DNA from: Escherichia phage Ecp_YSF
DNA length: 53,268 bases
Sequence record: OR327751.1
Reading direction: 5' to 3' (one strand)
Shown here: piece by piece, positions 1-53,268 of the stretch
How the letters are laid out: the number at the start of each line of letters is the position of its first letter
How positions within the stretch are numbered: the stretch's first letter is position 1
Made by a program: the position numbers and the translations under genes
The notes under the pieces: model-generated
What the model saw: only the letters and a program-made list of their open reading frames with translations
What the model was told of the DNA's origin: nothing
Database searches by the model: none

Positions 1-141
1 AAGTTCAGGCTTTCGTTTGGGTTACTCCTCATCCCGAAGTTAGCTGGATTCAAAATCCAGACTATGTTCCTATACACATGAAATATGCAAGTCGAGGGTT
101 CTTAATGTTCAAACATGATGCGAGCATTGAGCGGGTTTATA
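1..141. repeat. Left copy of direct terminal repeat; identical to 53128-53268
   Basis: Exact 141-nt identity with the last 141 nt of the window; repeat may extend beyond the window edge. Contains 7-bp hairpin CTGGATT-caa-AATCCAG at 44-60. Confidence 0.9.
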
Positions 142-306
142 CTTTTCCCCGATGGTCCCCATAAACAAGGCTGATTCACTTGGGCGGTTCGAATCAAATT
201 TAATAAGTGTCTTGGCCGCAGTGGAAACACCATTTAAGCCAATGTTTTGTAATGTCCGTAATAGTCCACGTCAGGGCACTTACTTAAATTTTAACTGGAG
301 AGAAAC

Positions 307-528
307 ATGAAAACTGCTGAAATTGCCGAAGAGATTTATAAGGCCGTAATAGCCAACCAAATTACCAGTGAAGTCCTGCACTTGGATATTGAAGAAGTTC
401 GCAATGCCTTTGGTGGTTTTGCAATCTTGTCAATAGAAGCTGCGGAAGCACTGACAAACACGTACAATCAACGCGAATATGAAAAGCGTTCTGTACTAAA
501 TGCGTCGCTACAGGCGTCATTAAAATAA
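307..528 (+). CDS. Hypothetical small protein (73 aa)
   Basis: ATG start preceded by GGAGAGAAAC; first ORF after terminal repeat. Confidence 0.45.
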   Translation: MKTAEIAEEIYKAVIANQITSEVLHLDIEEVRNAFGGFAILSIEAAEALTNTYNQREYEKRSVLNASLQASLK

Positions 529-584
529 TACCATTATCATGGTGCGGAGCTAATTAATCTCCCACCATATGAACCGGAGAGCAA

Positions 585-1235
585 ATGATTACTGCAACAC
601 TCGTTGACCACATGGGCAGCGACCTTACAACTGTTAATGCTGCACGAGTTTCTTACGGTGCAGAATCCCACGAAATGTCGCTTCGTGATGAGAAGCTGAT
701 TGAGTTTCTTGCCAAGCACAAACACATTACGCCGTTCCGTCATGCACAAGTAACTCTTCGTTGCAAAGCTCCAATCTTCATTGCACGTCAGCTTGGCAAA
801 CACCAAACTGGCTTTAGTTGGAATGAGGTAAGCCGTCGTTACAAAGATGGTGAAGCAATTTCAATCGAATGCTTTGTTCCGGAAACCGTGTTTGCACGGC
901 CCCAGAAGTTAATGACCCAGGCTGCACAAGCTGTTGAGCCAGAGGTGGCAAAAGCAATCTCAGAAATTATTGAGTATGCAAACCGTCGGGCTGTCCGAGA
1001 ATATAAATCCTTAGTTGGATTGGGTGTTGCTCCAGAGCAAGCTCGCATGGTGTTGCCACAATCCATGATGACTGAATGGGTTTGGACCGGTTCCCTTTAT
1101 GGCTGGGCATCCATGTATAATCAACGTTCCTCCGAACATGCGCAATATGAAGTTCGCTTGTTTGCGGAAGAAGTGAATAAAATCATGTCAGAACTGTTCC
1201 CAATTTGTTGGAAGGCTCTGACCAACCAGGAATAA
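585..1235 (+). CDS. thyX: Flavin-dependent thymidylate synthase (ThyX)-like
   Basis: Translation has ThyX-like blocks (VNAARVSYG; ITPFRHAQVTL; PIFIARQLGKHQTGFSWNEVSRRY). Canonical RHR triad is replaced by KHQ. Confidence 0.7.
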   Translation: MITATLVDHMGSDLTTVNAARVSYGAESHEMSLRDEKLIEFLAKHKHITPFRHAQVTLRCKAPIFIARQLGKHQTGFSWNEVSRRYKDGEAISIECFVPETVFARPQKLMTQAAQAVEPEVAKAISEIIEYANRRAVREYKSLVGLGVAPEQARMVLPQSMMTEWVWTGSLYGWASMYNQRSSEHAQYEVRLFAEEVNKIMSELFPICWKALTNQE

Positions 1236-1239
1236 ATAA

Positions 1240-3003
1240 ATGAACGTCAAGCAATGTGTGGCTAAGATTAAGCACGATGTACCAGACTGTAAATCCACAT
1301 CTGGCAAGTCTTTACAGGTTTGGTTGAATGTCGATGAAGCTGGTAATAAGAACTTCTCTGGTTACTGCTTTGCGTGTGGCGTTCTAGTACCAAATCCTTA
1401 TGGCAATAATCCGGACAACATTCCAGAGATTAAAGTCAAAACTCCAGAAGAAATTCAGGAAGAAGTTGATGAAATCACTGCTTGTCCTCCGTTTGATTTA
1501 ACCCATCGCAGCATCGAGCCAGACTTCTGGAAAGCTGCTGGTGTTCGACTTCTGTATTCAGAGTATGATGGGAAGACTCCAAATGCTCTGGCACATGGCT
1601 ACACCAAAAATGGTAAACTTGTTCGTTGGAAGATTAAACTTCTGAACAAGAAAGTTATGTGGTCAGTTGGCGACACCCAGGGTAACGACCCTTACAACTG
1701 GATGGCTGCAAAAGCAATTGGCGGTAAGACACTGTTCATCACAGAAGGTGAAGAAGACTGCATCGCATTGCGTCAAATCCTCAAAACTATGAACCGTGGT
1801 GGTGCATACGAAGATTTGGATTTTGCTGTAATTAGTTTGAGTGACGGAAGTGACTCCGTACACAAATGTTTGTCACCAGTTGCAGAAGAAATTAAGCAAC
1901 GTTGGGAGCAGGTTGTTATTGTATTCGATGATGATGAACCTGGACGTAAAGCTGCAAAAGAAGCGTGTCGATTGTTGCCTGGTGCAATGATTGCAACACT
2001 TCCAGCTAACGATGCCAACGATTGTTTGAAGCGTGGCTTGCTCAAAGCTACTCAATCTGCTGTTGTGTTCCGTGCTGCTCGTCCTCTGCCTACAGCACTT
2101 GTCAACAAAGAACTTCTTATGGAAGAGCTTGATGATGAGGTTGAACAGGGTGTGGATTATCCTTGGCCCAAGTTAACCGACTTAATGTTTGGTCAACGTC
2201 GAGCCGAAGTTATTACAATCGGTGGTGCAGAAGGTGGTGGTAAAACTACCCTGTCCCGTCAGATTGTGCATCACAACATTACCAAGCACGATTGGGGAGT
2301 GTTTACTGCATACATGGAGGAAACTCCTACAGAAACACTGCGCCGAATGGCTGGCCTTAATGACAACTTGCCATATTGGGAACCTGCGTTTACTCGTGAA
2401 GACCCTCGATATGATGAAGCTAAGTTCCGTCAAACTGCTGCGAAGATGCTTCGTAACATGGAGATTTGGGACCGCAAGCAAGCTGGAGAAGACCCTTATG
2501 AAACCTGGGATGGGTTAAAGACGATTCTTCGTCAGATTGGACCAGACATTGATATGTTTGTCCTTGATAACTTAACCTACTTATCGGAAGGGATTTCTGC
2601 CTCAGAGAAGAACGACTTCTTAGGTAAGCTGTATGCAGATATTACTAAGCTGGCAGACCAATACCAGTTCCATGTAAATATCTTGTCGCACCTTAACCCT
2701 GTGGCAAAAGGTCAACGACCTCATGAGGATGGTGGACGTATTAAGAAGTCAGACTTTACTGGCTCACGTGCTGCTGCTAAATATTCTCATGGCATGTTCG
2801 GCTTTGAGCGTAATAGCCAGGCAGTTGACCCAAACTGTTCTATCATTCGTTCCATTAAGGCTCGTAAGAGTGGTAAAACAGAAGGCTTCAAGACGTATTA
2901 TGACACCGAATCTGGTCGAATTATTCAACGTTCTTGGGACGACTCGCTGTTCGAAACCAAAGAGATTGTTCAACTTACTAAGAAGAACGGTCCACATCAA
3001 TAA
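1240..3003 (+). CDS. Bifunctional DNA primase/helicase (T7 gp4-like)
   Basis: N-terminal Cys-rich region and TOPRIM-like acidic motifs (LFITEGEEDC, VVIVFDDDEPGRK); C-terminal DnaB-like Walker A GGAEGGGKTT and Walker B FVLDNLTY. Confidence 0.85.
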   Translation: MNVKQCVAKIKHDVPDCKSTSGKSLQVWLNVDEAGNKNFSGYCFACGVLVPNPYGNNPDNIPEIKVKTPEEIQEEVDEITACPPFDLTHRSIEPDFWKAAGVRLLYSEYDGKTPNALAHGYTKNGKLVRWKIKLLNKKVMWSVGDTQGNDPYNWMAAKAIGGKTLFITEGEEDCIALRQILKTMNRGGAYEDLDFAVISLSDGSDSVHKCLSPVAEEIKQRWEQVVIVFDDDEPGRKAAKEACRLLPGAMIATLPANDANDCLKRGLLKATQSAVVFRAARPLPTALVNKELLMEELDDEVEQGVDYPWPKLTDLMFGQRRAEVITIGGAEGGGKTTLSRQIVHHNITKHDWGVFTAYMEETPTETLRRMAGLNDNLPYWEPAFTREDPRYDEAKFRQTAAKMLRNMEIWDRKQAGEDPYETWDGLKTILRQIGPDIDMFVLDNLTYLSEGISASEKNDFLGKLYADITKLADQYQFHVNILSHLNPVAKGQRPHEDGGRIKKSDFTGSRAAAKYSHGMFGFERNSQAVDPNCSIIRSIKARKSGKTEGFKTYYDTESGRIIQRSWDDSLFETKEIVQLTKKNGPHQ

Positions 3004-3068
3004 CAGAGCTGCTACGCTGCATGGTTCGCCCACCAGCGTAGCCCTCACCAATCCATTGGAGCCATACT

Positions 3069-5003
3069 GTGTTGTATCCTTGGGAAAATATGTATGCCAG
3101 TGACATTGAAACAACTGGTCTGTTGGAGCAAATGCGTAAGCAAGCTGCACCACGTCTTCACAACATCGGGTATATCGATGTTCTGACTCGTGAAGAAACT
3201 GTAATAGAGTGGACCGACAGAAAGTCTATCCAGGCATTTCTGGATACAGGCCCAACATTAATCATGCACAACGGCGCAACCTTCGACTTTGAAGCACTGA
3301 GGTTCCTTGGTTACGACGTTTCAAAATGTACACTAATTGATACTTTGTTTATCAGTTGGTATCTGCAACCTCGTCGTGTTAAGCACGGCTTAGAAGGTTA
3401 CGGCGAAGAGTTTGGTGTGCCAAAACCAGTCATTGAAGATTGGGAAAATCAAACTCAAGAAGAGTACAACCATCGTGTGATGGAAGACTGCAAGATTCAG
3501 TTGAAGCTGTGGGAACAGCAATACATTCAACTCTTAAAGATTTATAAATCTCCTGGCGAAGTTAAACGCTTCGTTGAATATCTGATGACAAAAGCTCGTC
3601 AACAGGTTATTCAGCAACGAACTCGCTGGAAGTTAAACATTGAGAAGGCACTGGCATTTAAGGCCAAGCTGGAACCAATGATTAAAGAGAAGACGGACGC
3701 ATTGGAAGCATCAATGCCGCGTGTTCCGGAATATGTTATCAAAACCCGTCCAGCTAAATGCCACAAGATGAACGGGCAACTGTCTGCCACTGGAATTAAG
3801 TGGAAGGCTATTTGTGATGCAAACGGTTTGGACTGGAAAGACCCAGACCTGGCTATAAAAGTTCTTAAAGGCTATAAGAAGCCTAATGCTGGTTCACATG
3901 TTCAAATTAAAGACTGGTTGTTCAGCCTAGGTTGGGAACCAGAAACCTTTAAGTTTGACCGTAATAAGGAAACAGGTGAAACTCGCCAGATTCCACAAAT
4001 CACTGTGAAGGATGAAGATGGCAATCCTGAAATATGTCCGAGCTTGCATAAGCTGGCGGAAAGAAACCCCGACTCTGGTATTCAACATCTTATTGGGATG
4101 GGCGTGTATAAACACCGTCTGTCTGTTGTTAATGGCTTCCTTCGCGACGTCGATGAAGATGGGTTCCTTACTGCACGATGTGGTGGCCTTACCAATACTT
4201 TACGCCTTAAACATCGCGAACTTGTTAACCTCCCTTCTATTCGTGTATTTGGCGGTGAAGAACTGCGTTCAATGTTGGAAGCGTGGCGCGAAGATTACGA
4301 ACAGTTAGGCTCTGACTTGTGCTCACTGGAAGACCGTTGTAAGCACCACTTCCAGTGGATGTATGACCCTGAATACGTTAAGAAGCAGTTGGCACCAGAC
4401 TATGATGCTCACCTTGCAATTGGCGTAATTGGCGGATTTATTACCGAACAGGAATCTCAGGACCACAAGGACGGGATTAAGAAGTGTAAACAACGTCCAA
4501 TGTTTAAGACTACAAACTATGCTTGTCAGTATGGTGCTGGTGTACCAACTGTAGCTCGTTCTGCTGGCTGTGACCAGACTACTGCTGCACGACTGCATAA
4601 AGCATATTGGGACTTGAACTGGTCTATTAAAGAGATTGCTGCCAACACCAAAGTTGTAACAATTGATGGTCAGATGTGGCAACAGAATCCAGTAAACAAA
4701 TTCTGGTATTCGTTGCGTACAGAGAAAGACCGCTTCTCCACATTGTGTCAGGGCACTGGTGCATATGTGTTTGATGTTTGGTGTAACAACATCATTGCAA
4801 TTTGTAATGAACGTTGGGGCTGTGACCCGCTTCTGTCTGGACAATTCCATGATGAATTGATTCTCCAAGTTAAGAAAGGTTTCCGTGATTTGTGGACGGA
4901 CTTGCTTAATGAAGCAATGGACCGGACCAACAAAGAACTTAAACTCAATCGTGATTGTGCATGTGATGTACAATTTGGCGATAACTACGCAGAGATTCAC
5001 TAA
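3069..5003 (+). CDS. DNA polymerase, family A, with 3'-5' exonuclease domain
   Basis: Exo motifs DIETTGL and HNGATFDFEAL; pol motif B KTTNYACQYGAG; motif C QFHDEL. GTG start at 3069 follows GGAG; in-frame ATG at 3090 is an alternative. Confidence 0.85.
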   Translation: MLYPWENMYASDIETTGLLEQMRKQAAPRLHNIGYIDVLTREETVIEWTDRKSIQAFLDTGPTLIMHNGATFDFEALRFLGYDVSKCTLIDTLFISWYLQPRRVKHGLEGYGEEFGVPKPVIEDWENQTQEEYNHRVMEDCKIQLKLWEQQYIQLLKIYKSPGEVKRFVEYLMTKARQQVIQQRTRWKLNIEKALAFKAKLEPMIKEKTDALEASMPRVPEYVIKTRPAKCHKMNGQLSATGIKWKAICDANGLDWKDPDLAIKVLKGYKKPNAGSHVQIKDWLFSLGWEPETFKFDRNKETGETRQIPQITVKDEDGNPEICPSLHKLAERNPDSGIQHLIGMGVYKHRLSVVNGFLRDVDEDGFLTARCGGLTNTLRLKHRELVNLPSIRVFGGEELRSMLEAWREDYEQLGSDLCSLEDRCKHHFQWMYDPEYVKKQLAPDYDAHLAIGVIGGFITEQESQDHKDGIKKCKQRPMFKTTNYACQYGAGVPTVARSAGCDQTTAARLHKAYWDLNWSIKEIAANTKVVTIDGQMWQQNPVNKFWYSLRTEKDRFSTLCQGTGAYVFDVWCNNIIAICNERWGCDPLLSGQFHDELILQVKKGFRDLWTDLLNEAMDRTNKELKLNRDCACDVQFGDNYAEIH

Positions 5004-5248
5004 TGGTTGTTGTATCTATATTCGACAAAGTGGACCATTTCCATTTTGTCAAGAAAGGTGAAGACGCACGGGAAGCTGTGCTGTCTGTAATTACCGAGAA
5101 TGCTGAAACATTATTTGGAAGTGGTTCTGCTACCAATTCAGTGTATCAGGCATTCATTAAAACTTTATCTGGTCCTGTCGTCAATGAGCAAGAGTTAATC
5201 TCTTGTATGAACGACCTGGACTTCTCCCTAGTTATCACTCAACTGTAA
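5003..5248 (+). CDS. Hypothetical protein (81 aa)
   Basis: ATG overlaps polymerase stop (TAATG); no recognisable motif. Confidence 0.4.
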   Translation: MVVVSIFDKVDHFHFVKKGEDAREAVLSVITENAETLFGSGSATNSVYQAFIKTLSGPVVNEQELISCMNDLDFSLVITQL

Positions 5249-5264
5249 TTTAAAGGTACTCAAA

Positions 5265-6131
5265 ATGGCATTTGCTGCTCCTACACTGGCCTCGAACAAG
5301 ACTCCTTCTGCTGCACCATTACTGGAAGCGGGTGGTTATCCTGCTCGTGTTTGCCGTATTATCGACCTGGGCTTACAGCCTGGTTCTGCTAAATATCCTA
5401 CTCCGTCCTTGAAACTTCTGGTTACTTTCGAACTGCTCGACGAGTACATGAAAGAAGTTGACAGTGAAGGTAAAATGGTCATGGTCCAAGACCCAGACGA
5501 AGATGACGGCATCATGATGGCGAAGAATCTTGAAGACAAGCCGCGTTGGTTTGACTTTGAGTTTACCTATAATGCTGACGGCTTCATGGGTGAGAACTCC
5601 CACATCTACAAATTCGCTAAGGCGATTGATGCACTGGAAGTTAAACCTAATCTGGAACAAGGCATCCAGGGCCATCCTGCCAAGAACCTGCCGGACTGGT
5701 TGGGCGAACCCCTGATTGTTGGCATTGTTCAGTATACCAAGCAGTCAGGTAAGAATGCTGGCCAGGTTGCAAACAAAGTTGCTACCTTCTCTCCGATGAA
5801 ATCTAAGGAGAAGAAAGAAGCTAAAGCTCTGGTTAACCCGACTGTCTTCTTTGACATGTCTGAGCCGGACTTAGAAGTATTCAACAAACTGCCAGGTGGC
5901 GAATCTCCGTATGCAATCAAGAACCGTATTACTTCCGGTGTTGATTTCTACAAGACTAAGCTGTCTGCACTGTTAGGCGGTAAACCTGCCGATGAAGGCG
6001 CTGTACCGAATCAGGCTTCTGATGAAGAAGTTGATGCAGCTATGAAAGCTGAACTGGAAGCACAGGCTGCTGCAAAAGCACAGCGTGAAGCAGAAGGTGG
6101 CGCTGCTGGCGGTACGGGTATGCCGTTCTAA
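5265..6131 (+). CDS. Hypothetical protein in replication module; possible ssDNA-binding or recombination protein
   Basis: 288 aa, acidic and Ala-rich C-terminal region ending GMPF; sits between polymerase and exonuclease. Function is inferred from position only. Confidence 0.3.
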   Translation: MAFAAPTLASNKTPSAAPLLEAGGYPARVCRIIDLGLQPGSAKYPTPSLKLLVTFELLDEYMKEVDSEGKMVMVQDPDEDDGIMMAKNLEDKPRWFDFEFTYNADGFMGENSHIYKFAKAIDALEVKPNLEQGIQGHPAKNLPDWLGEPLIVGIVQYTKQSGKNAGQVANKVATFSPMKSKEKKEAKALVNPTVFFDMSEPDLEVFNKLPGGESPYAIKNRITSGVDFYKTKLSALLGGKPADEGAVPNQASDEEVDAAMKAELEAQAAAKAQREAEGGAAGGTGMPF

Positions 6132-6141
6132 TTATAAATAT

Positions 6142-6166
6142 GGCTCCTTCGGGAGCCTTTAATTTT
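6142..6166 (+). terminator. Rho-independent terminator-like hairpin
   Basis: GGCTCC-ttcg-GGAGCC stem-loop followed by TTTAATTTT. Confidence 0.55.
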
Positions 6167-6179
6167 GGAGCTTACCAAA

Positions 6180-7202
6180 GTGAGTAAGAAACGAGTTTTG
6201 TTGCTGGTTGACGGCGACATGGTTGCATTCAGTCACTGTGCTGCTGAGGAATACGGCAAAGATTCAGAAGATATTAACTTTGCTAAGATTCAAATGTCAA
6301 TGGATTCCAAGATGGAATTCCTTGCGAAACGTGTAGGAGCTACAGAAGTAGTTACCTGCATTTCACCATCCAAAACATTCCGTAACGTTCTTGCCGAAAA
6401 TTACAAAGGCAACCGTGATGATGTTTGGCGACCAGAAAACTTGAAGAATGCGAAAGCACATCTTATGGTTGCCTGGAATGGCGTATGGATGAAAGGTTTG
6501 GAAGCAGATGACCTCCTTGCCGTATTCGCACGTCATGAATACGAAATGACAATGGGTAAACGTAATGAGATTAAGAGCCTCAAGCGCATTGGTCCTTGCA
6601 CATATGATGAAGTCTGGATTGCGTCGCTGGACAAAGACTTGCGACAAATCGGGCAGAATGGTGGTGCTGGTCCAGTAATTAAACATTACCAATGGGAACG
6701 AGAAACCCAAAACATTGGCGAGAAGGTTGTAACTCCGCAGGATTACGGCGAACTCAAATTAATCATCAAGGACAATGGCAAATCGAAGAAGAAAGAAGTT
6801 AAAGGCAATGGCCCTAAATTCTTCTTGCACCAATTGCTTATTGGCGACTCAACGGATAACGTTATGGGTTGCGGAGTTCTTGAAGAAAGAATCTACAAAA
6901 CTGGTGCCAAAGCCGGAGAAACTTATTTCCGTCGTGACGGCATTGGTGCAGTCGCTTCATTCGAGATGCTGGATGGTACAACCTCCTATGCAGAAGGTTT
7001 GAAGAAAGTTATTGGTGCATACATTATGCGCTTCGGAGATGGTTGGGAACAAGAGCTACTCAAAGTGGGCCGTCTTGTTTACATGCACCATCAAATTGAA
7101 AAGGGTAATTGTGTTCGCTTATGGCATTACAAGAACATTAACGAATACTTTGACCTTAAAGAGAATCGTATCCTCACTCAAGAAGAGTACCTCCATAAAT
7201 AA
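6180..7202 (+). CDS. 5'-3' exonuclease / flap endonuclease (T7 gp6-like)
   Basis: N-terminal LLLVDGD motif and H3TH-like LIGDSTDNVMG. GTG at 6180 follows a GGAG; the track's TTG at 6165 lies inside the upstream terminator U-tract. Confidence 0.8.
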   Translation: MSKKRVLLLVDGDMVAFSHCAAEEYGKDSEDINFAKIQMSMDSKMEFLAKRVGATEVVTCISPSKTFRNVLAENYKGNRDDVWRPENLKNAKAHLMVAWNGVWMKGLEADDLLAVFARHEYEMTMGKRNEIKSLKRIGPCTYDEVWIASLDKDLRQIGQNGGAGPVIKHYQWERETQNIGEKVVTPQDYGELKLIIKDNGKSKKKEVKGNGPKFFLHQLLIGDSTDNVMGCGVLEERIYKTGAKAGETYFRRDGIGAVASFEMLDGTTSYAEGLKKVIGAYIMRFGDGWEQELLKVGRLVYMHHQIEKGNCVRLWHYKNINEYFDLKENRILTQEEYLHK

Positions 7203-7213
7203 TTGGAGTTGGA

Positions 7214-7738
7214 ATGGCTTACGGTTATTGTGGAACGGAAGCCAAGTTTGTATCTTGGCTCCAATCTGCTATTCGAAGTGTTTGGTCTAAACACCCAAGC
7301 AAACTTGCGCTGATACAATCTCGACGCATTGCATTGAAGGTCGGTGACTCAAAGAAACCAATCTTCCACATTCAATGCTACCATTGCAAGAAGTTGTATA
7401 AGCTCAAAGATATTGAAGTAAACCACAAAGTTCAAGTTGGTGGCCTCCTTAAGTTGGAAGACCTGCACCGCTTTGTGGACAACCTTCTACTGGTTCAGCC
7501 AGAAGATTTGGAATTGCTGTGTAAAGATTGTCACGGCATTATCACATACATGGAACGATATGGTGTATCACGACGTGATGCAGTCATTGAGAAGAAGTGT
7601 ATTGCGTTTGCCAAATTGTCTGACGAAGAGCAAGTTGCCAAGTGCAATCTTGCTAAAATAGAGCCAGTTCCTAAAACCAAAATCGGACGCAAGAATGCTG
7701 TTCGAGAATACCTGAGAAAGAATCTTAATGTCTATTAA
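7214..7738 (+). CDS. HNH endonuclease (free-standing, homing-endonuclease-like)
   Basis: CYHCKK ... EVNHK ... CKDCH pattern (CxxC, H-N-H, CxxC). Confidence 0.55.
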   Translation: MAYGYCGTEAKFVSWLQSAIRSVWSKHPSKLALIQSRRIALKVGDSKKPIFHIQCYHCKKLYKLKDIEVNHKVQVGGLLKLEDLHRFVDNLLLVQPEDLELLCKDCHGIITYMERYGVSRRDAVIEKKCIAFAKLSDEEQVAKCNLAKIEPVPKTKIGRKNAVREYLRKNLNVY

Positions 7739-8483
7739 GCTCCTCGATGATGGTACAAAATACACAAAGGCTCACGCACATGATTGGGAAGACCCAGATT
7801 GCCGTATCAAAGGGCGCTGTGAACTCTTCATCAAGATTGACGGAATTCGAGCTATCCGTAATAAATCAGGTAGTGTCTGGAGTCGTAATTCCAAACCCCT
7901 ACCTCATTTGGACCACTTACAGTTCAGAGATGCTGAGATATTCCGTAATAGTTGGAATGAGACTTCTAGCATCCTCGGACGTATTGACCCACCAAGCGTC
8001 CCTCTAACCCAGGACAATGTGTATGAGTTGAGCGATGGTGCGGTTGACCCACGCTTGTACATCGGCTGGTGCAAAGACCCAAGCAATGAAAACCTTAAGG
8101 CATTGATGGATAAATATCTGGCGCTTGGTCATGAAGGTATCATTGTCCGTGATGCAAAAGGTAAGTGGTGGAAGATTGTACCATATAAATATGCCGATGT
8201 GAAGATTACTGGTATGAAAGAAGGTACTGGTGCTCTTAAAGGTATGTGTGGTTCTATCTCCTCGAACTACGGCAGTGCTGGTTCAATGGTGAAGGATTGT
8301 CTGGCAGACCACGGTATTCCAGAATCTAACACATTGATTCGTAAGTGGTTGTGGGAACATCGCCACGAGCTAATTGGTTCGATTATGCAAGTTCGATATC
8401 GTGAGAAGACAGAAGCTGGCAAGTTCCGGTTCCCGTCACTCGTTCGTTTACGTGCAGACAAAAGTGAGGAAAGTTTTGATTAA
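7728..8483 (+). CDS. ATP-dependent DNA ligase (minimal phage type)
   Basis: Motif I KIDGIR (KxDGxR); EGIIVRD and WWKIVPYK resemble motifs IV/V; 251 aa. Confidence 0.75.
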   Translation: MSIKLLDDGTKYTKAHAHDWEDPDCRIKGRCELFIKIDGIRAIRNKSGSVWSRNSKPLPHLDHLQFRDAEIFRNSWNETSSILGRIDPPSVPLTQDNVYELSDGAVDPRLYIGWCKDPSNENLKALMDKYLALGHEGIIVRDAKGKWWKIVPYKYADVKITGMKEGTGALKGMCGSISSNYGSAGSMVKDCLADHGIPESNTLIRKWLWEHRHELIGSIMQVRYREKTEAGKFRFPSLVRLRADKSEESFD

Positions 8484-9102
8484 GCGATTAGCTGTTATTC
8501 TCAATGGACCTCCTGGCTGCGGTAAAGATACCATTGCAAATAAGATTGTTGCTGCCGAGGAACCTTACTTTCTTGGCAGGCGCAAATTCATTAAACACCA
8601 GTTTAAGGATGCACTGTATGAGCATACTGCCAAACACTTTCAAGTTGATGTGGACAAGTTTATTCACTACGCTTCGGACCGTGACCTCAAAGACTCTATC
8701 TCCCTTGCAGGTCTTGGTGGCAGAACACCTCGTCAGGCTCTTATTCACGTTAGCGAAGATGTGTATAAGCCTCGCTACGGACAAGACTACTTCGGTAAGG
8801 TTGAAGCTGCTCGTGTTGAAGAACTCGCGGGGCGTATGGGTGGCATTATTAATGTCATTTATCCCGATGGCGGTTTTGGTGATGAAGTCGTTGCCATTGA
8901 GTCTGCTTATGATTTTGTCCTCATTGTGCGTTTGCATCGTGATGGTTTTGATTTCACGGGCGATTCTCGCAGATACATCAACCTCCCAGACACACCTACC
9001 CGCGTAACAGTGGATGAGCATCTAGTTGATGGTAAAGTGGGTGATTCTGTATTCAAAGTGTTCAACTGGATTGAACGCGTAACTTATCAAGTAGAGAAAT
9101 AA
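8464..9102 (+). CDS. P-loop NTPase, putative deoxynucleoside monophosphate kinase
   Basis: Walker A LNGPPGCGKDT near N-terminus; nucleotide-metabolism neighbourhood. GTG start at 8464 chosen to avoid a long overlap with the ligase. Confidence 0.45.
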   Translation: MRKVLIKRLAVILNGPPGCGKDTIANKIVAAEEPYFLGRRKFIKHQFKDALYEHTAKHFQVDVDKFIHYASDRDLKDSISLAGLGGRTPRQALIHVSEDVYKPRYGQDYFGKVEAARVEELAGRMGGIINVIYPDGGFGDEVVAIESAYDFVLIVRLHRDGFDFTGDSRRYINLPDTPTRVTVDEHLVDGKVGDSVFKVFNWIERVTYQVEK

Positions 9103-9104
9103 TC

Positions 9105-9626
9105 ATGTCTTGTATGACCCAAGTTGTTGCAGTTAAACGAGTGCATCCTAATGCGAAATTACCTGTGTACGCTACTTCTGGCGCTGCTGCTGCTGATGTT
9201 TGCACTATCTCCGATAGCACTGTTGTTATCAATCCCGGCTGCTCTGCTGTTTTCGATACTGGCCTCCAATTCGAGATTCCAGTTGGATACGAACTCAAAG
9301 TACATAGCCGTTCTGGTCATGGCTTTAAGTCTGGCATTCGCCTGGCAAACTGCACAGGAATTCTGGACTCCGATTATCGTGGCAATCTTATGGTTAAGTT
9401 GCACAACGACTCGGACACAGCCTTTGTGGTTCAGCCAGGTGAACGTATTTGTCAAGTGCAAGTTAGTAAAGCTACTCAACACCATTTCGTCGAAGTTGAC
9501 CGCTTGAATGCAACTGGTCGTGGTGAAGGTGGGTTTGGCTCAACTGGTCGTGTGGAACTCGGTCAACACGAAAGACCACATATTCCAGAAGGCTTGACAG
9601 TCCACAATCACAGTATTGCCAAGTAA
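9105..9626 (+). CDS. dut: dUTP diphosphatase (trimeric dUTPase)
   Basis: Motifs SRSGHGFKSG, GILDSDYRGNL, PGERICQV and C-terminal RGEGGFGSTG. Confidence 0.9.
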   Translation: MSCMTQVVAVKRVHPNAKLPVYATSGAAAADVCTISDSTVVINPGCSAVFDTGLQFEIPVGYELKVHSRSGHGFKSGIRLANCTGILDSDYRGNLMVKLHNDSDTAFVVQPGERICQVQVSKATQHHFVEVDRLNATGRGEGGFGSTGRVELGQHERPHIPEGLTVHNHSIAK

Positions 9627-9665
9627 TATTCGACATTCTCAGTAACCAATTGGAACCTATCTGAA

Positions 9666-9995
9666 ATGAAACTGTCCTCACCTGTTGTAGTAAATAACCG
9701 CAAAGTTAAATTTGCATATCTAAAGTCTAATGTCACCTCCACTGGTGGCGGGACTTATCTCACCCGTGCACTTGCAGTTCGCAACGAAACAGGTGCGGAT
9801 GTTATCGTTTTCATGCTTCCTCATGGTGAAAACACAATCAAGAACGTCGAACGTATCAAGCGTGGGCGCGAAGATTTAATGTCGGCTGTTAAGCCGCTGA
9901 TACTACCATTTAAGATTGTGGTGGTTGTTGGTTCTACCCAAGCATATCTGGAAGATTTCTATAAAGATATGGCCTGGAGCGATATTAAATATTAA
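9666..9995 (+). CDS. Hypothetical protein (109 aa)
   Basis: ATG-initiated ORF with no recognisable motif. Confidence 0.45.
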   Translation: MKLSSPVVVNNRKVKFAYLKSNVTSTGGGTYLTRALAVRNETGADVIVFMLPHGENTIKNVERIKRGREDLMSAVKPLILPFKIVVVVGSTQAYLEDFYKDMAWSDIKY

Positions 9996-10011
9996 GCGAC
10001 ACGCGTAACTA

Positions 10012-10040
10012 GGGAGGCTATCTGGCCTCCTATCTTATTC
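10012..10040 (+). terminator. Terminator-like hairpin between replication and packaging modules
   Basis: GGAGGC-tatctg-GCCTCC then TATCTTATTC; enclosed by a longer-range pairing AAGCGAC (about 9995) / GTCGCTT (about 10044). Confidence 0.45.
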
Positions 10041-10050
10041 GGAGTCGCTT

Positions 10051-10236
10051 ATGCGCACAATACAATGTCCTAACTGCCATTATGAAATTGCAGAAGATGA
10101 TTTCATAACGCAGCAATGTCCTATCTGTGATTCATACATGCCACTAAACCGCCTGTACTTAAAGGCCGATTCTGGTTTAGGCAGCATCATTCGCATCAAT
10201 CCCGTGCAAACTCAGCCATTAGTGGATTGTGATTAA
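10051..10236 (+). CDS. Small zinc-ribbon protein (61 aa)
   Basis: CPNCHYE ... CPICDS (two CxxC pairs); immediately upstream of terminase. Confidence 0.5.
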   Translation: MRTIQCPNCHYEIAEDDFITQQCPICDSYMPLNRLYLKADSGLGSIIRINPVQTQPLVDCD

Positions 10237-12274
10237 AAACAAAGAGAACGAATCAATGTCAAAGACTGATGACCTCGGACCGGAGTTTAATGATACAGTA
10301 GCCTCGTATCTTGCCAAGCACTACGGTGACGTATTAAAAGTCTCAAGAGAAAGATTCTGTATTCTATCTTTGCCATTGCTCCGTCGATATATTTCAGAAA
10401 ATACTGCAATAGTTGACAGCTATGAAGAACAAATTCAAGCAGAGTTAGAAGGCCAGGGTCTTGAAAACGATGCTGTATTGCGTTCCGTTTTCAGAGCACA
10501 ACTTGAGCGTCTTCGCTCTGGCGACAAGAAAGACTCGACTGCCTATGCAGATGAGTTGAAGAAAGGTATTCAAGCAGGTGTTACTGACCGTGTTGCAGGT
10601 TCCACATTAGAGGAGCCAAACTCGGAGCATGATAACACCGAGGAACTTGTAGACAAGATTCTGCATGACCCACATAACGTGGACCCAACTGTAATCCCTG
10701 CCAAGGTTGCAGAACGTGTTCGCAAAATCTTGATGAAAAGTTTCGAAGCCTTTGGTAAATGGCAGTTCCATATTCAGATGGGATTTCCATTTCAAGCACA
10801 AGACTTTCATGATGTAATATTCAGTGTTGGTCAGAAGGTTGTTGATGGTGAGATTGACCGCTTAATAGTGACCATTCCTCCACGACACTCTAAGACTCAG
10901 CTTATGAGTATTGCATTGCCCTTGTATTCATTTTGCCACAATGAATCGAGCCATAACATTATCACCTCGTATGCAGAAGACGTTGTTCTTGAATCGAGTG
11001 GTTACATCCGTGCTGTAATGATGGACCCACTGTTCCAACGAATATTCCCGAAGGTGAGAATCGACCCTAACAAACGTTCACTTGAACGCTGGGGTACAAC
11101 CAAAGCTGGAGTTATGCACGCAGTACCTACTGGTGGTAAGCTAACTGGTAAAGGTGCTGGACTTCTTGTTGCAAAATATTCCGGCTGTTTCGTGGTGGAT
11201 GACGTTATCAAGCCGAAAGATGCCTACTCTGACACAGTTCGAGCAGAAATCAACGACCGATTTGATAACACCTTTATGTCACGTCTTGCCAACGATGGTT
11301 GCATAACTGATTCGTACGGAAACCAAATTAAGTGTGCCCGTACACCAATGGTTATCATCATGCAGCGAGTTCATGACCAGGATTTAGTTGGTTACATACT
11401 CCGTGGTGGCTCTTCTGATAAATACCATTATCTCAATATCCCAGCGATTATTGAGAAAGGAGTTGGAAGTGCTGAGTGGTATGATAAGTTAATCAAGAAG
11501 CAGAACTACACTCATGCTATTCCCATTCTGTATAATTTGAACAGGAAGGAAGAGAAGTCTGCATTATGGCCTTCACGTAAGAGCTTAGAATCCCTGGAGG
11601 CAATGAAAGAGTCTAACCCATACACATACAATTCACAGTATGCTGGCGACCCATCTGCACAAGGCCACGGCCTTATCAAAGAAGATTGGTGGCAAGAGTA
11701 TGAGCCAGACGTTTTCGACAGAAGTCGCATAGTCAGAAGTTTTATTACAGCGGATACGGCATCAACTGCCAAATCCTATTCTGATTATTCGGTCCTTAAG
11801 CATTGGGGCGTGACTAAAGAGCGTGATGTTTATTGTTTAGATATTATGCTCGGTAAGTTTGAAACTCCAGAACTCAAGACTGCTATCATCGACTTCTGGA
11901 ACAAATGCAACAAGTTGGACTTGAAGTGTGTAGGCTGTATTCCTCGTGCATTGTACATGGAAGACAAGTCTGCCGGACAATTCTTGAACCAACAATTTAT
12001 CAGAGATGGGAGTGTCCGAGTTTTACCATTGCCTCGTGATGGGATTAATGGTAATGACAAGGTAACTCGATTCCTTAACGCAATCCCATATTTCTCACAA
12101 AAGAGAATATTCTTCCCTGCTGGTCATGAACACATCGACCACGTTAGACGTGAAATACTTGGATTCACTTCTTTGGGTAGTGGTACTGGACACGACGATT
12201 GTGTCGATAACGTTTCAGATATGGTTGCAATCGAATTCTCAGGCCCAAGTGCCAACTACTCCGCATGGATGTAA
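10229..12274 (+). CDS. Terminase large subunit
   Basis: ATPase motifs IPPRHSKTQ (Walker A-like) and GCFVVDD (Walker B); C-terminal nuclease-like region with ITADTAST and GHDDCVD. Start ambiguous (GTG 10229 or ATG 10256). Long N-terminal extension of about 190 aa. Confidence 0.75.
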   Translation: MIKNKENESMSKTDDLGPEFNDTVASYLAKHYGDVLKVSRERFCILSLPLLRRYISENTAIVDSYEEQIQAELEGQGLENDAVLRSVFRAQLERLRSGDKKDSTAYADELKKGIQAGVTDRVAGSTLEEPNSEHDNTEELVDKILHDPHNVDPTVIPAKVAERVRKILMKSFEAFGKWQFHIQMGFPFQAQDFHDVIFSVGQKVVDGEIDRLIVTIPPRHSKTQLMSIALPLYSFCHNESSHNIITSYAEDVVLESSGYIRAVMMDPLFQRIFPKVRIDPNKRSLERWGTTKAGVMHAVPTGGKLTGKGAGLLVAKYSGCFVVDDVIKPKDAYSDTVRAEINDRFDNTFMSRLANDGCITDSYGNQIKCARTPMVIIMQRVHDQDLVGYILRGGSSDKYHYLNIPAIIEKGVGSAEWYDKLIKKQNYTHAIPILYNLNRKEEKSALWPSRKSLESLEAMKESNPYTYNSQYAGDPSAQGHGLIKEDWWQEYEPDVFDRSRIVRSFITADTASTAKSYSDYSVLKHWGVTKERDVYCLDIMLGKFETPELKTAIIDFWNKCNKLDLKCVGCIPRALYMEDKSAGQFLNQQFIRDGSVRVLPLPRDGINGNDKVTRFLNAIPYFSQKRIFFPAGHEHIDHVRREILGFTSLGSGTGHDDCVDNVSDMVAIEFSGPSANYSAWM

Positions 12275-12489
12275 ATATGGCGGTTATCACTCGTTTAGAT
12301 GCCCGCTCACGCAAGAACAACTCCTTCCAGATTCAAGATTTGGAAGGAAACATTTTATGTGTGATTGAGGCAGTTTCTACCACAGAGAGCGACTGTGTTA
12401 AGTTAAAGCACGAGTCAAATCTGCGACTCCACACCTCCGACAACATTCAAATTGTTAAGGGTAATGGAACTATTCTAAGGAAGAAATAA
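12265..12489 (+). CDS. Hypothetical protein (74 aa)
   Basis: ATG overlaps terminase stop; no motif. Confidence 0.35.
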   Translation: MDVNMAVITRLDARSRKNNSFQIQDLEGNILCVIEAVSTTESDCVKLKHESNLRLHTSDNIQIVKGNGTILRKK

Positions 12490-13805
12490 TGACTTCCAAG
12501 AAGAAAAACAATCTTTCTGTTAAAGTTGCAGATGGGTTAGAAAACCTCGTAACAGGGTTGGGCGGTCAGGCAGATAAGTCCACTTTTAACCAGTGGACTT
12601 TCTCAAACAAGAACGCGAACTATCGCGAACTTATGAACCGCTTCCGTGAGGACTGGGTTGCACAGAAAGTGTGTACCGTCATTCCTCAGGACATGACGCG
12701 TAAGTGGCGACATATTGATACCGAAGAAGGACGCAAAGCGGATAAGAAACTTCGTATCCGTAAGCTGTTCCGTGAAGCATATCAATGGGCCAGATTGTAT
12801 GGTACTTCATTTGTTCTGCTCGACCTGAAAGGTACGGGCAAACTTGATACACCATTGCGACTGGATAACTTGAAGACTGGATGTATTAAATCCATGAGAG
12901 TTATTGACCGCTCGCGCTTATTTGCCGCAGGGACTATGGTTCTGGACCCTATGAGTCCTCACTATGGTTTGCCAGAGTATTACACTTTGGCTGGATATCC
13001 CGGCTATATCCACTACACTCGTTTTCTTCGGTTCGAGGGTACTGAACTGCCGCTGTTCGAATTCCAACGTAACATGTGGTATTCCGATTCGGTACTTATT
13101 CCACTGCTGAAAACGATTGACCAATTCTACACAACTGCCGCTGCTGCTGCCAGCCTTGCCCAAGAAGCCACCATTGATGTGGTAACTGTTGAAGGCTTAC
13201 AATCTCTGCTTACATCACCGGAAGGTGAAGCTGCTGTGATGAAGCGCTTCAAACTTATGAAGCTGGCAAAGAGTATTTATAACGTCTTAATTCTCGACAA
13301 CACTGAGAAGTATGACACCAAGTCAATTGCACTATCTGGTGTGAAAGATTTGATTTGGGAATACTTAAAGATAGTTGCTGCCGCAGTTGGTATTCCGGCT
13401 ACACGTTTCCTTTCTGCATCTCCAGACGGTATGAACGCTACGGGCGAATCTGACCTCGTAAACTATATCGACTTGTTGACAGGCTTGCAGACTTCTGTGT
13501 TCGACCCTCGTTTAGATGTGGTAGACAAGATTGTCCAGGCGCACTTTGGCATCGAAGAATATGACTACGAATGGTTAGATATCTTCCCTGAATCCAATGT
13601 TGAGAAAGCGAAGCGAGCTAAAGATTTGGCATTCGCTGTTGACCTGCTGGTTAACAATGGCACTATAACTACCGAAGTTGCAAACGAAGTCATGTTCCAT
13701 TCGGGCGTGTTCGGAACTTGTGACCTTGGCAAGCCAAATCCTAATCCTCCTAACATCCAAAAGGGTAACGCAAGTGAAGCAAAACCAAAACCTGGTTCAG
13801 CTTAA
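12489..13805 (+). CDS. Portal protein
   Basis: 438-aa ORF directly after terminase and before head genes; composition typical of portal proteins. Assigned by position and size, not by a specific motif. Confidence 0.6.
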   Translation: MTSKKKNNLSVKVADGLENLVTGLGGQADKSTFNQWTFSNKNANYRELMNRFREDWVAQKVCTVIPQDMTRKWRHIDTEEGRKADKKLRIRKLFREAYQWARLYGTSFVLLDLKGTGKLDTPLRLDNLKTGCIKSMRVIDRSRLFAAGTMVLDPMSPHYGLPEYYTLAGYPGYIHYTRFLRFEGTELPLFEFQRNMWYSDSVLIPLLKTIDQFYTTAAAAASLAQEATIDVVTVEGLQSLLTSPEGEAAVMKRFKLMKLAKSIYNVLILDNTEKYDTKSIALSGVKDLIWEYLKIVAAAVGIPATRFLSASPDGMNATGESDLVNYIDLLTGLQTSVFDPRLDVVDKIVQAHFGIEEYDYEWLDIFPESNVEKAKRAKDLAFAVDLLVNNGTITTEVANEVMFHSGVFGTCDLGKPNPNPPNIQKGNASEAKPKPGSA

Positions 13806-14838
13806 CGACGAAGATACCGTGAATGAAGTAGTTTTGTTGAACGACAAGGCTACTTTGACGACCCGTCGTTTACGTGACTCTGGCGAGATGATTGCAGAAT
13901 GCACCATCGCTCGTACTGGCATTATGCTGTACAAGGCGAAAGAACTTGGTGAAATCGCAAAACATCTAGACCCAGAATCTATTTGCCGTGTTCGTACCAA
14001 GCCGGAAGTATTATTTGACGAAGCAACCATCGAAGGCTGTCGTTCAATTCCGGTAACTATCGGCCATCCGAAAAATGATGTTAACATCAAGAACAACAAA
14101 GAACTCCAGAAAGGGTTCATCGAAGGGCGTCCAGTTGCAGACGGTTCTTTCTTGGCTGCATCAATCGTTTTGAATGACGAGCAAGCTATTCGATTAGTTG
14201 ATTCTGGTGTTGACCAAATCTCCTTGGGCCATAATGCCGAACTGGCTGTATCAGAAGATGATGAAGCCGACTTCGATAAAGTTCGCATTATCCCTAACCA
14301 TGCTGCAATTGTTGTTCGTGGTCGTGCTCAGACTACTCGCATTGGTGACTCTGGTGAAGAGATTGCCATTGTTGATAAGGCAACCTTTGACGTTGTTGAA
14401 GCAGAGCGTGATGCAGCGCTTGACAAGATTAGCGTCCTTGAACAGAAACTTGCTGATGCAGAAACTGCACGACTATCCGATGAAGCTATCCAGGCTGAGG
14501 TAGACAAACGTGTAGTTGCTCGTACAGCATTGCTTGTTGATGTGGCCCGTCTTGGCGACGAGTTCTCCAACCTCGATTTCTCCGGCAAGACCGATGCGGA
14601 AATTAAGTTGGCTGTAGTTAATAAATTGCATGACAAGGATTTCAGCGATAAGAGCGAAGACTATATCTCCGCCCGTTTCGATGCAGCTCTTGAAGATTGC
14701 GATTCCATTACTTTGGGAGATGCCCTGAATCAGTCTATGCAATTCTCTGCTAAGAAAGATTCAGAAGCTCGTAAACCTAAAGTTTCTATTTCCGAAGAAG
14801 CTAACAAACGTCGTTTAGAACGCTTCAACTCTTTATAA
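13774..14838 (+). CDS. Head scaffolding / head morphogenesis protein
   Basis: C-terminal half is charged and coiled-coil-like (LEQKLADAETARLSDEAIQAEVDKR). Start ambiguous: track ORF begins 13678 inside portal; GTG 13774, GTG 13819 or ATG 13888 are possible. Confidence 0.45.
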   Translation: MKQNQNLVQLNDEDTVNEVVLLNDKATLTTRRLRDSGEMIAECTIARTGIMLYKAKELGEIAKHLDPESICRVRTKPEVLFDEATIEGCRSIPVTIGHPKNDVNIKNNKELQKGFIEGRPVADGSFLAASIVLNDEQAIRLVDSGVDQISLGHNAELAVSEDDEADFDKVRIIPNHAAIVVRGRAQTTRIGDSGEEIAIVDKATFDVVEAERDAALDKISVLEQKLADAETARLSDEAIQAEVDKRVVARTALLVDVARLGDEFSNLDFSGKTDAEIKLAVVNKLHDKDFSDKSEDYISARFDAALEDCDSITLGDALNQSMQFSAKKDSEARKPKVSISEEANKRRLERFNSL

Positions 14839-14847
14839 GGTAAGACA

Positions 14848-15321
14848 ATGCCAAAGCAAGATTGGTCTATTAATACTGGTGAAGCATATGCAGGTGAACA
14901 ATATGGCCTGGCTACCACCAACTCCCAGCGCCTGACCTACGTTGCCGAAGAAGAAATGGCAAACTTTGGTCTGGCTGTTGTTCAAGGTACAGCTTCTAAT
15001 CAGGTTAAACCTGGTATTGGTTCTGATGGCACTGTTCTGGGCATTACCATGCGCCAGATTAATATCGAATCCGCTACTCGTCCTGGTGACGGTACTGTTG
15101 CAATCAAAGTTGGCTGGCCTCTGGGTGTTATGCTGTCTGGCCCAATCATGGTCAAACTGAAAACTGCAATCACCGACAAGAACATTGGCGTATCCACTAA
15201 AGGCGAATTTGGCGGTGTTGGTGCTGGGTATACTAAAGCAACCAACCTGACTGCCCTGCGTTATCCGGCTTCCGCTGGCGATGTTGTCCCGGTCATGATT
15301 AACGTAGTCCCAAAGCCGTAA
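14848..15321 (+). CDS. Small head protein (putative decoration protein), zero-frame product
   Basis: 157 aa, Gly/Val-rich, immediately upstream of major capsid gene; ends 4 nt after a CCCAAAG slippery heptamer. Confidence 0.5.
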   Translation: MPKQDWSINTGEAYAGEQYGLATTNSQRLTYVAEEEMANFGLAVVQGTASNQVKPGIGSDGTVLGITMRQINIESATRPGDGTVAIKVGWPLGVMLSGPIMVKLKTAITDKNIGVSTKGEFGGVGAGYTKATNLTALRYPASAGDVVPVMINVVPKP

Positions 15322-15614
15322 CGCCACCTCCAGCCCCTACAGTATCTGCTGTAGCTGGAGTTGTAACGGCTGATGCGTCTTCTACTGATGCCACTGTAAC
15401 TGTAGACAAGCTGTTCAAGTTTGGGAACTCTACAGCAACAGATTATAACTTCGCTGTTACACCTCCTGTGACTGGTGTTTCTGTGGCGGCAAACGGCACT
15501 GTGACTGTCTTGAATGAGACGACCACAGAGACTTCTGCTACAATTAAGGCAACAAACAAAACAACCTCTAGCGTAACTGCGACCAAAGAAATTACCATTA
15601 CGCCGAAGGCTTAA
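15309..15614 (+). other. Predicted -1 programmed frameshift site and Ig-like C-terminal extension of the upstream head protein
   Basis: Heptamer C_CCA_AAG at 15309-15315; -1 frame open from 15303 to TAA at 15612-15614 with no usable start codon; encodes about 100 aa rich in T/S/V/A. Hairpin CCAGC..TACAG/CTGTA..GCTGG at 15330-15358. Confidence 0.5.
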
Positions 15615-15669
15615 GTTGCAATGGCGCAATTAATGGTTGCGCCTCATCAAACAAAACGGATTAATTTAC

Positions 15670-16677
15670 ATGCCTAAGATGATTAAACTGGCGGACGGTT
15701 CTGAATTTGAACTGAACGACGCTATCACCCGTATTCAGGATTCTGGCACTGTTGTCCTGAATGACGACGATGCAGTATTCTTTCAACGCCAGCTTGAGTT
15801 CATTGAAGCTCAAACTTACGACACTCTGTATCCAGAACTGGAAGCTCGTGCTGCTTTCGGTGTGGACACCACTGGTGGCGCTGGCGTAAACACTCTGACC
15901 TACCGTTCCTACAACCATGTTGGCAAAGCCCAGGTAATTAACGCCCGTGCAACCGACCTGCCGAAGTCCAGCATTTCTGGTAAAGAATACAGCATCCCTG
16001 TTAAATCAGTTGGTACTGCATTCGACTACGATATTGACGAAGTAGCGTCTGCTGCTGTTACTGGCCTCCCGCTGGAAACTCGTAAAGCGAATGCTGCTAT
16101 TCGTGGTTACGAGCAGTATGTTAACTCTGCTGCATGGTACGGCGATAAAGCTAACGGCTTTGTTGGCTTCTTCGAAAACCCAGACATTACCAAAGCAACT
16201 GTTGCTCAGGGTGCTGGTGGTTCTACCAAGTGGGCCGAGAAGACCCCGACCGAAGTTATTGCCGACCTGACTGCTGCTGTGTCTGCAATGTATGCTTCTA
16301 CTCTGAAAATTATGCGCCCGGATGAAATCTGGATGCCTGTTGAGCATGAGCAGTACATCTTCAACACTGCACGTTCTGAACAGTCTGATAAGACGATTGG
16401 TCAGTTCTTCATTGACAACAACCAGTTCATCAACTCCCGCGATAAAATCAAGGGTCTGAACGCAATCAAAGGTCACGGCGATTCTGGCTCCGATTGCTTC
16501 GTTGTTGTTTGCCGCAATGCAATGGGCAACCGTACTTTCCGTCTGCGTGAGCCTCTGCCACTGACCTGGCAACCGGTACAGCTTCATGGTCTGGTTTATG
16601 AAGTTCCTGGCCGTGGTCGTTTCGCTGGCTTCCAAGCGATGTACCCGGCAGCAATCTCCATCAACTCCGGCATCTGA
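15670..16677 (+). CDS. Major capsid protein
   Basis: About 335 aa, directly after scaffold and decoration genes. ATG at 15670 preferred over the track's 15637 alternative start. Confidence 0.7.
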   Translation: MPKMIKLADGSEFELNDAITRIQDSGTVVLNDDDAVFFQRQLEFIEAQTYDTLYPELEARAAFGVDTTGGAGVNTLTYRSYNHVGKAQVINARATDLPKSSISGKEYSIPVKSVGTAFDYDIDEVASAAVTGLPLETRKANAAIRGYEQYVNSAAWYGDKANGFVGFFENPDITKATVAQGAGGSTKWAEKTPTEVIADLTAAVSAMYASTLKIMRPDEIWMPVEHEQYIFNTARSEQSDKTIGQFFIDNNQFINSRDKIKGLNAIKGHGDSGSDCFVVVCRNAMGNRTFRLREPLPLTWQPVQLHGLVYEVPGRGRFAGFQAMYPAAISINSGI

Positions 16678-16683
16678 TAAATA

Positions 16684-16703
16684 GGGCGGGACTGTTCTCG
16701 CCC
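16684..16703 (+). terminator. Hairpin after capsid gene (possible terminator or stability element)
   Basis: GGGCG ... CGCCC with wobble-extended stem; no U-tract. Confidence 0.3.
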
Positions 16704-16723
16704 ATAACTTAAGAGAAATAGTA

Positions 16724-17164
16724 ATGCAGATTAAGAACAACGAATCACGCAACCTTCAATTCTTCTTCTATAAGAAGGGAAAGTCTGGCAAATCTGAACT
16801 GGACTTTGTTCACATTCCTGGTGGCGCAACTGTAGAAATCGATGACGAAATCTACAAATCTCTTACGGCATCTCTGACGGAAGTTGAAGAACTGCGCGAA
16901 GAAGTGGTTCCGCTTGATGACGAGAATATCGGTGCTTCTGTTAAGACTGGTAAAGAAGCTCTTGTCATTAAAGAGTATTACAGCACTGGCAAAACTCGCA
17001 AAGTCAACCTGGTTAAAGAAGCAATCAAAGCTGGTTCTCTTACCATTGTTGAACGTGTGAAAGTTGGTATGCCTGACATTGATGCTATTCTGACTAAGAA
17101 TGGTATTGATATTAAGGGTATGCCGGAAGACGTTAAACTGGCACTCTACGATAAGTTGGCGTAA
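16724..17164 (+). CDS. Hypothetical virion or morphogenesis protein (146 aa)
   Basis: Tightly packed between capsid and tail genes. Confidence 0.4.
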   Translation: MQIKNNESRNLQFFFYKKGKSGKSELDFVHIPGGATVEIDDEIYKSLTASLTEVEELREEVVPLDDENIGASVKTGKEALVIKEYYSTGKTRKVNLVKEAIKAGSLTIVERVKVGMPDIDAILTKNGIDIKGMPEDVKLALYDKLA

Positions 17165-17554
17165 ATGATAACACTAACCGATTTGGTGAAACGTTATCCG
17201 GCTATGGCTGACATGACCCAAGCACGTTTTGACATTTTAATTGAAGATGCAAAACTTGTGATGGGAACAATCGAATCGCGTTGGTGTGGGTTTTATGACC
17301 CAGCTATGGCATCACTTGTCGCGCACTGGTCTTCAACAATTGATGACTTAATGCCCGGTGATGCCGCAATGCCAGCTATGCCTGTAAGTCGTACTGATGT
17401 AGACGATGTTCAGGTAGAGTTCAGCGACCGAATCATTTCGACTATCCCATATATCGAAGCTGATTTCATGTCAACCGTGTACGGTCAACGTTATTTACAA
17501 TGGCGGCGCATGGCATTTGCTGGGCCGAGGGTAAGCCCTGGGTCACAGTTTTGA
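17165..17554 (+). CDS. Hypothetical head-tail joining protein (129 aa)
   Basis: Position in head-completion block; ATG overlaps previous stop. Confidence 0.4.
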   Translation: MITLTDLVKRYPAMADMTQARFDILIEDAKLVMGTIESRWCGFYDPAMASLVAHWSSTIDDLMPGDAAMPAMPVSRTDVDDVQVEFSDRIISTIPYIEADFMSTVYGQRYLQWRRMAFAGPRVSPGSQF

Positions 17555-17916
17555 TTAATCAACGCCTAGCTTTCAACAGGTACACAACCACGGGTCGTCC
17601 TACTCTTGCAGTATATGTAGAGGGTCACTACGACAATCTTAATAATTGGGTGGAAGATTCTTGGGAACCTCCAAAGAAATTCCGCTGTACTCCTATCGCA
17701 TATGGGGACAGGGATTCGGGCGTAGCTGGACAACAGCTTAAAGCAACGGATGTTGGCGAGCGTCAACCAGCATTCATGAAGATTCATAGTCGTACTGAGA
17801 TGCCGATGAAATCAATCATCACTGTTTATGGCATTCAGTATAAAGTTATAGCAATAAACGATTATGAAGATGCCGGATTCTTCTCTGTAATTGCTGCCCG
17901 CGTACTGGAGAAGTGA
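17500..17916 (+). CDS. Hypothetical head-tail joining protein
   Basis: Start ambiguous (ATG 17500 overlapping upstream gene, or TTG 17551). Confidence 0.35.
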   Translation: MAAHGICWAEGKPWVTVLINQRLAFNRYTTTGRPTLAVYVEGHYDNLNNWVEDSWEPPKKFRCTPIAYGDRDSGVAGQQLKATDVGERQPAFMKIHSRTEMPMKSIITVYGIQYKVIAINDYEDAGFFSVIAARVLEK

Positions 17917-18431
17917 TGGATATTCGACTCGAAGAACTACAATCCATGAAGGAGATTGTAGATGTGTGTGTAGGTATTCCGAAGTTTACCTACAACATGC
18001 AAATTAATGCTCCCAGACCTCATGGCGAGTATGCCGCAATCAAATGTCTATCAAGCACCAATCCGGGCTTTGACGAAAACAGAATAGTAACCATTAACGG
18101 TGAAGAGATGTTTCGTACCCGTGGCGTGCGCATCCTGACGTTTGCAATAATGTTTTCTCGTGAGGGTGATGAATTTATCAAGTTTGATAATTCGTTTTAC
18201 CGTCCCGATGTTCAAGCCAAATTGAAGCAGGAGAAGTTTGCTGCTCTTGGTAAAGAACCTTTAAATCTTGCCACCATACAAATGGAAACCAATTGGGAAG
18301 TTCGCCAAGCGGTTAAAATGCAATTCAATATTATACGTGAAGATTTGAGTCCTATTGGGGTCATGTCTGGCGCATATGTTGGTGGCAACTTCTATGATGG
18401 TAATTCACTCATCACAACCAAAAAGGTTTAA
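17916..18431 (+). CDS. Hypothetical tail completion / terminator protein (171 aa)
   Basis: ATG overlapping upstream stop (TGATG); position just before sheath gene. Confidence 0.4.
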   Translation: MDIRLEELQSMKEIVDVCVGIPKFTYNMQINAPRPHGEYAAIKCLSSTNPGFDENRIVTINGEEMFRTRGVRILTFAIMFSREGDEFIKFDNSFYRPDVQAKLKQEKFAALGKEPLNLATIQMETNWEVRQAVKMQFNIIREDLSPIGVMSGAYVGGNFYDGNSLITTKKV

Positions 18432-18433
18432 TA

Positions 18434-19882
18434 ATGTCAATCCCAATTTCTGACTTAGTTCAGGTTGATATCGCAATCTCCCCGAACGCCATTGCGACTG
18501 ATGGTTTTGGGCCATTGCTCTTCATGAGCAAAGAGTTTGTACCATCTGTTGATATATATCCAGTTCGTTCTTACACCAGTTTGAAAGAAGTTCTGGCAGA
18601 TTTCCCTGGTGGCGAGATTGCCAAAGCTGCTACCACTTGGTACTCGCAGAAACCGACTCCGAAGACTTTCCTGGTCGGCGCTATCAAGAATGATACAATG
18701 ACTCCAGCAACTCCTGCCACTGTTACTGCTGCATCTGCTGGTGTACTGTCAACGATTAAGCTGGAAACTGCTGCAACCCTACAGTTGAGTGTTAGTGGTG
18801 TTCAGTATGTCACTGACCCGATTAACTTCTCTTCTGCCGGAGATTTTGAAGAAGTTGCAACCCTGGTGACTACTGCACTGTCTTCTGTTGGTGCTGGCGT
18901 AACTGTTACTCAAGATGCTGGCAAGTTTAAGCTGACTACCTCTGCAACTGGCGCTAACGCAACTATCAGCAACGTTGGTGGTAAAGTTGGGGAAGTGTTG
19001 AAGCTGCAATCTTCCGACAATGCAGTCACTGTTGATGGCAAGAACGAGTTGTCTATTTCCTCCGACCTGGCTGCCATTGCGGATGCTCCATTTAACTTCT
19101 TCTATGTGGGCCTTGACCGCAAGTATCGTGGCAAGTTTACTCCGGTAGACAACCAAATGTCTGTGGCGAAGTGGTGCGAAGCATCCAGCAAAGTATTTGG
19201 CTGGGGCGACAGCGACAAGAATATTCTTATCAACGGCACTAACAACAGTTTCCGCCGCGCTAAGAACCAGAACCTGCGTAACACTCTGTGTGTTTACGAT
19301 GCTTCTACAAATGGTGACGAATATCCGGAAATTTCTATTCTGGGTCGTGCATCAACTGTCAACTTTAATGTTGCAAACTCTGTCCTCACTCTGGCATATA
19401 AGAAAGGTCCAGGTGTTGCCACTGCTGACTTATCTTCTGGCCAGTTGAGCGCACTACTTTCTTGTGGCGGTAACGCATTCATCTCCGTTGCTGGCAACGT
19501 AATGTTCTACAACGGCCGTATGGCTGACGGTACGTGGTTCGACTCCGTACAAGGTGTTGAATGGCTTACCCAGAAAGTTCGACTGAATGTGTTCAACTTG
19601 TTCTACACCTCCAATACCAAGATTCCTTGGACAGACACTGGTGTAGCAATGGTTAACCAGCAAGTAACCCTGGCGCTCGAACTCGCTAAGACTAACGGCC
19701 TCATTGCCCCTGGCTACGATAACGAAGGCGTCTTCTACCCAGAAGGCTACAAAGTTATCTCCACTCCGTTAGAACTCTTGCAGTCGCAGAAGGGTGAACG
19801 TATTTGGGAAGGTACTTCCTTTATTGCTATCGGTTCCGGTGCAATCCAGGGTGCTGTAATCTCTGGCAACTTCATTCAGTAA
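18434..19882 (+). CDS. Tail sheath protein
   Basis: 482 aa, first gene of the sheath-tube-chaperone-tape measure block. Confidence 0.5.
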   Translation: MSIPISDLVQVDIAISPNAIATDGFGPLLFMSKEFVPSVDIYPVRSYTSLKEVLADFPGGEIAKAATTWYSQKPTPKTFLVGAIKNDTMTPATPATVTAASAGVLSTIKLETAATLQLSVSGVQYVTDPINFSSAGDFEEVATLVTTALSSVGAGVTVTQDAGKFKLTTSATGANATISNVGGKVGEVLKLQSSDNAVTVDGKNELSISSDLAAIADAPFNFFYVGLDRKYRGKFTPVDNQMSVAKWCEASSKVFGWGDSDKNILINGTNNSFRRAKNQNLRNTLCVYDASTNGDEYPEISILGRASTVNFNVANSVLTLAYKKGPGVATADLSSGQLSALLSCGGNAFISVAGNVMFYNGRMADGTWFDSVQGVEWLTQKVRLNVFNLFYTSNTKIPWTDTGVAMVNQQVTLALELAKTNGLIAPGYDNEGVFYPEGYKVISTPLELLQSQKGERIWEGTSFIAIGSGAIQGAVISGNFIQ

Positions 19883-19891
19883 GGGTGAACA

Positions 19892-20347
19892 GTGAAGCAA
19901 TATTCGTTTTATAATACAGACCTCCTGATTGACGGTGCTCGTGTAGACGGTTTTCAGGCAGGGCAATCTGTAATTACGGCACGCTACAACGTGCCACAAC
20001 ATGTTCCTGTAATGGATGCTTACGGCAAACTTGCTGTAGCAACCACTGCTGACCAGTCTGGGGTTATTACTTTCCCTCTGCTGCAAACGGCAGACTGGAA
20101 CGAAATTCTGTATCAACGTGCGCAGCTTACTCGTGCAACTGGCCTGTCTGGTAATAAATCCCTGTGGGAACCTTTGCAGATTCAGTTGGTAGATAAGATG
20201 GGCGACGTTCTGGTTAACGGTGTTAACGGTGCAATCCTGCAACAGCCTGCTATTGTTCGTGGTGTAACCTTTACATCCAACATGTGGGCTATCTTTGTAG
20301 AGCGCCTCACCATCGTAACTGGCCAGTATCCAGAAATCGGCGTATAA
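19892..20347 (+). CDS. Tail tube protein
   Basis: 151 aa immediately after sheath; GTG start with upstream AGGGTG. Confidence 0.45.
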   Translation: MKQYSFYNTDLLIDGARVDGFQAGQSVITARYNVPQHVPVMDAYGKLAVATTADQSGVITFPLLQTADWNEILYQRAQLTRATGLSGNKSLWEPLQIQLVDKMGDVLVNGVNGAILQQPAIVRGVTFTSNMWAIFVERLTIVTGQYPEIGV

Positions 20348-20362
20348 CATTAAGGTAAGAGC

Positions 20363-20821
20363 ATGGCTTGTGAACTTCGTCAACGCGAGTTACAAGCCGA
20401 CTCTGGTGATGTAGTCTTGGTTGGTACTCGTCAATTGAGTGCCAGCCAAGCTCTTGACCTACAAGTCGAGCTTGTTCAGAAACTTGGAACTTCAATCTTC
20501 CCATTCGTTGAGAATAAATATAACTTTGCAGACATTATTTATTTAATGCAGCAAGGTGGGACGAGTAACGAAGTAACAGAATTAATTAAACGTGTAGTGT
20601 GTATGGCAACCATTGATGGTGTCGAAGTTACTCCACGCACTATGCAAATGAAATACAACGGCAACTTGATGCTTATGCACCATGTGTTTGCATTTGTTTT
20701 GGAATCGAACTTCCTTGATTTTTTCAAGCAAGGGCTCGAACTCAACGAACGCAGACGATTGGAGGCGGTGGAAGCATCCAAGATGGCCGAGCAGAAGAAT
20801 TCGAGTCCGGAAACGATTTAA
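20363..20821 (+). CDS. Tail assembly chaperone (G-like), zero-frame product
   Basis: 152 aa directly upstream of tape-measure gene; contains a T_TTT_TTC slippery heptamer. Confidence 0.55.
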   Translation: MACELRQRELQADSGDVVLVGTRQLSASQALDLQVELVQKLGTSIFPFVENKYNFADIIYLMQQGGTSNEVTELIKRVVCMATIDGVEVTPRTMQMKYNGNLMLMHHVFAFVLESNFLDFFKQGLELNERRRLEAVEASKMAEQKNSSPETI

Positions 20822-20997
20822 CTGCAAAGTTCCCGGAAATAAAATACTTCTTGCACCGTCCTGTAATAGAGGACAGTTCACTCTGTTCTCTTAAAGAGTT
20901 ACAAGATGGGACCTACTCTATTATGGATTTGTTGACCTTCCACGCAATACTCGATTTGCGTAACGAATTAAAACCTAAAGAAGAAGACAATGGCTAA
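20719..20997 (+). other. Predicted -1 frameshift extension of tail assembly chaperone (GT-like product)
   Basis: Heptamer T_TTT_TTC at 20719-20725; -1 frame is open for 93 codons from 20719 to TAA at 20995-20997, ending at the tape-measure start. Confidence 0.5.
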
Positions 20998-23900
20998 TAA
21001 CATAAAAGATTTGATGAGAATGTCCGAAGCCGAATTGATTGGCTTAGGCGCTCAATATGGTCTGTCGTTCAATCCAGGTATGCGCAAACGAGATATGGCA
21101 CAGCAACTTGAATCAAGTGCTGCATCTGGTTGGATGGAAACAAATTCGCAGCTTATGGAAGAAACCCATACAGAAGATGATGGCATCTCTTATGGCACTT
21201 CCGACATGATTTCAGACTCAGCCCACATTGCACAGATGATTTCTGGCGCTGGGCTGACTGAAACATTCCATGCTGCAATGAACGGTCCAAGTCACCATGT
21301 AGAAGCTATTCATGCCTACATGGAGAAATTAGGTGTATCCGCCGATGATGTGTGGATGCACATGCCCAAAGCAAACCCGAACAAACCGGAAGGTCATTGG
21401 GGAATGCTTAATGCGTACATGCGTGATACGCTGACAGGCCATCAAGATATAATGCCAGAGCTTCCTGGACATTATTCGGGCGACATTATGGGCGAGTATT
21501 CCACAAACCGTGGAGATATTGCCAAGTCGTTCGGCTATCTTGCCCACATGTATGTTGACCGTGAACAATACGACAACCCAGACCGCTATGCACGAGATGT
21601 TTATCGTGTAGCCAAACGTTTAGAATCAGAATTGCCGCAAAACTTCCGAGAAGTTGCTGCGGTATCTGCAATGAATGTAGGAAATAAGTCGGGGCCAAAA
21701 CTTTCATACATGGATTCATTGCCTAAACTTGGCTCTGAATCAATTGTTAGTGGTATCCAACACCCTCGACAGCCACTTAACGCATCTGGTTTACCACTTG
21801 GTTCATTTGGCAGCGGTATTAATGCCGAATACTCATTATCTGCATCCTTGTCTGGCTCGCCAGGCTGGTCTGATGTAAGTAGGACTCTGTACCAAGATGT
21901 TTCTAGCGTAGTTAAGTCTGCGGCAAAGGTCTATTCTGGTGATTCTGAAAGAGGAATGAACGCGTACCGCACTCAATCTTCTGACAGAGATTTGATTCTT
22001 GATTCTGCTTCCCGCTATGCAGACATTATAGATGTTCGTTCTGGGTATGAGAATCTTAAGAAAGATATTGGTGACGACCCTCGCTACTCTGGTGCATCCA
22101 TCCGTGGCGTACTTGAGAATGCTCACCAATATAATGAGGCAGAGGTAAGCAAGACATTTGACCCTGCTGAACGCTTAAGAAACACTGAACCTGCCGAACT
22201 AAGCCCTTCAACAGAGTTTATTACGCAACTCGATTCACCAACGAGTTGGAACTCTGCTCGCGCTCGTCGTGAGAGTATTGCTATATCTAACTTGGACTCT
22301 GCTCCACAACCAGCTCCGAAAGAAGGCCCAATCCATTATCACAACATGGAACAGGGAACTCAGGAATGGTTGGACTTCCGCAAACAATACGACATTACTG
22401 GCTCCACTGTTGGTTCGTTTCTTGGTAACAATGAATACACCCGACCTTGGGCTGCAATGATTGATAAAATTGGCCTACAACGCGGAAAGGGGCCAAGTGA
22501 ATTTACTAAAAGAATGTTCGAAGCAGGTCATCGGACGGAAGAAATTGCTCGTAACCGTGTCGCCAAAGAGTTTGGATTCGATATCGAGCAAGCTGGCGCA
22601 ATAACAAATGACAATTATCCGTCGTTCATGTATTCTCCAGATGGCCTTATCGGTGATGACGCGATTTGGGAACACAAGAATCCTGAAAGGGCTAAAAAGT
22701 TTTCTAATCTCTCTGCTGGCGAGCATAAGGACTATTTCGACCAAATTCAATTTGGCTTGCTTGTATCTGGCCGTAGTCGTGCACTGTTCTCTCAGACAAT
22801 CGGGGACAAGACGGTATCTGAGTGGATTGAGAAAGACGAGGGATGGTACGAGCGCAACAAAGATAAGATTGATTCTACTATTGGGCGTCTCAATGCTGGT
22901 CGAAAGTTTGTTGAAGATAATCCAGACTTACCTAATGATGAGTTAATCAAGGGTGCTCGTGCTGCAATGACTGGCGATGGCATCTGGAAAGATGTTAAGC
23001 AAAGGTCGACTCGTGGATATTCTGCCGCAGCTGGAACACCTGATGACCCATTCATAGGCAACCGCACTGATGCTGGAATTGGCGAGGCCACGACTTCTGC
23101 CGTAGGCTCTGACAGCACGACTGGCAATGACTCGATGGCAGTATCTGTCAAGAAAGGTATTCTTGCTGCACAGGAAGAAAACAAACTGCGCGGACAAGAT
23201 GCCGACTTTGGTGGAAATGATGGTCGTGGTGGCGGTGGTGGCTTCTGGGATACATTTGATGCCAGCAGTTATGGTATCAGCGGAGGTGGTTCTGGTGGCG
23301 GTGGTCGTGGTGGTTGGAGAGTTGGCGGTAGCTTCTCAGATGACTTCGGTCGTGCTGGTGGGGCATTGGCTGCTGGCGTAGCTGGTGGCAGTATTGGTTC
23401 ATTATCCAATGGCGCAATGAATGCCCTCATGATGACTCCTTGGGGTCGTGTAGCTGGCATGGCTATTGGTGCTGCCCAGATTGGAAACGAAGCTCTGGAA
23501 GGTCTGAACGACTTCTATGGCAATTCTTTAGATGCTGGTGTTAATAATCCTAACGAGTATTCTTCCATGACTCAGGGCATGGAAATGTTGGGACTTAACT
23601 CACAACAAGCCAATCGACTCAATCAAACCACACATAGTGCCTATAACACCCTCCTAAATGGCGACCCCAGCGGCGCTGTGAACATCGTTCAGGGAACCCG
23701 TGGTCTTATCACAATTGGCGACATTCGTGCGGCACAGGGCGACCCTGTGGCCCTAGCGCGGATAATGCGTGAGCGTGGTCAGGAACGGGGTTGGAGTCAG
23801 GCCCGTATTGCTGGTGCAATGCAAATGGCTGGTCTGGATGGTATGGCTCGTGCCTATGACCGTACAGAATACAGCATGGGCGAGGCTGAGGCGAACGTTA

Positions 23901-24661
23901 AGCGCGGAGCCGACTCAAACTATGCCGAAGGCGTTGCACAGCTAGGAATCGCGCAGACGGAGCGTGCTGGCGTACTGCCTGGATACGCTGTTCCGCAAGC
24001 TGCAATTTCATACGGCAGCACCTTTATTGAGGCAGGTGGTGACGCAGCCAGAGTGATGCGTATGACCTCCAACGGTACAGCCGATGCAGCACGTAATGTT
24101 TATGACTTTATCGCGGGAGAAGAGTCAGGGAACCGCGATTTTAACGCAGATGGTTCGGTAGTTACATCGCCAACTGGTGCTAAAGGTCGTATGCAAGTTC
24201 TTGATTCAACTTCTCGTGACCCTGGCTTTGGTGTTCGTCCTGCCAAAGATAACTCACTTGAAGAACGTGCTCGTGTTGGTCGTGATTATTACGATGCAAT
24301 GCTTAAGCGATATAATGGTGACGCTGAGAAGGCTATGGCGGCGTATACAGATGGTGCCGGGACTGTTGATGATGCTATCAACAAACATGGAACCGACTGG
24401 CTGAACGCTGTTCCACTACAGGCACAGAACCGTGTCAAGAAGTACCGCGAATGGGCTTCTCAGGGAGATTCTATTGCAGAAGGTGCAACTGGATTCACCA
24501 GAAACGGACTGTCCTATGGTCAGACACAGCCCACCATAGTTAACGTTGAAGTCAAAGCTACCGTAAACAACAAACAAGCGTCTGCAACCGTGTCAACTCC
24601 GAACGGTCAAACTGTTACCCAAACAATCAACATGGGTAATGGTGCAATGGAACGCAGATAA
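20990..24661 (+). CDS. Tape-measure-like protein with embedded YqaJ-like PD-(D/E)xK nuclease domain and C-terminal lytic transglycosylase domain
   Basis: 1223 aa after chaperone. Central block QGTQEWLDFRKQYDITGSTVGSFLG ... EAGHRTEE ... SPDGLIGDDAIWEHKNPE (about nt 22340-22800); Gly-rich hydrophobic stretch about nt 23200-23450; SLT-like ESGNRDF ... GAKGRMQVLDSTSRD (about nt 24100-24420). Confidence 0.6.
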   Translation: MANNIKDLMRMSEAELIGLGAQYGLSFNPGMRKRDMAQQLESSAASGWMETNSQLMEETHTEDDGISYGTSDMISDSAHIAQMISGAGLTETFHAAMNGPSHHVEAIHAYMEKLGVSADDVWMHMPKANPNKPEGHWGMLNAYMRDTLTGHQDIMPELPGHYSGDIMGEYSTNRGDIAKSFGYLAHMYVDREQYDNPDRYARDVYRVAKRLESELPQNFREVAAVSAMNVGNKSGPKLSYMDSLPKLGSESIVSGIQHPRQPLNASGLPLGSFGSGINAEYSLSASLSGSPGWSDVSRTLYQDVSSVVKSAAKVYSGDSERGMNAYRTQSSDRDLILDSASRYADIIDVRSGYENLKKDIGDDPRYSGASIRGVLENAHQYNEAEVSKTFDPAERLRNTEPAELSPSTEFITQLDSPTSWNSARARRESIAISNLDSAPQPAPKEGPIHYHNMEQGTQEWLDFRKQYDITGSTVGSFLGNNEYTRPWAAMIDKIGLQRGKGPSEFTKRMFEAGHRTEEIARNRVAKEFGFDIEQAGAITNDNYPSFMYSPDGLIGDDAIWEHKNPERAKKFSNLSAGEHKDYFDQIQFGLLVSGRSRALFSQTIGDKTVSEWIEKDEGWYERNKDKIDSTIGRLNAGRKFVEDNPDLPNDELIKGARAAMTGDGIWKDVKQRSTRGYSAAAGTPDDPFIGNRTDAGIGEATTSAVGSDSTTGNDSMAVSVKKGILAAQEENKLRGQDADFGGNDGRGGGGGFWDTFDASSYGISGGGSGGGGRGGWRVGGSFSDDFGRAGGALAAGVAGGSIGSLSNGAMNALMMTPWGRVAGMAIGAAQIGNEALEGLNDFYGNSLDAGVNNPNEYSSMTQGMEMLGLNSQQANRLNQTTHSAYNTLLNGDPSGAVNIVQGTRGLITIGDIRAAQGDPVALARIMRERGQERGWSQARIAGAMQMAGLDGMARAYDRTEYSMGEAEANVKRGADSNYAEGVAQLGIAQTERAGVLPGYAVPQAAISYGSTFIEAGGDAARVMRMTSNGTADAARNVYDFIAGEESGNRDFNADGSVVTSPTGAKGRMQVLDSTSRDPGFGVRPAKDNSLEERARVGRDYYDAMLKRYNGDAEKAMAAYTDGAGTVDDAINKHGTDWLNAVPLQAQNRVKKYREWASQGDSIAEGATGFTRNGLSYGQTQPTIVNVEVKATVNNKQASATVSTPNGQTVTQTINMGNGAMERR

Positions 24662-24666
24662 GAAAG

Positions 24667-24695
24667 TGCCGGGATTAATCTCGGCATTCTTCTTT
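24667..24695 (+). terminator. Terminator-like hairpin after tape-measure gene
   Basis: TGCCGGGA-ttaa-TCTCGGCA followed by TTCTTCTTT. Confidence 0.5.
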
Positions 24696-24736
24696 AACAT
24701 TATTTGAATATGTATTAATTTCAATAGGTGTATAAC

Positions 24737-25834
24737 ATGCCGTGGATGCGTGGTATAGAGATAGTTGTCTCAAGAAAGGATGACCCAGAAACCAAGTCTG
24801 TGTTTAAAGCACACAAGATTGATTTCACCATCCGGTCAACTGTTGGTTGGCCAGCAGATACTGCCGATATTACTCTATACAACCTGGGCGTCGATGAAGT
24901 TAAATTCCTTCAAGACAAGTCCTATGGTGATATGTATATTGAAATTCGTGCAGGATATTACGAAGACGAGCGTGTCGTTAATGCTGGTCATAATAAGTAT
25001 CAAAGCCCAGGTCAGATGGATTCGGAAGTAAGGGTTGAGATTGGCCAAGTCCTTCCAACAATCTTCTCTGGCATCGTAACAAACGCAGTGGGATTCAGAC
25101 GCCCTCCAGAACACATAACACAATTGTTTTGTATCTCCAAAGCCTATGGTGCATCTACTGAGTTTACTCAGATGAGGGACATTCCAAATGGGGCAACCTT
25201 GGAAGATGCCATTCGTTCTATGTGTGCTGACTATGGCTTCTCAACCATTTCATCTTTTGGTGTTGAAGAATCTGTATTCAAAACCAAGTTGAAGTTAGGT
25301 CGAGTATTCCATGACACATTCTTGGAAGAATTTCGGGCCTTGCTTGGGGAATATAATTTACTATTCTCAGTAACAACTGGTGAGATTCAAATCTTTCCAG
25401 ACACCTACGGCAATAAAGATGCTGTAGACAGAATGTCAAAAGACCGTGAACCAATCAAGCTGGATGCCAATCAGGTTATTGGGAACCCTATTGCTGGAAT
25501 TGCAACATACTCCTTGAATACATTTCTTAACGCCAGCTATCAGCCAGGAATGATTCTGGATGTATCTCCTTTGTTGGGAGAACAATTGCTGGCTAATGGC
25601 GTTACTTCGGTAAATGGAAAAGGTGTTGTATTAAACACAGACCAAAGCGTGTTCCGTTGGGCGATGGAAGATAAATACTTCATCACAGAAGTTGTCCATC
25701 ATGGCTCAACCCATGAAACTGTTTTCCAAACATCCATCACTGCAATGCTTGGTGGCAATACTGCAATGGGCGGTAAAGAAGCGGCTTGGCAGCAAGCCTA
25801 CTTAAACAGTGGAATGGCTATGGAGTCTTTCTAA
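24737..25834 (+). CDS. Tail / baseplate hub-associated protein
   Basis: About 365 aa, first gene after tape measure; ATG 24737 with AGGTG upstream. Confidence 0.4.
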   Translation: MPWMRGIEIVVSRKDDPETKSVFKAHKIDFTIRSTVGWPADTADITLYNLGVDEVKFLQDKSYGDMYIEIRAGYYEDERVVNAGHNKYQSPGQMDSEVRVEIGQVLPTIFSGIVTNAVGFRRPPEHITQLFCISKAYGASTEFTQMRDIPNGATLEDAIRSMCADYGFSTISSFGVEESVFKTKLKLGRVFHDTFLEEFRALLGEYNLLFSVTTGEIQIFPDTYGNKDAVDRMSKDREPIKLDANQVIGNPIAGIATYSLNTFLNASYQPGMILDVSPLLGEQLLANGVTSVNGKGVVLNTDQSVFRWAMEDKYFITEVVHHGSTHETVFQTSITAMLGGNTAMGGKEAAWQQAYLNSGMAMESF

Positions 25835-26736
25835 TGGCATTAATTGATACAAGTCTTATTGGGGATGGATTATCATCCCTATCGAAAGCATTTAGTTATG
25901 GGCATAACCCGTCTGTGATTATGTGGTCTAATGGCCCATCGGTCCAGAAAGAAGACGAAGGATTGTTTGGTAAAGCCTTTGGTGGCATTGCTAAGACAAT
26001 GGAACCTCTTGTTACATCTTCGGCCCCAGAGAGTTTCAACTCTTTTAAGTTCGATGCAATTGTTAGTGAAGAGCACGATGCTCAGTCGGTCGTTACCAAG
26101 TTCCCTGTAAGTTCTGGCTTCATGGTTAGTGACCACATTATCAAACAAAACCGAATCTTAAAACTAACTGCTGTTGCAACAAACATGCAGAACGCTGCAA
26201 TGTGGACTGCTTCTGTTCAGGGTTTATCTGTTGCCACTGGTGCAATCTTTAACAACCCAATCATTCCCATCATCGGTGCTGCTGCTGGTGCTGTTGCCTC
26301 TGCATTTGAAACGAGCAATCGAATCCAGTCTACCTACGATTTGTTCAACAACTTTCGCTCAACCGGAACCAAGCTGTACATCTCCACTATCATCGGCCCT
26401 TATTTGAATTGTGTAGTAACTGGCATTCGAACTAAGACTGACAAAATGACTTCTGCAATTCTGGCTGTTGAAATTACACTGGAAGAGCTGCAAGTTATTG
26501 GTGAAGATGTTCTGGCAATCGAGGCTCGTAAAGCAATGCAGTCTATGACAGATTATTCAGAATTTGGGAAGATTGCTCAAAGTGCTGGTATAGGTGCTCT
26601 TGGCGGTGCTGGCGTAACTCTCCCAGGTCTGGGTGCAGTTGGCGCTACGGCAGTGAGTCAGCTTGGTACGTTAAAAGATAAACTTGCCAAACTGGAATCT
26701 CCTCTGTCCTCGGTTAAAGGGAAGCTGTTCAAATGA
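25834..26736 (+). CDS. Baseplate protein
   Basis: About 300 aa; ATG overlaps upstream stop (TAATG). Confidence 0.4.
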   Translation: MALIDTSLIGDGLSSLSKAFSYGHNPSVIMWSNGPSVQKEDEGLFGKAFGGIAKTMEPLVTSSAPESFNSFKFDAIVSEEHDAQSVVTKFPVSSGFMVSDHIIKQNRILKLTAVATNMQNAAMWTASVQGLSVATGAIFNNPIIPIIGAAAGAVASAFETSNRIQSTYDLFNNFRSTGTKLYISTIIGPYLNCVVTGIRTKTDKMTSAILAVEITLEELQVIGEDVLAIEARKAMQSMTDYSEFGKIAQSAGIGALGGAGVTLPGLGAVGATAVSQLGTLKDKLAKLESPLSSVKGKLFK

Positions 26737-27095
26737 CAGAACAACAAGCTATGCAAGAGATATTATCACTACTCCCACCAGGATATGTGAAGACTGTCCC
26801 ATACGATACCTCAAAGGATGTATCTTTCGAGTTTCGTGGTGTCACAGTTAAAATGTCTGCATTGTATTTAAACGAGTATTTAAACTGCTACATGTTTGAC
26901 CTTGCTTGGGGTTCATCTGAAAAGATTTATGGAATCCCTATTCGCGGAGGTGTTGATATTCTTAAGCAATACAGCACACCACTGCCAAACATGTACGTTA
27001 CGAATACTGTAAGTCCAGGAGAAGAGGTCTACACTTGGCGACAAATGTTCCTCTTCATTGTAGATGCGAGTGTACTTGAACGTGGCGAGTCATAA
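26733..27095 (+). CDS. Hypothetical baseplate protein (120 aa)
   Basis: ATGA overlap with upstream gene. Confidence 0.4.
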   Translation: MTEQQAMQEILSLLPPGYVKTVPYDTSKDVSFEFRGVTVKMSALYLNEYLNCYMFDLAWGSSEKIYGIPIRGGVDILKQYSTPLPNMYVTNTVSPGEEVYTWRQMFLFIVDASVLERGES

Positions 27096-27855
27096 CAACG
27101 ATGTAAAGTCTGCAACTGTTAATACAGGATACCCAGGCCATATTTATAACTTCGATGCTGTAACTCAAACCTGTGAGGTGCAGCTTGCAATCGAAAACCT
27201 ATTTACAGGCTACACCAATGCCTACACCTTAGAGAAGAAGAAGCGGCTCAGAAATGTTCCTGTGCAGTTCATCCAAGGTGGCGGCTGGAGTCTAACACAT
27301 CCGGTTCCAGATGGTACTCCTTGCTATGTTCATTTTGCTCAGCGCGGGATTGAACATTGGTTGGCAGAGAATAGAGACTCTGCTGGCATGATTGGTGGAA
27401 GACCTGCCCCAGCATTCAGTCAGTTGTTCTCCCACAACTCTGCTGTGTGCATTATTGGGATACAACCAATTCCAGGTGCAATACCAGGATTTAATGCAGG
27501 AGTTACTGAACTCCGAAATGCAAGTCGTGACCAACGTCTGACTCTTCATGGTGACGGAAAGGTAGAACTTATTACTGGTGCTGCAAAGATTACAATCACG
27601 AAAGATTCGGAGATAGTAATTGAAGCGACAGAAAAAGCGTCTGTTATCTCGCCGCAAATCCTTTTGGATGGCGACACCACAGTTACAAAATCGCTCACCG
27701 TTCTCGGAGGAATGTCAGTGTCAGGTGGCAGTGGTGGAACAATGTCAATTACGGGCGATATGGTTCAACAGGGTACGTTCACCATTAACGGAGTCACGGT
27801 TAACGAACACACCCACACTAACCCAGAAGGCGGCGATGTAGGGCCGATGAAATAA
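27064..27855 (+). CDS. Baseplate spike / gpV-like protein
   Basis: Gly-rich C-terminus SGGSGGTMSITGDMVQQGTFTINGVTVNEHTHTNPEGG. Confidence 0.5.
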   Translation: MRVYLNVASHNNDVKSATVNTGYPGHIYNFDAVTQTCEVQLAIENLFTGYTNAYTLEKKKRLRNVPVQFIQGGGWSLTHPVPDGTPCYVHFAQRGIEHWLAENRDSAGMIGGRPAPAFSQLFSHNSAVCIIGIQPIPGAIPGFNAGVTELRNASRDQRLTLHGDGKVELITGAAKITITKDSEIVIEATEKASVISPQILLDGDTTVTKSLTVLGGMSVSGGSGGTMSITGDMVQQGTFTINGVTVNEHTHTNPEGGDVGPMK

Positions 27856-28226
27856 TGGCTGGAAACTTACTGTTAGATTCTAACCACGATATTATTATTG
27901 GTCGTGGTGCAACCAGGGTCGGTGGTGTAGAAGAGGTTGCTCAAATAGTTAAGTGCAGATTACTAACAGTGTTCGGAGAATGGAAACATGACACGACCAC
28001 TGGCCTCCCTTGGTTCGAGGGAATCTTCACTAAGACTGTCAGAACTGCTGATATTGAAGCAGCCATCGCCAACGTCATTCGAAGCACCCCAGGTGTTCAA
28101 CAACTTATCTCTATAAATATTGATGCTGACTTCCGTGAGCGTGAAGTAAGAGTTTCATTCATTGCTATCTCAGATTATGGAAGTCTTGAGGATTACTTAA
28201 CATGGCAACAATCCAGTACGGCGTGA
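27855..28226 (+). CDS. Baseplate wedge protein (gp25/GPW-like)
   Basis: 123 aa, position immediately before J-like gene. Confidence 0.45.
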   Translation: MAGNLLLDSNHDIIIGRGATRVGGVEEVAQIVKCRLLTVFGEWKHDTTTGLPWFEGIFTKTVRTADIEAAIANVIRSTPGVQQLISINIDADFREREVRVSFIAISDYGSLEDYLTWQQSSTA

Positions 28227-29356
28227 CTGAAAACGGGTTCGTACAGAAGCCTGTTCAAGAAATCGTGTCACACATTAATAGCAGATTCCGTAGCGTGTTC
28301 GGTGCCAACTTCGACATTAGTCCAGAAGGCCCAGATGGACAGGTTATTGGAATTATTTCAGAAGAAATTTCTAAGTGTTGGCAACAGGCTGAAATGGTAT
28401 TCAATGCCTATCGTCCTGGTGCAATGCAGAAGGTTGGTCTGGACAACATCTGCGAGCTAACCTTCACAAAGCGATTAGTCAATTGGCCATCTCGTGTTGG
28501 TGTTCGTTGTGCTGGTCAGGCTGGCACTCTTGTCCCTGCTGGCTCTATTGTCAGTGACGGGACGATGAACTTCAAAACACAGTATGATTGTATTATTCCA
28601 GGAACTGTTACGGCAGTAGCAACTGAGTCTGGCGAATATTACATTGCTGCTAACACTGTTAATAAAATTGTTACCACAGTCGCAGGTTGGGAATCAGTTA
28701 ACAACCCAGAGATTGGGCAAACAGGTGTGGATTATGAGTCTGACCCAGCACTTCGTATCCGCCGTGACAGAACTACTGCGCACAGCGGTTCAGCATTTGT
28801 TGAAGCTATTTACGCTGCACTCGCTGACCTTAATCTTTCTTACATTCGTATTCGTGATAATGATACCGGCGCTCCTATTGGGACTCAGCCTCCGGGTACA
28901 GTATTTGTTGTCGTAGAGGGTGGAACAGAGGACGAAATTGCTCGTCGAATTTACTCCTCCAAAACAGGCGGTGTTCCTACCCATGGTACTACATCCGTAT
29001 CTATCTACGATAGTAAAGGCTATCCGCACGAAATTAAGTTCAGTCGTCCAGAAGATGCAACCATTTATGTAACTGGTACATTCAAGCGTCGCCCTGGTTC
29101 TAATATTAGTTCCAACGATGCGGCACGCCAGTTGCAAACGGCTATGATGGAGTATATCAACTCCCTGAACCCAGGTGATTCTGTTATCTGGTCAGAATGT
29201 TTCAAGCCTATCATGGACGCTACTAACGGTGTTCAGGTTGATTCATTATTCATTGGTACTTCTGCAAGTCCAACTGGAATTGCTACAATCGAGCTGGACA
29301 TTGACAAGAAGGCTGTAGCCACATCTGCGTCTGTAGTTTTCACTGAAACACCATAA
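28202..29356 (+). CDS. Baseplate J-like protein
   Basis: 384 aa following W-like gene in conserved order. Confidence 0.5.
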   Translation: MATIQYGVTENGFVQKPVQEIVSHINSRFRSVFGANFDISPEGPDGQVIGIISEEISKCWQQAEMVFNAYRPGAMQKVGLDNICELTFTKRLVNWPSRVGVRCAGQAGTLVPAGSIVSDGTMNFKTQYDCIIPGTVTAVATESGEYYIAANTVNKIVTTVAGWESVNNPEIGQTGVDYESDPALRIRRDRTTAHSGSAFVEAIYAALADLNLSYIRIRDNDTGAPIGTQPPGTVFVVVEGGTEDEIARRIYSSKTGGVPTHGTTSVSIYDSKGYPHEIKFSRPEDATIYVTGTFKRRPGSNISSNDAARQLQTAMMEYINSLNPGDSVIWSECFKPIMDATNGVQVDSLFIGTSASPTGIATIELDIDKKAVATSASVVFTETP

Positions 29357-29364
29357 GGTTAATA

Positions 29365-30009
29365 ATGGCTGGTAAATCTGGTTTAGATATGCTGCTAATG
29401 CAGTATAGCGATTCTCCAAACTTACGGGCGTACATTCAGATTTTCTTGGACGAGTTAAAGCTCGTCCAGAATGCTCAAGAAGAGTCTGTTAAATACCGAT
29501 ACCTTGCCGATTCATTTGGCGTTATGGTTGATGATATTGCATACCTCGTTGGTGCCAGCCGTACTATCTATGGTGCAGCACCACTTGGGTACTTCGGTTT
29601 CTATTCTGACCCAAGTGCATTCCCTGCCGGAGATGATAATAATCCTGGCGTTGGTGGCATTTTGAAATCAGATGGCGACCGGGACTCTGGTGACTTTGTT
29701 CGTACCGATACTCAACTTAAAGATGCAATACGTGCACGTATCCGCAAGGTTGTAGGAAGCTGCACAATCGAAGAACTGATTGTTTATGTGGACCTTGTTC
29801 TTGGTCGTAGCCTGAATCTTGAAATCATTGAAGGATTCCAGACTCTACATTACCAAGTGCATAACACGCTGTCAGTTGCAGAGAAAGTGTTGTTGGCTTA
29901 CATGCTTCCAGACTTTAAGCCTGTTGGCATCTCCATAACTCTTTCGGACAATGGTGGTGCTATTGAACTCCCATATGTTTCTAAAGTTTATCCACCGGAG
30001 AACCGATGA
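29365..30009 (+). CDS. Baseplate / tail-fibre attachment protein
   Basis: 214 aa between J-like gene and fibre genes. Confidence 0.4.
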   Translation: MAGKSGLDMLLMQYSDSPNLRAYIQIFLDELKLVQNAQEESVKYRYLADSFGVMVDDIAYLVGASRTIYGAAPLGYFGFYSDPSAFPAGDDNNPGVGGILKSDGDRDSGDFVRTDTQLKDAIRARIRKVVGSCTIEELIVYVDLVLGRSLNLEIIEGFQTLHYQVHNTLSVAEKVLLAYMLPDFKPVGISITLSDNGGAIELPYVSKVYPPENR

Positions 30010-31205
30010 CAAATCGTTTGAATTACGCAGAATATTGGGCGCAGGATGGCGAAGCACTTGACCCCGACTTGGATACGACTGCACCATCCTATATCCCAGA
30101 CCGATACGAAAATGTCGGCTGGGAAGCCGAAAAGCCTCCCGAACAATGGCAGAACTTCTTAACTCAAATCACTGACGTTAAGATTCGAGATATGTTGGTT
30201 GGTGGGATATTGCAATGGTGTGATACCGTAACATATTCGCTTGGCGCTTTTGCAATAGTTGATGGTAAGATTTATCAGAAGCGGGAAGAAGTTCCTGGCA
30301 ATATAAATCCTCCAACTTCTGGAAGTGGTTGGCAAGAGGTTCTTGAGACAAACCTTATTAAGTTTAATGAAAAGGTTCAATATCTCAAGAATGTGTTCAA
30401 TGCTCATATGGCAGAACAGAACCCTCACAAAGATACTGTAGACACAATTGTTGATGGGACATACCTTCAAGAATATGTGTACGACAGATTTGCCAGCGAC
30501 GAACGAGTTACAACAATCCCATACCACATCTCCAGAACCGGCGCATCTGTCCACAGGGTAACTCCAGAACAGCTTGGAACACTCCCAACATCTGGTGGGA
30601 CTTTCACAGGACCGATAACTTTCACCGAAGAAGCGTATGCTGGTGGTGGTGTTTCACAATATGTACACCGAAATGATTCGACTGGCATATTCGAATTGGT
30701 TAATGGAACCACTGCAATTGGTGTGGACAGCAGTGGTCATGCGTGGTTCATCAACTCCGCTGGTGCTTTTGAAATCATTACAGAAGCAAACTACAACAAG
30801 TTCAACATTAAGTATGGAAACCAGTTTGCACTCCCTGTGCCAATGCTTCGTGCTGACTTTCATGAAGACATTAATGATGCGGAGTCTGTTGGTTTATGGA
30901 CTGTTGAGACAACCGCTGCCCCAGAATTTTGGTATGGCGGATTTAACATCTCCAACAATGGGTTGAAGTTCTTTGGACCAACCTTTAATATCCCAACCAC
31001 AGTTGTTGTTGTAGTTACTACCGATGAAGTTGATGTAGTTATGCGAACTTCTAATGAAGATTCTTTCAGCTTTCCAGACGGACTTGACCTGAAAGACTAC
31101 ATTGATAACAAACTCTTTGCAGATAAGAATGTAATGGCCCTAAGATTCTTTGAGGTATATCCAAGACTTTCTGCTAACCAAATCTCTATGCTTGCGAGAC
31201 GATAA
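30006..31205 (+). CDS. Tail fibre protein
   Basis: Shares motif NPHK...TPEQLG...GGTFTGPITF with next gene. Confidence 0.55.
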   Translation: MTNRLNYAEYWAQDGEALDPDLDTTAPSYIPDRYENVGWEAEKPPEQWQNFLTQITDVKIRDMLVGGILQWCDTVTYSLGAFAIVDGKIYQKREEVPGNINPPTSGSGWQEVLETNLIKFNEKVQYLKNVFNAHMAEQNPHKDTVDTIVDGTYLQEYVYDRFASDERVTTIPYHISRTGASVHRVTPEQLGTLPTSGGTFTGPITFTEEAYAGGGVSQYVHRNDSTGIFELVNGTTAIGVDSSGHAWFINSAGAFEIITEANYNKFNIKYGNQFALPVPMLRADFHEDINDAESVGLWTVETTAAPEFWYGGFNISNNGLKFFGPTFNIPTTVVVVVTTDEVDVVMRTSNEDSFSFPDGLDLKDYIDNKLFADKNVMALRFFEVYPRLSANQISMLARR

Positions 31206-32596
31206 TGTTAAGACCAAAACTTAATAGAGTCTGGACTTCAAACAATGCCAACCTGCGGCGTGACCCTGGGGATGCCAAGTATCTTCAAGGGTGGATTGCA
31301 GAAATCCCAACCTTCCAGGTTCTTAACTATTTGCAGTATAAGGTTGACACTACTCTCCTAGCACTGGCTGAGCGTGGTGTCTTCGAATGGGGAACCGATG
31401 TTCAGTATGGACTTGGTTCCCTCGTGTGGGATGATGCAACTCGAACTGTTTATGTTGCAACTGTTGGTTCTCCTAGCCGTACTTTACGTCCTAGTGAGAA
31501 CTTGGGGCAGTGGGCTGCAAGTGCTATTCAAGTATCTCGTTACGACTACGATGATATTGTTAGCAAGATTTCTGCACACATCGCAGATACCACTTCCAAC
31601 CCACATCGACTGACAGCCAACATGATTGGTGCATACAACAAAGCACAAATCGATTCGCTGATTTCTCAGTATAATGCCCTTGTTGCAAGTCATGCCAATG
31701 ACCGAAACAATCCGCACAAAGTAACTGCTGCCCAGGCAGGTGCTGTTCCTGTCACTGGTGGTACTTACACCGGACCTGTTACATTCCAGCAAGGTATGCT
31801 GTTTGATGTAAGCGGAACTTCTAAGTTGTCGTTTGGTCCTGCTGGCCTTTATATGCAGTCAGGTGACGAACGTATTGGGCTGGATGCCAGTGGTGTTCCG
31901 GTTGTTGGCAAGGCATCAACAAACACCAACTCCCGAATTATTACTGATGCAACATTTGCAGAAGTTAAGGCGCGAGAAGAGCCAAAGTATGCAGTACCTG
32001 CACCAAATTTCTGTCAGCACTTGATTGGTGATTTTAATATCAACTCTGGCAAGGGTGCAATCAATGCCTCCGACAGTCTATATTTTAACAACAATTATGG
32101 TGGCGCTCTGTACAGAACTGCCGGGCAGGATGTTCGAGAAACTCTTTACGAAGGTGCGGGATATGGATTTACAGACTGCACAATCTGTGTAGATGTTCTT
32201 TCCAACTCACCTCGTGCGCCGAGCAGTGACGACTCTGTTGGCGTATTCTTCTCCTTAAATGGATTGAATAGTGAGAACATAGACTTCTATTTGCAGAACA
32301 AGGGGCAGCTTAACCTTAACCGAAATGCCTCTGGTGCTAGTGACTGGATTTACTATAATCTCCCTAACCGAGTGAATCGCTGGTATCGTATTGCTGCAAC
32401 CCTAAGTACTACCACTGGACTTGAAATATACGTTGATGGTGTTCGTGTGGCTTCTGATGCCTCGCAGAATGGTGCGGCTGCATGTGTTGGCAGGTATCCT
32501 CAGATTCATTTCCAGCCAACATCAAGAAACTATGCTGTTCGCAACTTCCGAGTTTGGGATTTCAAAATGACACCAAACCAAATCTCTACTTTATAA
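31205..32596 (+). CDS. Tail fibre protein
   Basis: Two NPH(R/K) repeats and GGTYTGPVTF; paralogous segment with 30006-31205. Confidence 0.55.
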   Translation: MLRPKLNRVWTSNNANLRRDPGDAKYLQGWIAEIPTFQVLNYLQYKVDTTLLALAERGVFEWGTDVQYGLGSLVWDDATRTVYVATVGSPSRTLRPSENLGQWAASAIQVSRYDYDDIVSKISAHIADTTSNPHRLTANMIGAYNKAQIDSLISQYNALVASHANDRNNPHKVTAAQAGAVPVTGGTYTGPVTFQQGMLFDVSGTSKLSFGPAGLYMQSGDERIGLDASGVPVVGKASTNTNSRIITDATFAEVKAREEPKYAVPAPNFCQHLIGDFNINSGKGAINASDSLYFNNNYGGALYRTAGQDVRETLYEGAGYGFTDCTICVDVLSNSPRAPSSDDSVGVFFSLNGLNSENIDFYLQNKGQLNLNRNASGASDWIYYNLPNRVNRWYRIAATLSTTTGLEIYVDGVRVASDASQNGAAACVGRYPQIHFQPTSRNYAVRNFRVWDFKMTPNQISTL

Positions 32597-32605
32597 GGTA
32601 ATGTA

Positions 32606-33958
32606 ATGGCTAAAGGTTGGTCATTTGGCGGCTTAATTGCCGCCTTAAAGTCTGCTGCATTCTTAAATGCAGGTACTGCTCGTGGTGAAGTAATCACTGT
32701 TGGACAAAAGAATGCCCAGATTCCAACCACAGCATTTGTAACAAACTTCAATTTCAATACATACACATTCACCAATGGTGAAGTTCTATATGTTGAGATG
32801 AACTCTGCTGTAAACGTTCCACCAGAGTTACAGAAGTGGGACCTTGGGAAGTTCAGTGGGGCATGTGTAATTATAACTGTGCTTGGAATTTCTGATAACA
32901 GCAATGCCTCCATCCTCGTAACGCATGGTGAGGCAGCACGACCTCCAATCATGTACTATTCTCGCGGACCGTCTGGTGGCAGGTCGTACACAGCGCAACC
33001 CCTAATGTCTTGCAAGGATGCCGGAAGCGCGAACATTAACCTGTTTACAGGTGCGTCAGATGTTGGTGTTTATTATCAAGAGTCTGATGCTGTTGCTGGC
33101 TCTGCTGGTGGCTATCCAGCAGCACATGCTGGCACACTGGAAGTTTTGCCAACTGCATATGGTGTACAGCAACGCTATACATCCATATATGGTAACGTTT
33201 GGGTTCGTAGTCGTACGCTTGATTCCTCGCAGAATTGGGCTGATTGGAGAGAGCTTGCACGAGTAAATCAGCGCGACCGCATCACAGAAGTTGGTGCAAT
33301 GGAGTTGTATAACGATATTCCATACATCGACTTCCACTATGCAAACTCTGGTTTAGACTACACTGCACGTATTATCGCAGAAGGATACAATCAGTTAGCT
33401 TTACGTGGAACTGGCACAGACTTCAAGCTGTTCCTGAATGGGCAGTATCGCGGCGTAACTTGGGGCCGTGGTTGGGGTCAAGAGACAGATGGGCACGTCC
33501 CTTATGGAGTGTACAACTGTGAAGTTGGTCCAGATGCCTGGGTCCCAATCTTGACACTCCAAACTGTAACATCTGGTCAAGGGTATGGAACTCATATTTC
33601 GTTTGGTGCGTACAGCAGAAATAATGATTTCTCAAATCCTGTAATCTCACGACGTGGTGATAATGGTGCTGTACATAACTGGACATTCCAGAATGACGGC
33701 AACATTGACTACACTGGCAATGGTGGTCCATTCCGTTTTGCACGGGAGAATTGGGTAAACGCTTCTTTCATGAGCGATATTCGCCTGGCCTCCTACCAAG
33801 AGACTACAACATGGCGTGGCTACGGGTATCGAGATGAATCTGGTTGGGTAATCACTGCTGTAATCAACCAAACTGCTGACGAATTCATCGACTACGTTGG
33901 TCGTCGTAAACTCCAGAAATATATGAATGGAACATGGTATGACAGCTATTCTGTGTAA
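32606..33958 (+). CDS. Tail fibre protein (distal / receptor-binding candidate)
   Basis: 450 aa, Gly/Asn/Tyr-rich C-terminal half. Confidence 0.5.
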   Translation: MAKGWSFGGLIAALKSAAFLNAGTARGEVITVGQKNAQIPTTAFVTNFNFNTYTFTNGEVLYVEMNSAVNVPPELQKWDLGKFSGACVIITVLGISDNSNASILVTHGEAARPPIMYYSRGPSGGRSYTAQPLMSCKDAGSANINLFTGASDVGVYYQESDAVAGSAGGYPAAHAGTLEVLPTAYGVQQRYTSIYGNVWVRSRTLDSSQNWADWRELARVNQRDRITEVGAMELYNDIPYIDFHYANSGLDYTARIIAEGYNQLALRGTGTDFKLFLNGQYRGVTWGRGWGQETDGHVPYGVYNCEVGPDAWVPILTLQTVTSGQGYGTHISFGAYSRNNDFSNPVISRRGDNGAVHNWTFQNDGNIDYTGNGGPFRFARENWVNASFMSDIRLASYQETTTWRGYGYRDESGWVITAVINQTADEFIDYVGRRKLQKYMNGTWYDSYSV

Positions 33959-34469
33959 GTATGAAGGGTTTGTTGAGAATACGAACCTGACTGAAAGCCA
34001 ACAAGTGCTCAGGGACGAGCACAAGATTCTATTCGGATGCGATAAGAATGGAACATGTTGGTATAAAATTCGTGAGTCTTTAAAGGACGGTACAGCCAAA
34101 GTTGTATACGAAAATGATGGGACTATTCGACACATTGACTTTGGTCCTGGCGATACTGTGGCTACACCGCTGGGTGGAAACATAGTTGAGCTGGAGTCAC
34201 TGCCAGAGGGTGTCGAAGAAAACAGACACTTTTGGAAGTTTGATGGTGAGAAGTTTGTCGAGCATAAAGAAAACCGTGTGAAATATAACGAGTTTATGCG
34301 TAAGAAGAAACTTGCACCATTGACGGAAGAAATTGGCATTCTCACCGACATGGTTGAGCTTGGTATGGCCAAGAAGTCTGACAACGAACTGCTTGTTAAA
34401 CTTAAGAAGAAGCGTATCAAACTGTCTCAACTCGACCTAACCGAAACAATCGACTGGAATGAATTCTAA
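33927..34469 (+). CDS. Tail fibre assembly chaperone candidate
   Basis: 180 aa directly after fibre genes, charged C-terminal half; overlaps fibre gene end. Confidence 0.35.
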   Translation: MEHGMTAILCKYEGFVENTNLTESQQVLRDEHKILFGCDKNGTCWYKIRESLKDGTAKVVYENDGTIRHIDFGPGDTVATPLGGNIVELESLPEGVEENRHFWKFDGEKFVEHKENRVKYNEFMRKKKLAPLTEEIGILTDMVELGMAKKSDNELLVKLKKKRIKLSQLDLTETIDWNEF

Positions 34470-34810
34470 TGGATAGACAAACTTTCCAGATGATTTGGGA
34501 AGCAATGCACCAATACGGCGTTTGGCATGGGCTGTTGGCTGGACTGACAGCCTTAATCCGTGGTGCATATGAGAGTGAGGGTTTAAGCAAAGCGTTGCTG
34601 GATGCGACGCTATGCAGCTTAATCGGCCTGTTTGCATTTCAGGTCGCAGGTACATTTGAAACTTTCACAACTAACGTCACTATGCAGTTGGTGTTAGCTA
34701 TTGTGATTGGCGTCATTGGTGCCAACCTCATTATCACAACTGTCAGGGAAAGTTTCTCTGGCGCAATCAAACAACTTAATCCTTTGACGTGGTTCAAGAA
34801 GGCACGATGA
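34469..34810 (+). CDS. Holin candidate
   Basis: 113 aa with about three hydrophobic segments and charged C-terminus; immediately upstream of hydrolase. Confidence 0.5.
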   Translation: MDRQTFQMIWEAMHQYGVWHGLLAGLTALIRGAYESEGLSKALLDATLCSLIGLFAFQVAGTFETFTTNVTMQLVLAIVIGVIGANLIITTVRESFSGAIKQLNPLTWFKKAR

Positions 34811-34827
34811 AATGGTAAGGAACTCGA

Positions 34828-35382
34828 ATGTTATCATTCAAAGTCCTTGCACTTCTGACAGCTTTAGTTCACATCAACGCCCCAGCTTCGGTTGGGGCAG
34901 TGAATTCTGCTATTACAGATTTTGCAAGTCACTCTTATTTAAATGGAAGTCTGAAACTATCTTCTTCACAACGCAAAGAGCTAGAATGCTATACTAAAGT
35001 TATCTGGTATGAAGCTCGCGGAGAAGACAAACATGGAAAGATTCTGGTAGCTAATGTCGTCCGTAATAGAACTAAGTTCGGGAAGCCATTCGCTAACACC
35101 GTTTGTGATGTTGTCTATCAACGCAATCAATTTGCATGGACACGAGAAGCAAAGAAGAAGAATGCTCAATGGAAGCATGTAGCAAAGATTAATTATGCCA
35201 CAGAACAACAACAAGTTCTGGACACCATTAATGTTGCAATCTCTTTTGTACTATTCAATCAACCCTCTGTCACCAAAGCAACCCACTTTTGTACAGCATC
35301 GGAGAAGTGCAACTTCAAGAATGTTAAAGGTTTGGGACGTTATGGTGGCCATAAATTCTATGAGTATCTAGGAAATCTGTAA
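34828..35382 (+). CDS. Endolysin candidate: SleB/CwlJ-like cell-wall hydrolase with N-terminal signal peptide
   Basis: N-terminus [24 protein letters not shown] is signal-like; motif [24 protein letters not shown]. Confidence 0.6.
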
Positions 35383-36482
35383 TGGCTTACACTACCTTTT
35401 CACAAACCAAGAATAACCAACTATTAGAACCAATGTTCTTTGGTCAGAACGTTAACGTTGCTCGATATGACCAACAGAAGTACAGCATCTTCGAGAAGTT
35501 AATCGAGAAGCAGTTATCTTTCTTTTGGCGACCTGAGGAGGTTGATGTTAGCCAGGACCGAATTGACTATGCTGGTCTTCCTGAGTGTGAGAAACACATT
35601 TTCACCAGCAATTTACGATACCAAATCCTGCTTGATTCCATTCAGGGGCGTGGACCAACTACAGTTTTGCTACCAATTGTGAGCATTCCTGAGCTTGAAA
35701 CTTGGATTGAAACTTGGTCATTCTCAGAGACAATTCATTCTCGTTCTTACACGCATATTATTCGTAATATCGTGACAGACCCAAGCGTAATTTTCGATGA
35801 AATTGTGGAGAATGAGCATATTAAAATGCGTGCAATTGGCATCTCCCAATATTATGACGAGCTTCAACACCTAACTTCCATGTGGCATCTGCATGAAGAC
35901 AAAGTTTCTCTTCGTGAGCTTAAGAAGAAGCTGTATTTATGCCTCATGTCTATCAATGCATTGGAAGCAATCCGCTTTTATGTCAGCTTTGCTTGCTCAT
36001 TTGCCTTCGCTGAACGCAAGTTAATGGAAGGAAATGCCAAGATTATTCGCTTAATTGCTCGTGATGAAGCACTCCATTTGACTGGAACTCAACACATGCT
36101 GAACCTTCTTGCAAGCGGTGTTGATGACCCAGAAATGGCCGAAATTGCTAAAGAATGCCGCCAAGAATGCCAAGAAATGTTCGAAAATGTGGCCCAACAA
36201 GAGAAAGATTGGGCTGATTATTTGTTCAAAGATGGCTCAATGATTGGCTTAAATAAGCAAATTCTGTGCGGATATGTGGAATATATCACGAATATTCGTA
36301 TGCAAGCAGTTGGATTGGATGCTCCATTCAAAGGTGCTACTAACCCGATTCCTTGGATTAACGCATGGTTGAATTCGGATGCTGTACAAGTCGCTCCACA
36401 AGAAACGGAGATTAGTTCGTACCTTGTCGGGCAGATTGATTCCGAAGTGGACACCAATGCTCTTGGCGGATTTGAGCTTTAA
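35382..36482 (+). CDS. nrdB: Ribonucleotide reductase class Ia small (beta) subunit
   Basis: Translation is colinear with E. coli NrdB as recalled from memory, not computed ([11 protein letters not shown]...; EEVDVS; [16 protein letters not shown]; [11 protein letters not shown]). Confidence 0.9.
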
Positions 36483-36769
36483 CGATTATATGCGAGAAGA
36501 GATTCGATGCGTTAGCGTCGTTTCTCTTTGAGCTAGAATAAGACAAGTAAATTAAATATTTATTTATTCCCAATATTGCTACAATATTAAGAGTAATATT
36601 AGGAATGCGTAAAGTTAAAACCAAATGGTACATGGTCGGTCAACTGTACCTAGACATAGACTTGTTCACAATCGGTCAGCTGTATCTAGCCGGAATTTGT
36701 TCGAACAGAAGTCCGACTATGTTATAAAAATTTTTATATAATTTTTTTTAATTTAAATATTGTTACGGA

Positions 36770-36847
36770 ATTAATGAGACTCAAATTGTTTCAATATTAA
36801 TGAGACTAGAATTGTAACGATATTGACGAGACTAGAATTGTGGCAAT
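36770..36847 (+). repeat. Three tandem imperfect 26-bp repeats
   Basis: ATTAATGAGACTCAAATTGTTTCAAT / ATTAATGAGACTAGAATTGTAACGAT / ATTGACGAGACTAGAATTGTGGCAAT; core resembles T7 promoter TAATACGACTCACTATAG. Confidence 0.8.
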
Positions 36848-36852
36848 ATTAT
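36823..36852 (+). promoter_or_regulatory. Sigma70-like promoter candidate upstream of RNAP gene
   Basis: TTGACG, 18 nt, TATTAT (TATAAT also present at 36850-36855); AT-rich tract upstream at 36700-36770. Confidence 0.4.
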
Positions 36853-37030
36853 AATTTTTATTTTGGGCCAGCGGGGGAGGGGAAGCCCAACGTCCTATCG
36901 GACTTAAATACGGTCCCTACTCCAACTTTTTCCTACAGCCTATCGGCTTTCAAACAACACCAAGTTAGGCGCTTCGCTTATGGGTCAAGGTCAAAGTCTC
37001 CGTGCTGTTGTAACAATGGCACAGGTTTGT

Positions 37031-37052
37031 GATATTAGTTGGTTGTGAATTG
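37031..37052 (+). promoter_or_regulatory. Conserved phage motif copy a (candidate phage-RNAP promoter)
   Basis: GATATTAGTTGGTTGTGAATTG; matches consensus CTGAAACATTAGTTGGATGTGAA; about 65 nt upstream of RNAP start. Confidence 0.4.
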
Positions 37053-37115
37053 TGTAATGGCTACGCTATTATAATCCGTTTCAGTTAAATCATACACAAT
37101 CTTGGAGACTTACAA

Positions 37116-39056
37116 ATGATTACTATCACCACTCAAACTATCAAATCTGTTGTTCCTGCTATCACTGCTCTGGTATACCGTGCCAAAGAGAAGCAGAACT
37201 ATATGCAGCCTCAGACTTGTGCTATTGCTGCCCTAGCCATATTCAAGATGATGACGTCTTTCACTCGTGATGACGTTGTTCCTGCCATTGCGATGGTTGA
37301 GCTGGCTTCTGCTTCTATTGCTGATGCCAACCGCTACAACAACGATTTGAAAGCAATGCACTATGTTGACCCAGCTATCAACCTCATTGGTTTGGCTAAG
37401 CACTTTGGCTTCATCACCATGAACGAAGACAAGTCATTCCAGCAAACTGACACATGGGTTGAACTGGTTACAACCAAAGACACAGCAGTGCCATTCACTG
37501 AGCGTGTTACATCTGAATCTCGTCGCAAGCCTTTCGTTAAAGGTGGCAAAGTTAAGCCATCCAAAACTCTGAAAGCTGCAATCGAATTCCTGCAAGATAC
37601 TGAGTACCATGTGGAGACTGAGATGGTTCGCATCATCCAGTCCATGCTTGAGCAACGTACTTATGGTGGCTTGCAGATGCCAGAAGCAATCCAAACTGAA
37701 CTCCATGTTTGGAACAATGCTGTAGCAATGATGAATCAGGATAAGCTGTATTCTGACTACTTTGCTGATAACCGTGGTCGTCTGTATCATGTAGCATGTG
37801 CTGGTCCTAACCCACAATCCTCTGACTTTGCTCGTTGCTTGTATTCTCACAATGTTGAGAACATCGTTAAGAAGTTTAACGAAGATGGTTCTACTACCAT
37901 TGCATACAACATGTTCATGGCAGAGCTGGAAGATATTTCCGGTGGTGAATGGTGCAGTGCTAAGCGTTTAACTTATGTTGCTCAGAATCCAGCTGGTTCA
38001 CTTGCTCGCATGATGAACATGCCTAAAGCTGAGCGTCCTTCTAAGCCATTCACTTATGTTCGTCTGGCTCTGGATTGGTTCAAGTTTGAGACTACAGGTG
38101 AATGCGATTCTCGTGTAGGCTTTGGCTTAGATGCTAAATGTTCTGGTACTCAATATCTGGCATTCATTGCTGGTAACATGGAAATGGCTCGTGCAACAGG
38201 TCTGGTTGATTCTGAGACTAAAGCATCTGACCCATACCAGTTGAGTCTTCGTGAACTGTTGAAGCTGCTGGACAAGTCTTCAATGAAACCATCTCCTGAA
38301 ATTATGGATGAATTCTTGAATCCGAAAGCTGGTCGTAAGTTTATCAAAACTCCATACATGGCTATCCAATATGGTGGTGGTAAAGCTGCACTAACTGGTT
38401 CTTCTGACTTTATCTCCTACATGACAGAAGCTCTCCAGATTCCTATGGAGAAAGCTGAGGCATTTGCTGAACTGTGTGTAGAAGCAATCCATAACGCATT
38501 GGGTGCTAAGATTAACATGTTCATTGAGAAAGCTGCTGATGCTGCATACAACCGTTGTGTTGAACTTGGTAAAGAGTACATCACATACCGTCACACTGAT
38601 GGTCAGGTTGTAATGAAGCCTTGCTTCCCATCTCGTGAAATCTGTGAGGCATTCAGCATTCGTGTTGACTCCCAAACTCGTGTTATCTTTGGTCAGATTC
38701 AGGAGAATAAGCCTTGGACCATTCGTGAATCCAATCCAACTAAAGAAGAATTCAAGCGTACTTTCGTTGTTAACTACATTCAAGGTATTGACGCACTGGT
38801 TGCTCGTACTGTTGCAGTTAAAGCTAAAGAAGCTGGTCTTCGTGGCTTTACTTCAATTCACGATTGTTTCCGTTGCTGCTTAGCTGATGCTCCACGTATG
38901 ATGGAAGTTATTCGTGCAGCATATGTTGAAATCTTCGTAACCAACAATCAATTCGAGAATCTGTCTAAGCAACTCGGTGGCATTCAGATGTATCATGAGA
39001 ACATCGTAACCGAAGAGCTTCTGATGAGCGAACACGCTTACTACTTCTGTCAATAA
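37116..39056 (+). CDS. Single-subunit DNA-dependent RNA polymerase (T7-like catalytic core, compact 646 aa)
   Basis: Motif A-like LDAKCSGTQYLAF; motif B-like RKFIKTPYMAIQYGGGKA; motif C-like FTSIHDCFRC; RBS GGAGAC before ATG. Confidence 0.75.
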   Translation: MITITTQTIKSVVPAITALVYRAKEKQNYMQPQTCAIAALAIFKMMTSFTRDDVVPAIAMVELASASIADANRYNNDLKAMHYVDPAINLIGLAKHFGFITMNEDKSFQQTDTWVELVTTKDTAVPFTERVTSESRRKPFVKGGKVKPSKTLKAAIEFLQDTEYHVETEMVRIIQSMLEQRTYGGLQMPEAIQTELHVWNNAVAMMNQDKLYSDYFADNRGRLYHVACAGPNPQSSDFARCLYSHNVENIVKKFNEDGSTTIAYNMFMAELEDISGGEWCSAKRLTYVAQNPAGSLARMMNMPKAERPSKPFTYVRLALDWFKFETTGECDSRVGFGLDAKCSGTQYLAFIAGNMEMARATGLVDSETKASDPYQLSLRELLKLLDKSSMKPSPEIMDEFLNPKAGRKFIKTPYMAIQYGGGKAALTGSSDFISYMTEALQIPMEKAEAFAELCVEAIHNALGAKINMFIEKAADAAYNRCVELGKEYITYRHTDGQVVMKPCFPSREICEAFSIRVDSQTRVIFGQIQENKPWTIRESNPTKEEFKRTFVVNYIQGIDALVARTVAVKAKEAGLRGFTSIHDCFRCCLADAPRMMEVIRAAYVEIFVTNNQFENLSKQLGGIQMYHENIVTEELLMSEHAYYFCQ

Positions 39057-39073
39057 CATTAATTGGGTCAAGG

Positions 39074-39298
39074 ATGACCACAAACTTGGAGACTACAATG
39101 AATACCATGCAAATCAATCAAATCGAAAACTGTTTCAATCCTCATCACACCTGTGACATGAGTGATTTATCTCGTCCTACGGTGGAGGAGACTAAAGACT
39201 TCTTAGAATTGTTATCAGAATATAAGCAAGAGTCGCATGTATTATTGCACGCATTCTTGCATAATTCTGGATTCTTTGATACAGAAATACCGTTCTGA
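39074..39298 (+). CDS. Hypothetical small acidic protein (74 aa)
   Basis: ATG-initiated ORF after RNAP; in-frame ATG at 39098 with GGAG upstream is an alternative. Confidence 0.4.
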   Translation: MTTNLETTMNTMQINQIENCFNPHHTCDMSDLSRPTVEETKDFLELLSEYKQESHVLLHAFLHNSGFFDTEIPF

Positions 39299-39303
39299 TA
39301 CTT

Positions 39304-39328
39304 GGGAGCTTCGGCTCCCTATTTTTGT
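39304..39328 (+). terminator. Rho-independent terminator
   Basis: GGGAGC-ttcg-GCTCCC followed by TATTTTTGTTCT. Confidence 0.75.
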
Positions 39329-39367
39329 TCTAATTAATCTTAGAGCTGGCTTCAATATTGTAGCCAG

Positions 39368-39392
39368 TTGTAACATTAGTTGGATGTGAAGT
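39368..39392 (+). promoter_or_regulatory. Conserved phage motif copy b
   Basis: TGTAACATTAGTTGGATGTGAAGTA. Confidence 0.4.
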
Positions 39393-39599
39393 AACAGAAT
39401 ACGGAGAAGTATTCCGCATGTCATGTTGAAATCATTCTAGAAACATTTCAGCATGTCAACTAAACATACAGCGTTGTAATGATGTGGCAATCATTGAACT
39501 CCCTGTCTTTGGCCGGACAAAGTTCCAGCAACCATGTGTGAAGTAGGAATATCATTCGAAACTGTTCTTCAAATAAACATGACTTATCCCTAAAGAAGC

Positions 39600-40320
39600 T
39601 GGGACAGCTCATGTAGTACCAGCATGTTCAATTGTGACAATATTGCTCCATCTCCTATTATAAAGGCCCACCCACAAGCCGGGAGATAACTTTGGTAATA
39701 TTGGAACTTTTGGACATGCTTCTTTCTTTCAATCAGAATTCGAAAGAAGAGAAGAGTCGGAGCAAAGCCGCGAAACTAATCCCGTAGCCCGCCCCGATTT
39801 TGAGCAACAAATATTGTGACAATTTTGTCGCAGTATGGCATGTAAATATTGCTACAAATTGGCATGTTGGAATGTGGCAGAATTGTTAGAGGACTAATCC
39901 CCTCGAAGATACAATCGTCTACCAATCTGGCATGTTATTTTTGTAACAGTATTTGTGCCAATTTCGCATGTATTAGCTGTATCAGTATTAACCCAATATT
40001 CTTGCAACCCGCATGAATACTGGCTTCCAGCCAAGCGAAGGCTTTATCATCGCATGTAAATATTGTGACAATATTGGGATAAAACCCTTTATTTAATTAG
40101 TTTTATTATGCTGTACATGGTCGGTTTTCCGTACCTGCTTGCTCCAATCTTAATGTGCCAAATACGTTAAGTATGGGAGTAAACCTGTAATTAATGGTGC
40201 ATGTTTAATTGTGACAAAATTCGTCTATTTGGCAGATGAATTAGTTGCAATTAAGCATGTTCATTTATCATTAGTTGCATGTGAATAAGACCAAATCTCT
40301 GTAAATTCTGCCGAAATTGT
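39600..40320. repeat. Cluster of operator-like palindromes (AATATTGTGACAATATT family), each preceded by GCATGT
   Basis: Copies near 39616, 39810, 39836, 39925, 40050 (perfect 17-bp palindrome at about 40063-40079), 40197; related AATATTGCTACAATATT at about 36567. Confidence 0.7.
40265..40290 (+). promoter_or_regulatory. Conserved phage motif copy c
   Basis: TTATCATTAGTTGCATGTGAATAAGA. Confidence 0.4.
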
Positions 40321-40484
40321 GTGACAGATTTTAGAGAGATTATGTCTCCAAGCTAATCATTGCAGTTTTTCGACACTTTGTGTGTCACATATAGCCTGTG
40401 AAAAACGTGTGGTATATTGCTGGATTGCGACGCGCCCACCAGACTAGGAAGTCACTGACGGCGGCACACACAGGAATACTATAT

Positions 40485-40555
40485 AACTCCCTACAACTTT
40501 AAGGTGGATTGAGGTAAGACAAGACCTCCACAATCGTTCTGTAGGGAGTTCTTTT
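40485..40555 (+). promoter_or_regulatory. Long-range stem enclosing an inner hairpin, then U-tract, 8 nt before the RBS of the first small gene
   Basis: AACTCCCTACA (40485-40495) pairs with TGTAGGGAGTT (40540-40550); inner GTGGA/GAGG...CCTC/CAC; followed by CTTTT and AGGAG-ATG. Confidence 0.45.
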
Positions 40556-40571
40556 AACTCAGGAGAATAAA

Positions 40572-40790
40572 ATGACTCGTTTTAAAGATTTGGTAGATGG
40601 TGCAATCTTCTTTACGCGTGGTGGGGAACATCTGCAAAAGGTTTTGGAAGATGACATTAATGTAAATGCTGTATTCGTTGGTGATTCTAACATTGGTGTT
40701 TTATTAAATGACAATGAAAGGACTTTTACCGAGGAGGAGTTTAAAGAAATCTCAGCCTCTGATTTAGTTCAAGAGCCAATTGAAGTTTAA
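40572..40790 (+). CDS. Small acidic protein (72 aa), first gene after control region
   Basis: Strong RBS AGGAG; about 16 Asp/Glu versus about 7 basic residues. Confidence 0.55.
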   Translation: MTRFKDLVDGAIFFTRGGEHLQKVLEDDINVNAVFVGDSNIGVLLNDNERTFTEEEFKEISASDLVQEPIEV

Positions 40791-40833
40791 TGCGTGGGAG
40801 GGGGAGTAAACCCTCCAAATTTGGAGAGCAGAA

Positions 40834-41064
40834 ATGAATTATGCACTGTATTGTTATTTAAACAAGCAAGGCTTTGTTAAGCACGCCCTAGTTAACATTA
40901 AAACTAAGGAAGTATTATTGGCCGACCAATCAATTGTTGATTTCAGATTGGTATGGAAGAAAGCAATGCATCCTGGACATGTTTGGGAAACAATTCAGTT
41001 GGATAAGCACCACAAAATTGTGGCAACTGCTACTCGTCCAGACCATATTCTACCAAGAGGTTAA
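40834..41064 (+). CDS. Hypothetical protein (76 aa)
   Basis: RBS GGAGAG before ATG. Confidence 0.5.
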   Translation: MNYALYCYLNKQGFVKHALVNIKTKEVLLADQSIVDFRLVWKKAMHPGHVWETIQLDKHHKIVATATRPDHILPRG

Positions 41065-41066
41065 TC

Positions 41067-41255
41067 ATGGACTTCATCGTCTACTTTAAGTTAAATGGTG
41101 TGGAGCAAAGATTGTACTTCAATTCTTTACTTCGTCTGCAACAGTGGGCGGAGAAGTTTGTTGGGTATGACTTTGAATACATCAACGCATGTACACCTGA
41201 CGAACATGAGGAAATCGTGTTCAGTTCATTGAGCCAAATTCTGGAGGCAAAATGA
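41067..41255 (+). CDS. Hypothetical protein (62 aa)
   Basis: RBS GAGG before ATG. Confidence 0.45.
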   Translation: MDFIVYFKLNGVEQRLYFNSLLRLQQWAEKFVGYDFEYINACTPDEHEEIVFSSLSQILEAK

Positions 41256-41500
41256 CGCAGTTTAAATTGAAGGCCGACTTAATAGAGTTGGCCTCTTATG
41301 AAGAAAAGATTGAGTTCATACAAGAGCGTCTTGTTGTCAACTTTAATAATTGGATACACCTTCCAGTAAGTGATGTAGTTAAAGAAGTTAAAAATGATTT
41401 CGGCATCGAAATCACAAAAAGACAATTCAATAAAGATGTTATGACTGACCGAATCATGGACAGTTTGATTAACAACTTTATGTCCTACAAAGGTATGTGA
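41252..41500 (+). CDS. Hypothetical protein (82 aa)
   Basis: RBS GGAGG; ATGA overlap with upstream gene. Confidence 0.5.
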   Translation: MTQFKLKADLIELASYEEKIEFIQERLVVNFNNWIHLPVSDVVKEVKNDFGIEITKRQFNKDVMTDRIMDSLINNFMSYKGM

Positions 41501-41502
41501 TA

Positions 41503-41676
41503 ATGAACGACCAGCAATTCAACACATTCATGCAGCAAATTAATCATCAAGAATTGATGGACACTCTCAAAGGCAAGAAGCCAGTCGAACGTCAATATCG
41601 TAAAATTGATAATTATATGCCAACCATTATTGCATGTGTTGGATTTCTAATTGTTCTCTACTTCCTGGTGAAATAG
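41503..41676 (+). CDS. Small membrane peptide (57 aa, C-terminal TM helix)
   Basis: Not in ORF track (below 60 aa); ends IIACVGFLIVLYFLVK. A further 27-aa hydrophobic ORF follows at 41677-41760. Confidence 0.35.
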   Translation: MNDQQFNTFMQQINHQELMDTLKGKKPVERQYRKIDNYMPTIIACVGFLIVLYFLVK

Positions 41677-41773
41677 ATGGATATTGTAAAGAAACTAGTA
41701 TTCTGTATTATGATGTTCCCACTTGTGCTACTTGTTGTTGGCGCATTCATGTACTTTTAATGCCGGAGTTATT

Positions 41774-42037
41774 ATGGCTACCAGAACAGGCATGATGATT
41801 GTCCCAAGCCGTAATAACTCTTTAAGCGGCTTTACACCATATAAAATCTATGAAGTGATTTCTGGCACTGGTGAAGCAAACCTGTCAGAAGTTGCTTTGA
41901 AGTTGGGCCGTATGGTCCATTCCGAAATCTCCTGTAACGTAGTTGATGATGAAGGTAAAATCCGTTTTGTAACAATGGATTTCTTTCGTGAATTTAACCT
42001 CAAATCTGAGATAGGTGTTTTATATCATGAAATTTAA
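41774..42037 (+). CDS. Hypothetical protein (87 aa)
   Basis: ATG with GGAG upstream; track ORF starts earlier at 41723. Confidence 0.45.
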   Translation: MATRTGMMIVPSRNNSLSGFTPYKIYEVISGTGEANLSEVALKLGRMVHSEISCNVVDDEGKIRFVTMDFFREFNLKSEIGVLYHEI

Positions 42038-42254
42038 ATGTGTTGCTTCAACCAAAGATTATGTTCCAGTTGGCTTCATCGTTGAGGGTGAAGCTATCTC
42101 GCCTTTGGAATTTAAAGTGACTAAATCTGCTGAGAATGTGTCTCCAGCATTTCGTAAAGGTGCTGTAGTGCCTATGAATGGTGCATTCTGGACATGGCAG
42201 CGTGACCATGAAGCAGAATTTGCAGATATTTGTGAACAAGGGTTATTGCAATGA
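42027..42254 (+). CDS. Hypothetical small protein, paralog family member A
   Basis: Starts MKFKCVASTKDY, ends with WTWQRD motif. Confidence 0.45.
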   Translation: MKFKCVASTKDYVPVGFIVEGEAISPLEFKVTKSAENVSPAFRKGAVVPMNGAFWTWQRDHEAEFADICEQGLLQ

Positions 42255-42481
42255 CAAAGTTTAAGTGCGTGAAATCGACCTCTTCATCTGAATACTCTCC
42301 GAAAGTTGGAGATGTGATTGAGGGGAGGATTATGCACGTAGAGCGGAGAGGCAAAATCGAGCCTCGCATACTCCTTTCAAAAGTCAGTGACCGTAAAGAT
42401 GCCAATGGCAATCCATACTTTGGTGAAGGAGAAAATATTCCTTTAGAGGGTGGAATCTGGTCCTGGGAAGAAGTTAAATAA
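42251..42481 (+). CDS. Hypothetical small protein, paralog family member B
   Basis: Starts MTKFKCVKSTSS, ends GGIWSWEEVK; similar to the preceding gene. Confidence 0.45.
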   Translation: MTKFKCVKSTSSSEYSPKVGDVIEGRIMHVERRGKIEPRILLSKVSDRKDANGNPYFGEGENIPLEGGIWSWEEVK

Positions 42482-42544
42482 TTTCCTCAACCATTCTTAT
42501 AATGAGAGTGGTTGCTGAATATTATTAATTAACTTGGAGCATTT

Positions 42545-42835
42545 ATGAAACAACGTACTCGTTTACAGCGTGACCCCGCCACAGGCCGCTTGTTACCAGC
42601 ATATTTGAAAGTTGGTGACTTAGTTTACACTCGTGACTTTGCTTTTGATATTTGCCCAAGCAAAGCATATGAAGTTCTCGCCACCAGCTTGTCTGGTCCT
42701 AAAGTAATATTTGGTGCTCTTGAGCCAATCCAGTTAACTGGAACTCAGTTTGTCATTAAAGATGAATCTGGTTGCAATCGTATCTTCAATCTCGAAGGTG
42801 GATTATCCAAATGGGAGAAGGTGAAGCGTGGGTAA
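42545..42835 (+). CDS. Hypothetical protein (96 aa), possibly related to the paralog family
   Basis: C-terminus GGLSKWEKVKRG resembles GGIWSWEEVK. Confidence 0.45.
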   Translation: MKQRTRLQRDPATGRLLPAYLKVGDLVYTRDFAFDICPSKAYEVLATSLSGPKVIFGALEPIQLTGTQFVIKDESGCNRIFNLEGGLSKWEKVKRG

Positions 42836-43061
42836 GAATTATATCGAAATGTTTAAACGACTGACCGTCAATGGGCAGGAGTTCTTGCTGAATGATGCAA
42901 GGCAAGATATCGAATTGTCTGACAAGTATTCTTATTTTGACCAAAAGACAATTGTGAAGTGGACATTCTCTTACATGTCCGCCAATACTCCCGGAGAAAC
43001 GCTTGTGATTAGCGGCTCTGGTGATTCCGTATTATCCGCTTTGGAGAAACTAAAGCAATGA
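42828..43061 (+). CDS. Hypothetical protein (77 aa)
   Basis: GTG start with GGAGAAGG upstream. Confidence 0.4.
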   Translation: MGKNYIEMFKRLTVNGQEFLLNDARQDIELSDKYSYFDQKTIVKWTFSYMSANTPGETLVISGSGDSVLSALEKLKQ

Positions 43062-43345
43062 ACAAGAATTCAGTCTTACGTTATGTTGGTAAAACAAATT
43101 ACAACTTTACCAACGGTAAGAAATACAAAATCGTCGCAGGTCGTGGTGACGGGGTTCCTCGCAACAACGGTACACTCGGTGCGTATATTCAATCTCCTTT
43201 GGGTTTTGTCGTTAATGACGATAACCGCAATTTATGTTATCGCACATTCTCCGATAATTGGGAACTTGTGAAAGATTCTGGTGAAGTTAGTTGGTATAAA
43301 CCTGAATCAAACATTGACCCAATTCCTGTATCGAAGGTGATGTGA
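43058..43345 (+). CDS. Hypothetical protein (95 aa)
   Basis: ATGA overlap with upstream gene. Confidence 0.45.
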   Translation: MNKNSVLRYVGKTNYNFTNGKKYKIVAGRGDGVPRNNGTLGAYIQSPLGFVVNDDNRNLCYRTFSDNWELVKDSGEVSWYKPESNIDPIPVSKVM

Positions 43346-43500
43346 GGATTGAATATTAAATACCTAATACTGACACTTACTATTAGCGTTGTTATACTTA
43401 CGATTGTTATAGGCTTTGCCAACCTGCTGCTATTACAAGCAGGAATATAAACTGGCGCGTTAAATTAACAAGGAGCATTCATTGAGTGTTCCTGATTAAT

Positions 43501-43521
43501 CTGACATTAGTTGCGTGTGAA
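43501..43521 (+). promoter_or_regulatory. Conserved phage motif copy d
   Basis: CTGACATTAGTTGCGTGTGAA, 22 nt upstream of ATG 43543. Confidence 0.4.
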
Positions 43522-43542
43522 TAACAACTTTTGGAGGTATTT

Positions 43543-44064
43543 ATGTTTTACACTGGTGTGGGAAGTCGTGAAACTCCCGAGCATATTTGCGAACTGCTGA
43601 CTAAAGTAGCTTCCAAACTGGCCAGGCTTGGCTGGGTAGTTCGTACGGGAGGTGCTCAAGGTGCTGACGAAGCATTCCTGGCTGGCTGCAACGGAAGGAC
43701 AGAGAACTTTATACCTTGGAATGGTTTTGGAAGTTATGGTGGCGTAGTACCGGACCTGAATCGAAATTGGGAATACCTGCAAAGTGTTGAAAACGTAAAC
43801 CCGCTAATTCACAAGAAAGAAACCAGAAACCTCGACAAATACAGAGGATTTTGGAAACTGCAGGCACGAAATGTTAGTCAGGTACTTGGGCTTAACTTAG
43901 ACACTCCATCCAAGTTCTGTATCTTGTACGCTCTGACAACATCAACTGGTGTGAGCGGAGGCACCAACACTGCATATCAGGTTGCAGTGCAGTCTGGAAT
44001 ACCTTGTTTTAACCTGTTTGACCCTGCTGTAGTAGCAAGGTTTGAGAAATTTGTATCTGAGTGA
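43543..44064 (+). CDS. Rossmann-like SLOG/DprA-like protein (possible nucleotide-binding or processing)
   Basis: N-terminus MFYTGVGSRETP ... VVRTGGAQGADEAFLAGC. Confidence 0.35.
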   Translation: MFYTGVGSRETPEHICELLTKVASKLARLGWVVRTGGAQGADEAFLAGCNGRTENFIPWNGFGSYGGVVPDLNRNWEYLQSVENVNPLIHKKETRNLDKYRGFWKLQARNVSQVLGLNLDTPSKFCILYALTTSTGVSGGTNTAYQVAVQSGIPCFNLFDPAVVARFEKFVSE

Positions 44065-44100
44065 TTATCAGGGTGCATTTACGAGTGTACCCGAATAATC

Positions 44101-44119
44101 CAATTAGTTGGATATGAGG
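44101..44119 (+). promoter_or_regulatory. Conserved phage motif copy e (variant)
   Basis: CAATTAGTTGGATATGAGG. Confidence 0.35.
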
Positions 44120-44189
44120 GACAAAGCTATTCCGTGGTTAGCAATGTCACTGAAACTTAAACTGTAATTAACTTAAGAGAATCTTAATC

Positions 44190-44564
44190 ATGGCACAATA
44201 TTCAGATGTAAACACTGGCATTATCGGTCCTAACGGCTTCAAGAAAGACCCAAAACATCCTGACATTCGTGGGCGTATTAACGTTGACGGAATCTGGTAT
44301 TGGGTATCTGGCTGGAATAAGCAAGCAAATGGTAATGAATTTACCTCACTTGCATTAACCATCATGACCCAAGAACAGGTTGATGAAATGATGCGTAAGC
44401 GTGAAGAGAAAGCTAAAGCCAAAGCTCAACCTCAAGCTGCCGCTCAACAGCAACAGCAACGCCAGCAACCTTCTGCGCAACAGCAAGCTCCTACTCAACA
44501 ACAGCAGCAGAGCAACTATAACCCGAACGAGCCGAAAGATTTCGACGACGACATTCCGTTCTAA
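44190..44564 (+). CDS. Small protein with Q-rich linker and SSB-type C-terminal tip DFDDDIPF
   Basis: Last 8 residues DFDDDIPF match the conserved SSB acidic tip; preceded by a Q/A-rich low-complexity linker; N-terminal domain only about 60 aa. Confidence 0.55.
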   Translation: MAQYSDVNTGIIGPNGFKKDPKHPDIRGRINVDGIWYWVSGWNKQANGNEFTSLALTIMTQEQVDEMMRKREEKAKAKAQPQAAAQQQQQRQQPSAQQQAPTQQQQQSNYNPNEPKDFDDDIPF

Positions 44565-44685
44565 TGGAGATGCCCTATGAAAATTCTATGTTTTATGGGG
44601 CTACATAATTGGGAAATTTCACACGAAAACGATTATGTAACCATTTGGGTTTGCAAACACTGTGCAGTAATGCGTGAGGAATATC

Positions 44686-45411
44686 ATGGGAGCTAGAATC
44701 TTCGAAATTCCAGTAAATCTGGTTAAGAATGGTGATACACTTTGGTATGGAAATAAAGAGTATCCAATCGTAAATGTAGTACGTCTACGAGACTGCACAA
44801 CACTTAACTACTTATTGGGAAAAGACCAGAGCGGATACTTTAACTTCGAAAACAGTCGAATTGTTAAACTCATCGACAAACAAAATGAATTCAATATTCC
44901 TTACACTGCGGTGTCACCAACAATTGAGTTCCCTAATCAAATAAAACCAGCATTCCTTCCTGTGGAGGAGTTCAAGAAGCAGGAAATATCCGATGAAGAA
45001 GATGTTCTCGGAAAAGATGTGGAAGTTGGTGACGTTATTTGGTACAACGCCAATTGGGCAACTGTTACAAATGTGTACAAACATCCAAACTCGCCATACA
45101 ACAAAGTCAATATTGACTACGATGGTGTAAAAGGTTTGCAAGTACGACTAACGTTAACCGGAACTTACTCAAGAAAGGTAAGAGCAGTAATGGAAACATT
45201 AAATATTCAAAATGCAATCGAAGCACAACGAATTCTTCTGCAAAAGCTGGAGCAAATGCTGGAAGCAATCCTACTTGAGCCAGGAGAAGATGGCAAGATT
45301 GCGGTAGTAAACACATCGTTTCGTGTTGATAAGGCAACAGTTGTTAAAGTAACGCGAGATGAAATGAAAGCTGCCGCAAACAAATCCGCAGAGCTTATCA
45401 AGAAGCTGTAA
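44686..45411 (+). CDS. Hypothetical protein (241 aa)
   Basis: ATG with GAGGA upstream; coiled-coil-like C-terminal third. Confidence 0.5.
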   Translation: MGARIFEIPVNLVKNGDTLWYGNKEYPIVNVVRLRDCTTLNYLLGKDQSGYFNFENSRIVKLIDKQNEFNIPYTAVSPTIEFPNQIKPAFLPVEEFKKQEISDEEDVLGKDVEVGDVIWYNANWATVTNVYKHPNSPYNKVNIDYDGVKGLQVRLTLTGTYSRKVRAVMETLNIQNAIEAQRILLQKLEQMLEAILLEPGEDGKIAVVNTSFRVDKATVVKVTRDEMKAAANKSAELIKKL

Positions 45412-45417
45412 TTAACA

Positions 45418-45455
45418 GAGGCCATTCCACTTCGAGTGGCCTCGATTAATTATTG
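45418..45455 (+). terminator. Terminator-like hairpin
   Basis: GAGGCCA-(12 nt loop)-TGGCCTC followed by GATTAATTATT. Confidence 0.4.
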
Positions 45456-45597
45456 GAGGATTTATGTGGGATATTTATCTTGAAGGTGTTGACGAGCCAA
45501 TTTCAACACTTAATACACAATTTATTGCAGTTGGGTGTGCAATTCTTTATAAAGGTAAGTTACACACTGTATCTAAAATCGTTCAGAGGTTTTAATT

Positions 45598-45957
45598 GTG
45601 AAACTTAAGTACATTATTATTTATACTTTAGCATTAATTGTTTTGGCATTCTTTAGCTTTGAGTCTAAAGCGTCAACAAAGAACTTCAAATGTGGAGCGT
45701 ATACTCTTGTAGTTGATAACATCGGAGACAGCCAACCTCTGATTGCGTCAATAATTCCTGAAGCTGGTGTTTGGATAGAGGTTCCAAGTGATGAACCCAA
45801 TCCTGCAACAGTTTTATTTTACAACATTAAAGATAGCAGGTTTGCTGCACTGTTTATAAATCATGAAGATAAACTTGTGCTACAGATTTTCCGTGATGGG
45901 GATTTCCTCAAAGCAAACTATCCTGTCTTGTCCACCAGCTGTACGGAGAAGAAATGA
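45598..45957 (+). CDS. Secreted / periplasmic protein with N-terminal signal peptide
   Basis: MKLKYIIIYTLALIVLAFFSFESKA signal-like N-terminus; GTG start with GAGG upstream. Confidence 0.45.
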   Translation: MKLKYIIIYTLALIVLAFFSFESKASTKNFKCGAYTLVVDNIGDSQPLIASIIPEAGVWIEVPSDEPNPATVLFYNIKDSRFAALFINHEDKLVLQIFRDGDFLKANYPVLSTSCTEKK

Positions 45958-46187
45958 CTTCAACAGAATTTATTATTGATGGGGTTCAATACCTGCTGGA
46001 ATCCAATTGCGAGTATCGCCATTGGGCAGTAATTCACGACCGAGTTGTAAAATACTTGGAACGTGTAGGGAAGGAAACTGCTAAATCTATGCTGTTTGAG
46101 GCAACAGTTCTTGGAACAACCTCAATCAATAAAGAATTAGTGTCTTTCAAATTAACCATTCACCCTAGTGGGAATAGCTTTCAATGA
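45954..46187 (+). CDS. Hypothetical protein (77 aa)
   Basis: ATGA overlap. Confidence 0.45.
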   Translation: MTSTEFIIDGVQYLLESNCEYRHWAVIHDRVVKYLERVGKETAKSMLFEATVLGTTSINKELVSFKLTIHPSGNSFQ

Positions 46188-46459
46188 TTTCAATAGACCA
46201 AGTTCCAGTTGAACTAAGTAAGGCAAAAGGTAAGCTAGATGATGCCAAATCTGACTTATCTACCTTTGATTTAAATGCTCCGGCCGATAAAGTTAAGGTT
46301 TTCATCGACTGTATTGATGGATGGGTGCTTATTGAGCATGGAGTCCTTCGAGCATTACTTGTTGATGAAGTTGCCAAGGCTCAGGAAGCATTTGACGAGA
46401 TTGATAACCTCAACACACTGTTAAACAACACTTTAAGCGATGCGCTAAAGGATAAGTAA
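46184..46459 (+). CDS. Hypothetical protein (91 aa)
   Basis: ATGA overlap. Confidence 0.45.
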   Translation: MISIDQVPVELSKAKGKLDDAKSDLSTFDLNAPADKVKVFIDCIDGWVLIEHGVLRALLVDEVAKAQEAFDEIDNLNTLLNNTLSDALKDK

Positions 46460-46854
46460 TGAATGTTAAGCTCGGTCAACGTTCTTTGGACCGACTTAAG
46501 GGAGTAAATCCTTCATTAGTTGCAGTTTTCAAACGTGCATGTGAAACGATGCCTTTTGATGTGACTGTTTTGGAAGGTTTACGCTCTTATGAACGTCAAC
46601 AAGAACTATTAAAACAGGGTGCAACCAAAGTTTCAGTTAGCCGACACATGTCAGGCAACGCTTTGGACATTGCGCCGTACCCAATTGACTGGAATGACCT
46701 TGAACGATTCCAAATTGTGGCTGAACACATGTTCAAAGCCGCAGAAGAGCTTGGAGTTGTTATTCGCTGGGGCGGAACATGGGAACGAACCTTCACTAAG
46801 CCAGTGAAATGGGCCAAGTTCCTTGATGCACCGCACTTCGAACTTCCGGCATAA
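46459..46854 (+). CDS. Peptidase M15-like (VanY / L-alanyl-D-glutamate peptidase-like) zinc peptidase
   Basis: Motifs SRHMSGNALDIAP (H-x6-D) and DAPHFEL. Confidence 0.6.
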   Translation: MNVKLGQRSLDRLKGVNPSLVAVFKRACETMPFDVTVLEGLRSYERQQELLKQGATKVSVSRHMSGNALDIAPYPIDWNDLERFQIVAEHMFKAAEELGVVIRWGGTWERTFTKPVKWAKFLDAPHFELPA

Positions 46855-46862
46855 CTTCATCA

Positions 46863-47153
46863 ATGGAGCATCCGATGGAATATCAGGAAATACCGAAAGA
46901 GTTAGAGCGTATGCAATCTCGCACATATCGTGCAGGGGCAGAACTCCACCAGCATTTGTCAAACTATGTGAACGATTCTCGAAATCTCAGGTCCGAAATT
47001 GCGGTTGATGGTTGTTGCTATCTGGTAACATACGACGAGAAGACCGCCATACTAGACATGCTAGTAAAGGGTGGAAAAGAGCGAATTGAACAGCTCAAAA
47101 TCCTTAATGCGGAACTTCAAGGCATGTGGGAGAAACTCAATGCAAAACGATAA
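46863..47153 (+). CDS. Hypothetical protein (96 aa)
   Basis: ATG-initiated; coiled-coil-like C-terminus. Confidence 0.45.
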   Translation: MEHPMEYQEIPKELERMQSRTYRAGAELHQHLSNYVNDSRNLRSEIAVDGCCYLVTYDEKTAILDMLVKGGKERIEQLKILNAELQGMWEKLNAKR

Positions 47154-47688
47154 CATTGCTCAAGCAGTAGAACAGCTTAAGTCCTGGCGTAGAGATGAAA
47201 CCTTATTGGTTCGTTTCTACACAGGCGAAACTAATTCTGAATTTGTAGATGCGTGGATTGATGGCCTGTCTTGGCGTCATTATGATTTCGACATGCGGGA
47301 GTATTTGCATGAAGAATATGGCATCGAGTATCCAGAATCCGGTACATACGACGTAATTGAATCGAATGAGGAAGATGTTACCGAAGTTTGCTTTGTTGAC
47401 GGGCTGTTCAGCATTCGTAAATATGACAAGTTCAACGAACTGCTTGTTGATACTGACTTGGACGTAATTCTTGCGGCATTCCGTAGCGGTGATATCGACA
47501 TTTTCACTGTAGACGATTTGAATGACAAGGTTATTTGCCGATGTGATTCAATTGCGGATTATTTCCAGCAATATGATGGCATAGAAGTTCCAGACCATCT
47601 TCGTCCATATATCGATTGGGATGCAGTTGCGAGAGATTACGGAAGTGATTACACTTTCTCCGAAGGGATACTATTCTCAAATGCGTGA
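47140..47688 (+). CDS. Acidic protein, ArdA-like anti-restriction candidate
   Basis: Highly acidic; segments VDAWIDGL and YIDWDAVARDYGSDYTF resemble ArdA blocks as recalled from memory; start taken at ATG 47140. Confidence 0.4.
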   Translation: MQNDNIAQAVEQLKSWRRDETLLVRFYTGETNSEFVDAWIDGLSWRHYDFDMREYLHEEYGIEYPESGTYDVIESNEEDVTEVCFVDGLFSIRKYDKFNELLVDTDLDVILAAFRSGDIDIFTVDDLNDKVICRCDSIADYFQQYDGIEVPDHLRPYIDWDAVARDYGSDYTFSEGILFSNA

Positions 47689-47920
47689 TTTAAATATCGC
47701 TGAACTTGAGGCTGGATTGATTGTCCACCACCAGCCTCGAAACACTTTCTATCGTATTCTTGGGCCTACAAAGATTAAAACTCATTGCGGAAGTTGGGTA
47801 GATGGGTTTGCTTACCAAGAAGTTAAGAAGTACGGGGACCATACTTTCTTAAGTATTGATTCTTCTACTATCTACACACGACCGAAAGAGTTATTTGACT
47901 CAGATTGGAAAACGCTATAG
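47681..47920 (+). CDS. Hypothetical protein (79 aa)
   Basis: ATG 47681 overlapping upstream stop. Confidence 0.4.
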   Translation: MRDLNIAELEAGLIVHHQPRNTFYRILGPTKIKTHCGSWVDGFAYQEVKKYGDHTFLSIDSSTIYTRPKELFDSDWKTL

Positions 47921-47984
47921 TTCCAGGCGGGTTTCTTCGAAGTGCCAAGCGGGTTTTGTACTCGCATTGGCCTTCGGCTTTAGT

Positions 47985-48008
47985 CTGAAACATTAGTGGG
48001 ATTTGATT
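47985..48008 (+). promoter_or_regulatory. Conserved phage motif copy f
   Basis: CTGAAACATTAGTGGGATTTGATT. Confidence 0.35.
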
Positions 48009-48124
48009 CTGACCACTTAGGGAAGAAAGGCATTATACACTTATCGCCAAATGGGTGTCAAGCACTTTCTTCATTTATTTAATTTATTCTTATTATTCTT
48101 TTTGTTTGGAATATTGGAATAATC

Positions 48125-48147
48125 CTGAAACATTAGTTGGAATTGGA
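48125..48147 (+). promoter_or_regulatory. Conserved phage motif copy g
   Basis: CTGAAACATTAGTTGGAATTGGA immediately before ATG 48148. Confidence 0.4.
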
Positions 48148-48324
48148 ATGATTAAAGTTCTGGAAAAAGATAACGTAACCTTCGCACGTCAGTGTGGAGG
48201 ATGTTTCTCTGTAGTATCTTACGTGTTCTCTGACTTAAAGATGTACACAGGAAAGAATGACCGAGGATACTTCGCATACAGATTCATTACTTGTCCTGTT
48301 TGCAAGAAGAGTATTCGGCATTAG
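48148..48324 (+). CDS. Small Cys-containing protein (58 aa)
   Basis: Motif copy g abuts the ATG; C-terminal CPVCKK; the track's longer ORF (48055) would contain the motif. Confidence 0.35.
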   Translation: MIKVLEKDNVTFARQCGGCFSVVSYVFSDLKMYTGKNDRGYFAYRFITCPVCKKSIRH

Positions 48325-48337
48325 TTGGAATTGAAAC
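48317..48337 (+). promoter_or_regulatory. Conserved phage motif copy h
   Basis: CGGCATTAGTTGGAATTGAAA; overlaps stop codon of the upstream ORF. Confidence 0.35.
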
Positions 48338-48352
48338 AACATCAGATAAGAG

Positions 48353-48417
48353 CTTTGTAACTAGGTAGTCCGTCTGGTACCAAGACGTGTGAGAACGTTC
48401 GATTCGTTCTACAAAGC
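48353..48417 (+). ncRNA. tRNA-like structured element (acceptor-like stem and canonical T-arm; reduced D region)
   Basis: CTTTGTA pairs with TACAAAG (extendable to 11 bp); hairpin CGTCT-GGTACCA-AGACG; T-arm GAACG-TTCGATT-CGTTC; followed by CTCTTTTCG. Confidence 0.4.
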
Positions 48418-48969
48418 TCTTTTCGATGGAATGTTTCCATCATATACATTTATCTTTTAACATAGGCCAAAGGGCCGGAATACTTATTCGCAGAAAAGCT
48501 ATTCACTTGTTATAGGCGATGTATTGGGATGAATTAGAACTAAATAAGCAAGCTGTTAGGGCTGAATAATTAGAGGGTTGTGCCTCATGCTTATGTTAGT
48601 CATTCGAAAATAGGTTTGTGCCACAAGCTGCTGGTGCTCTGAGGAAGTCGGACAAACAGGGCTTAGAGTGGCATAATCCGCACAAAACCGCGCCACCAGC
48701 TATGCCAAAGCAGGTGGATTGGGTGAATGTATTGGGAAGGGTTGCAAAGCCTCTGCGAGCACGGTATCGCGTATAATAAGTGACGTCTGCGCTGCGTGTA
48801 TCGCACCCTAACGGGAGTAACCCTTCGCCAATGCAGTTATCCAGAATTGACACAAACGGTAGGCAGTGGCCCGATTTTCGGCCTTCCTGTGCTACCCTGT
48901 GGCCTGTTTCATGGGCCAAAAGATGAGAAGAGAAGTCACAAACCCCGAATCGAAAATTGGAGAGTTCCT

Positions 48970-49260
48970 ATGATTCGCAAACATTCTATCCGGGTAATTA
49001 AGGCCCGTAATATTCACACAGGAGAGATGGAAGCATTCGCTTTCTTGGGTGGAAAGTTTTATTTATTTGGTTGGGAAGGAAGTGATTTAAAGTTTGAATT
49101 CTTTATGAATATGTACTCGATTAAAGAGTTGTTAAACAATGCGACCTACGGACCATCCTACATGGAATATTGTTTCGGCAAGCCAGTCGAGCATCTTCTG
49201 TCCAAATCTTTCATTTACAGCTGGACAACAAACCAACCAGTTTACGGAGTTCCATTTTGA
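48970..49260 (+). CDS. Hypothetical protein (96 aa)
   Basis: ATG with GGAGAG upstream. Confidence 0.45.
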   Translation: MIRKHSIRVIKARNIHTGEMEAFAFLGGKFYLFGWEGSDLKFEFFMNMYSIKELLNNATYGPSYMEYCFGKPVEHLLSKSFIYSWTTNQPVYGVPF

Positions 49261-49547
49261 ACTTACAAGACAAATCTAAAGAAGAGTTGATTGAGATTAT
49301 CCAGAAAGAGCACGAACTCGCTGGCATCACAATCAACTATGAACTCCGGGCAATGCAAGCTGTTGCTTTGGGTCATGGTCTAATGGCTACACTCATTCAT
49401 GCCAAGAATGTGTTAGGCATTGACAACGAAAAATACCAAATTCTGGAGAAAGCTGCGCAAGAGCGGATTTCGCAGTGCTTGGTGACATTAGTTGATTTGG
49501 GAATCGACGCAGAAACTGCGAACAAACGTATCCTACAAGGCCACTAA
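49257..49547 (+). CDS. Hypothetical protein
   Basis: TTG start with GGAG upstream, overlapping previous stop; internal ATG is an alternative. Confidence 0.35.
   Translation: MNLQDKSKEELIEIIQKEHELAGITINYELRAMQAVALGHGLMATLIHAKNVLGIDNEKYQILEKAAQERISQCLVTLVDLGIDAETANKRILQGH
49484..49501 (+). promoter_or_regulatory. Conserved phage motif copy j (inside 3' end of upstream gene)
   Basis: GACATTAGTTGATTTGGG, about 48 nt upstream of ATG 49549. Confidence 0.3.
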
Positions 49548-49548
49548 A

Positions 49549-50223
49549 ATGTCTTATCATGATGATGACAAAGAGATTGCACTATCAACGTGTAAGCAAT
49601 GGCTCAATGATAATGATGCCGTCTATCTTGCCAAGGAAGATGTTATCATTATGTGGGTCCATTTTAATCCAGAATCGAAGCGCGGTGAGTGGCAACGCTA
49701 CAAGATGAAAGAGGCTTGTCGCATAATTAAAGCCACACGCGCTGGCTTCTCTGCTATGAAATACATCAAGCCAGAGATGCTGATGCTTGCTGCACAGGAA
49801 GAAGAACGTGCATATAAGCAAGCTGTTAAATCTCGTTCAACTGTTCCTCCAGAGTTCTTTAATTTGGAGCGCGCTGGACACTTCAACAATTTAGAAATGT
49901 TGACACTGTGCCTGTTGCAAGAATTAGTTGGAAGAGGACAAAACATTGAAGCTGTTTGTCTTGGAGAACTTATGAAAGAGTTGTTCTCGGCAAAGGGCTT
50001 TGCTGTGCCAAATCGAACTTTACGCTGGAAATTGTTGCGAGCAGTCGCTCAAGAAGCTGGTGTAGTTGTTCGTGACAGAACAAACCGACTCACTGTAACT
50101 GGAGTTGGGCGTTTTGTAGCAATCCAGATTGAGGGTTATGACGAATCAATCATCACTGAACTCACTGTCGATGAGACAAAGGATTTAGTAAATAAAACAC
50201 TAGAACGATTCAATAGATACTGA
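49549..50223 (+). CDS. Hypothetical protein (224 aa)
   Basis: ATG-initiated; no recognised motif. Confidence 0.5.
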   Translation: MSYHDDDKEIALSTCKQWLNDNDAVYLAKEDVIIMWVHFNPESKRGEWQRYKMKEACRIIKATRAGFSAMKYIKPEMLMLAAQEEERAYKQAVKSRSTVPPEFFNLERAGHFNNLEMLTLCLLQELVGRGQNIEAVCLGELMKELFSAKGFAVPNRTLRWKLLRAVAQEAGVVVRDRTNRLTVTGVGRFVAIQIEGYDESIITELTVDETKDLVNKTLERFNRY

Positions 50224-50247
50224 GTCGTTTGACGAATCAGAGCAGTT

Positions 50248-50272
50248 CTGAAACATTAGTTGGATGTGGAAA
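50248..50272 (+). promoter_or_regulatory. Conserved phage motif copy i
   Basis: CTGAAACATTAGTTGGATGTGGAAA. Confidence 0.4.
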
Positions 50273-50346
50273 GAGAAAGGCTCTTTAATTTTATCTAAGT
50301 CACGTCATCGTGGCGTGCAAAACTATTCAATATAAGGTATATACAA

Positions 50347-50685
50347 ATGGCTAAGATTGTAACCGTAACTCAGTACGAAGCTAACGATGGTTCCCTGTTC
50401 CTGACCGAAGCAGAGTGTAATGCACACGACTTCAAACTGGAAAACGGTGCTAAAATTGAGAAAGCTGCCGAAGCGTACCTGAACACCGTTGGCGCTATCG
50501 ACCGTTCTCGCTCCATGCAGAAGAACACCATCGAGCAGTTCCTGGCATTCTACCTGCCGTGGGTTGAAGCTGGTGAGCCGGAAGTTGAGCGTACTAAGTT
50601 CGATACTCCGAAAGAAGCCAAAGTTGCTGACGCAAGTGTTGCCGAAGCTGCCGAAGCTGCTGTTGAAGAAGCTCCGGTATTCTAA
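50347..50685 (+). CDS. Hypothetical protein with acidic Ala/Glu-rich C-terminus (112 aa)
   Basis: ATG with AAGGT upstream. Confidence 0.5.
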   Translation: MAKIVTVTQYEANDGSLFLTEAECNAHDFKLENGAKIEKAAEAYLNTVGAIDRSRSMQKNTIEQFLAFYLPWVEAGEPEVERTKFDTPKEAKVADASVAEAAEAAVEEAPVF

Positions 50686-50726
50686 GTTGCCGATGGCAAA
50701 CTTGAGAGACTAAGCTAAATCGATCT

Positions 50727-50757
50727 GGCATGCACTGGGAGATCTGCCAGTGCTGCC
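50727..50757 (+). other. Stable hairpin downstream of last small gene
   Basis: GGCA-t-GCACTGG (8-nt loop) CCAGTGC-t-GCC; no U-tract. Confidence 0.35.
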
Positions 50758-51583
50758 TTGAATCCCATTCCAGAGTGAGTGGGCTTCAATGAGCATTCTT
50801 GTGATTAGAGTTGGGAGGTAGGCCGATGCCCAAGCTCGTGGCCCAGACAAGAGTGTTCATTGAAGTAGTTTTCTGAGTCTTACGACGGGCCTAAACTGCC
50901 TGGAGTTATTGCGACTGTTTTATTCATTTAAAATAAATGCAAATGATTCTGAAATGCGAGTTGCGGCTTAATTAAATTTAAGTCCTCTCCGTGGTCTTCC
51001 AATCCCACGTAACCAAATTTGGCGCATTGTGGCTTCGAGATGTGATTAATAAATCGGAGCAATAATTAATTTGTATTCTGCGATGCAAAGCAGGCTTAAG
51101 TCCTCCAGTGCGCGTGGGGATGTGACAGAGTACAAACTTAATTATGCAGTTGGATATTTCTAGAGGACGGACGAGCACACTGGAATGTCTTCAATTGGTT
51201 TAGTGTGAGAAGCTATGCCAATTTGAAACGTAACTCCTTGGGGAAGTGCTCCTCTGGATTTCCCTCCACACAGGAATCTCAAGCCTGTGGCAGCGACTTC
51301 GAAGCTGCACTGCGTAACCTAATTCACCCTAAAGTGAGTTGCCCTGAGCATGGAAATAAACTGCTCTAACCGATGGTATCTACAAAGGTAGATTAAATCA
51401 GGTTGCCTGTTGGTACTTGGGTTCAACACCTGCTTGCACTCGCAAAGTAGTGCCTCGTACCTGAGATGAAGTGAGTCGGGACCATCAATCCCACGTTATG
51501 TCAAAACACAGTAGGCGACTCACAGATTCTACAAGCCTCGCAGTTCGGGAAAACCTGCGTTATCAAAACCCCCCCCTCAATTT

Positions 51584-51676
51584 GGACGAGTAGCTCAGAA
51601 GGTCTGCTCCAGAGCTTAGTCAGGTAGAGCAATCTGTTCGACAGATGTGTCGTTGGTTCGAATCCAACCTCGTCCA
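51584..51676 (+). tRNA. tRNA-like gene, possibly type II (Leu-CAG-like), with atypical D region; CCA encoded at 51677-51679
   Basis: Acceptor GGACGAG / CTCGTCC; T-arm GTTGG-TTCGAAT-CCAAC; candidate anticodon arm 51614-51630 with loop GTCAGGT; variable-arm hairpin ATCTG-TTCGA-CAGAT; D region does not fold canonically by hand. Confidence 0.45.
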
Positions 51677-51706
51677 CCAACTCTCAATAATAAACATGGA
51701 GTCCTT

Positions 51707-51847
51707 ATGGACATTGATGCACTAGACAATTTGGACTTCGGTGCTGCCGAAGAAGCAATTGAAGAACTCAAGAAAAAGCAGGACGAAGAAGCAATCGTTC
51801 CTGGTGCTGGCGATAACGACTGCTCAAGTGGTGCGTGCGCCATCTAA
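51707..51847 (+). CDS. Small acidic protein (46 aa)
   Basis: RBS GGAG before ATG 51707. Confidence 0.35.
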   Translation: MDIDALDNLDFGAAEEAIEELKKKQDEEAIVPGAGDNDCSSGACAI

Positions 51848-51855
51848 GGTGATTT

Positions 51856-52092
51856 ATGCAACAGCTTAAATCAATAATTCTTGGCGTCCTGACTGCATTT
51901 GGTATTATCATTGCAGTGTTCCTCAAAGGCAAAAGCTCAGGCAAAGCCGAGGAGCGTCAGGAAGCCACAGAGAAGCAACTAGATTCATTAAAAGAATCTA
52001 TCGAGATTAAATCGCATGTTCAGAAAGAAGTGTCTAGCAGTTCTGATAGCAATGTCGATAGTGAGTTGCTCTCAAAGTGGGTTCGTAAGTGA
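51856..52092 (+). CDS. Small membrane protein, i-spanin-like topology
   Basis: N-terminal TM segment IILGVLTAFGIIIAVFL followed by charged helical region. Confidence 0.4.
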   Translation: MQQLKSIILGVLTAFGIIIAVFLKGKSSGKAEERQEATEKQLDSLKESIEIKSHVQKEVSSSSDSNVDSELLSKWVRK

Positions 52093-52225
52093 TTATTGCT
52101 TAATTGCACAACCAATCTATTTGGATGTTGCAGAAGTGAAAATCTTATCACGCGAAACCAAAACACAGATTTTAGTCCACAATGAAACGTGGGCACAAAA
52201 GTGTTCGAAACTTACCCGACAGTGA
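52016..52225 (+). CDS. Putative lipoprotein, o-spanin-like, overlapping the upstream gene in another frame
   Basis: MFRKKCLAVLIAMSIVSC has lipobox-like IVSC; ORF overlaps 3' end of 51856-52092. Confidence 0.3.
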   Translation: MFRKKCLAVLIAMSIVSCSQSGFVSDYCLIAQPIYLDVAEVKILSRETKTQILVHNETWAQKCSKLTRQ

Positions 52226-52546
52226 GTGAACATGGCCTAGCTAGTTGGTGGTGTAAAGACTGACCAAGGTGACGACAGCCAAAGTCGAGGGAGTGCGCGA
52301 CTTTAAATAACGAGACTCTAGCCACTTGTGGTATGGCAGGTGTAACTCCTGCAATTGCTCTGGGCATAACAATTAAAATTGCTGCCTCGTATTGAACGCG
52401 AGAAAGTTCAGGTGGTCACTTCCTAGAACAGTGTCCGAGAACACACTCGCCAAAGTGCTTGAGAACGTTAGCTCTGTCTTGCCAGCATTAATGGCACGTT
52501 GGCCGCGTAAAGGCCGCAACCTCAATCATATATAAGGTAGTCTTCT

Positions 52547-52747
52547 ATGGACAAAATTAGCATTCGTGCAATCATTCGTAACGCAATCATTAATAATGAG
52601 GTGCGTACATATCAGTATCAAGAAATTCAGGTAGCTCTAGGTTGTAGCCGACATAAGGCAAAGCAACTTTATTACGCATTTCTGTATAACGCAGGGGATG
52701 CATTTCTTCGCAAGAAGTTGACAGAACCTGATAGCGACCCTTGTTAA
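52547..52747 (+). CDS. Hypothetical protein (66 aa)
   Basis: ATG with AAGGTAG upstream. Confidence 0.45.
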   Translation: MDKISIRAIIRNAIINNEVRTYQYQEIQVALGCSRHKAKQLYYAFLYNAGDAFLRKKLTEPDSDPC

Positions 52748-52789
52748 TCATCACAGCGTCTGGCCAACGTATCGGCCGCCAAATTCAAT

Positions 52790-52857
52790 GGGATTTTCGT
52801 ATGTACGGGCTTGACCGTGGTGAAACGACCTGACTGGTTCGATTCCAGTGAATCCCA
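52790..52857 (+). ncRNA. tRNA-like acceptor/T-arm element
   Basis: GGGATTT pairs with GAATCCC; T-arm ACTGG-TTCGATT-CCAGT; intervening region does not form a cloverleaf by hand. Confidence 0.3.
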
Positions 52858-53127
52858 CGAACAATGGATTCGTAGAGTTAATTAAACCTGCACGATGGGA
52901 TAGGGATGAAGCATCCGAGGCCGACTGTGTAATTGTGAACTTATCGTTCACCGAATCCACCAAATACCCGGGAGAAAGTGCTGTGGACGATATTGTATCG
53001 TAGGTGGTCGCATTCCACCCTCCCAACTCTTACCAAACAGTTATGCCTCTGTTCAAAAGGCTCAAGAGAGCGTCTGGCATACCGTAGCGATACGGCTTAG
53101 TTGCGCTGATTGTGTTGTGCAGAAAGA

Positions 53128-53268
53128 AAGTTCAGGCTTTCGTTTGGGTTACTCCTCATCCCGAAGTTAGCTGGATTCAAAATCCAGACTATGTTCCTAT
53201 ACACATGAAATATGCAAGTCGAGGGTTCTTAATGTTCAAACATGATGCGAGCATTGAGCGGGTTTATA
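53128..53268. repeat. Right copy of direct terminal repeat; identical to 1-141
   Basis: Exact 141-nt identity with window start. Confidence 0.9.

What the first reader, a model, noticed from the sequence alone, without database searches (positions are those of the whole stretch)
585..1235. ThyX-like protein with the conserved RHR substrate-binding triad replaced by KHQ
Flanking ThyX blocks are well conserved (AARVSYG, PIFIARQ, NEVSRRY), but where ThyX normally has R-H-R (the RHRx7S signature contacting the dUMP phosphate) the sequence reads GKHQTGFSW. This may be a divergent but functional ThyX, an enzyme with altered nucleotide specificity (possibly linked to DNA modification), or an inactive homolog.
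Basis: partly seen in the sequence, partly recalled or inferred. Interest (0 to 1): 0.5.

Follow-up and report, generated by a model that had tools for sequence, protein, structure and literature searches.

The report
Ordinary phage ThyX, variant signature motif
The gene is a normal-looking flavin-dependent thymidylate synthase (ThyX) of a coliphage, and its odd "KHQ" in place of the textbook "RHR" is the shared hallmark of a large, untested ThyX subfamily found in many phages and some bacteria, not a peculiarity of this phage.

Summary
ORF 585-1235 (+, 216 aa) is a full-length ThyX/Thy1 protein reading ARQLG-KHQ-TGFSWNEVSRRY where T. maritima ThyX reads ARQWF-RHR-IA-SYNELSGRY. That is R78K, R80Q, a one-residue insertion (x8 instead of x7 before the Ser) and G89R.

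It is not an oddity of this phage (Escherichia phage Ecp_YSF, Chaseviridae). The 120 closest homologues I could score, 80/80 metagenomic viral relatives and 49 of 51 loci recovered from bacterial genomes and MAGs lack RHR. They carry (K/R)-H-x ... S-R-R-Y.

In Spirochaetia, SAR202 Chloroflexota, Poribacteria and Nitrospinaceae the gene sits in conserved chromosomal housekeeping synteny. The other catalytic and nucleotide-contacting residues checked (Tm H53, R74, Q75, E86, S88, R90, Y91, R147, R174) are present in this protein. The AlphaFold model is confident and superposes on T. maritima ThyX. The protein exceeds NCBI's thyX equivalog cut-off, and dN/dS is 0.18.

The phage also encodes dUTPase and a dNMP kinase. 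DNA of a close relative is cut by NdeI and MbiI as predicted.

Best reading: a functional dUMP-to-dTMP synthase from a subfamily with a rewired nucleotide/FAD loop. No member has been assayed, to my knowledge. Interest is low.

The parts
585..1235 (+). thyX-like gene, 216 aa (flavin-dependent thymidylate synthase family, KHx/SRRY subfamily)
   Evidence: ORF. Pfam Thy1 E=4.6e-44. TIGR02170 thyX equivalog 141.1 bits against a cut-off of 87.9. AF2 mean pLDDT 93.7. Foldseek best match is T. maritima ThyX, TM about 0.82.
576..580 (+). Shine-Dalgarno-like GGAGA, 4 nt upstream of the ATG
   Evidence: Read directly from the sequence. The same CGGAGAGcaaATG is listed for ST32 ORF38 in PMC6266442.
798..806 (+). 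Codons K72-H73-Q74, which replace the canonical R78-H79-R80 of the ThyX signature
   Evidence: Alignments. KH[QS] is present in 119 of the 120 closest homologues.
831..842 (+). Codons S83-R84-R85-Y86 (Tm S88-G89-R90-Y91). The Arg at the G89 position is a subfamily hallmark.
   Evidence: R at this position in 71/80 representatives. (80/80 viral relatives). (49/49 scorable genome loci).
786..791 (+). Codons R68-Q69 (Tm R74-Q75). The PolB equivalents R82 and H83 bind the nucleotide phosphate.
   Evidence: for the mapping; PMC5003785 for the contacts.
723..725 (+). Codon H47 (Tm H53), conserved
   Evidence: H in 78/80 representatives.
1044..1046 (+). Codon R154 (Tm R147), a dUMP phosphate contact
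   Evidence: R in 80/80. PolB R166 equivalent.
1125..1127 (+). Codon R181 (Tm R174), a uracil O2/O4 contact
   Evidence: R in 80/80. PolB R193 equivalent.
1240..3003 (+). Primase/helicase, starting 5 nt after the thyX stop codon
8476..9102 (+). Deoxynucleoside monophosphate kinase (would take dTMP to dTDP)
   Evidence: phrog_139, E=2e-38. The ST32 counterpart gp46 is annotated as hypothetical.
9105..9626 (+). dUTPase (would supply dUMP)
   Evidence: Pfam dUTPase E=7.7e-23. NF001862 151 bits against a cut-off of 103.

Best explanation
The gene encodes a functional flavin-dependent thymidylate synthase (ThyX, dUMP + CH2-H4folate + NADPH -> dTMP). Together with the phage's dUTPase (dUTP -> dUMP) and dNMP kinase (dTMP -> dTDP), it would boost dTTP supply for phage replication.

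It belongs to a large ThyX subfamily, in phages and in some bacterial chromosomes, whose signature loop reads (K/R)-H-x-[VI]-G-x2-[WY]-N-E-x-S-R-R-Y instead of R-H-R-x7-S-x-R-Y.

Shown here:
- family membership, fold and alignment register;
- conservation of the other nucleotide- and uracil-contacting residues;
- clade-wide distribution of the variant motif;
- purifying selection;
- cellular orthologues in housekeeping synteny.

Inferred:
- K72 still hydrogen-bonds the sugar O3' as R78 does.
- The subfamily-specific Arg at the G89 position (R84 here) supplies positive charge in or near the dUMP phosphate pocket. This would have relaxed the constraint on position 80, which now varies (Q, K, T, V, E, S, M, I) across the subfamily.
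- Catalysis is otherwise canonical.
For: Family and fold:
- Pfam Thy1 E=4.6e-44.
- TIGR02170 thyX equivalog 141 bits against a cut-off of 87.9.
- PDB sequence search: best match T. maritima ThyX, E=1.5e-31.
- AF2 pLDDT 93.7; Foldseek TM about 0.82 to the T. maritima ThyX-dUMP complexes.

Active site: in 80 subfamily representatives, Tm positions Q75, S88, Y91, R147 and R174 are invariant, R90 is 79/80, H53 is 78/80, E86 is 75/80 and R74 is 72/80. By contrast R78 is K in 70/80, position 80 is variable (Q41, K11, T8, R6, V5, I3) and G89 is R in 71/80.

Clade-wide motif:
- 119 of the 120 closest homologues have KH[QS].
- 80/80 IMG/VR relatives lack RHR, and all have SRRY.
- 49 of 51 genome/MAG loci show the same pattern; the other two are fragments that could not be scored.

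Cellular housekeeping context, conserved within each lineage:
- Spirochaetia: lipoamide dehydrogenase, citrate synthase, pyrF/pyrE.
- SAR202 Chloroflexota: 2-oxoacid dehydrogenase E1b/E2.
- Nitrospinaceae: IspH and AcrB.
- Poribacteria: an enolase-superfamily protein and a class-V aminotransferase.

Selection: dN/dS = 0.18 against phage ST32. All substitutions fall in aa 31 and 100-147, away from the motif.

Inteins: several subfamily members carry an intein inserted exactly in this loop (KHQxG[FM]|C...HN|SWNE). Inteins typically sit in functionally critical sites.

Gene context: thyX abuts primase/helicase and PolA. dNMP kinase and dUTPase lie in the same replication module. In related phages the subfamily thyX sits with dCTP deaminase, thioredoxin, nucleotide kinase and RNR.

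DNA of a relative: phage PYps23T, whose ThyX is 93% identical, gives NdeI and MbiI patterns matching in silico prediction apart from the terminal repeats (PMC8762354).

Residue 89: the PBCV-1 Gln89 side chain can occupy the dUMP phosphate pocket (PMC3498832).
Against: - I found no member of this subfamily that has been assayed or crystallised. The nearest solved structure is only about 36% identical.
- R78 and R80 are described as direct dUMP hydrogen-bond partners that are conserved in the family (PMC3498832), and both differ here.
- Several T. maritima FAD-contact positions that I recall from memory (E58, N163, R165, N169) also differ.
- I could not check whether the bacteria carrying the variant lack thyA.
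- The R84-for-R80 compensation is not a strict covariation. Some members have R at both positions (P0251, P0264), and P0228 has Q80 with G89.
Confidence: 0.8

Rival explanations
1. The altered triad changes the chemistry or the substrate. For example, the enzyme might release 5-hydroxymethyl-dUMP instead of reducing the exocyclic methylene, or act on another pyrimidine nucleotide, feeding a phage DNA modification pathway.
For: - Two residues reported to hydrogen-bond dUMP differ.
- The phage has its own dNMP kinase and dUTPase, as phages with modified thymidine often do.
- Many early genes are of unknown function.
- A ThyX-family protein (SP-15 gp130) has been hypothesised, but not shown, to be an hmdUMP synthase (PMC5977210).
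- From my own knowledge, 5-hmdUMP can be recovered when ThyX reaction intermediates are quenched.
Against: - The uracil-recognising residues R174 and R90, and S88, Y91 and H53, are conserved.
- The identical motif occurs in chromosomal thyX genes in housekeeping synteny in four bacterial lineages, where DNA hypermodification is not expected.
- PYps23T DNA is cut by NdeI (CATATG) and MbiI as predicted.
- No glycosyl-, aminoacyl- or other transferase typical of thymidine hypermodification was found among the ORFs scanned.
- The phage carries an ArdA-like anti-restriction protein instead.
- SP-15 gp130 is very different: it lacks the Arg residues and has a long C-terminal extension. The SP-15 protein closer to this subfamily, gp9, is the one its authors assign as the true thymidylate synthase.
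Confidence: 0.07
2. The protein is a catalytically dead or much weakened ThyX homologue, retained for another role such as nucleotide binding, regulation or a structural part in a replication complex.
For: The literal ThyX signature RHRx7S is not met. No biochemical data exist for the subfamily.
Against: - The other catalytic residues are invariant or nearly so across a subfamily spanning about 40-100% identity.
- dN/dS is 0.18.
- Chromosomal orthologues are conserved in bacteria.
- Inteins target this loop.
- The score is well above the thyX equivalog cut-off.
Confidence: 0.05
3. The enzyme is a PolB-like methylase with relaxed sugar specificity, acting on UMP as well as dUMP.
For: The R78-equivalent contacts the ribose O3' in PolB. 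Here it is Lys, next to a one-residue insertion, so the sugar pocket could differ.
Against: - The PolB chain 4p5a is a much weaker match (E=2.6e-18) than T. maritima ThyX (1.5e-31).
- PolB's specificity is attributed to its own Loop 1 and Loop 2, not to the RHR position.
- The gene context is DNA replication and dNTP supply, not nucleoside antibiotic synthesis.
Confidence: 0.03

Closest known systems
Thermotoga maritima ThyX / FDTS (TM0449; PDB 1O26, 1KQ4, 8REO), EC 2.1.1.148
   Same: Same Thy1 fold (TM about 0.82, 36% identity). Same length class. Conserved H53, R74, Q75, E86, S88, R90, Y91, R147, R174 and H178.
   Different: R78K, R80Q, a one-residue insertion after the triad, G89R and E58R. 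Positions 163, 165 and 169 also differ. It is a phage gene rather than a cellular one.
ThyX genes of other phages in the same KHx/SRRY subfamily: Chaseviridae (ST32 gp38, phiEcoM-GJ1 gp33, PYps23T), Kuravirus (LAMP gp64), Zobellviridae (Pseudomonas phage O4 gp30, Roseophage SIO1 gp11)
   Same: Same variant signature: KHQVGFSWNEMSRRY in LAMP, KHQVGLSWNEVSRRY in O4, KHKFLRWNEISRRY in SIO1. Same placement within replication or nucleotide-metabolism modules. All are annotated as thymidylate synthase.
   Different: 44-57% identity outside Chaseviridae. The SIO1 type has K at position 80 and no insertion. None has been characterised biochemically, as far as I could find.
Mycobacteriophage L5 gp48 ThyX
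   Same: A phage-encoded Thy1-family thymidylate synthase in a nucleotide-metabolism cluster next to RNR.
   Different: It has the canonical R-H-R and S-Q-R-Y. That it was shown active in vitro is from my memory (Bhattacharya et al. 2008) and was not checked here.
PolB, UMP/dUMP C5-methylase of polyoxin biosynthesis (PDB 4P5A)
   Same: ThyX fold. The nucleotide contacts described for PolB (R82, R86, E94, S96, R98, R166, R193) map onto R68, K72, E81, S83, R85, R154 and R181 here.
   Different: A weaker sequence match. PolB has extra loops that govern UMP use and sits in a different biological context.
Bacillus phage SP-15 gp9 and gp130 (two Thy1-family proteins in a phage with hypermodified thymine)
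   Same: gp9 carries K-Y-R-V-G ... S-R-R-Y, resembling this subfamily.
   Different: gp9 has a roughly 45-aa insertion inside the loop. gp130, the hypothesised hmdUMP synthase, is highly divergent and unlike the protein here.

Membership tests
ThyX / flavin-dependent thymidylate synthase (Pfam PF02511, TIGR02170, EC 2.1.1.148) | Thy1 domain over the full length, scoring above curated cut-offs | tested here: met
   PF02511: 150.9 bits against 24.8. TIGR02170 equivalog: 141.1 bits against 87.9.
ThyX / flavin-dependent thymidylate synthase (Pfam PF02511, TIGR02170, EC 2.1.1.148) | ThyX three-dimensional fold | tested here: met
   AF2 pLDDT 93.7, pTM 0.89. Foldseek top 50 hits are all T. maritima ThyX, TM 0.77-0.83.
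ThyX / flavin-dependent thymidylate synthase (Pfam PF02511, TIGR02170, EC 2.1.1.148) | Literal signature motif R-H-R-x7-S (Myllykallio 2002, as cited in PMC2826268) | tested here: not met
   The sequence reads K-H-Q-x8-S. Only the His and the Ser are retained. The deviation is shared by the whole subfamily, so it reflects the narrow definition of the motif more than loss of membership.
ThyX / flavin-dependent thymidylate synthase (Pfam PF02511, TIGR02170, EC 2.1.1.148) | Residues that bind and activate dUMP outside the triad (Tm R74, Q75, E86, S88, R90, Y91, R147, R174) and H53 | tested here: met
   All are present in the query (R68, Q69, E81, S83, R85, Y86, R154, R181, H47). They are invariant or nearly so in 80 representatives. 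Contact roles are taken from PMC5003785, PMC3498832 and PMC8316439.
ThyX / flavin-dependent thymidylate synthase (Pfam PF02511, TIGR02170, EC 2.1.1.148) | Homotetramer with bound FAD | not testable with these tools
ThyX / flavin-dependent thymidylate synthase (Pfam PF02511, TIGR02170, EC 2.1.1.148) | dUMP to dTMP activity, or complementation of a thyA mutant | not testable with these tools
   Needs an experiment. No report for any subfamily member was found.
Phage pyrimidine hydroxymethylases that feed DNA hypermodification (ThyA-fold dUMP/dCMP hydroxymethyltransferases) | ThyA (classical thymidylate synthase) fold | tested here: not met
   The protein has the unrelated Thy1 fold. PMC8989533 states that the known hmdUMP synthases are classical TS-family enzymes.
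Phage pyrimidine hydroxymethylases that feed DNA hypermodification (ThyA-fold dUMP/dCMP hydroxymethyltransferases) | Modified base present in virion DNA | tested here: inconclusive
   Only indirect evidence: DNA of the relative PYps23T gives the predicted NdeI and MbiI patterns. No nucleoside analysis exists.

The most novel reading that the evidence does not exclude
The KHx/SRRY proteins form a biochemically distinct branch of flavin-dependent pyrimidine C5-modifying enzymes. The rebuilt loop (Lys at position 78, no Arg at 80, an extra residue, Arg at 89) would change nucleotide or flavin handling enough to give a different product or substrate range, for example 5-hydroxymethyl-dUMP or UMP/dCMP turnover. 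Some phages carrying it would then make non-canonical DNA precursors.
Probability: 0.06. Interest if true: 0.65.

Novelty: new member of a known kind. Interest (0 to 1): 0.22.

Why it matters
For this phage it matters little. The gene is already annotated as thymidylate synthase in GenBank, and the evidence supports that annotation.

The wider point is modest but useful. The textbook ThyX signature RHRx7S is not universal. A large subfamily breaks it in three ways. That subfamily makes up most of the 150 best 50%-identity cluster representatives. It also includes Chaseviridae, Kuravirus and Zobellviridae phages, many marine viral contigs, and chromosomal genes of Spirochaetia, SAR202, Poribacteria and Nitrospinaceae.

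Surveys that filter candidate ThyX sequences on that motif would drop it. One example is the 'more than 2 dissimilar residues' rule in PMC2826268. Inhibitor or mechanism work based on T. maritima, M. tuberculosis or PBCV-1 enzymes has not sampled this loop architecture. One complementation assay and one structure would settle whether the Arg at position 89 substitutes for R80.

Tried and rejected
- A corrected alignment that places RHR elsewhere: rejected. HMMER and MAFFT agree on the register, and there is no R-H-R anywhere in the protein.
- The idea that KHQ is a private mutation or a sequencing error: rejected. It is conserved across hundreds of homologues.
- Literature on phage ThyX motif variants or a ThyX-like hydroxymethylase: nothing on this subfamily. 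The only lead was the untested SP-15 gp130 hypothesis. I fetched gp9 and gp130 and found gp130 unrelated in detail.
- The residue-number search was uninformative.
- The key mutagenesis and mechanism papers are not held in the library: Leduc 2004, Ulmer 2008 and Mishanina 2016. The roles of R78, H79 and R80 therefore rest on two secondary descriptions and my memory.
- L5 gp48 was checked as a possible characterised non-RHR enzyme. It has a canonical RHR.
- Borrelia plasmid ThyX, which I recall as experimentally complemented, is only about 30% identical and was not pursued.
- The genome scan with the broad alignment A1 failed for lack of a conserved stretch. It was repeated with the narrower A2. 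Because A2's search patterns contain KH and Q-x-G-x2-WNE-x-S, that scan cannot say how common RHR types are in genomes.
- Strict covariation between loss of R80 and gain of R89: not supported as a rule (exceptions). It is kept only as a plausible order of events.
- Measuring distances in the AF2 model was not possible, because the coordinates are not exposed.

Full report
**What the window is.** Megablast of the first 8 kb finds 43 phage records covering at least 80% of it at up to 96% identity. All are phiEcoM-GJ1/ST32-like myoviruses of the family Chaseviridae, genus Carltongylesvirus. The exact protein is on record as 'thymidylate synthase [Escherichia phage Ecp_YSF]' on a 53,268-bp contig, the same length as the window.

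**Checking the observation.** ORF 585..1235 on the + strand encodes 216 aa, with GGAGA four bases upstream of the ATG. The primase/helicase gene starts 5 nt after its stop codon.
- The quoted blocks AARVSYG, PIFIARQ, GKHQTGFSW and NEVSRRY are all present.
- Pfam Thy1 matches over aa 5-206 (E=4.6e-44).
- The best solved relative is T. maritima ThyX (E=1.5e-31). The printed alignment puts 'arqlgkhqtgfswnevsrry' against 'arqwfrhria-synelsgry'.
- An independent MAFFT alignment with 80 relatives gives the same register: K72=R78, H73=H79, Q74=R80, S83=S88, R84=G89, R85=R90, Y86=Y91.

There is an extra residue, so the spacing is x8 rather than x7. The Gly after the Ser is an Arg.

**Is it a ThyX?**
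- The protein scores 141 bits against NCBI's thyX equivalog model, whose cut-off is 87.9.
- An AlphaFold2 model built on a 78-sequence alignment has mean pLDDT 93.7 and pTM 0.89. Its only soft stretch is around residues 81-100. This overlaps the loop after the motif that is disordered in substrate-free ThyX and PolB structures (residues 89-104 in PBCV-1 ThyX, 94-102 in PolB).
- Foldseek against the PDB returns T. maritima ThyX chains for all top 50 hits, at TM about 0.8 and 36% identity.

**The variant motif belongs to a subfamily.**
- Of the 120 closest homologues (67-100% identity), 119 have K-H-Q (one K-H-S). One was not matched by my pattern.
- I searched 1.84 billion 50%-identity cluster representatives. 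There were 7,773 family members at E<=1e-3 and 478 at E<=1e-30.
- Among the best 150 of these, the pattern-matched triads were KHQ 54, KHK 11, KHT 8, KHV 5, RHT 5, RHQ 3 and a single RHR. Most unmatched ones show KHQ/KHK-type loops by eye, and a few show RHR.
- In 80 single-domain representatives, Tm positions Q75, S88, Y91, R147 and R174 are invariant. R90 is 79/80, H53 is 78/80, E86 is 75/80 and R74 is 72/80.
- By contrast, position 78 is K in 70/80. Position 80 is Q41/K11/T8/R6/V5/I3. Position 89 is R in 71/80.
- Eighty IMG/VR viral contigs encoding relatives (42-86% identity) all lack RHR, and all have S-R-R-Y.
- Named phages in the subfamily include Kuravirus LAMP (KHQVGFSWNEMSRRY), Pseudomonas phage O4 (KHQVGLSWNEVSRRY) and Roseophage SIO1 (KHKFLRWNEISRRY).
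- Mycobacteriophage L5 gp48 has the canonical RHR.

**Cellular members.** A scan of one genome per GTDB species, using subfamily-specific peptide patterns, found 51 loci. Of these, 49 show the KHx...SRRY loop; the other two are fragments. Many are short MAG contigs or prophage-like. L088, for example, has primase and PolA neighbours. Several lie in long contigs with neighbours that are conserved within the lineage and are plainly cellular:
- Two Spirochaetia (one a 1.79-Mb chromosome): lipoamide dehydrogenase, citrate synthase, an aldo-keto-reductase-like ORF, an SDR, then thyX, then a pyrF-pyrE fusion.
- SAR202/Dehalococcoidia: 2-oxoacid dehydrogenase E1-beta and E2.
- Four Nitrospinaceae: AcrB on one side, IspH on the other.
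- Poribacteria: an enolase-superfamily protein and a class-V aminotransferase.

A gene kept in housekeeping synteny in four bacterial lineages is most simply a working thymidylate synthase. I could not test whether these genomes lack thyA.

**Selection and local evolution.** Against ST32 the gene has dN=0.10, dS=0.55 and dN/dS=0.18. All amino-acid differences fall at residue 31 and in residues 100-147, and the motif region is identical. That patch is only about 66% identical at the DNA level inside flanks of 97-100%, which looks like a recombination mosaic. Three subfamily representatives carry an intein inserted exactly between the triad and the WNE block (ARQLGKHQSGF|CLTGDT...VVHN|SWNERSMRY). 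Inteins usually home to conserved functional sites.

**What the changed residues do.**
- Basta et al. state that R78, R80, S88 and R90 hydrogen-bond dUMP in T. maritima ThyX. They also report that in PBCV-1 ThyX the Gln89 side chain can occupy the dUMP phosphate pocket (PMC3498832).
- The PolB-BrdUMP structure lists the nucleotide contacts as R82, H83, S96', A97', R98' and R166' (phosphate), E94' and R86 (ribose O3'), and R193 and R98' (uracil O2/O4) (PMC5003785).
- With the offset fixed by S96-A97-R98-Y99 = S88-G89-R90-Y91, these map to Tm R74, Q75, S88, G89, R90, R147, E86, R78 and R174. In this protein they are R68, Q69, S83, R84, R85, R154, E81, K72 and R181.
- So every listed side-chain contact is identical except R78, which becomes Lys, a conservative change for a hydroxyl hydrogen bond. 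The R80 equivalent is not among PolB's nucleotide contacts. From memory, in T. maritima it also lies near the FAD pyrophosphate.

My inference is that the subfamily's Arg at position 89 adds charge at the phosphate pocket, and that this relaxed the constraint on position 80. The scatter of residues at 80 fits that view. It is not a strict covariation: P0251 and P0264 have R at both positions, and P0228 has Q80 with G89.

**Context in the phage.** thyX heads the replication module:
- primase/helicase (1240-3003);
- PolA (3069-5003);
- a 288-aa protein with a sub-threshold match to a replication-initiation family;
- 5'-3' exonuclease, HNH endonuclease and ligase;
- a P-loop protein matching the phage dNMP kinase family phrog_139 (8476-9102);
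- dUTPase (9105-9626).

dUTPase, ThyX and dNMP kinase form a straightforward dUTP -> dUMP -> dTMP -> dTDP route. The ST32 paper also lists an RNR beta subunit. In LAMP the subfamily thyX sits with thioredoxin and dCTP deaminase. In phage O4 it sits between a nucleotide kinase and a DprA-like protein, next to PhoH, thioredoxin and RNR. Among the metagenomic relatives, T7-type primase/helicase and PolA neighbours recur.

**Against a DNA-modification role.**
- The uracil-recognition residues are intact.
- Cellular orthologues exist.
- DNA of PYps23T, whose ThyX is 93% identical, gave NdeI and MbiI patterns matching in silico prediction apart from terminal-repeat fragments.
- The ORFs I scanned contained no transferases typical of thymidine hypermodification. 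The phage has an ArdA-like anti-restriction protein.
- The known hmdUMP synthases are ThyA-fold enzymes (PMC8989533).
- The one published suggestion of a ThyX-fold hydroxymethylase (SP-15 gp130, untested) concerns a protein very unlike this one. SP-15 gp9, which resembles this subfamily (KYRVG...SRRY with a large insertion), is the one its authors take as the true thymidylate synthase.

These points lower the modification reading but do not exclude it. hmdU, for example, need not block NdeI, and no nucleoside analysis exists.

**Verdict.** The protein is a member of the ThyX family by profile, fold and catalytic residues. It fails only the literal RHRx7S signature, which is too narrow for a large subfamily. 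Nothing here is surprising for this phage. The small general lesson is that the textbook motif misses a widespread, biochemically unsampled branch of ThyX.

Noticed in passing
P0124, P0257, P0268 (relatives); the insertion point corresponds to window aa 77/78, nt about 815-818: Several subfamily ThyX proteins carry an intein (C-LTGDT ... VVHN|S) inserted exactly between the KHQxG(F/M) triad and the SWNE block of the signature loop. P0210 also shows an intein-like HNFVANGFIVHN|S tail. Other long representatives (350-580 aa, with 2-3 matched stretches) may carry further insertions or fusions.
   Followed up: partly
window 880-1025 (thyX aa 100-147): Against phage ST32 the thyX gene is a mosaic. 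The bin 801-1000 is about 66% identical at the DNA level, while the flanks are 97-100%. Apart from residue 31, all amino-acid differences fall in this surface helix/loop segment, which suggests allele exchange by recombination.
   Followed up: partly
window 201-400: A second divergent patch relative to ST32 (73% identity in a 200-nt bin against 95-100% around it). It overlaps the small ORFs 152-310 and 307-528, which are of unknown function.
   Followed up: no
window 8476-9102: This 208-aa protein is annotated only as 'hypothetical' in ST32 (gp46). It matches the phage deoxynucleoside monophosphate kinase family phrog_139 (E=2e-38) and has a weak P-loop NTPase hit in Pfam.
   Followed up: partly
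window 43531-44064; also L138 3626-4162 (Pseudomonas phage O4): A DprA-like/SLOG-type protein (phrog_768, E=4e-49; Pfam DNA_processg_A only weakly). In Pseudomonas phage O4 its counterpart lies immediately downstream of the subfamily thyX and a small 'nucleotide kinase'. This hints at a recurrent link with nucleotide metabolism rather than recombination.
   Followed up: no
window 5265-6131: A 288-aa protein of unknown function between PolA and the exonuclease. It matches NCBIfam 'phage replication initiation protein, NGO0469 family' below cut-off (59.6 against 75 bits) and also matches phrog_862.
   Followed up: no
window 47071-47688: An ArdA-like anti-restriction protein (phrog_14321, E=4.5e-54; Pfam ArdA, weak).
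   Followed up: no
PP952070.1 (hit H21) / P0008: A record named 'Staphylococcus phage Pel53' (53.7 kb, host given as Staphylococcus hyicus) encodes a ThyX 96.7% identical to this coliphage protein. The host label looks doubtful for what appears to be a Chaseviridae genome.
   Followed up: no
L082 5512-6348 (Bacillus phage SP-15 gp9): SP-15 gp9 has a K-Y-R-V-G ... S-R-R-Y loop interrupted by a non-intein insertion of about 45 residues. Similar long loop insertions occur in P0214, P0225, P0232, P0235, P0260, P0263 and P0270.
   Followed up: no
plasmid hits H82-H85: The same thyX match (36.1% identity to the query, same query span in all four hits) is carried on plasmids of Exiguobacterium, Mammaliicoccus, Staphylococcus aureus and Enterococcus hirae. 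This suggests a mobile thyX cassette, possibly related to antifolate tolerance.
   Followed up: no

What the first reader, a model, noticed from the sequence alone, without database searches (positions are those of the whole stretch)
9995..10050. Recurrent architecture: long-range stem enclosing an inner hairpin just upstream of a gene start (possible RNase III-type processing sites or attenuators)
Three places share the design. 9995-10050 has AAGCGAC/GTCGCTT enclosing GGAGGC-loop-GCCTCC before ATG 10051. 40485-40555 has an 11-bp stem enclosing an inner helix, then CTTTT and the RBS of gene 40572. 48349-48425 has an 11-bp stem enclosing two hairpins, then a U-tract. T7-like phages process early polycistronic RNA at such structures.
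Basis: partly seen in the sequence, partly recalled or inferred. Interest (0 to 1): 0.45.

Follow-up and report, generated by a model that had tools for sequence, protein, structure and literature searches.

The report
Conserved intergenic RNA hairpins in phage
Three folded RNA signals sit at the borders between gene blocks of a phiEcoM-GJ1-like coliphage; two are clearly conserved, and they look like ordinary transcript punctuation (termination, cutting or translation control), with one unusual tRNA-like insert.

Summary
The window is a complete phiEcoM-GJ1-like genome (Chaseviridae; myovirus with a T7-like RNA polymerase), with all genes on the + strand. All three structures exist at the stated coordinates and fold better than shuffles (z -5.3, -3.3, -4.2).

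They are not copies of one element. A covariance model of site 1 does not hit sites 2 or 3.

- **Site 1 (9993-10052):** a 22-bp, three-tier hairpin conserved across Cleopatravirinae, with compensatory changes. Its lower stem pairs the UAA of the last DNA-metabolism gene with the 8 nt ending in the A of the next AUG, burying the ribosome-binding site. Its top is a terminator-type GC hairpin, annotated as a terminator in phage SA91KD.
- **Site 3 (48333-48441):** a 23-bp stem directly after a putative phage promoter, with 10 covarying pairs. It encloses a tRNA-like domain that two relatives replace with unrelated sequence.
- **Site 2:** conserved in sequence, but without covariation support.

Sites 1 and 3 have the same geometry as T7 RNase III sites. 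That makes RNase III cleavage plausible but unproven. A leaky terminator plus a stop-to-start translational clamp explains site 1 at least as well.

Verdict: real features, a new member of a known kind, moderate interest.

In passing, I found a tmRNA-like tag-coding RNA at 50.9 kb that is shared with Ackermannviridae phages.

The parts
9993..10052 (+). Site 1: three-tier RNA hairpin (22 bp) that fills the whole gap between gene 9666-9995 and gene 10051-10236
   Evidence: Fold -29 kcal/mol, z -5.29. Conserved in 12 Cleopatravirinae sequences: 96.5% of cells paired, 5 pairs changed on both sides, 0/500 shuffles reach this.
9993..10000 (+). Site 1 outer stem, 5' arm UAAGCGAC; it includes the stop codon UAA (9993-9995) of the upstream gene
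   Evidence: The core UAAGCG is invariant in 12 of 13 lineages. L011 replaces the stem with GCAUACG/CGUAUGC.
10044..10051 (+). Site 1 outer stem, 3' arm GUCGCUUA; it ends on the A of the start codon at 10051. The ribosome-binding GGAG (10041-10044) is directly 5' of it and partly paired.
   Evidence: The energy needed to open the ribosome-binding site is 12.4 kcal/mol, rank 4 of 84 genes (mean 7.5, sd 3.1).
10005..10038 (+). Site 1 middle helix (GUAA 10005-10008 with UUAU 10035-10038): an A-rich 5' side against the U-rich tail of the inner hairpin
   Evidence: 3 of its 4 pairs change on both sides among relatives (helix 2). Sequences.
10012..10031 (+). Site 1 inner GC-rich hairpin GGGAGGCU-AUCU-GGCCUCCU, followed by the tail UAUCUUAUU (terminator-type)
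   Evidence: Top hit of the terminator scan. The homologous stretch is annotated as a rho-independent terminator in SA91KD.
40485..40550 (+). Site 2: 11-bp outer stem enclosing the GUGGA/UCCAC (40504-40508 with 40527-40531) and GGU/ACC helices. It lies in the leader of the first small gene after the 1.5-kb noncoding region.
   Evidence: Fold -25.4 kcal/mol, z -3.25. The sequence is highly conserved, but only the ACUCCC/GGGAGU core is kept in TH23, MLP1, TH29 and 4HA13. Covariation is not above shuffles (56/500).
40551..40571 (+). Site 2 U-rich tract (CUUUU) and the ribosome-binding site AGGAG (40561-40565) of gene 40572-40790
   Evidence: This ribosome-binding site is not occluded (opening energy 5.9 kcal/mol, rank 55 of 84).
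48319..48335 (+). Putative phage-polymerase promoter motif CATTAGTTGGAATTGAA, directly upstream of site 3
   Evidence: Exact match to the motif. The homologous stretch is annotated 'putative phage promoter 5' in phiEcoM-GJ1. It is conserved in all relatives.
48333..48437 (+). Site 3: long stem made of 6+4+2+11 bp = 23 bp (48333-48338/48432-48437, 48340-48343/48425-48428, 48345-48346/48423-48424, 48348-48358/48411-48421) enclosing a three-way junction
   Evidence: On a MAFFT alignment of 10 sequences: 97.3% paired, 10 pairs changed on both sides (7 of them in the long stem), 0/500 shuffles reach this.
48360..48410 (+). Site 3 enclosed tRNA-like domain. It has a mini D-like hairpin with a conserved GG (48360-48369), a 5-bp arm with a 7-nt loop (48371-48387), and a T-arm GAACG-UUCGAUU-CGUUC (48393-48409; with one further A-U pair, 48392-48410) that stacks on the long stem.
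   Evidence: T-arm motif scan: 3 hits on the + strand, 0 on the - strand. Loop UUCRANU and the closing G-C pair are invariant, while the stem covaries. Faunus and Pel53 replace the domain with unrelated sequence. It is not a tRNA by ARAGORN or Rfam.
48425..48441 (+). Alternative local hairpin GAUGGAA-UGU-UUCCAUC. It competes with the base of the site 3 stem.
   Evidence: Present in the MFE folds of the window and several relatives. The sequence is invariant, so there is no covariation evidence.

Best explanation
These are three unrelated cis-acting structures in the sense-strand RNA. They punctuate the long same-strand transcripts of a phiEcoM-GJ1-like phage at the borders of its gene modules: the start of the small early genes (site 2), the early-to-DNA-metabolism border (site 3), and the DNA-metabolism-to-packaging border (site 1).

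Site 1, the given coordinates, is a 60-nt, 22-bp, three-tier hairpin that fills the whole intercistronic gap.
- Shown: its top is a terminator-type GC hairpin with a U/C-rich tail. Its base pairs the UAA stop codon region of the upstream gene with the last 8 nt up to the A of the next AUG. This buries the stretch between the ribosome-binding sequence and the start codon.
- Inferred: it acts as a leaky terminator or 3'-end-stabilising hairpin for the DNA-metabolism transcripts. On read-through RNA it keeps the first packaging cistron silent until the clamp is opened. Opening would come either from a ribosome terminating at the UAA inside the 5' arm (translational coupling) or from RNase III cutting the 22-bp helix.

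Site 3 is a 23-bp helix (27 bp in 4HA13) that starts where transcripts from the adjacent putative phage promoter should start. It encloses an exchangeable domain, which is tRNA-like in this phage. It is most likely an RNase III-type processing stem or 5'-leader stabiliser. After a cut, the conserved alternative hairpin at 48425-48441 could cap the new 5' end.

Site 2 is a conserved leader sequence whose drawn structure is unproven.

My sub-probabilities:
- Sites 1 and 3 are functional RNA structures: about 0.9.
- Site 1 masks the ribosome-binding site and couples translation: about 0.5.
- Site 1 causes some termination: about 0.4.
- RNase III cleaves site 3: about 0.5; site 1: about 0.35; site 2: about 0.15.
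For: Identity and context: the window is 97-98% identical to phiEcoM-GJ1-like phages, and all genes are on the + strand.

Stability: z-scores are -5.3, -3.25 and -4.2.

Site 1:
- The same three-tier hairpin is found in Carltongylesvirus, 4HA13, phiA050, Faunus and Loessnervirus.
- 96.5% of cells are paired, 5 pairs change on both sides, and 0/500 shuffles reach this; versions with the partner slid by 1-3 columns reach only 41-59% paired.
- L011 swaps the whole outer stem for GCAUACG/CGUAUGC, which still pairs.
- Many G-U pairs mean the fold works only on the + strand RNA.
- The stop-to-start clamp is kept in all 13 lineages.
- The energy to open the ribosome-binding site is 12.4 kcal/mol, rank 4 of 84.
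- The inner hairpin is predicted as a terminator both here and in SA91KD.

Site 3:
- 97.3% of cells are paired and 10 pairs change on both sides, on an alignment not fitted to the structure.
- The stem is continuous for 21 bp in 4HA13.
- The outer stem and flanks are kept while the insert is replaced in Faunus and Pel53.
- A promoter motif lies directly upstream.

Geometry: the ten T7 RNase III sites fold into the same lower-stem/loop/upper-stem design with 18-29 bp. E. coli RNase III needs about two helical turns, and coaxial stacks and internal loops are allowed (PMC1540722).

Promoters: good promoter motifs occur only between 37033 and 50254. The late genes therefore probably depend on read-through past site 1, which argues for a leaky signal rather than a strong stop.
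Against: - No RNA-end data exist for this phage family in the searchable library. Termination, cleavage and coupling are therefore all inferred.
- The U-tract of site 1 is interrupted in this lineage (UAUCUUAUU).
- Its upper stem is 8 bp. [quoted passage not shown]
- The outer-stem core UAAGCG/CGCUUA is invariant, so apart from L011 it gives no covariation. Part of it is constrained by the stop codon.
- The site 1 alignment used for counting was fitted to the model.
- Site 3's U-tract is absent in 4HA13, and its base can refold into a local hairpin.
- Site 2 shows no covariation; 4 of its 10 outer pairs are lost in four lineages without compensation.
- Late promoters of an unrecognised type could exist. 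The ICTV profile says the family's promoters are not identified.
Confidence: 0.6

Rival explanations
1. All three are RNase III processing sites in the T7 manner. Host RNase III cuts the polycistronic RNA there, leaving 3' hairpins that stabilise upstream messages and freeing downstream ribosome-binding sites.
For: The phage has a T7-like RNA polymerase. T7's ten sites have the same lower-stem/internal-loop/GC-upper-stem design and often lie just after promoters, or enclose one, as site 3 lies after its promoter. Site 1 has 22 bp and site 3 has 23-27 bp, which meets the two-helical-turn requirement. The conserved outer stems are not needed for termination. A cut would free the buried ribosome-binding site of gene 10051.
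Against: There is no cleavage evidence. There is no sequence relation to the T7 consensus GGCCUUUAUGAUU beyond a loose resemblance. Site 1's upper stem is only 8 bp. Site 2 keeps just 6-7 bp of its outer stem plus a 5-bp inner helix, separated by 8x8 unpaired bases, and shows no covariation. The proximal- and distal-box rules cannot be applied without knowing the cut site.
Confidence: 0.35
2. They are plain rho-independent terminators that end transcription units. The outer stems are only A-tract/U-tract extensions or incidental.
For: The site 1 inner hairpin is called a terminator by TransTermHP/WebGeSTer in SA91KD and by the scan here. All site 1 homologs keep a pyrimidine/U-rich tail. The middle helix is an A-rich 5' side paired to that tail. 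Sites 2 and 3 have U-rich runs right after their outer stems in most relatives. All three sit at module borders, where terminators are expected.
Against: No promoter motif lies between site 1 and the 26-kb late module, so an efficient stop would starve the late genes. Site 1's GC-containing outer stem is conserved from Escherichia phages to Erwinia phages, yet termination does not need it. The stems of sites 2 and 3 enclose 44-50 nt of structured RNA, unlike the simple terminators of the same genome (39304, 6142, 16683). 4HA13 has no U-tract at site 3. Site 2 lies between a promoter and the gene that promoter should express.
Confidence: 0.3
3. Site 3 is a small non-coding RNA gene of its own: the promoter at 48319-48335, a roughly 90-nt tRNA-like RNA, and a terminator formed by the long stem plus UUUU. 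It is not a signal that acts on neighbouring messages.
For: The promoter motif is immediately upstream. The T-arm has an invariant UUCRANU loop and closing G-C pair, a conserved GG sits in the D-like loop, and the arms covary. No ORF of at least 40 aa starts with ATG in the 460 nt that follow. The same genome carries a degenerate tRNA gene and a tmRNA-like RNA.
Against: Faunus and Pel53 keep the stem and flanks but replace the tRNA-like domain with unrelated sequence, so the conserved function lies in the stem. The domain has no CCA end and no conserved anticodon loop, and it is not recognised by ARAGORN or by the Rfam tRNA model. 4HA13 lacks the U-tract.
Confidence: 0.15
4. The structures are DNA-level signals (cruciforms or protein-binding palindromes, for example a packaging signal next to the terminase gene), or, for site 2, chance complementarity in a leader that is conserved for its sequence.
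For: Site 1 lies 178 nt upstream of the large terminase gene. Long-range stems as such are no more frequent than in shuffled sequence. Site 2 shows strong sequence conservation without covariation.
Against: Sites 1 and 3 keep pairing through G-U pairs, which would be A-C mismatches on the other strand. Compensatory changes preserve pairing rather than sequence. Model R1 scores 97 bits on the + strand against 19 bits on the - strand.
Confidence: 0.07

Closest known systems
Bacteriophage T7 RNase III processing sites (R0.3, R0.5, R1, R1.1, R1.3, R3.8, R4.7, R6.5, R13, R18.5)
   Same: Both are intercistronic composite hairpins on the sense RNA of a phage that uses a single-subunit RNA polymerase. 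Both have a lower stem, an internal loop and a GC-rich upper stem with a U-rich 3' side, about 20 bp in total. The T7 sites often lie just after a phage promoter, or enclose one in the hairpin loop, as site 3 lies just after its promoter, and one lies before the first early gene (R0.3, as site 2 does).
   Different: There is no shared sequence with the T7 consensus CAAGGUC...GGCCUUUAUGAUU. Site 1's upper stem is shorter (8 bp) and the helix is broken into three tiers. Its lower stem contains the stop codon and the start codon, which the T7 sites folded here do not. Site 3 caps the helix with a three-way junction. Cleavage is untested. The T7 site positions were recalled from memory and only checked by folding.
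Intrinsic (rho-independent) terminators, including T7 TE and Tphi
   Same: Both have a GC-rich hairpin followed by a U-rich tail, with an upstream A-rich stretch that pairs with that tail. Both sit at the end of a gene module. Site 1 is annotated this way in phage SA91KD.
   Different: The U-tract is interrupted. An extra conserved GC-containing outer stem reaches the next start codon. No promoter is recognisable downstream of site 1. Sites 2 and 3 enclose 44-50 nt of structured RNA instead of a 3-8-nt loop.
Hairpins that mask a ribosome-binding site and give translational coupling (for example the MS2 coat-replicase long-distance pairing; own knowledge)
   Same: The start region of the downstream cistron is base-paired to sequence that ribosomes translating or terminating on the upstream cistron must unwind. 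In site 1 the UAA lies inside the 5' arm and the AUG abuts the 3' arm.
   Different: Here the partner is the stop codon region itself, and a terminator-type hairpin sits between the two arms. Coupling has not been measured.
tRNA-like structures without decoding function (the tmRNA tRNA-like domain, bacterial YrlA RNAs, viral 3' tRNA-like structures; own knowledge)
   Same: The site 3 insert has a T-arm with a canonical UUCRANU loop and closing G-C pair. It stacks on an acceptor-like helix formed by distant 5' and 3' sequences. A GG-containing D-like loop and a 5-bp/7-nt arm are also present.
   Different: It has no CCA end or free acceptor end, its D-arm is reduced to 3 bp and 4 nt, and it has no U33 or conserved anticodon loop. 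It is not detected by ARAGORN or by Rfam RF00005 even at E<10. It is confined to Carltongylesvirus and 4HA13-like phages and is dispensable in Faunus and Pel53.

Membership tests
E. coli RNase III substrate | A double helix of about two turns (~22 bp), possibly built from coaxially stacked shorter helices (PMC1540722) | tested here: met
   Site 1 has 8+2+4+8 = 22 bp. Site 3 has 23 bp plus a 6-bp stacked arm, and a continuous 21+6 bp in 4HA13.
E. coli RNase III substrate | The same helix-length criterion, applied to site 2 | tested here: not met
   Site 2 has 11 bp in the window but only 6-7 bp conserved. Its inner 5+3 bp are separated from the outer stem by 8x8 unpaired bases. There is no covariation.
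E. coli RNase III substrate | Proximal-, middle- and distal-box base-pair determinants within 11 bp of the scissile bond, with no G-C pair at proximal-box positions 2 and 4 | tested here: inconclusive
   The rules were read. Without a mapped cut site the register is free. A/U-rich segments exist in both helices (site 1 middle helix; site 3 AAGAGCUUUGUA), so neither site is excluded.
E. coli RNase III substrate | RNase III-dependent cleavage in vitro or in vivo | not testable with these tools
   No transcript-end data for Chaseviridae are in the held literature.
T7-group RNase III site family (homology) | The shared sequence around the cut (upper stem CAAGGUC...GGCC, then UUUAUGAUU) | tested here: not met
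   The folded T7 sites were compared with sites 1-3. Only a loose resemblance exists at site 1 (GGCCUCCUAUCUUAUU). The comparison was by eye, not with a model.
Intrinsic terminator | A GC-rich stem with a short loop, directly followed by a U-rich run | tested here: met
   Site 1 inner hairpin: 8 pairs, 5 of them G-C, a 4-nt loop and the tail ATCTTATT; it is the first-listed hit of the scan. It is annotated as a terminator in SA91KD.
Intrinsic terminator | The same criterion, applied to the outer stems of sites 2 and 3 | tested here: inconclusive
   A U-run follows both stems in most relatives. However, the stems enclose 44-50 nt, the scan does not report them, and 4HA13 has no U-run at site 3.
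Intrinsic terminator | Release of transcripts at the site | not testable with these tools
   This needs in vitro transcription or Term-seq.
tRNA (for the site 3 insert) | A cloverleaf recognised by ARAGORN or Rfam RF00005 | tested here: not met
   ARAGORN finds 0 genes in the window and in 12 related loci. There is no tRNA match even at E<10 on 48300-48460.
tRNA-like structure (for the site 3 insert) | A T-arm: a 5-bp stem closed by a G-C pair with a UUCRANY loop, stacked on an acceptor-like helix | tested here: met
   It is one of only 3 such hairpins in the window, all on the + strand. The loop and closing pair are invariant, and one stem pair changes on both sides, C-G to U-A.
Any curated RNA family (Rfam 15) | A match at the gathering score | tested here: not met
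   0 matches in the whole window.

The most novel reading that the evidence does not exclude
Site 3 is a promoter-proximal excision cassette. RNase III cuts the 23-27-bp stem and releases a roughly 65-nt tRNA-like RNA, which has a T-arm and a D-loop GG 'elbow' but no CCA end and no anticodon. This RNA would belong to a wider set of translation-apparatus mimics carried by these phages. The others are the degenerate tRNA gene at 51.6 kb and the tmRNA-like tag-coding RNA at 50.9 kb that is shared with Ackermannviridae. Such RNAs might act on host tRNA- or ribosome-directed enzymes or defences.
Probability: 0.12. Interest if true: 0.7.

Novelty: new member of a known kind. Interest (0 to 1): 0.4.

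Why it matters
Chaseviridae combine a myovirus body with a T7-like RNA polymerase. According to the ICTV profile, their promoters are 'not yet identified', and I found no published data on their transcription programme.

The two conserved, covarying RNA structures lie exactly at the early/DNA-metabolism and DNA-metabolism/packaging borders. They give concrete, testable candidates for how one long same-strand transcript is divided into differently expressed blocks.

The stop-to-start clamp at site 1 predicts that expression of the first packaging cistron, and of the terminase gene that overlaps its end, depends on upstream translation or on RNA cutting. This matters for anyone engineering these therapeutic-candidate coliphages.

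By itself the finding is ordinary phage gene-expression punctuation, not a new mechanism.

Tried and rejected
- **Rfam.** A scan of the whole window at gathering scores gave no match. A scan of site 3 at E<10 gave only noise (SNORD36, CRISPR-DR7).
- **ARAGORN.** No tRNA or tmRNA in the window or in 12 related loci.
- **One repeated element?** Model R1 from site 1 finds every Cleopatravirinae homolog but nothing at sites 2 or 3, so I rejected the idea.
- **MAFFT plus RNAalifold on site 1.** The middle helix was misaligned and only local mini-hairpins came out. I replaced this with a model-guided alignment.
- **The phiEcoM-GJ1 genome paper.** It is not held, by PubMed id or by PMC id. The promoter motif was taken from the SA91KD and GJ1 record annotations instead.
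- **Transcriptome papers for Chaseviridae or Carltongylesvirus.** None found.
- **Small flanking proteins as queries for relatives.** This gave too few loci. Using the RNA polymerase and terminase as anchors worked.
- **Raw folding energy as evidence.** The three sites are not among the most stable 90-nt windows of the genome, so energy alone is not informative.
- **A DNA cruciform or antisense reading.** Rejected because of the G-U pairs and the strand asymmetry.
- **RNase P processing of the tRNA-like insert.** Considered and set aside. The acceptor-like helix continues fully paired for at least 11 bp and has no free 5' leader or CCA end (inference).
- **Flanking proteins.** They have no informative family. 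The downstream 61-aa protein is a zinc ribbon with only sub-threshold hits.
Full report
**What the window is.** Megablast of 9000-13000 gives 97-98% identity over the full length to Escherichia phages EcoM1, PO103-1, Bp7 and phiEcoM-GJ1. These belong to the family Chaseviridae, subfamily Cleopatravirinae, genus Carltongylesvirus. They are myoviruses that encode a T7-like single-subunit RNA polymerase, here at 37116-39056.

All long ORFs are on the + strand. The first ~110 nt recur at the end of the window (31-90 is found again at 53158). The window is therefore a whole, circularly assembled genome.

The ICTV profile states that promoters of the family 'have not yet been identified' and that transcription uses both host and phage polymerases (PMC12842549). 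No transcript-mapping study of these phages is in the searchable library.

**The observation.** All three places are as described.
- RNA folding gives -29.0 kcal/mol (z -5.29) for 9990-10055.
- It gives -25.4 kcal/mol (z -3.25) for 40480-40560.
- It gives -31.1 kcal/mol (z -4.18) for 48340-48430.

Two cautions apply. First, in a 90-nt sliding fold the genome mean is -19.5 +/- 4.9 kcal/mol, and many coding windows are as stable or more stable. Second, long-range perfect stems are not over-represented. Stems of at least 11 bp with a 20-80-nt spacer number 2 observed against 0.7 +/- 0.6 in dinucleotide shuffles. Stems of at least 8 bp number 54 against 47. What is unusual is that both stems of 11 bp or more lie in the 10.7% of the genome that is intergenic. 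Conservation has to carry the argument.

**Site 1 (9993-10052).** The fold has four parts:
- an outer stem UAAGCGAC/GUCGCUUA (9993-10000 with 10044-10051);
- a C-G/G-C step (10002-3 with 10040-1);
- a 4-bp A/U helix (10005-8 with 10035-8);
- an 8-bp GC-rich hairpin (10012-10031) with a tetraloop.

That is 22 bp in all. The U of the upstream stop codon UAA (9993-9995) pairs with the A of the downstream AUG (10051). The ribosome-binding GGAG (10041-10044) sits on the 3' strand.

Using the large terminase as an anchor, I fetched 14 IMG/VR loci with 60-100% protein identity and six GenBank relatives. The same three-tier hairpin is the MFE structure in ST32, Mangalitsa, SA91KD, MLP1, PYps3T, two metagenomic lineages, 4HA13, Aeromonas phage phiA050, Erwinia phage Faunus, and the Loessnervirus phages SNUABM_27 and Berlingot.

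Among these relatives:
- The middle helix changes completely but stays paired (GUAA/UUAU, CGAUUAA/UUAAUUG, CAAUUG/UAAUUG, CUAUUA/UAAUAG, AUUAAUU/AAUUAAU, CCGA/UUGG).
- The outer core UAAGCG/CGCUUA is invariant, except in L011, where it is replaced by GCAUACG/CGUAUGC, which covers the AUG.
- L010 has UGA as its stop codon, forming a G-U pair.

A covariance model built from five close sequences recovers all of these. On its alignment, 96.5% of cells are paired, 5 pairs change on both sides, and no shuffle out of 500 reaches the observed values. Versions with the partner slid by 1-3 columns reach only 41-59% paired. This alignment is fitted to the model, which favours the structure.

Several pairs are predominantly G-U, and the model scores 97 bits on the + strand against 19 bits on the - strand. 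The structure therefore belongs to the sense RNA, not to DNA or an antisense RNA. In the more distant terminase relatives L014 and L015 (60% identity) there is no hairpin directly before the ATG; the only stable one lies well upstream and does not reach it.

**What site 1 does.** Three readings fit, and they are not exclusive.

(i) Terminator. The inner hairpin with its tail UAUCUUAUU is listed first among the terminator-like hits of the scan. Its homolog is annotated as a rho-independent terminator in SA91KD. All homologs keep a U/C-rich tail. But the U-run is interrupted in this lineage. Good copies of the putative phage promoter motif CATTAGTTGGAWKTGAA occur only between 37033 and 50254. 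The 26-kb packaging and structural block after site 1 therefore seems to depend on read-through, and an efficient stop is unlikely.

(ii) Masking of the ribosome-binding site. Forcing positions -14 to +5 of gene 10051 to be single-stranded costs 12.4 kcal/mol. This is rank 4 of 84 genes (mean 7.5, sd 3.1), and the three higher values are at doubtful TTG starts or one other ATG. Because the stop codon lies inside the 5' arm, a ribosome terminating on the upstream gene must open the clamp. This is the classical design for translational coupling (own knowledge). The clamp is present in all 13 lineages.

(iii) RNase III. The helix has the two turns that the enzyme needs. Interrupted, coaxially stacked helices are acceptable, and internal loops limit cutting to one strand, which leaves a protective 3' hairpin (PMC1540722).

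To avoid arguing from memory, I fetched T7 and folded the intergenic regions around the ten RNase III positions that I recalled. Each one gives a lower stem of 4-10 bp, an internal loop and a GC-rich upper stem of 9-13 bp, followed by GGCCUUUAUGAUU-like sequence. Site 1 has the same geometry (for comparison, R4.7 is 10 bp / 3x3 loop / 10 bp). Its upper stem, however, is only 8 bp, and it has no real sequence match.

I rate coupling or masking at about 0.5, partial termination at about 0.4 and RNase III cutting at about 0.35.

**Site 3 (48333-48441).**
- GAAACA/UGUUUC (48333-8 with 48432-7);
- CAUC/GAUG;
- GA/UC;
- the 11-12-bp stem AAGAGCUUUGU(A) (48348-58 with 48411-21).

Together these make 23 bp. 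They enclose a 3-bp mini-hairpin, a 5-bp arm with a 7-nt loop, and a 6-bp arm with the loop UUCGAUU. An exact copy of the promoter motif ends at 48335. The homologous stretch is 'putative phage promoter 5' in the phiEcoM-GJ1 record. Transcripts from it would therefore begin with the 5' strand of the helix.

Homologs came from RNA-polymerase-anchored IMG/VR loci and from GenBank. A plain MAFFT alignment of 10 sequences gives 97.3% of cells paired. Ten pairs change on both sides: 7 in the long stem, 2 in the first arm and 1 in the T-like arm. No shuffle out of 500 reaches this, and slid controls give 39-47% paired. In 4HA13 the stem is a continuous 21 bp plus 6 bp, and the U-run is gone.

In Erwinia phage Faunus and in the record named Staphylococcus phage Pel53, the flanks and the outer stem are kept, with a compensating change (UGUA/UACA becomes UGG/CCA). 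The enclosed domain, however, is replaced by unrelated sequence. The conserved function therefore resides in the long helix and its flanks, and the insert is exchangeable.

A helix of this length is the best RNase III candidate of the three. The invariant alternative hairpin GAUGGAA-UGU-UUCCAUC (48425-48441) competes with the base of the stem. It could form only once the 5' strand is removed, and it would then cap the 5' end of the downstream RNA. That is inference.

Downstream of site 3, no ORF of at least 40 aa starts with ATG for about 460 nt.

**The insert of site 3.** Its second arm is a textbook T-arm: a 5-bp stem closed by G-C with the loop UUCGAUU. In relatives the loop is UUCAACU, UUCGACU or UUCGAAU, so only the positions that vary in tRNAs vary here. 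The stem pair next to the closing pair switches from C-G to U-A.

A scan for a 5-bp stem plus a TTCRANY loop finds only three such hairpins in the window, all on the + strand. My rough estimate of the chance expectation is below one per strand. A conserved GG sits in the D-like loop, and the arm stacks directly on the long stem.

It is nevertheless not a tRNA. It has no CCA end or free acceptor end, and its anticodon-like loop is not conserved. ARAGORN finds nothing, and the Rfam tRNA model gives no match even at E<10. The core pattern occurs only in the same phage group in IMG/VR. I call it a tRNA-like domain of unknown role.

**Site 2 (40485-40550).** It lies about 215 nt after a promoter-motif copy (40269) and 22 nt before the first small gene after the 1.5-kb noncoding region. 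This resembles the position of T7 R0.3 before gene 0.3.

The 44 enclosed bases are almost invariant in 47 phage records. The 11-bp outer stem, however, shrinks to ACUCCC/GGGAGU in TH23, MLP1, TH29 and 4HA13-like phages without compensation. On 11 sequences, covariation is not above shuffles (56/500 for the score, 133/500 for pairs changed on both sides).

The downstream ribosome-binding site is not occluded (opening energy 5.9 kcal/mol, rank 55 of 84). The element is functional as a sequence, but the drawn structure is unproven. The RNase III length criterion is not met in its conserved form.

**Are the three one kind of thing?** Not by descent. They share no sequence, and model R1 hits only site 1. 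Many other intergenic gaps of this genome also fold as an A/U-rich outer helix around a GC hairpin, for example 6117-6177, 42471-42536, 43433-43521, 44050-44119, 45406-45456 and 50772-50881. The 'architecture' is therefore the common look of this phage's intergenic hairpins.

What the three have in common is position. They mark the start of the early genes, the early/DNA-metabolism border and the DNA-metabolism/packaging border.

**Comparison and verdict.** The closest known systems are T7 RNase III sites, intrinsic terminators and coupling hairpins. The insert of site 3 resembles non-decoding tRNA-like structures.

Membership in 'RNase III substrate' is met on helix length for sites 1 and 3, not met for site 2, and untestable for the defining property, which is cleavage. 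Membership in 'intrinsic terminator' is met on sequence criteria for the site 1 inner hairpin only.

The finding is real for sites 1 and 3. It is a new member of a known kind, with moderate interest.

**Seen in passing.** The noncoding gap 50686-51204 holds a tmRNA-like coding piece. It reads AAAUAAAU GCA AAU GAU UCU GAA AUG CGA GUU GCG GCU UAA, which translates to ANDSEMRVAA-stop.

Rfam gives weak tmRNA matches there (alpha_tmRNA E = 4.9e-4 in Erwinia phage Y2). The roughly 140-nt block is conserved, with covarying hairpins and variant tags, in several other phages:
- Erwinia phage Y2: ANDNEMRAAA;
- Ackermannviridae phage PC3: ANDSEVLMAA;
- Ackermannviridae phage Magnus: ANDDVVLMAA;
- Klebsiella phage VLCpiS13b: ANEEVYLAVA.

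ARAGORN finds no tmRNA in the window or in the loci fetched from these four phages. This may deserve its own study.

Noticed in passing
window 50925-51062 (inside the noncoding gap 50686-51204): A tmRNA-like coding piece. It reads ...AAAUAAAU GCA AAU GAU UCU GAA AUG CGA GUU GCG GCU UAA, which is ANDSEMRVAA-stop: the same length and the same AND...AA pattern as the E. coli SsrA tag (own knowledge). Two conserved hairpins follow it. Rfam matches are weak (tmRNA_permuted 20.5 bits here; alpha_tmRNA E = 4.9e-4 in Erwinia phage Y2). The ~140-nt block is conserved, with variant tags, in Y2 (ANDNEMRAAA), Ackermannviridae phages PC3 and Magnus (ANDSEVLMAA, ANDDVVLMAA) and Klebsiella phage VLCpiS13b (ANEEVYLAVA). 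ARAGORN reports no tmRNA, and I found no tRNA-like acceptor domain.
   Followed up: partly
window ~51585-51680: A degenerate tRNA gene. It has the acceptor GGACGAG/CUCGUCC followed by ACCA, the T-arm GUUGG-UUCGAAU-CCAAC, and an extra ~30 nt. Rfam tRNA scores 27.9 bits, just under the gathering score of 29, and ARAGORN misses it in the window. In SA91KD, ARAGORN reports a 92-nt tRNA-Ser(gct) at 15895-15986, at about the corresponding position; the ST32 paper reports a 95-bp tRNA-Arg.
   Followed up: partly
window 52833-52849: A third tRNA T-arm-like hairpin, ACUGG-UUCGAUU-CCAGU, on the + strand. Its context was not examined.
   Followed up: no
window 50784-50802 with 50847-50865: A 19-bp stem (89% complementary) enclosing 44 nt of structured RNA, about 70 nt upstream of the tmRNA-like tag region. 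It has the same 'long stem around a structured insert' design as site 3.
   Followed up: no
window 37033-50270, + strand: Ten copies of the putative phage-polymerase promoter motif (C)TGAAACATTAGTTGGAWKTGRA, all on the + strand, at 37033, 39374, 40269, 43505, 44102, 47991, 48131, 48319, 49922 and 50254. There is no good copy in 1-36000, so the DNA-metabolism and late genes have no recognisable promoter after 50254.
   Followed up: partly
window 48131-48150: The promoter motif at 48131-48147 ends one base before the ATG at 48148 of a 58-aa zinc-ribbon-like gene (48148-48324). This implies a leaderless or nearly leaderless message. The mechanical ORF list starts this gene at GTG 48055 instead.
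   Followed up: no
window 39300-40570: A 1.5-kb noncoding stretch after the RNA polymerase gene. It is dense in repeats of GCATGT and (TTGTGAC)AATATTG and in long palindromes (for example 40183-40283, -40.7 kcal/mol). It is also present in SA91KD. It may be an origin or a cluster of regulatory binding sites.
   Followed up: no
window 45406-45456: An intergenic hairpin, UAAUUAA..GAGGCCAUUCC-loop-GAGUGGCCUC..UUAAUUA. Its 3' side (GAGUGGCCUCGAUUAAUUAU) resembles the T7 RNase III site consensus (GAGUGGCCUUUAUGAUUAU) more closely than any of the three sites in the finding.
   Followed up: no
window 1-141 and 53158-53268: The start of the window is repeated at its end (31-90 recurs at 53158). The window is a circularly assembled complete genome with an overlap of about 110 nt, not a fragment.
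   Followed up: yes
relatives of window 50690-51210 (4HA13, Pel53, DE15, TH53 and others): The tmRNA-like/tRNA-like noncoding region varies in length between phages: matches are split into 2-3 pieces spanning 640-840 nt for a 521-nt query. It carries an HNH endonuclease gene in 4HA13 and Pel53. This suggests insertions of homing-endonuclease or intron type.
   Followed up: no
GenBank PP952070.1 (loci L044, L055): The record named 'Staphylococcus phage Pel53' (host Staphylococcus hyicus) is a Chaseviridae genome about 91% identical to these coliphages across the regions compared. The host label looks doubtful.
   Followed up: no

What the first reader, a model, noticed from the sequence alone, without database searches (positions are those of the whole stretch)
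14848..15614. Predicted -1 programmed frameshift adds an Ig-like, Thr/Ser/Val-rich domain to a small head protein
The head-protein ORF ends at 15321, four nt after a canonical slippery heptamer C_CCA_AAG (15309-15315). The -1 frame has a stop at 15300-15302 and is then open to 15612-15614 with no usable start codon, encoding about 100 aa that resemble a bacterial Ig-like domain. A bulged hairpin at 15330-15358 could stimulate slippage, though the spacer is about 14 nt, longer than typical. Ig-like capsid extensions made by frameshifting are known in other phages.
Basis: partly seen in the sequence, partly recalled or inferred. Interest (0 to 1): 0.6.

Follow-up and report, generated by a model that had tools for sequence, protein, structure and literature searches.

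The report
Frameshift adds Ig domain to capsid cement
A small capsid "cement" protein of this phiEcoM-GJ1-like coliphage almost certainly gets an Ig-like surface domain on a minority of its copies through a -1 ribosomal slip at C_CCA_AAG, a known phage trick that databases have missed in this whole phage group.

Summary
No experiment has tested it.

- **The gene:** ORF 14848-15321 encodes a capsid cement/decoration protein (Pfam PF22758, Pam3 gp6-like fold). It lies between the prohead protease and the major capsid gene of a Chaseviridae (Carltongylesvirus-like) phage.
- **The slip site:** the heptamer C_CCA_AAG (15309-15315) is in the shifty frame, one codon before the stop.
- **The extension:** the -1 frame is open from 15303 to 15614. 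From the slip site it encodes a Pro-rich linker plus a confidently predicted Ig-like domain (pLDDT 94.5).
- **Coding signal:** the -1 frame is under purifying selection from the heptamer onward (dN/dS 0.16). It has no ATG and no conserved start.
- **Co-occurrence:** all 32 distinct relatives with the in-frame heptamer carry a 94-193-residue -1 extension. All 11 without the heptamer lack the extension. Proteus phage Myduc (G_GCA_AAG-TAA) is the one exception.
- **Domain swapping:** several unrelated Ig-like domains, single or tandem, sit behind the same slip site. No in-frame fusion turned up.
- **The hairpin:** it is real and unusually stable in this window (z -3.2), but it is conserved only within the genus. 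The stimulator is therefore unresolved.

GenBank records annotate the extension as a separate ORF with inconsistent starts, or not at all. This is a new member of a known kind, of moderate interest.

The parts
14848..15321 (+). Capsid cement/decoration protein gene; the 0-frame product is 157 aa, 16.3 kDa
   Evidence: Pfam PF22758 Phage_cement, E 2.5e-17. PHROG 563. AF2 model pLDDT 85.7, with the best PDB fold match to the Pam3 cement protein 8hdt_G at TM 0.72; other matches include T1, FCWL1, XM1, E217 and the phi29 gp8.5 base.
15309..15315 (+). Slippery heptamer C_CCA_AAG in the X_XXY_YYZ register, the proposed -1 shift site
   Evidence: Read directly from the sequence. Present in frame in 32 of 32 distinct relatives that carry an extension, apart from Myduc. 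Most efficient heptamer in E. coli (PMC4066793).
15319..15321 (+). 0-frame stop codon TAA, one codon after the heptamer
   Evidence: In every extension-bearing locus the stop lies 0 or 1 codon after the heptamer. It is created by an invariant GTA Val codon in the -1 frame.
15300..15302 (+). Last stop (TAA) in the -1 frame upstream of the shift site
   Evidence: It shows that the -1 ORF cannot be entered from further upstream.
15315..15614 (+). -1 frame extension, 99 codons plus stop, read after the slip (AVTPPPAP...ITITPKA*)
   Evidence: Translation. dN/dS 0.16 in this frame against 1.4 and 1.75 in the other two. Variable columns by codon position are 37/38/92. In the first 28 codons alone they are 7/7/24.
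15315..15341 (+). Pro-rich linker AVTPPPAPT
   Evidence: Conserved as [AV][VA][TA]PP(P)AP even in lineages whose downstream domain is a different family. No regular secondary structure in the AF2 model for residues 1-8.
15339..15602 (+). Ig-like beta-sandwich domain, extension residues 9-96
   Evidence: AF2 pLDDT 94.5 with nine beta strands. Foldseek matches the T5 pb6 Ig domain at E 3.8e-4, and at weaker E-values (0.004-0.02) phi29 gp8 and invasin. BFVD matches include Big_2/Ig-like phage proteins. PHROG 13745 'Ig domain containing protein', E 1e-7.
15316..15369 (+). Predicted mRNA structure 3' of the heptamer. The strong part is 15328-15360; the genus-conserved core hairpin is 15337-15354.
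   Evidence: MFE -22.1 kcal/mol, z -3.2. The core 5-7 bp stem is kept within the genus, with one compensatory A-U to C-G change and several G-U changes. It is not conserved in other genera.
13678..14838 (+). Upstream neighbour: prohead protease/scaffold (DUF2213). The start coordinate is the ORF-list start; relatives are annotated from later starts.
   Evidence: Pfam PF09979, E 9e-31; PHROG 530.
15670..16677 (+). Downstream neighbour: major capsid protein gene. It begins 55 nt after the extension's stop.
   Evidence: Pfam PF09950, E 1.5e-48. In relatives without an extension this gene follows the cement gene after only 9-96 nt.

Best explanation
The gene at 14848-15321 encodes the trimeric cement (decoration) protein, which by homology sits on the three-fold and quasi-three-fold positions of a T=7 capsid.

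Most ribosomes terminate at 15319-15321 and make the 157-aa protein. A minority slip back one nucleotide while decoding C_CCA_AAG: tRNA-Pro re-pairs CCA to CCC, and tRNA-Lys re-pairs AAG to AAA. These ribosomes continue in the -1 frame through a Pro-rich linker and a ~90-residue Ig-like domain to the stop at 15612-15614. The result is a 255-aa, 26-kDa isoform (...VVPK-AVTPPPAP...).

The long isoform would co-assemble into cement trimers through its unchanged N-terminal part. It would display the Ig-like domain on the outside of a fraction of the about 420 cement positions, probably as a weak adhesin for host or environmental glycans.

Shown here: the sequence anatomy, the conservation and co-variation of heptamer and extension, coding selection in the -1 frame from the heptamer on, the lack of a start codon, and the predicted folds of both parts.

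Inferred: that slippage happens and how often, capsid incorporation, outward display, and adhesin function.
For: - **Anatomy:**
- **Heptamer strength:** C_CCA_AAG is the strongest -1 heptamer in E. coli. It gave 54% frameshifting with the IS3 pseudoknot, about 0.3% alone, and up to about 3.7% with the best 3' context (PMC4066793; also PMC5009743).
- **Co-occurrence:** 32 of 32 distinct loci with an in-frame C_CCA_AAG/A have a -1 extension of 94-193 residues and a 297-630 nt gap to the capsid gene. 11 of 11 loci without a heptamer have a 9-96 nt gap and no extension. Fisher p = 1.6e-9, not corrected for phylogeny.
- **Phylogenetic spread:** lineages without the heptamer are interspersed in the cement-protein tree, which implies several coupled loss or gain events.
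- **Coding selection:** dN/dS is 0.16 in the -1 frame. The constraint is already present in the first 28 codons, upstream of the commonly called starts.
- **No start:** no extension has an ATG in or before its N-terminal half (the only one, in Myduc, is at codon 80), and no GTG or TTG is conserved. Database ORFs begin at six or more different positions.
- **Domain swapping:** at least four different Ig-like sequence families, and tandem duplications in flopper, JL1 and L037, occupy the same -1 slot behind the same heptamer and linker.
- **No in-frame fusion:** none was found among 87 cement clusters in a search of 5.8 billion proteins. About 70 of the 87 end in PK plus 0-1 residue.
- **Folds:** the extension is Ig-like. 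The carrier matches Pam3 gp6-type cement proteins and the base of the phi29 head fibre gp8.5.
- **Copy number:** Pam3, with a similar genome size, has 140 cement trimers (PMC9942802).
Against: - No protein-level evidence (mass spectrometry, gel or western) for the 26-kDa isoform was found for any member of the family.
- No universally conserved stimulator exists. The downstream hairpin is genus-specific and sits 12 nt after the heptamer, or 23 nt for its conserved core, which is further than the usual 5-9 nt. Several extension-bearing relatives have no significant downstream structure. No upstream Shine-Dalgarno-like element is visible.
- Without a stimulator the measured efficiency of this heptamer is only about 0.3%, which would give roughly one long isoform per capsid.
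- Proteus phage Myduc keeps an extension behind a non-canonical G_GCA_AAG.
- The co-occurrence statistics are not phylogenetically independent.
Confidence: 0.85

Rival explanations
1. The Ig-like ORF is a separate small gene. It would be translated on its own from a non-ATG or non-canonical start, or by termination-reinitiation after the cement gene's stop. This is how many GenBank records annotate it.
For: GenBank and RefSeq records annotate 48-185-aa ORFs here, such as 'Ig domain containing protein' in ST32 gp56, Y2 gp67 and SSEM1 gp73. GTG or TTG codons occur inside the ORF. The 0-frame stop lies within a few nucleotides, so reinitiation is physically conceivable.
Against: - No candidate start is conserved, and annotated starts differ between close relatives.
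- In the window the first GTG is at codon 52 of 99. PM1 has only a TTG at codon 33, and no Shine-Dalgarno sequence lies upstream of any candidate.
- Purifying selection in the -1 frame already acts on the linker and the first strands, upstream of the commonly called starts.
- The predicted Ig fold uses residues 9-96, so internal starts would truncate it.
- This model does not explain why the in-frame heptamer co-occurs perfectly with the ORF.
Confidence: 0.07
2. The shift to the -1 frame is made at the RNA level, by transcriptional slippage of the phage or host RNA polymerase on the CCCAAA run, rather than by the ribosome.
For: Transcriptional slippage produces trans-frame proteins in some bacterial and IS genes (reviewed in PMC5009743). 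These phages encode their own single-subunit RNA polymerase (PMC12842549).
Against: The homopolymer runs are only 3 nt (CCC, AAA). From established knowledge, productive slippage needs runs of about 7-9 or more. What is conserved is the codon register of the heptamer (X_XXY_YYZ), which matters for tRNA re-pairing and not for polymerase slippage. A second CCCAAAG at 21365 lies in the non-shifty register inside a long ORF with no associated alternative ORF.
Confidence: 0.02
3. The arrangement is a decaying or silent remnant. A once in-frame Ig fusion was broken by an indel, and the extension is no longer expressed at a meaningful level.
For: Expected efficiency without a stimulator is low, about 0.3%. 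Several lineages have lost the extension entirely, so it is dispensable.
Against: dN/dS is 0.16 with an intact ORF in 33 distinct genomes spanning 54-100% cement-protein identity. Different Ig domains have been acquired repeatedly and one has been tandemly duplicated, always in the -1 frame. The AF2 confidence of 94.5 argues for a maintained fold. No relative has restored the frame, although a single-base indel would do so.
Confidence: 0.05

Closest known systems
Phage T3 (and T7) major capsid gene 10A/10B -1 frameshift
   Same: [quoted passage not shown] In T3 the extension is Ig-like (PMC5009743). This arrangement is used for sub-stoichiometric phage display (PMC13370021).
   Different: The carrier here is the cement/decoration protein (PF22758), not the HK97-fold major capsid protein. 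The heptamer is C_CCA_AAG. The 0-frame stop lies 0-1 codon after the slip site. The appended domain is repeatedly swapped or duplicated among relatives.
Lactobacillus phage A2 major head protein gp5A/5B and the Listeria phage A118/A500/PSA capsid and tail frameshifts; Ig-like domains on phages (Fraser et al. 2006)
   Same: Ig-like C-terminal domains are added to virion proteins by programmed frameshifting. The idea that mobile Ig modules land out of frame and are then expressed by frameshifting is discussed in PMC5009743. From memory, not checked here: A2 uses a C_CCA_AAA heptamer with a downstream stem-loop.
   Different: Those cases involve major head or tail tube proteins of siphoviruses that infect Gram-positive hosts. 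No frameshifted cement/decoration protein was found in the searchable literature.
Tail assembly chaperone gpG/gpGT-type -1 frameshift (lambda and most long-tailed phages)
   Same: A conserved -1 programmed frameshift in a phage structural module produces two N-terminally identical proteins at a fixed ratio. The same window appears to contain one at T_TTT_TTC, 20719-20725.
   Different: That product is an assembly chaperone that is not retained in virions. Here the long form is predicted to be a virion surface component.
In-frame Ig-bearing capsid decoration proteins (T4 Hoc, T5 pb10, phi29 head fibre gp8.5)
   Same: These are accessory capsid-surface proteins that project Ig-like or fibrous domains outward. 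The cement fold here matches the base of phi29 gp8.5. The likely role is weak adhesion.
   Different: Those proteins carry their outward domains in frame, so every copy has them. Here only the frameshifted fraction would carry the domain.

Membership tests
Bacterial/phage -1 programmed ribosomal frameshift site (heptamer type) | X_XXY_YYZ heptamer in the correct register of the upstream ORF | tested here: met
   GT[C CCA AAG] CCG TAA at 15309-15315.
Bacterial/phage -1 programmed ribosomal frameshift site (heptamer type) | A -1 ORF that is open from the heptamer, extends well past the 0-frame stop, and has no initiation signal of its own | tested here: met
   99 codons follow the slip site, with no ATG, no conserved GTG or TTG, and no Shine-Dalgarno sequence.
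Bacterial/phage -1 programmed ribosomal frameshift site (heptamer type) | Heptamer and frame arrangement conserved in homologues; loss of one goes with loss of the other | tested here: met
   32 of 32 loci with the heptamer have the extension and 11 of 11 without it lack the extension. Myduc is the exception, with A_AAG plus a stop.
Bacterial/phage -1 programmed ribosomal frameshift site (heptamer type) | Protein-coding selection in the -1 frame downstream of the site | tested here: met
   dN/dS 0.16; variable columns by codon position 37/38/92, and 7/7/24 in the first 28 codons.
Bacterial/phage -1 programmed ribosomal frameshift site (heptamer type) | A stimulatory element: a 3' hairpin or pseudoknot about 5-9 nt downstream, or an upstream Shine-Dalgarno-like sequence | tested here: inconclusive
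   The window structure has z -3.2, but its strong stem starts 12 nt downstream. Only a short core is conserved within the genus, with one compensatory event, and it is absent in several genera. No upstream Shine-Dalgarno-like sequence is visible. The adjacent stop codon is the only universally conserved 3' feature.
Bacterial/phage -1 programmed ribosomal frameshift site (heptamer type) | Trans-frame protein demonstrated | not testable with these tools
   No proteomic data were found for any Chaseviridae member in the held literature.
Phage_cement (Pfam PF22758; E217 gp24 / Pam3 gp6) | Match to the family HMM above the gathering threshold | tested here: met
   63.8 bits against a cut-off of 27, covering residues 4-152.
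Phage_cement (Pfam PF22758; E217 gp24 / Pam3 gp6) | Fold of solved cement proteins (beta-tulip plus a beta C-domain) and a gene position between protease/scaffold and the major capsid protein | tested here: met
   Foldseek top hit 8hdt_G (Pam3), TM 0.72, E 7.5e-7; also T1, FCWL1, XM1 and E217. Gene order.
Phage_cement (Pfam PF22758; E217 gp24 / Pam3 gp6) | Trimers at three-fold or quasi-three-fold capsid positions | not testable with these tools
   Inferred from Pam3 (PMC9942802). No structure of a Chaseviridae capsid was found.
Bacterial Ig-like domain on phage virion proteins (Big_2-type, Fraser et al.) | Ig-like beta-sandwich fold | tested here: met
   AF2 pLDDT 94.5. Foldseek matches the T5 pb6 Ig domain at E 3.8e-4 and, at weaker E-values (0.004-0.02), phi29 gp8, invasin, SraP and Rib. 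BFVD matches include Big_2/Ig proteins.
Bacterial Ig-like domain on phage virion proteins (Big_2-type, Fraser et al.) | Match to the Pfam Big_2 (PF02368) HMM | tested here: not met
   No Big_2 hit at E <= 1. Only PHROG 13745 'Ig domain containing protein' hits, at 1e-7. Profile relatives sit in tandem with Big_2 domains on tail tube proteins. The domain is therefore Ig-like by fold but is not a sequence member of Big_2.

The most novel reading that the evidence does not exclude
The locus is a conserved, frameshift-gated display slot. A fixed C_CCA_AAG, stop codon and Pro-linker cassette at the end of the cement gene would meter expression to a few copies per capsid, while the Ig-like cargo behind it is freely exchanged or duplicated by recombination. 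Selection would act against in-frame fusion, meaning full occupancy is harmful to capsid assembly. The adjacent stop codon, rather than an RNA structure, would be the conserved stimulator.
Probability: 0.35. Interest if true: 0.55.

Novelty: new member of a known kind. Interest (0 to 1): 0.4.

Why it matters
**Annotation.** The finding would correct the annotation of a whole phage subfamily (Cleopatravirinae, more than 40 GenBank genomes). There the extension is left unannotated or called as a small ORF with arbitrary starts.

**Biology.** It extends the known "Ig domain by frameshift" strategy from major capsid and tail tube proteins to a cement/decoration protein.

**A natural experiment.** The pattern is strict coupling of heptamer and cargo, repeated cargo swapping and duplication, and no in-frame fusions. 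This offers a way to ask why some virion decorations must be sub-stoichiometric.

**Engineering.** The locus looks like a ready-made low-copy display site for engineering these therapeutic-candidate coliphages and the Erwinia and Pectobacterium phages.

**Host range.** The Ig domains may influence adsorption or mucus and surface adherence.

Tried and rejected
- **Independent start codon or Shine-Dalgarno for the extension.** I searched every locus. None is conserved.
- **Transcriptional slippage.** Rejected because the runs are too short and it is the codon register that is conserved.
- **Sequencing error or pseudogene.** Rejected because the same frame arrangement recurs in dozens of independently sequenced genomes and metagenomes.
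- **In-frame "Rosetta stone" fusions.** I looked for fusions of cement and Ig domains. There were none among 87 clusters. The distant Ig-domain relatives tested showed no cement domain; two are Big_2 proteins, one of them a tail tube protein.
- **A universally conserved 3' RNA stimulator.** Not found. Only a genus-level core hairpin is conserved.
- **An upstream Shine-Dalgarno-like stimulator.** None is visible.
- **The second CCCAAAG at 21365.** It is in the wrong register, inside the tape-measure ORF.
- **Prophage or bacterial-genome copies.** None found.
- **Locus L041.** It has the heptamer but only a 10-codon -1 ORF. It is a chimeric metagenome contig that breaks inside the linker.
- **Literature.** Searches for a prior description or for virion proteomics of ST32, PP101, PYps phages, Myduc and the ICTV profile found nothing. 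The phiEcoM-GJ1 paper is not held, and papers on Y2 and PM1 were not found in the searches.
Full report
**1. What the window is**

The region matches Chaseviridae phages of the subfamily Cleopatravirinae (phiEcoM-GJ1, ST32 and similar) at 84-98.5% nucleotide identity. The local gene order is terminase, portal, prohead protease/scaffold (DUF2213, 13678-14838), the ORF in question (14848-15321), then the major capsid protein (15670-16677).

The 157-aa ORF is a capsid cement/decoration protein.
- It hits Pfam PF22758 "Phage_cement (E217 gp24/Pam3 gp6)" at 63.8 bits, E 2.5e-17.
- An AlphaFold2 model built on 34 homologues has pLDDT 85.7.
- The best PDB fold match is the Pam3 cement protein (8hdt_G, TM 0.72). 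The decoration proteins of T1, FCWL1, HFTV1, XM1, E217 and TW1, and the base of the phi29 head fibre gp8.5, follow.
- Pam3 has a similar genome size. It carries 140 cement trimers on a T=7 shell, anchored through the N-terminal loop (PMC9942802).

**2. Checking the observation**

Every coordinate holds.
- The 0-frame reads ...GTA GT[C CCA AAG] CCG TAA. C_CCA_AAG (15309-15315) is therefore in the X_XXY_YYZ register, one sense codon before the stop at 15319-15321.
- The -1 frame has TAA at 15300-15302 and is then open for 103 codons to TAA at 15612-15614. The composition-based chance of such an open stretch is 0.0067.
- The frame contains no ATG. The first GTG, at 15468, lies in the middle of the domain.
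- Simultaneous slippage predicts ...VVPK-AVTPPPAP.... The products would be 157 aa (16.3 kDa) and 255 aa (26.1 kDa).

**3. Is the extension a real coding sequence?**

I compared 15 distinct homologous 99-codon extensions.
- Variable columns by codon position are 37/38/92.
- dN/dS is 0.16 in the -1 frame, against 1.4 and 1.75 in the other two frames.
- The signal is already present in the first 28 codons (7/7/24). These lie upstream of the starts that gene callers most often choose.

An AlphaFold2 model of the extension has pLDDT 94.5 and nine beta strands across residues 9-96.
- Foldseek matches the C-terminal Ig domain of T5 tail tube pb6 at E 3.8e-4. The Ig-like domain of phi29 gp8, invasin, SraP and Rib domains match at weaker E-values (0.004-0.02).
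- Among viral models it matches "Bacterial Ig-like domain" and Big_2 proteins, and Ig-bearing major capsid proteins.
- Pfam Big_2 does not hit by sequence. PHROG 13745 "Ig domain containing protein" does, at 1e-7.
- A profile search of 1.84 billion representative proteins found only 19 relatives. Some sit next to Big_2 domains on tail tube proteins.

**4. Comparative test of the frameshift**

I collected the locus from GenBank phages, IMG/VR, metagenomes and assemblies and tabulated the junctions.

- All 32 distinct loci with an in-frame C_CCA_AAG (one has C_CCA_AAA) carry a -1 extension of 94-193 residues. In these the gap to the capsid gene is 297-630 nt.
- All 11 loci without a heptamer lack an extension, and the capsid gene follows after 9-96 nt. 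Eight are Cleopatravirinae-like relatives whose cement proteins end in short in-frame Pro/Ala tails. Three are Nefertitivirinae.
- Fisher p is 1.6e-9. This is not corrected for phylogeny.
- In a neighbour-joining tree of the cement protein, the lineages without heptamer and extension are interspersed among those with both. L032, for example, is 86% identical to the window protein. This pattern implies several coupled events.
- The single exception is Proteus phage Myduc, which has G_GCA_AAG followed directly by TAA and a 111-codon extension. A_AAG is the best -1 tetramer in E. coli.
- L041, which looked like a second exception, is a chimeric contig that breaks inside the linker.

**5. No independent start, and no in-frame fusion**

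- No extension has an ATG in or before its N-terminal half; the only one, in Myduc, is at codon 80. GTG and TTG codons are not conserved and have no Shine-Dalgarno sequence upstream.
- Public annotations start the ORF at six or more different positions, or omit it, as in phiEcoM-GJ1, PM1, SKA49, PO103-1, Fifi451, Orgeat, Navette and PP101.
- No record annotates a frameshift.
- A search of 5.8 billion proteins with the predicted fusion returned 87 clusters. Almost all are cement-only proteins of about 157 aa; one (P0010) is an extension-only ORF. No in-frame fusion was found.
- About 70 of the 87 end in PK plus 0-1 residue, which is the protein footprint of the heptamer followed by an adjacent stop.

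**6. Modular cargo**

At least four sequence-unrelated extension types sit behind the same heptamer and [AV][VA][TA]PP(P)AP linker.

| Type | Where seen | Character |
|---|---|---|
| A | window, Faunus, 4HA13, Y2, SSEM1, Navette | Ig-like by fold |
| A' | PM1, PP101, Ep031, L043 | diverged version of A |
| B | Orgeat, L042, L054, L059 | Ig_3/SprB-like by Pfam |
| C | Fifi451, L044 | no Pfam hit |
| D | Myduc | weak Ig hits |

- Flopper, JL1 and L037 carry two tandem copies of type A.
- The types do not follow the cement-protein tree.
- The cargo has therefore been exchanged repeatedly while the shift site stayed in place. That is hard to explain unless the shift site is how the cargo is expressed.

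**7. Mechanism and stimulators**

- C_CCA_AAG is the most efficient heptamer measured in E. coli. It gave 54% frameshifting with the IS3 pseudoknot, about 0.3% without a stimulator, and up to about 3.7% with an optimal 3' context (PMC4066793). It is also described as "highly shift-prone" in PMC5009743.
- In the window, 15316-15375 folds to -22.1 kcal/mol, with z -3.2 and 0 of 200 shuffles reaching that energy. The strong stem (15328-15360) starts 12 nt after the heptamer, further than the usual 5-9 nt.
- Within the genus only a 5-7 bp core hairpin (15337-15354) is conserved. It shows one compensatory A-U to C-G event and several G-U changes.
- Across 33 loci the mean z is -1.4. Nine have z below -2. 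Y2, SSEM1, Navette, Orgeat, L042 and Myduc have no significant structure.
- No upstream Shine-Dalgarno-like element is visible.
- The only 3' feature conserved everywhere is the 0-frame stop, 0-1 codon after the heptamer. An invariant GTA Val codon in the -1 frame creates it.
- Whether that stop stimulates slippage (a "shifty stop") or simply defines the short product is open.
- Efficiency is therefore unknown. With about 420 cement copies per capsid, 0.3-5% would give roughly 1-20 Ig domains per virion (inference).

**8. Rivals**

- Independent initiation or reinitiation: confidence about 0.07.
- Silent remnant: about 0.05.
- Transcriptional slippage: about 0.02.
- Sequencing artefact: rejected.

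All are disfavoured by the evidence in sections 3-6.

**9. Relation to known systems and novelty**

Adding Ig-like domains to virion proteins by programmed frameshifting is established. Examples are the T3 coat protein, Lactobacillus phage A2 and Listeria phages A118, A500 and PSA (reviewed in PMC5009743).

This case works the same way but differs in four respects.
- The carrier is a cement/decoration protein.
- It is conserved across a phage subfamily.
- The stop codon is adjacent to the slip site.
- The cargo is swappable.

I found no description of it in the searchable literature. That includes the ST32 paper, the PYps, PP101 and Myduc papers and the ICTV Chaseviridae profile. I found no virion proteomics that could confirm it either. 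The original phiEcoM-GJ1 paper is not held, and no Y2 or PM1 genome paper surfaced in the searches.

**Verdict**

- It is a new member of a known kind.
- Interest is moderate, at 0.4.

Noticed in passing
window 20363-20995 (heptamer at 20719-20725): The 152-aa ORF 20363-20821 lies just upstream of the tape-measure-like ORF (20990-24661). It contains an in-frame T_TTT_TTC heptamer. From there the -1 frame is open for 92 codons and ends at the tape-measure start. This is probably the canonical tail-assembly-chaperone G/GT-type -1 frameshift.
   Followed up: partly
window 21365-21371: A second CCCAAAG lies inside the tape-measure ORF in the register CCC_AAA_G. That register is not shift-prone, and no alternative ORF is associated with it.
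   Followed up: yes
L003 (flopper) 2110-2697; L022 (JL1) 1610-2197; L037 1962-2543: In these close relatives the -1 extension is 193 codons long. It holds two tandem copies of the Ig-like domain joined by a PKPPAPT linker, so the cargo has been duplicated behind the same slip site.
   Followed up: partly
L014 (Proteus phage Myduc) 1965-2306: A non-canonical G_GCA_AAG is followed directly by TAA, yet it precedes a 111-codon -1 ORF encoding a different Ig-like domain. Either A-site-only slippage on A_AAG next to a stop is enough, or the extension is expressed some other way in this phage.
   Followed up: partly
L041 (OGVK01000246.1) 1962-2664: This metagenome contig has the cement gene, heptamer and the first 13 linker codons. 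It then switches abruptly to an unrelated 214-aa ORF, which looks like a chimeric assembly.
   Followed up: partly
L018 (Shigella phage vB_Shi_2KOFFS) 1971-2977: The closest relative (98.5% identity) has its major head protein annotated as two CDSs (1971-2570 and 2588-2977). This suggests a frameshift or stop in that record's capsid gene, possibly a sequencing error.
   Followed up: no
L023 (PP952070.1, 'Staphylococcus phage Pel53'): A phage recorded with Staphylococcus hyicus as host is about 89% identical in nucleotide sequence to these Enterobacterales phages, including the heptamer and extension. The host assignment looks doubtful.
   Followed up: no

What the first reader, a model, noticed from the sequence alone, without database searches (positions are those of the whole stretch)
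20363..20997. G/GT-type -1 frameshift in the tail assembly chaperone gene
Slippery heptamer T_TTT_TTC at 20719-20725 lies just after the -1 frame's last stop (TGA 20716-20718). That frame is then open for 93 codons up to TAA at 20995-20997, i.e. exactly to the tape-measure start. This matches the conserved chaperone frameshift of long-tailed phages and supports the sheath / tube / chaperone / tape-measure assignment.
Basis: partly seen in the sequence, partly recalled or inferred. Interest (0 to 1): 0.45.

Follow-up and report, generated by a model that had tools for sequence, protein, structure and literature searches.

The report
Tail chaperone gene's programmed -1 frameshift
The phage's tail assembly chaperone gene carries a conserved slippery TTTTTTC site where a fraction of ribosomes very probably slip back one base to make a longer fusion protein; this trick is well known in long-tailed phages, so the finding is real but ordinary, and mainly corrects gene annotation in this phage family.

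Summary
Gene 20363..20821 (152 aa) is a tail assembly chaperone (Pfam PF21822, PHROG 11820). It lies between the sheath/tube genes and the 1223-aa tape-measure-like gene. Its only in-frame X_XXY_YYZ heptamer, T_TTT_TTC (20719-20725), directly follows the last -1-frame stop. That frame then stays open to TAA 20995-20997, overlapping the next gene's ATG (20990).

The window is a Chaseviridae myovirus, 99.4% identical to Escherichia phage PO103-1 over this stretch. In 68 distinct sequence contexts from 91 loci (G identity down to about 25%):
- The heptamer is T_TTT_TTC in 58, T_TTT_TTT in 9 and G_TTT_TTC in 1.
- It is held at synonymous positions (Asp = GAT 55/55; first Phe = TTT 68/68).
- The -1 frame runs a median of 90 codons, against 8 for the +1 frame.

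The T-only segment is under purifying selection (dN/dS 0.05-0.15) and has no conserved start codon. In relatives it matches Pfam DUF6889.

No downstream RNA structure and no upstream SD-like element is supported in this phage. None of the 24 GenBank/RefSeq records I checked annotates the slippage, and no fused protein appears in the protein database.

Verdict: a genuine lambda G/GT-type -1 frameshift. It is a new, unannotated member of a very well known kind, and of low interest.

The parts
19892..20347 (+). Tail tube gene (151 aa), immediately upstream. Context for the chaperone's position.
   Evidence: PHROG 280 E=2e-30 and a weak Pfam KPP10_Orf10 hit. The homologue is annotated 'tail tube protein' in PO103-1, PYps23T, 4HA13 and PP101.
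20363..20821 (+). Zero-frame chaperone gene ('G', 152 aa).
   Evidence: Pfam PF21822 Phage_TAC_15 E=3.6e-15 (57 bits, cut-off 22) and PHROG 11820 'tail assembly chaperone' E=2.7e-58. AlphaFold model pLDDT 87; its named matches among viral structure predictions are mostly tail assembly chaperones.
20719..20725 (+). Slippery heptamer T_TTT_TTC: X = third base of Asp119 (GAT), then Phe120 TTT and Phe121 TTC.
   Evidence: Conserved in phase in 67 of 68 distinct contexts (58 TTTTTTC, 9 TTTTTTT); the remaining one is GTTTTTC. Synonymous positions are fixed: GAT 55/55 Asp against a 55% background, and first Phe TTT 68/68 against 43%.
20725..20997 (+). -1-frame 'T' segment (90 codons plus TAA) read after the slip. 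GT = 20363..20725 joined to 20725..20997, 211 aa.
   Evidence: The -1 frame is open from the heptamer to a stop at the next gene's start in all 21 Chaseviridae loci and in all 70 IMG/VR loci where the contig allows. PHROG 4364 E=9e-18.
20726..20821 (+). Dual-coding overlap (32 codons), read in both frames.
   Evidence: Synonymous differences are depressed here (pS 0.04-0.13) compared with 0.3-0.7 in the flanking G-only and T-only parts of close pairs.
20818..20970 (+). Conserved core of the T domain (L..FPEIKYFLHRPVIEDSSLC..L.DG.YS..DL..FH.ILDLR.EL), DUF6889-like.
   Evidence: Invariant columns in alignment A4. 17 of 18 family members match Pfam PF21829 DUF6889, best E=1.8e-9; the window's own copy scores only E=0.049. 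T-only dN/dS is 0.05-0.15.
20990..24661 (+). Tape-measure-like gene (1223 aa). Its ATG overlaps the T stop (ATGGCTAA).
   Evidence: The homologue is annotated 'tape measure protein' in PYps23T, 4HA13 and PP101. Has an SLT domain and an embedded YqaJ-like domain. The tape-measure role is inferred from position and those annotations.

Best explanation
This is a lambda G/GT-type programmed -1 ribosomal frameshift in the tail assembly chaperone gene of a Chaseviridae myovirus.

Most ribosomes read 20363..20821 and make the 152-aa chaperone G. A minority slip with tRNA-Phe on TTT (P site) and tRNA-Phe on TTC (A site). Both tRNAs move back one base onto TTT TTT (20719-20724), where they can still pair fully. 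Decoding then resumes at CAA (20725) in the -1 frame and ends at TAA 20995-20997. The result is the 211-aa fusion GT (...LDFF-QARARTQ...).

By analogy with lambda (inferred), many copies of G and a few of GT coat the tape-measure protein through their shared G part. The -1-encoded T domain (DUF6889-like) recruits the tube protein. Both then leave the finished tail.

Shown here: the signal, its phase, its conservation at synonymous sites, the conserved and selected -1 reading frame, and the lack of an independent start. Inferred: that the shift is ribosomal, its efficiency (probably low, since no stimulator was found in this phage), and the binding partners.
For: - Sequence anatomy is as described.
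- Chaperone identity: Pfam PF21822 above its cut-off and PHROG 11820. Gene order is sheath, tube, chaperone, tape-measure-like. The predicted fold matches viral tail assembly chaperones in BFVD, with 11 hits at E<=1e-3 and named hits that include 'Pre-tape measure frameshift protein G'.
- The fused protein matches in two frames in all 108 phage records found by tblastn.
- In 21 Chaseviridae loci, 20 have in-phase T_TTT_TTC and one has G_TTT_TTC. The -1 frame is always open from 18 codons or fewer upstream of the site to the tape-measure start.
- All 70 further IMG/VR loci show the same layout. Across the 68 distinct contexts, the -1 frame runs a median of 90 codons against 8 for the +1 frame.
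- Synonymous-site fixation of the heptamer: GAT 55/55, and T retained when the preceding residue is Ser or Ala; first Phe TTT 68/68.
- T-only region dN/dS is 0.05-0.15, as low as in G. Synonymous change is suppressed in the overlap.
- No conserved start codon precedes the conserved T core. SSEM1 has no ATG/GTG/TTG anywhere in that frame.
- H_HH.U_UU.Y heptamers are among the most efficient in E. coli, and U_UU.U_UU.C shifts at more than 0.1% even without a stimulator (PMC4066793).
- G/GT frameshifting is widely conserved in long-tailed phages (PMC5009743).
Against: - There is no direct evidence for the GT protein or its amount.
- No stimulatory element is supported in this phage. The fold of 20719-20830 is no better than shuffles (z=0.45) and consensus folds have about zero energy.
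- Family-wide downstream z (-1.15) equals that of control positions in the G and tube genes (-1.03, -0.97).
- There is no upstream SD-like sequence in the window and no Rfam match.
- RNA polymerase slippage on the T6 run would give the same protein, and sequence alone cannot exclude it.
- One of the two peptide patterns used to retrieve IMG/VR loci contains the FF motif, which biases that sample toward TTY-TTY. It does not bias the synonymous positions. 17 contexts carry the FF-independent motif, and all have the heptamer.
- Fold similarity to the solved HK97 chaperone is weak (E=1.1).
Confidence: 0.88

Rival explanations
1. The same GT fusion is made, but by transcriptional slippage. RNA polymerase adds one extra U in the T6 run, and standard translation of that minority mRNA gives ...LDFFQARAR....
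For: - A U6-to-U7 insertion gives exactly the same protein (sequence logic).
- Selection for T at the position before the run, and for TTT as the first Phe codon, lengthens the homopolymer as well as completing the heptamer. That evidence therefore does not discriminate.
- No ribosomal stimulator was found.
Against: - The run is only 6 T (5 in Faunus, 7 in 9 distant contexts). Efficient bacterial RNA polymerase slippage is reported for runs of 9 A or T, matching the 9-10 bp RNA-DNA hybrid (PMC5009743).
- In 59 of 68 distinct contexts (58 TTTTTTC and GTTTTTC in Faunus) the second Phe codon is TTC, not TTT. Selection has therefore not pushed the run longer.
- The motif is a perfect in-phase tandem-slippage heptamer of a class measured as efficient in E. 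coli.
Confidence: 0.07
2. There is no recoding. The conserved C-terminal part is a separate small protein started at an internal start codon (for example TTG 20851, 48 aa). Several GenBank records annotate it this way.
For: Small separate ORFs are annotated here in phiEcoM-GJ1 gp61, PM1_050, Myduc_065, pAh6-C gp9, BUCT696 gp53, 2KOFFS_0042 and PP101_66. PHROG 4364 is built from such ORFs.
Against: - No start codon is conserved. SSEM1 has no ATG/GTG/TTG at all in the -1 frame after the heptamer, 4HA13 has only an ATG 24 codons from the stop, and Y2 only a TTG 32 codons from the stop.
- The conserved core (L..FP.I.YFL.RP) begins upstream of the window's TTG 20851.
- Almost none of the candidate starts has an SD-like sequence.
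- The frame is open back to the heptamer in every genome, with the last stop a median of 5 codons upstream. A separately initiated ORF would not need that.
Confidence: 0.03
3. Chance or artefact. The open frame is accidental, or a homopolymer sequencing error has split one gene in two.
For: Homopolymer runs are error-prone in some sequencing chemistries. A single genome gives only P of about 0.02 x 0.02 for the open frame.
Against: - The same two-frame layout occurs in 91 independently sequenced loci, 68 of them distinct.
- The zero-frame tail of G after the site is itself conserved (KQGLE.NEQRRLEA...), and synonymous change is suppressed in the overlap, so both frames are read.
- No single-frame fused protein exists among 26 database homologues; all are G-length.
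Confidence: 0.01

Closest known systems
Phage lambda G / GT tail assembly chaperones (-1 frameshift at G_GGA_AAG)
   Same: - A small chaperone gene sits directly upstream of the tape-measure gene.
- An in-phase slippery heptamer lies near its 3' end.
- A -1 ORF without its own start ends at the tape-measure gene.
- Two products share the N-terminal part.
- In lambda, the G:GT ratio is about 30:1, G binds the tape measure and T binds the major tail protein (PMC5009743).
   Different: - The heptamer differs: T_TTT_TTC, with both slipping tRNAs being tRNA-Phe.
- This is a contractile-tailed phage with a sheath gene.
- No detectable sequence similarity to lambda G or T was sought or found. The Pfam families are different (PF21822 and DUF6889).
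- Ratio and binding partners are untested here.
Phage P2 E / E+E' (the myovirus counterpart)
   Same: A myovirus chaperone pair made by a -1 frameshift upstream of the tape-measure gene. Efficiency in P2-like phages is 2- to 3-fold higher than in lambda (PMC5009743). From memory, unverified here: the P2 site is also a T-run heptamer (TTTTTTG).
   Different: P2 belongs to a different phage family with a different gene order context. Homology was not tested here.
TAC-N / TAC-NC locus of Vandenendeviridae (Pakpunavirus) and Andersonviridae, with a conserved GTTTTT motif (PMC12846349)
   Same: - These are myoviruses sharing the DUF3383-type sheath and KPP10-type tube genes.
- The downstream ORF is routinely mis-annotated as a separate hypothetical gene.
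[quoted passage not shown]
- The -1 frame is open in every genome.
- The Faunus variant G_TTT_TTC contains exactly that GTTTTT motif.
   Different: Those are different virus families. In Chaseviridae the motif is the full tandem heptamer T_TTT_TTC. Homology of the chaperones between these families was not tested here.
E. coli dnaX -1 frameshift (A_AAA_AAG with an upstream SD-like element and a downstream hairpin)
   Same: Tandem -1 slippage on a heptamer in a bacterial ribosome. In distant relatives of this gene, a GGAGGT lies about 12 nt upstream of the heptamer at dnaX-like spacing (22 of 26 contexts; Glu codon GAG 26/26).
   Different: In the window neither an upstream SD-like element nor a supported downstream hairpin is present. 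In dnaX the frameshift product is shorter; here it is longer.

Membership tests
G/GT-type tail assembly chaperone with programmed -1 frameshift (lambda G/GT paradigm) | The gene lies between the major tail (tube) gene and the tape-measure gene | tested here: met
   Order is sheath 18434..19882, tube 19892..20347, chaperone 20363..20821, then the 1223-aa tape-measure-like gene 20990..24661. The tape-measure annotation comes from relatives.
G/GT-type tail assembly chaperone with programmed -1 frameshift (lambda G/GT paradigm) | The protein belongs to a recognised tail assembly chaperone family | tested here: met
   Pfam PF21822 Phage_TAC_15 at 57 bits against a cut-off of 22. PHROG 11820 E=2.7e-58.
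G/GT-type tail assembly chaperone with programmed -1 frameshift (lambda G/GT paradigm) | The fold resembles known tail assembly chaperones | tested here: inconclusive
   The model is good (pLDDT 87). BFVD gives 11 matches at E<=1e-3 with TM about 0.5, and the named ones are mostly tail assembly chaperones. Against solved structures there is no hit at E<=1e-3, and the HK97 chaperone 2ob9 scores only E=1.1. The PDB sequence profile search found nothing.
G/GT-type tail assembly chaperone with programmed -1 frameshift (lambda G/GT paradigm) | [quoted passage not shown] | tested here: met
   T_TTT_TTC at 20719-20725 is the only such heptamer in the gene. Its class is efficient in E. coli (PMC4066793).
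G/GT-type tail assembly chaperone with programmed -1 frameshift (lambda G/GT paradigm) | The -1 ORF has no start of its own and extends from the slip site to about the tape-measure start | tested here: met
   Open from 20719 to TAA 20995-20997, overlapping ATG 20990. No conserved start codon or SD.
G/GT-type tail assembly chaperone with programmed -1 frameshift (lambda G/GT paradigm) | Slip site and -1 ORF are conserved in relatives, and the -1 ORF is under protein-level selection | tested here: met
   68 distinct contexts from 91 loci. Synonymous positions of the heptamer are fixed. T-only dN/dS is 0.05-0.15.
G/GT-type tail assembly chaperone with programmed -1 frameshift (lambda G/GT paradigm) | Two products, G and GT, are made at a fixed ratio, both are needed for tail assembly, and both are absent from virions | not testable with these tools
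   Needs proteomics and genetics. See the decisive next steps.
G/GT-type tail assembly chaperone with programmed -1 frameshift (lambda G/GT paradigm) | The G part binds the tape-measure protein and the T part binds the tube protein | not testable with these tools
   Inferred from lambda (PMC5009743).
Pfam PF21829 DUF6889 (for the T segment) | Score above the family's gathering threshold | tested here: inconclusive
   The window's T segment scores 13.8 bits (E=0.049) against a cut-off of 23.9. 17 of 18 homologous T segments match at E<=1, best 1.8e-9. The family relationship is likely, but this copy alone does not pass.

The most novel reading that the evidence does not exclude
The fusion may not be made by the ribosome at all. 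RNA polymerase could slip on the short T6 run, and the invariant T-run across this very broad chaperone family (Phage_TAC_15 plus DUF6889) would then reflect selection for a transcriptional rather than a translational recoding signal. A milder variant: the shift is ribosomal but has no stimulator in Chaseviridae, whereas distant relatives have evolved a dnaX-like upstream SD element.
Probability: 0.1. Interest if true: 0.4.

Novelty: new member of a known kind. Interest (0 to 1): 0.2.

Why it matters
The value is mainly practical.
- **Annotation.** None of the 24 Chaseviridae GenBank/RefSeq records inspected annotates the fusion. Several call the T segment a separate hypothetical protein, and PO103-1 has no chaperone CDS at all. 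The protein database holds only the short form.
- **Function for two families.** Recognising the frameshift gives a function to PHROG 4364 and, probably, to Pfam DUF6889 as the T domain of a tail chaperone.
- **Locus assignment.** It firms up the sheath, tube, chaperone and tape-measure assignment in this family of candidate therapy and biocontrol phages.
- **Data for frameshift-site biology.** An invariant T_TTT_TTY site held over very deep divergence with no common stimulator is a clean natural data set.

It does not change what is known about how tails are built.

Tried and rejected
- **Downstream stimulatory RNA structure.** The window's minimum-energy fold contains a 9-bp stem, GGGCUCGAA (20732-20740) with UUCGAGUCC (20800-20808), starting 6 nt after the heptamer. 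The fold is no better than shuffles (z=0.45, and 1.61 for the 65-nt window). RNAalifold consensus energies are about 0, with almost no covariation in either subfamily. Family-wide z-scores downstream equal those at control positions. Rejected as unsupported.
- **Invariant 'AGGG' 6 nt after the heptamer.** It is invariant in all 21 Chaseviridae loci but disappears in distant relatives. It is most simply a dual-coding constraint (Gly GGG in frame 0, Arg AGG in frame -1).
- **Upstream SD-like stimulator.** Absent in the window and its close relatives.
- **Rfam.** Nothing in 20300-21100 at E<=1.
- **PDB by sequence profile.** No meaningful hit.
- **Independent initiation of the T ORF.** Rejected.
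- **Literature.** Four full-text searches found no paper describing this frameshift in Chaseviridae or phiEcoM-GJ1. Absence from that library is not proof of absence.
- **Fused or single-frame homologues in the protein database.** None found. That search is limited by its word index.

Full report
**1. The observation**

- ORF 20363..20821 (152 aa) contains TTTTTTC at 20719-20725, in the phase GA_T TTT TTC (Asp119-Phe120-Phe121).
- The -1 frame has a TGA at 20716-20718. It is then open for 92 sense codons to TAA 20995-20997, which overlaps the ATG (20990) of the next gene, a 1223-aa ORF.
- The zero frame stops at 20819-20821.
- A -1 slip gives a 211-aa protein with the junction ...LDFF-QARARTQ....

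It is the only in-phase X_XXY_YYZ heptamer in the gene. The -1 frame carries 10 stops in the 119 codons before the site and none in the 92 after it.

Two resampling tests each give a probability of 0.02 that the -1 frame stays open. One resamples synonymous codons of the same protein over the 96-nt overlap. The other shuffles the following 174 nt.

In a whole-window control, 39 in-phase heptamers were found in a crude ORF set. Only this one and one other open a -1 frame that runs well beyond the gene's own stop.

**2. What the gene is**

The 152-aa product matches Pfam PF21822 (Phage_TAC_15; 57 bits, cut-off 22) and PHROG 11820 'tail assembly chaperone' (E=2.7e-58).

Its neighbours fit the expected order:
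- Upstream are a DUF3383/PHROG 205 tail sheath (18434..19882) and a PHROG 280/KPP10-type tube protein (19892..20347).
- Downstream is the 1223-aa protein that relatives annotate as tape measure.

An AlphaFold model of G built on 25 sequences is confident (pLDDT 87, pTM 0.77). Its matches among predicted viral structures are mostly proteins named tail assembly chaperone, tape measure chaperone or 'pre-tape measure frameshift protein G', at E of 1e-6 to 1e-1 and TM about 0.5. Similarity to solved structures is weak: the HK97 chaperone 2ob9 scores E=1.1. The fold evidence is therefore supportive but not decisive.

**3. Where the window comes from**

The region is 99.4% identical to Escherichia phage PO103-1 (Chaseviridae, Cleopatravirinae). 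It is about 90-98% identical to a set of E. coli, Shigella and Yersinia phages.

**4. Comparative test**

*Isolated phages.* tblastn with the fused 211-aa protein finds 108 phage records. The match is split into two pieces (two frames) in every listed record, down to about 35% identity.

I fetched 20 loci covering both subfamilies: Carltongylesvirus, Sabourvirus, Suwonvirus, Loessnervirus, Faunusvirus, Myducvirus, Pahsextavirus, Yushanvirus and others.
- In 20 of the 21 sequences (window included) the in-phase heptamer is T_TTT_TTC. Erwinia phage Faunus has G_TTT_TTC.
- In all 21 the -1 frame opens 0-18 codons before the heptamer. It runs to a stop that abuts or overlaps the start of the tape-measure-like gene.
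- The fusions are 206-215 aa (175 aa from the shorter start annotated in pAh6-C).

The C-terminal ~55 residues of the T part form a conserved domain: L..FP.I.YFL.RP.I....C....L.DG..S..DL...H..LDL...L. 17 of 18 T segments match Pfam DUF6889, best E=1.8e-9. The window's own copy scores only E=0.049.

*Uncultivated relatives.* A scan of IMG/VR with the G alignment returned 70 further loci, many far more distant (G identity 23-35%). Every one has an in-phase T_TTT_TTC or T_TTT_TTT (one, the IMG/VR copy of Faunus, has G_TTT_TTC). Wherever the contig allows, the -1 frame is open 42-88 codons past the G stop.

*Summary over 68 distinct contexts.*
- The -1 frame from slip site to stop has a median of 90 codons, against 8 for the +1 frame.
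- The last -1 stop lies a median of 5 codons upstream of the heptamer.

*Caveat.* One of the two peptide patterns used for retrieval contains 'FF', so TTY-TTY is partly ascertained. The synonymous positions are not. The 17 contexts that carry the other, FF-independent motif all have the heptamer.

**5. Selection on the signal itself**

- The base before the two Phe codons is T in 67 of 68 contexts, whatever the residue: GAT 55, AGT 5, TCT 4, GCT 3.
- Asp is GAT 55/55 against a 55% background.
- The first Phe codon is TTT 68/68 against a 43% background.

These are synonymous positions, so the heptamer (or the T run) is itself under selection. It is not a by-product of the FF dipeptide.

**6. 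The -1 ORF is translated, and not from its own start**

Nei-Gojobori estimates for 18 pairs give dN/dS of 0.05-0.15 for the T-only segment read in the -1 frame, as low as for the G-only part. In the overlap, synonymous differences fall to 0.04-0.13 in close pairs, against 0.3-0.7 in the flanks. That is the expected signature of dual coding.

No start codon is conserved upstream of the T core:
- SSEM1 has no ATG/GTG/TTG anywhere in that frame after the heptamer.
- 4HA13 has only an ATG 24 codons from the stop.
- Y2 has only a TTG 32 codons from the stop.
- SD-like sequences are almost absent.

The small separate ORFs annotated in several records are therefore fragments of the T part.

**7. Mechanism**

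E. coli's tRNA-Phe reads both UUU and UUC (established knowledge). After a -1 shift on U_UUU_UUC both tRNAs face UUU and can pair fully.

Measurements in E. coli place H_HH.U_UU.Y among the most efficient heptamer classes. They list U_UU.U_UU.C among motifs that shift at more than 0.1% without any stimulator. They rank the A-site tetramers A_AA.G >> U_UU.C > U_UU.U (PMC4066793). That ranking also makes the Faunus variant G_UUU_UUC plausible.

I found no stimulator in this phage:
- The local fold is not better than shuffles.
- Consensus folds have no energy or covariation.
- The family-wide downstream z-score (-1.15) equals that of controls inside the G and tube genes.
- There is no SD-like element upstream.
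- Rfam finds nothing.

Distant relatives do carry GGAGGT about 12 nt upstream (22 of 26 contexts; Glu codon GAG 26/26 against a 41% background). This resembles the dnaX arrangement and suggests lineage-specific tuning. It remains a lead, not a result.

With no stimulator, a low GT fraction is expected. That fits the lambda paradigm, with its 30:1 ratio of G to GT (PMC5009743).

**8. Rivals**

- *Transcriptional slippage* on the T run would yield the identical protein and cannot be excluded from sequence. However, the run is only 6 T. Efficient bacterial polymerase slippage is reported for runs of 9 (PMC5009743). Selection has also kept TTC rather than TTT as the second Phe codon in 59 of 68 contexts.
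- *Independent initiation* is contradicted by the data in section 6.
- *Chance or sequencing artefact* is contradicted by the data in sections 4 to 6.

**9. Novelty**

G/GT-type frameshifting is textbook for long-tailed phages (PMC5009743). A 2025 paper makes the same comparative argument for the neighbouring Vandenendeviridae and Andersonviridae, using a GTTTTT motif (PMC12846349).

For Chaseviridae I found no description in the searchable literature. There is no joined CDS in any of 24 records inspected. There is no fused protein among database homologues, all 26 of which are G-length.

It is thus an unannotated new member of a well-known kind: useful for annotation, not surprising.

**10. 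Verdict**

Confidence is about 0.9 that a GT fusion is made by a -1 shift at 20719-20725, and most of that weight is on the ribosomal mechanism. Interest is low (0.2).

Noticed in passing
window 14848-15614 (+): A second candidate -1 frameshift. The 157-aa gene 14848..15321 (Pfam Phage_cement PF22758, E=1.4e-16) lies just upstream of the major capsid gene. It has an in-phase C_CCA_AAG at 15309-15315, 4 codons before its stop. The -1 frame opens at 15303 and runs 99 codons to TAA 15612-15614, across a stretch with no other + strand ORF of 50 aa or more that has a start. The extension is Thr/Val-rich and looks Ig-like to me, but has no Pfam hit. tblastn with the fusion matches in two pieces in E. 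coli, Yersinia, Erwinia and Pantoea relatives; in other relatives only the N-terminal part matches.
   Followed up: partly
window 20990-24661 (+); YqaJ-like about 22364-22774, SLT about 24161-24391: The tape-measure-like protein carries an embedded YqaJ/RecE-like exonuclease domain (aa 459-595, Pfam E=2e-12; PHROG 434 E=4e-19) as well as a C-terminal SLT lytic transglycosylase domain. Relatives annotate this gene variously as tape measure, tail fiber, exonuclease, endonuclease or 'T4 gp5 analog'. A nuclease-fold domain inside a tape-measure-position protein is unusual and was not examined further.
   Followed up: no
L055-L090 (IMG/VR loci), about 12 nt upstream of the heptamer: In distant relatives of the chaperone, the conserved L-E-V codons spell GGAGGT 12 nt upstream of the slip site (22 of 26 contexts; Glu always GAG against a 41% background). 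This is the spacing of the SD-like stimulator of dnaX. It is absent in the window and its close relatives.
   Followed up: partly
window 20731-20734, and the same position in L001-L020: 'AGGG' 6 nt after the heptamer is invariant in all 21 Chaseviridae loci. This includes the A at a zero-frame third codon position, and Gly is always GGG. It is lost in distant relatives, so it is probably a dual-coding constraint (Gly in frame 0, Arg AGG in frame -1), but it is stricter than coding alone requires.
   Followed up: partly
L001 (NC_079175.1, Escherichia phage PO103-1): The RefSeq record of the closest relative has no CDS at all for the chaperone gene between 'tail tube protein' and the next gene. 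It labels the 1223-aa protein 'tail tube initiator protein', and the tube CDS starts 120 codons later than in relatives. It also has no annotated feature over the cement-protein locus.
   Followed up: no
window 20988-20997, and homologous positions in L002, L006, L007, L008, L012, L014, L016, L018: The T stop and the next gene's start overlap as AATGGCTAA in both subfamilies. Other relatives use TGATG or TAAATG. This arrangement is typical of translational coupling, although only the frameshifted minority of ribosomes would arrive in that frame.
   Followed up: no
P0026 (Hafnia alvei, contig of 4.8 Mb): A G-type homologue (49% identity, PF21822) is encoded on a chromosome-sized Hafnia alvei contig. 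This suggests a prophage or tail-derived element with this chaperone family, although Chaseviridae are regarded as virulent (my own background knowledge, not checked here).
   Followed up: no
PP952070.1 (hit H24): A record named Staphylococcus phage Pel53 (host S. hyicus) matches this Gram-negative phage family at 73% nucleotide identity over the tube-chaperone region. The host assignment looks doubtful.
   Followed up: no
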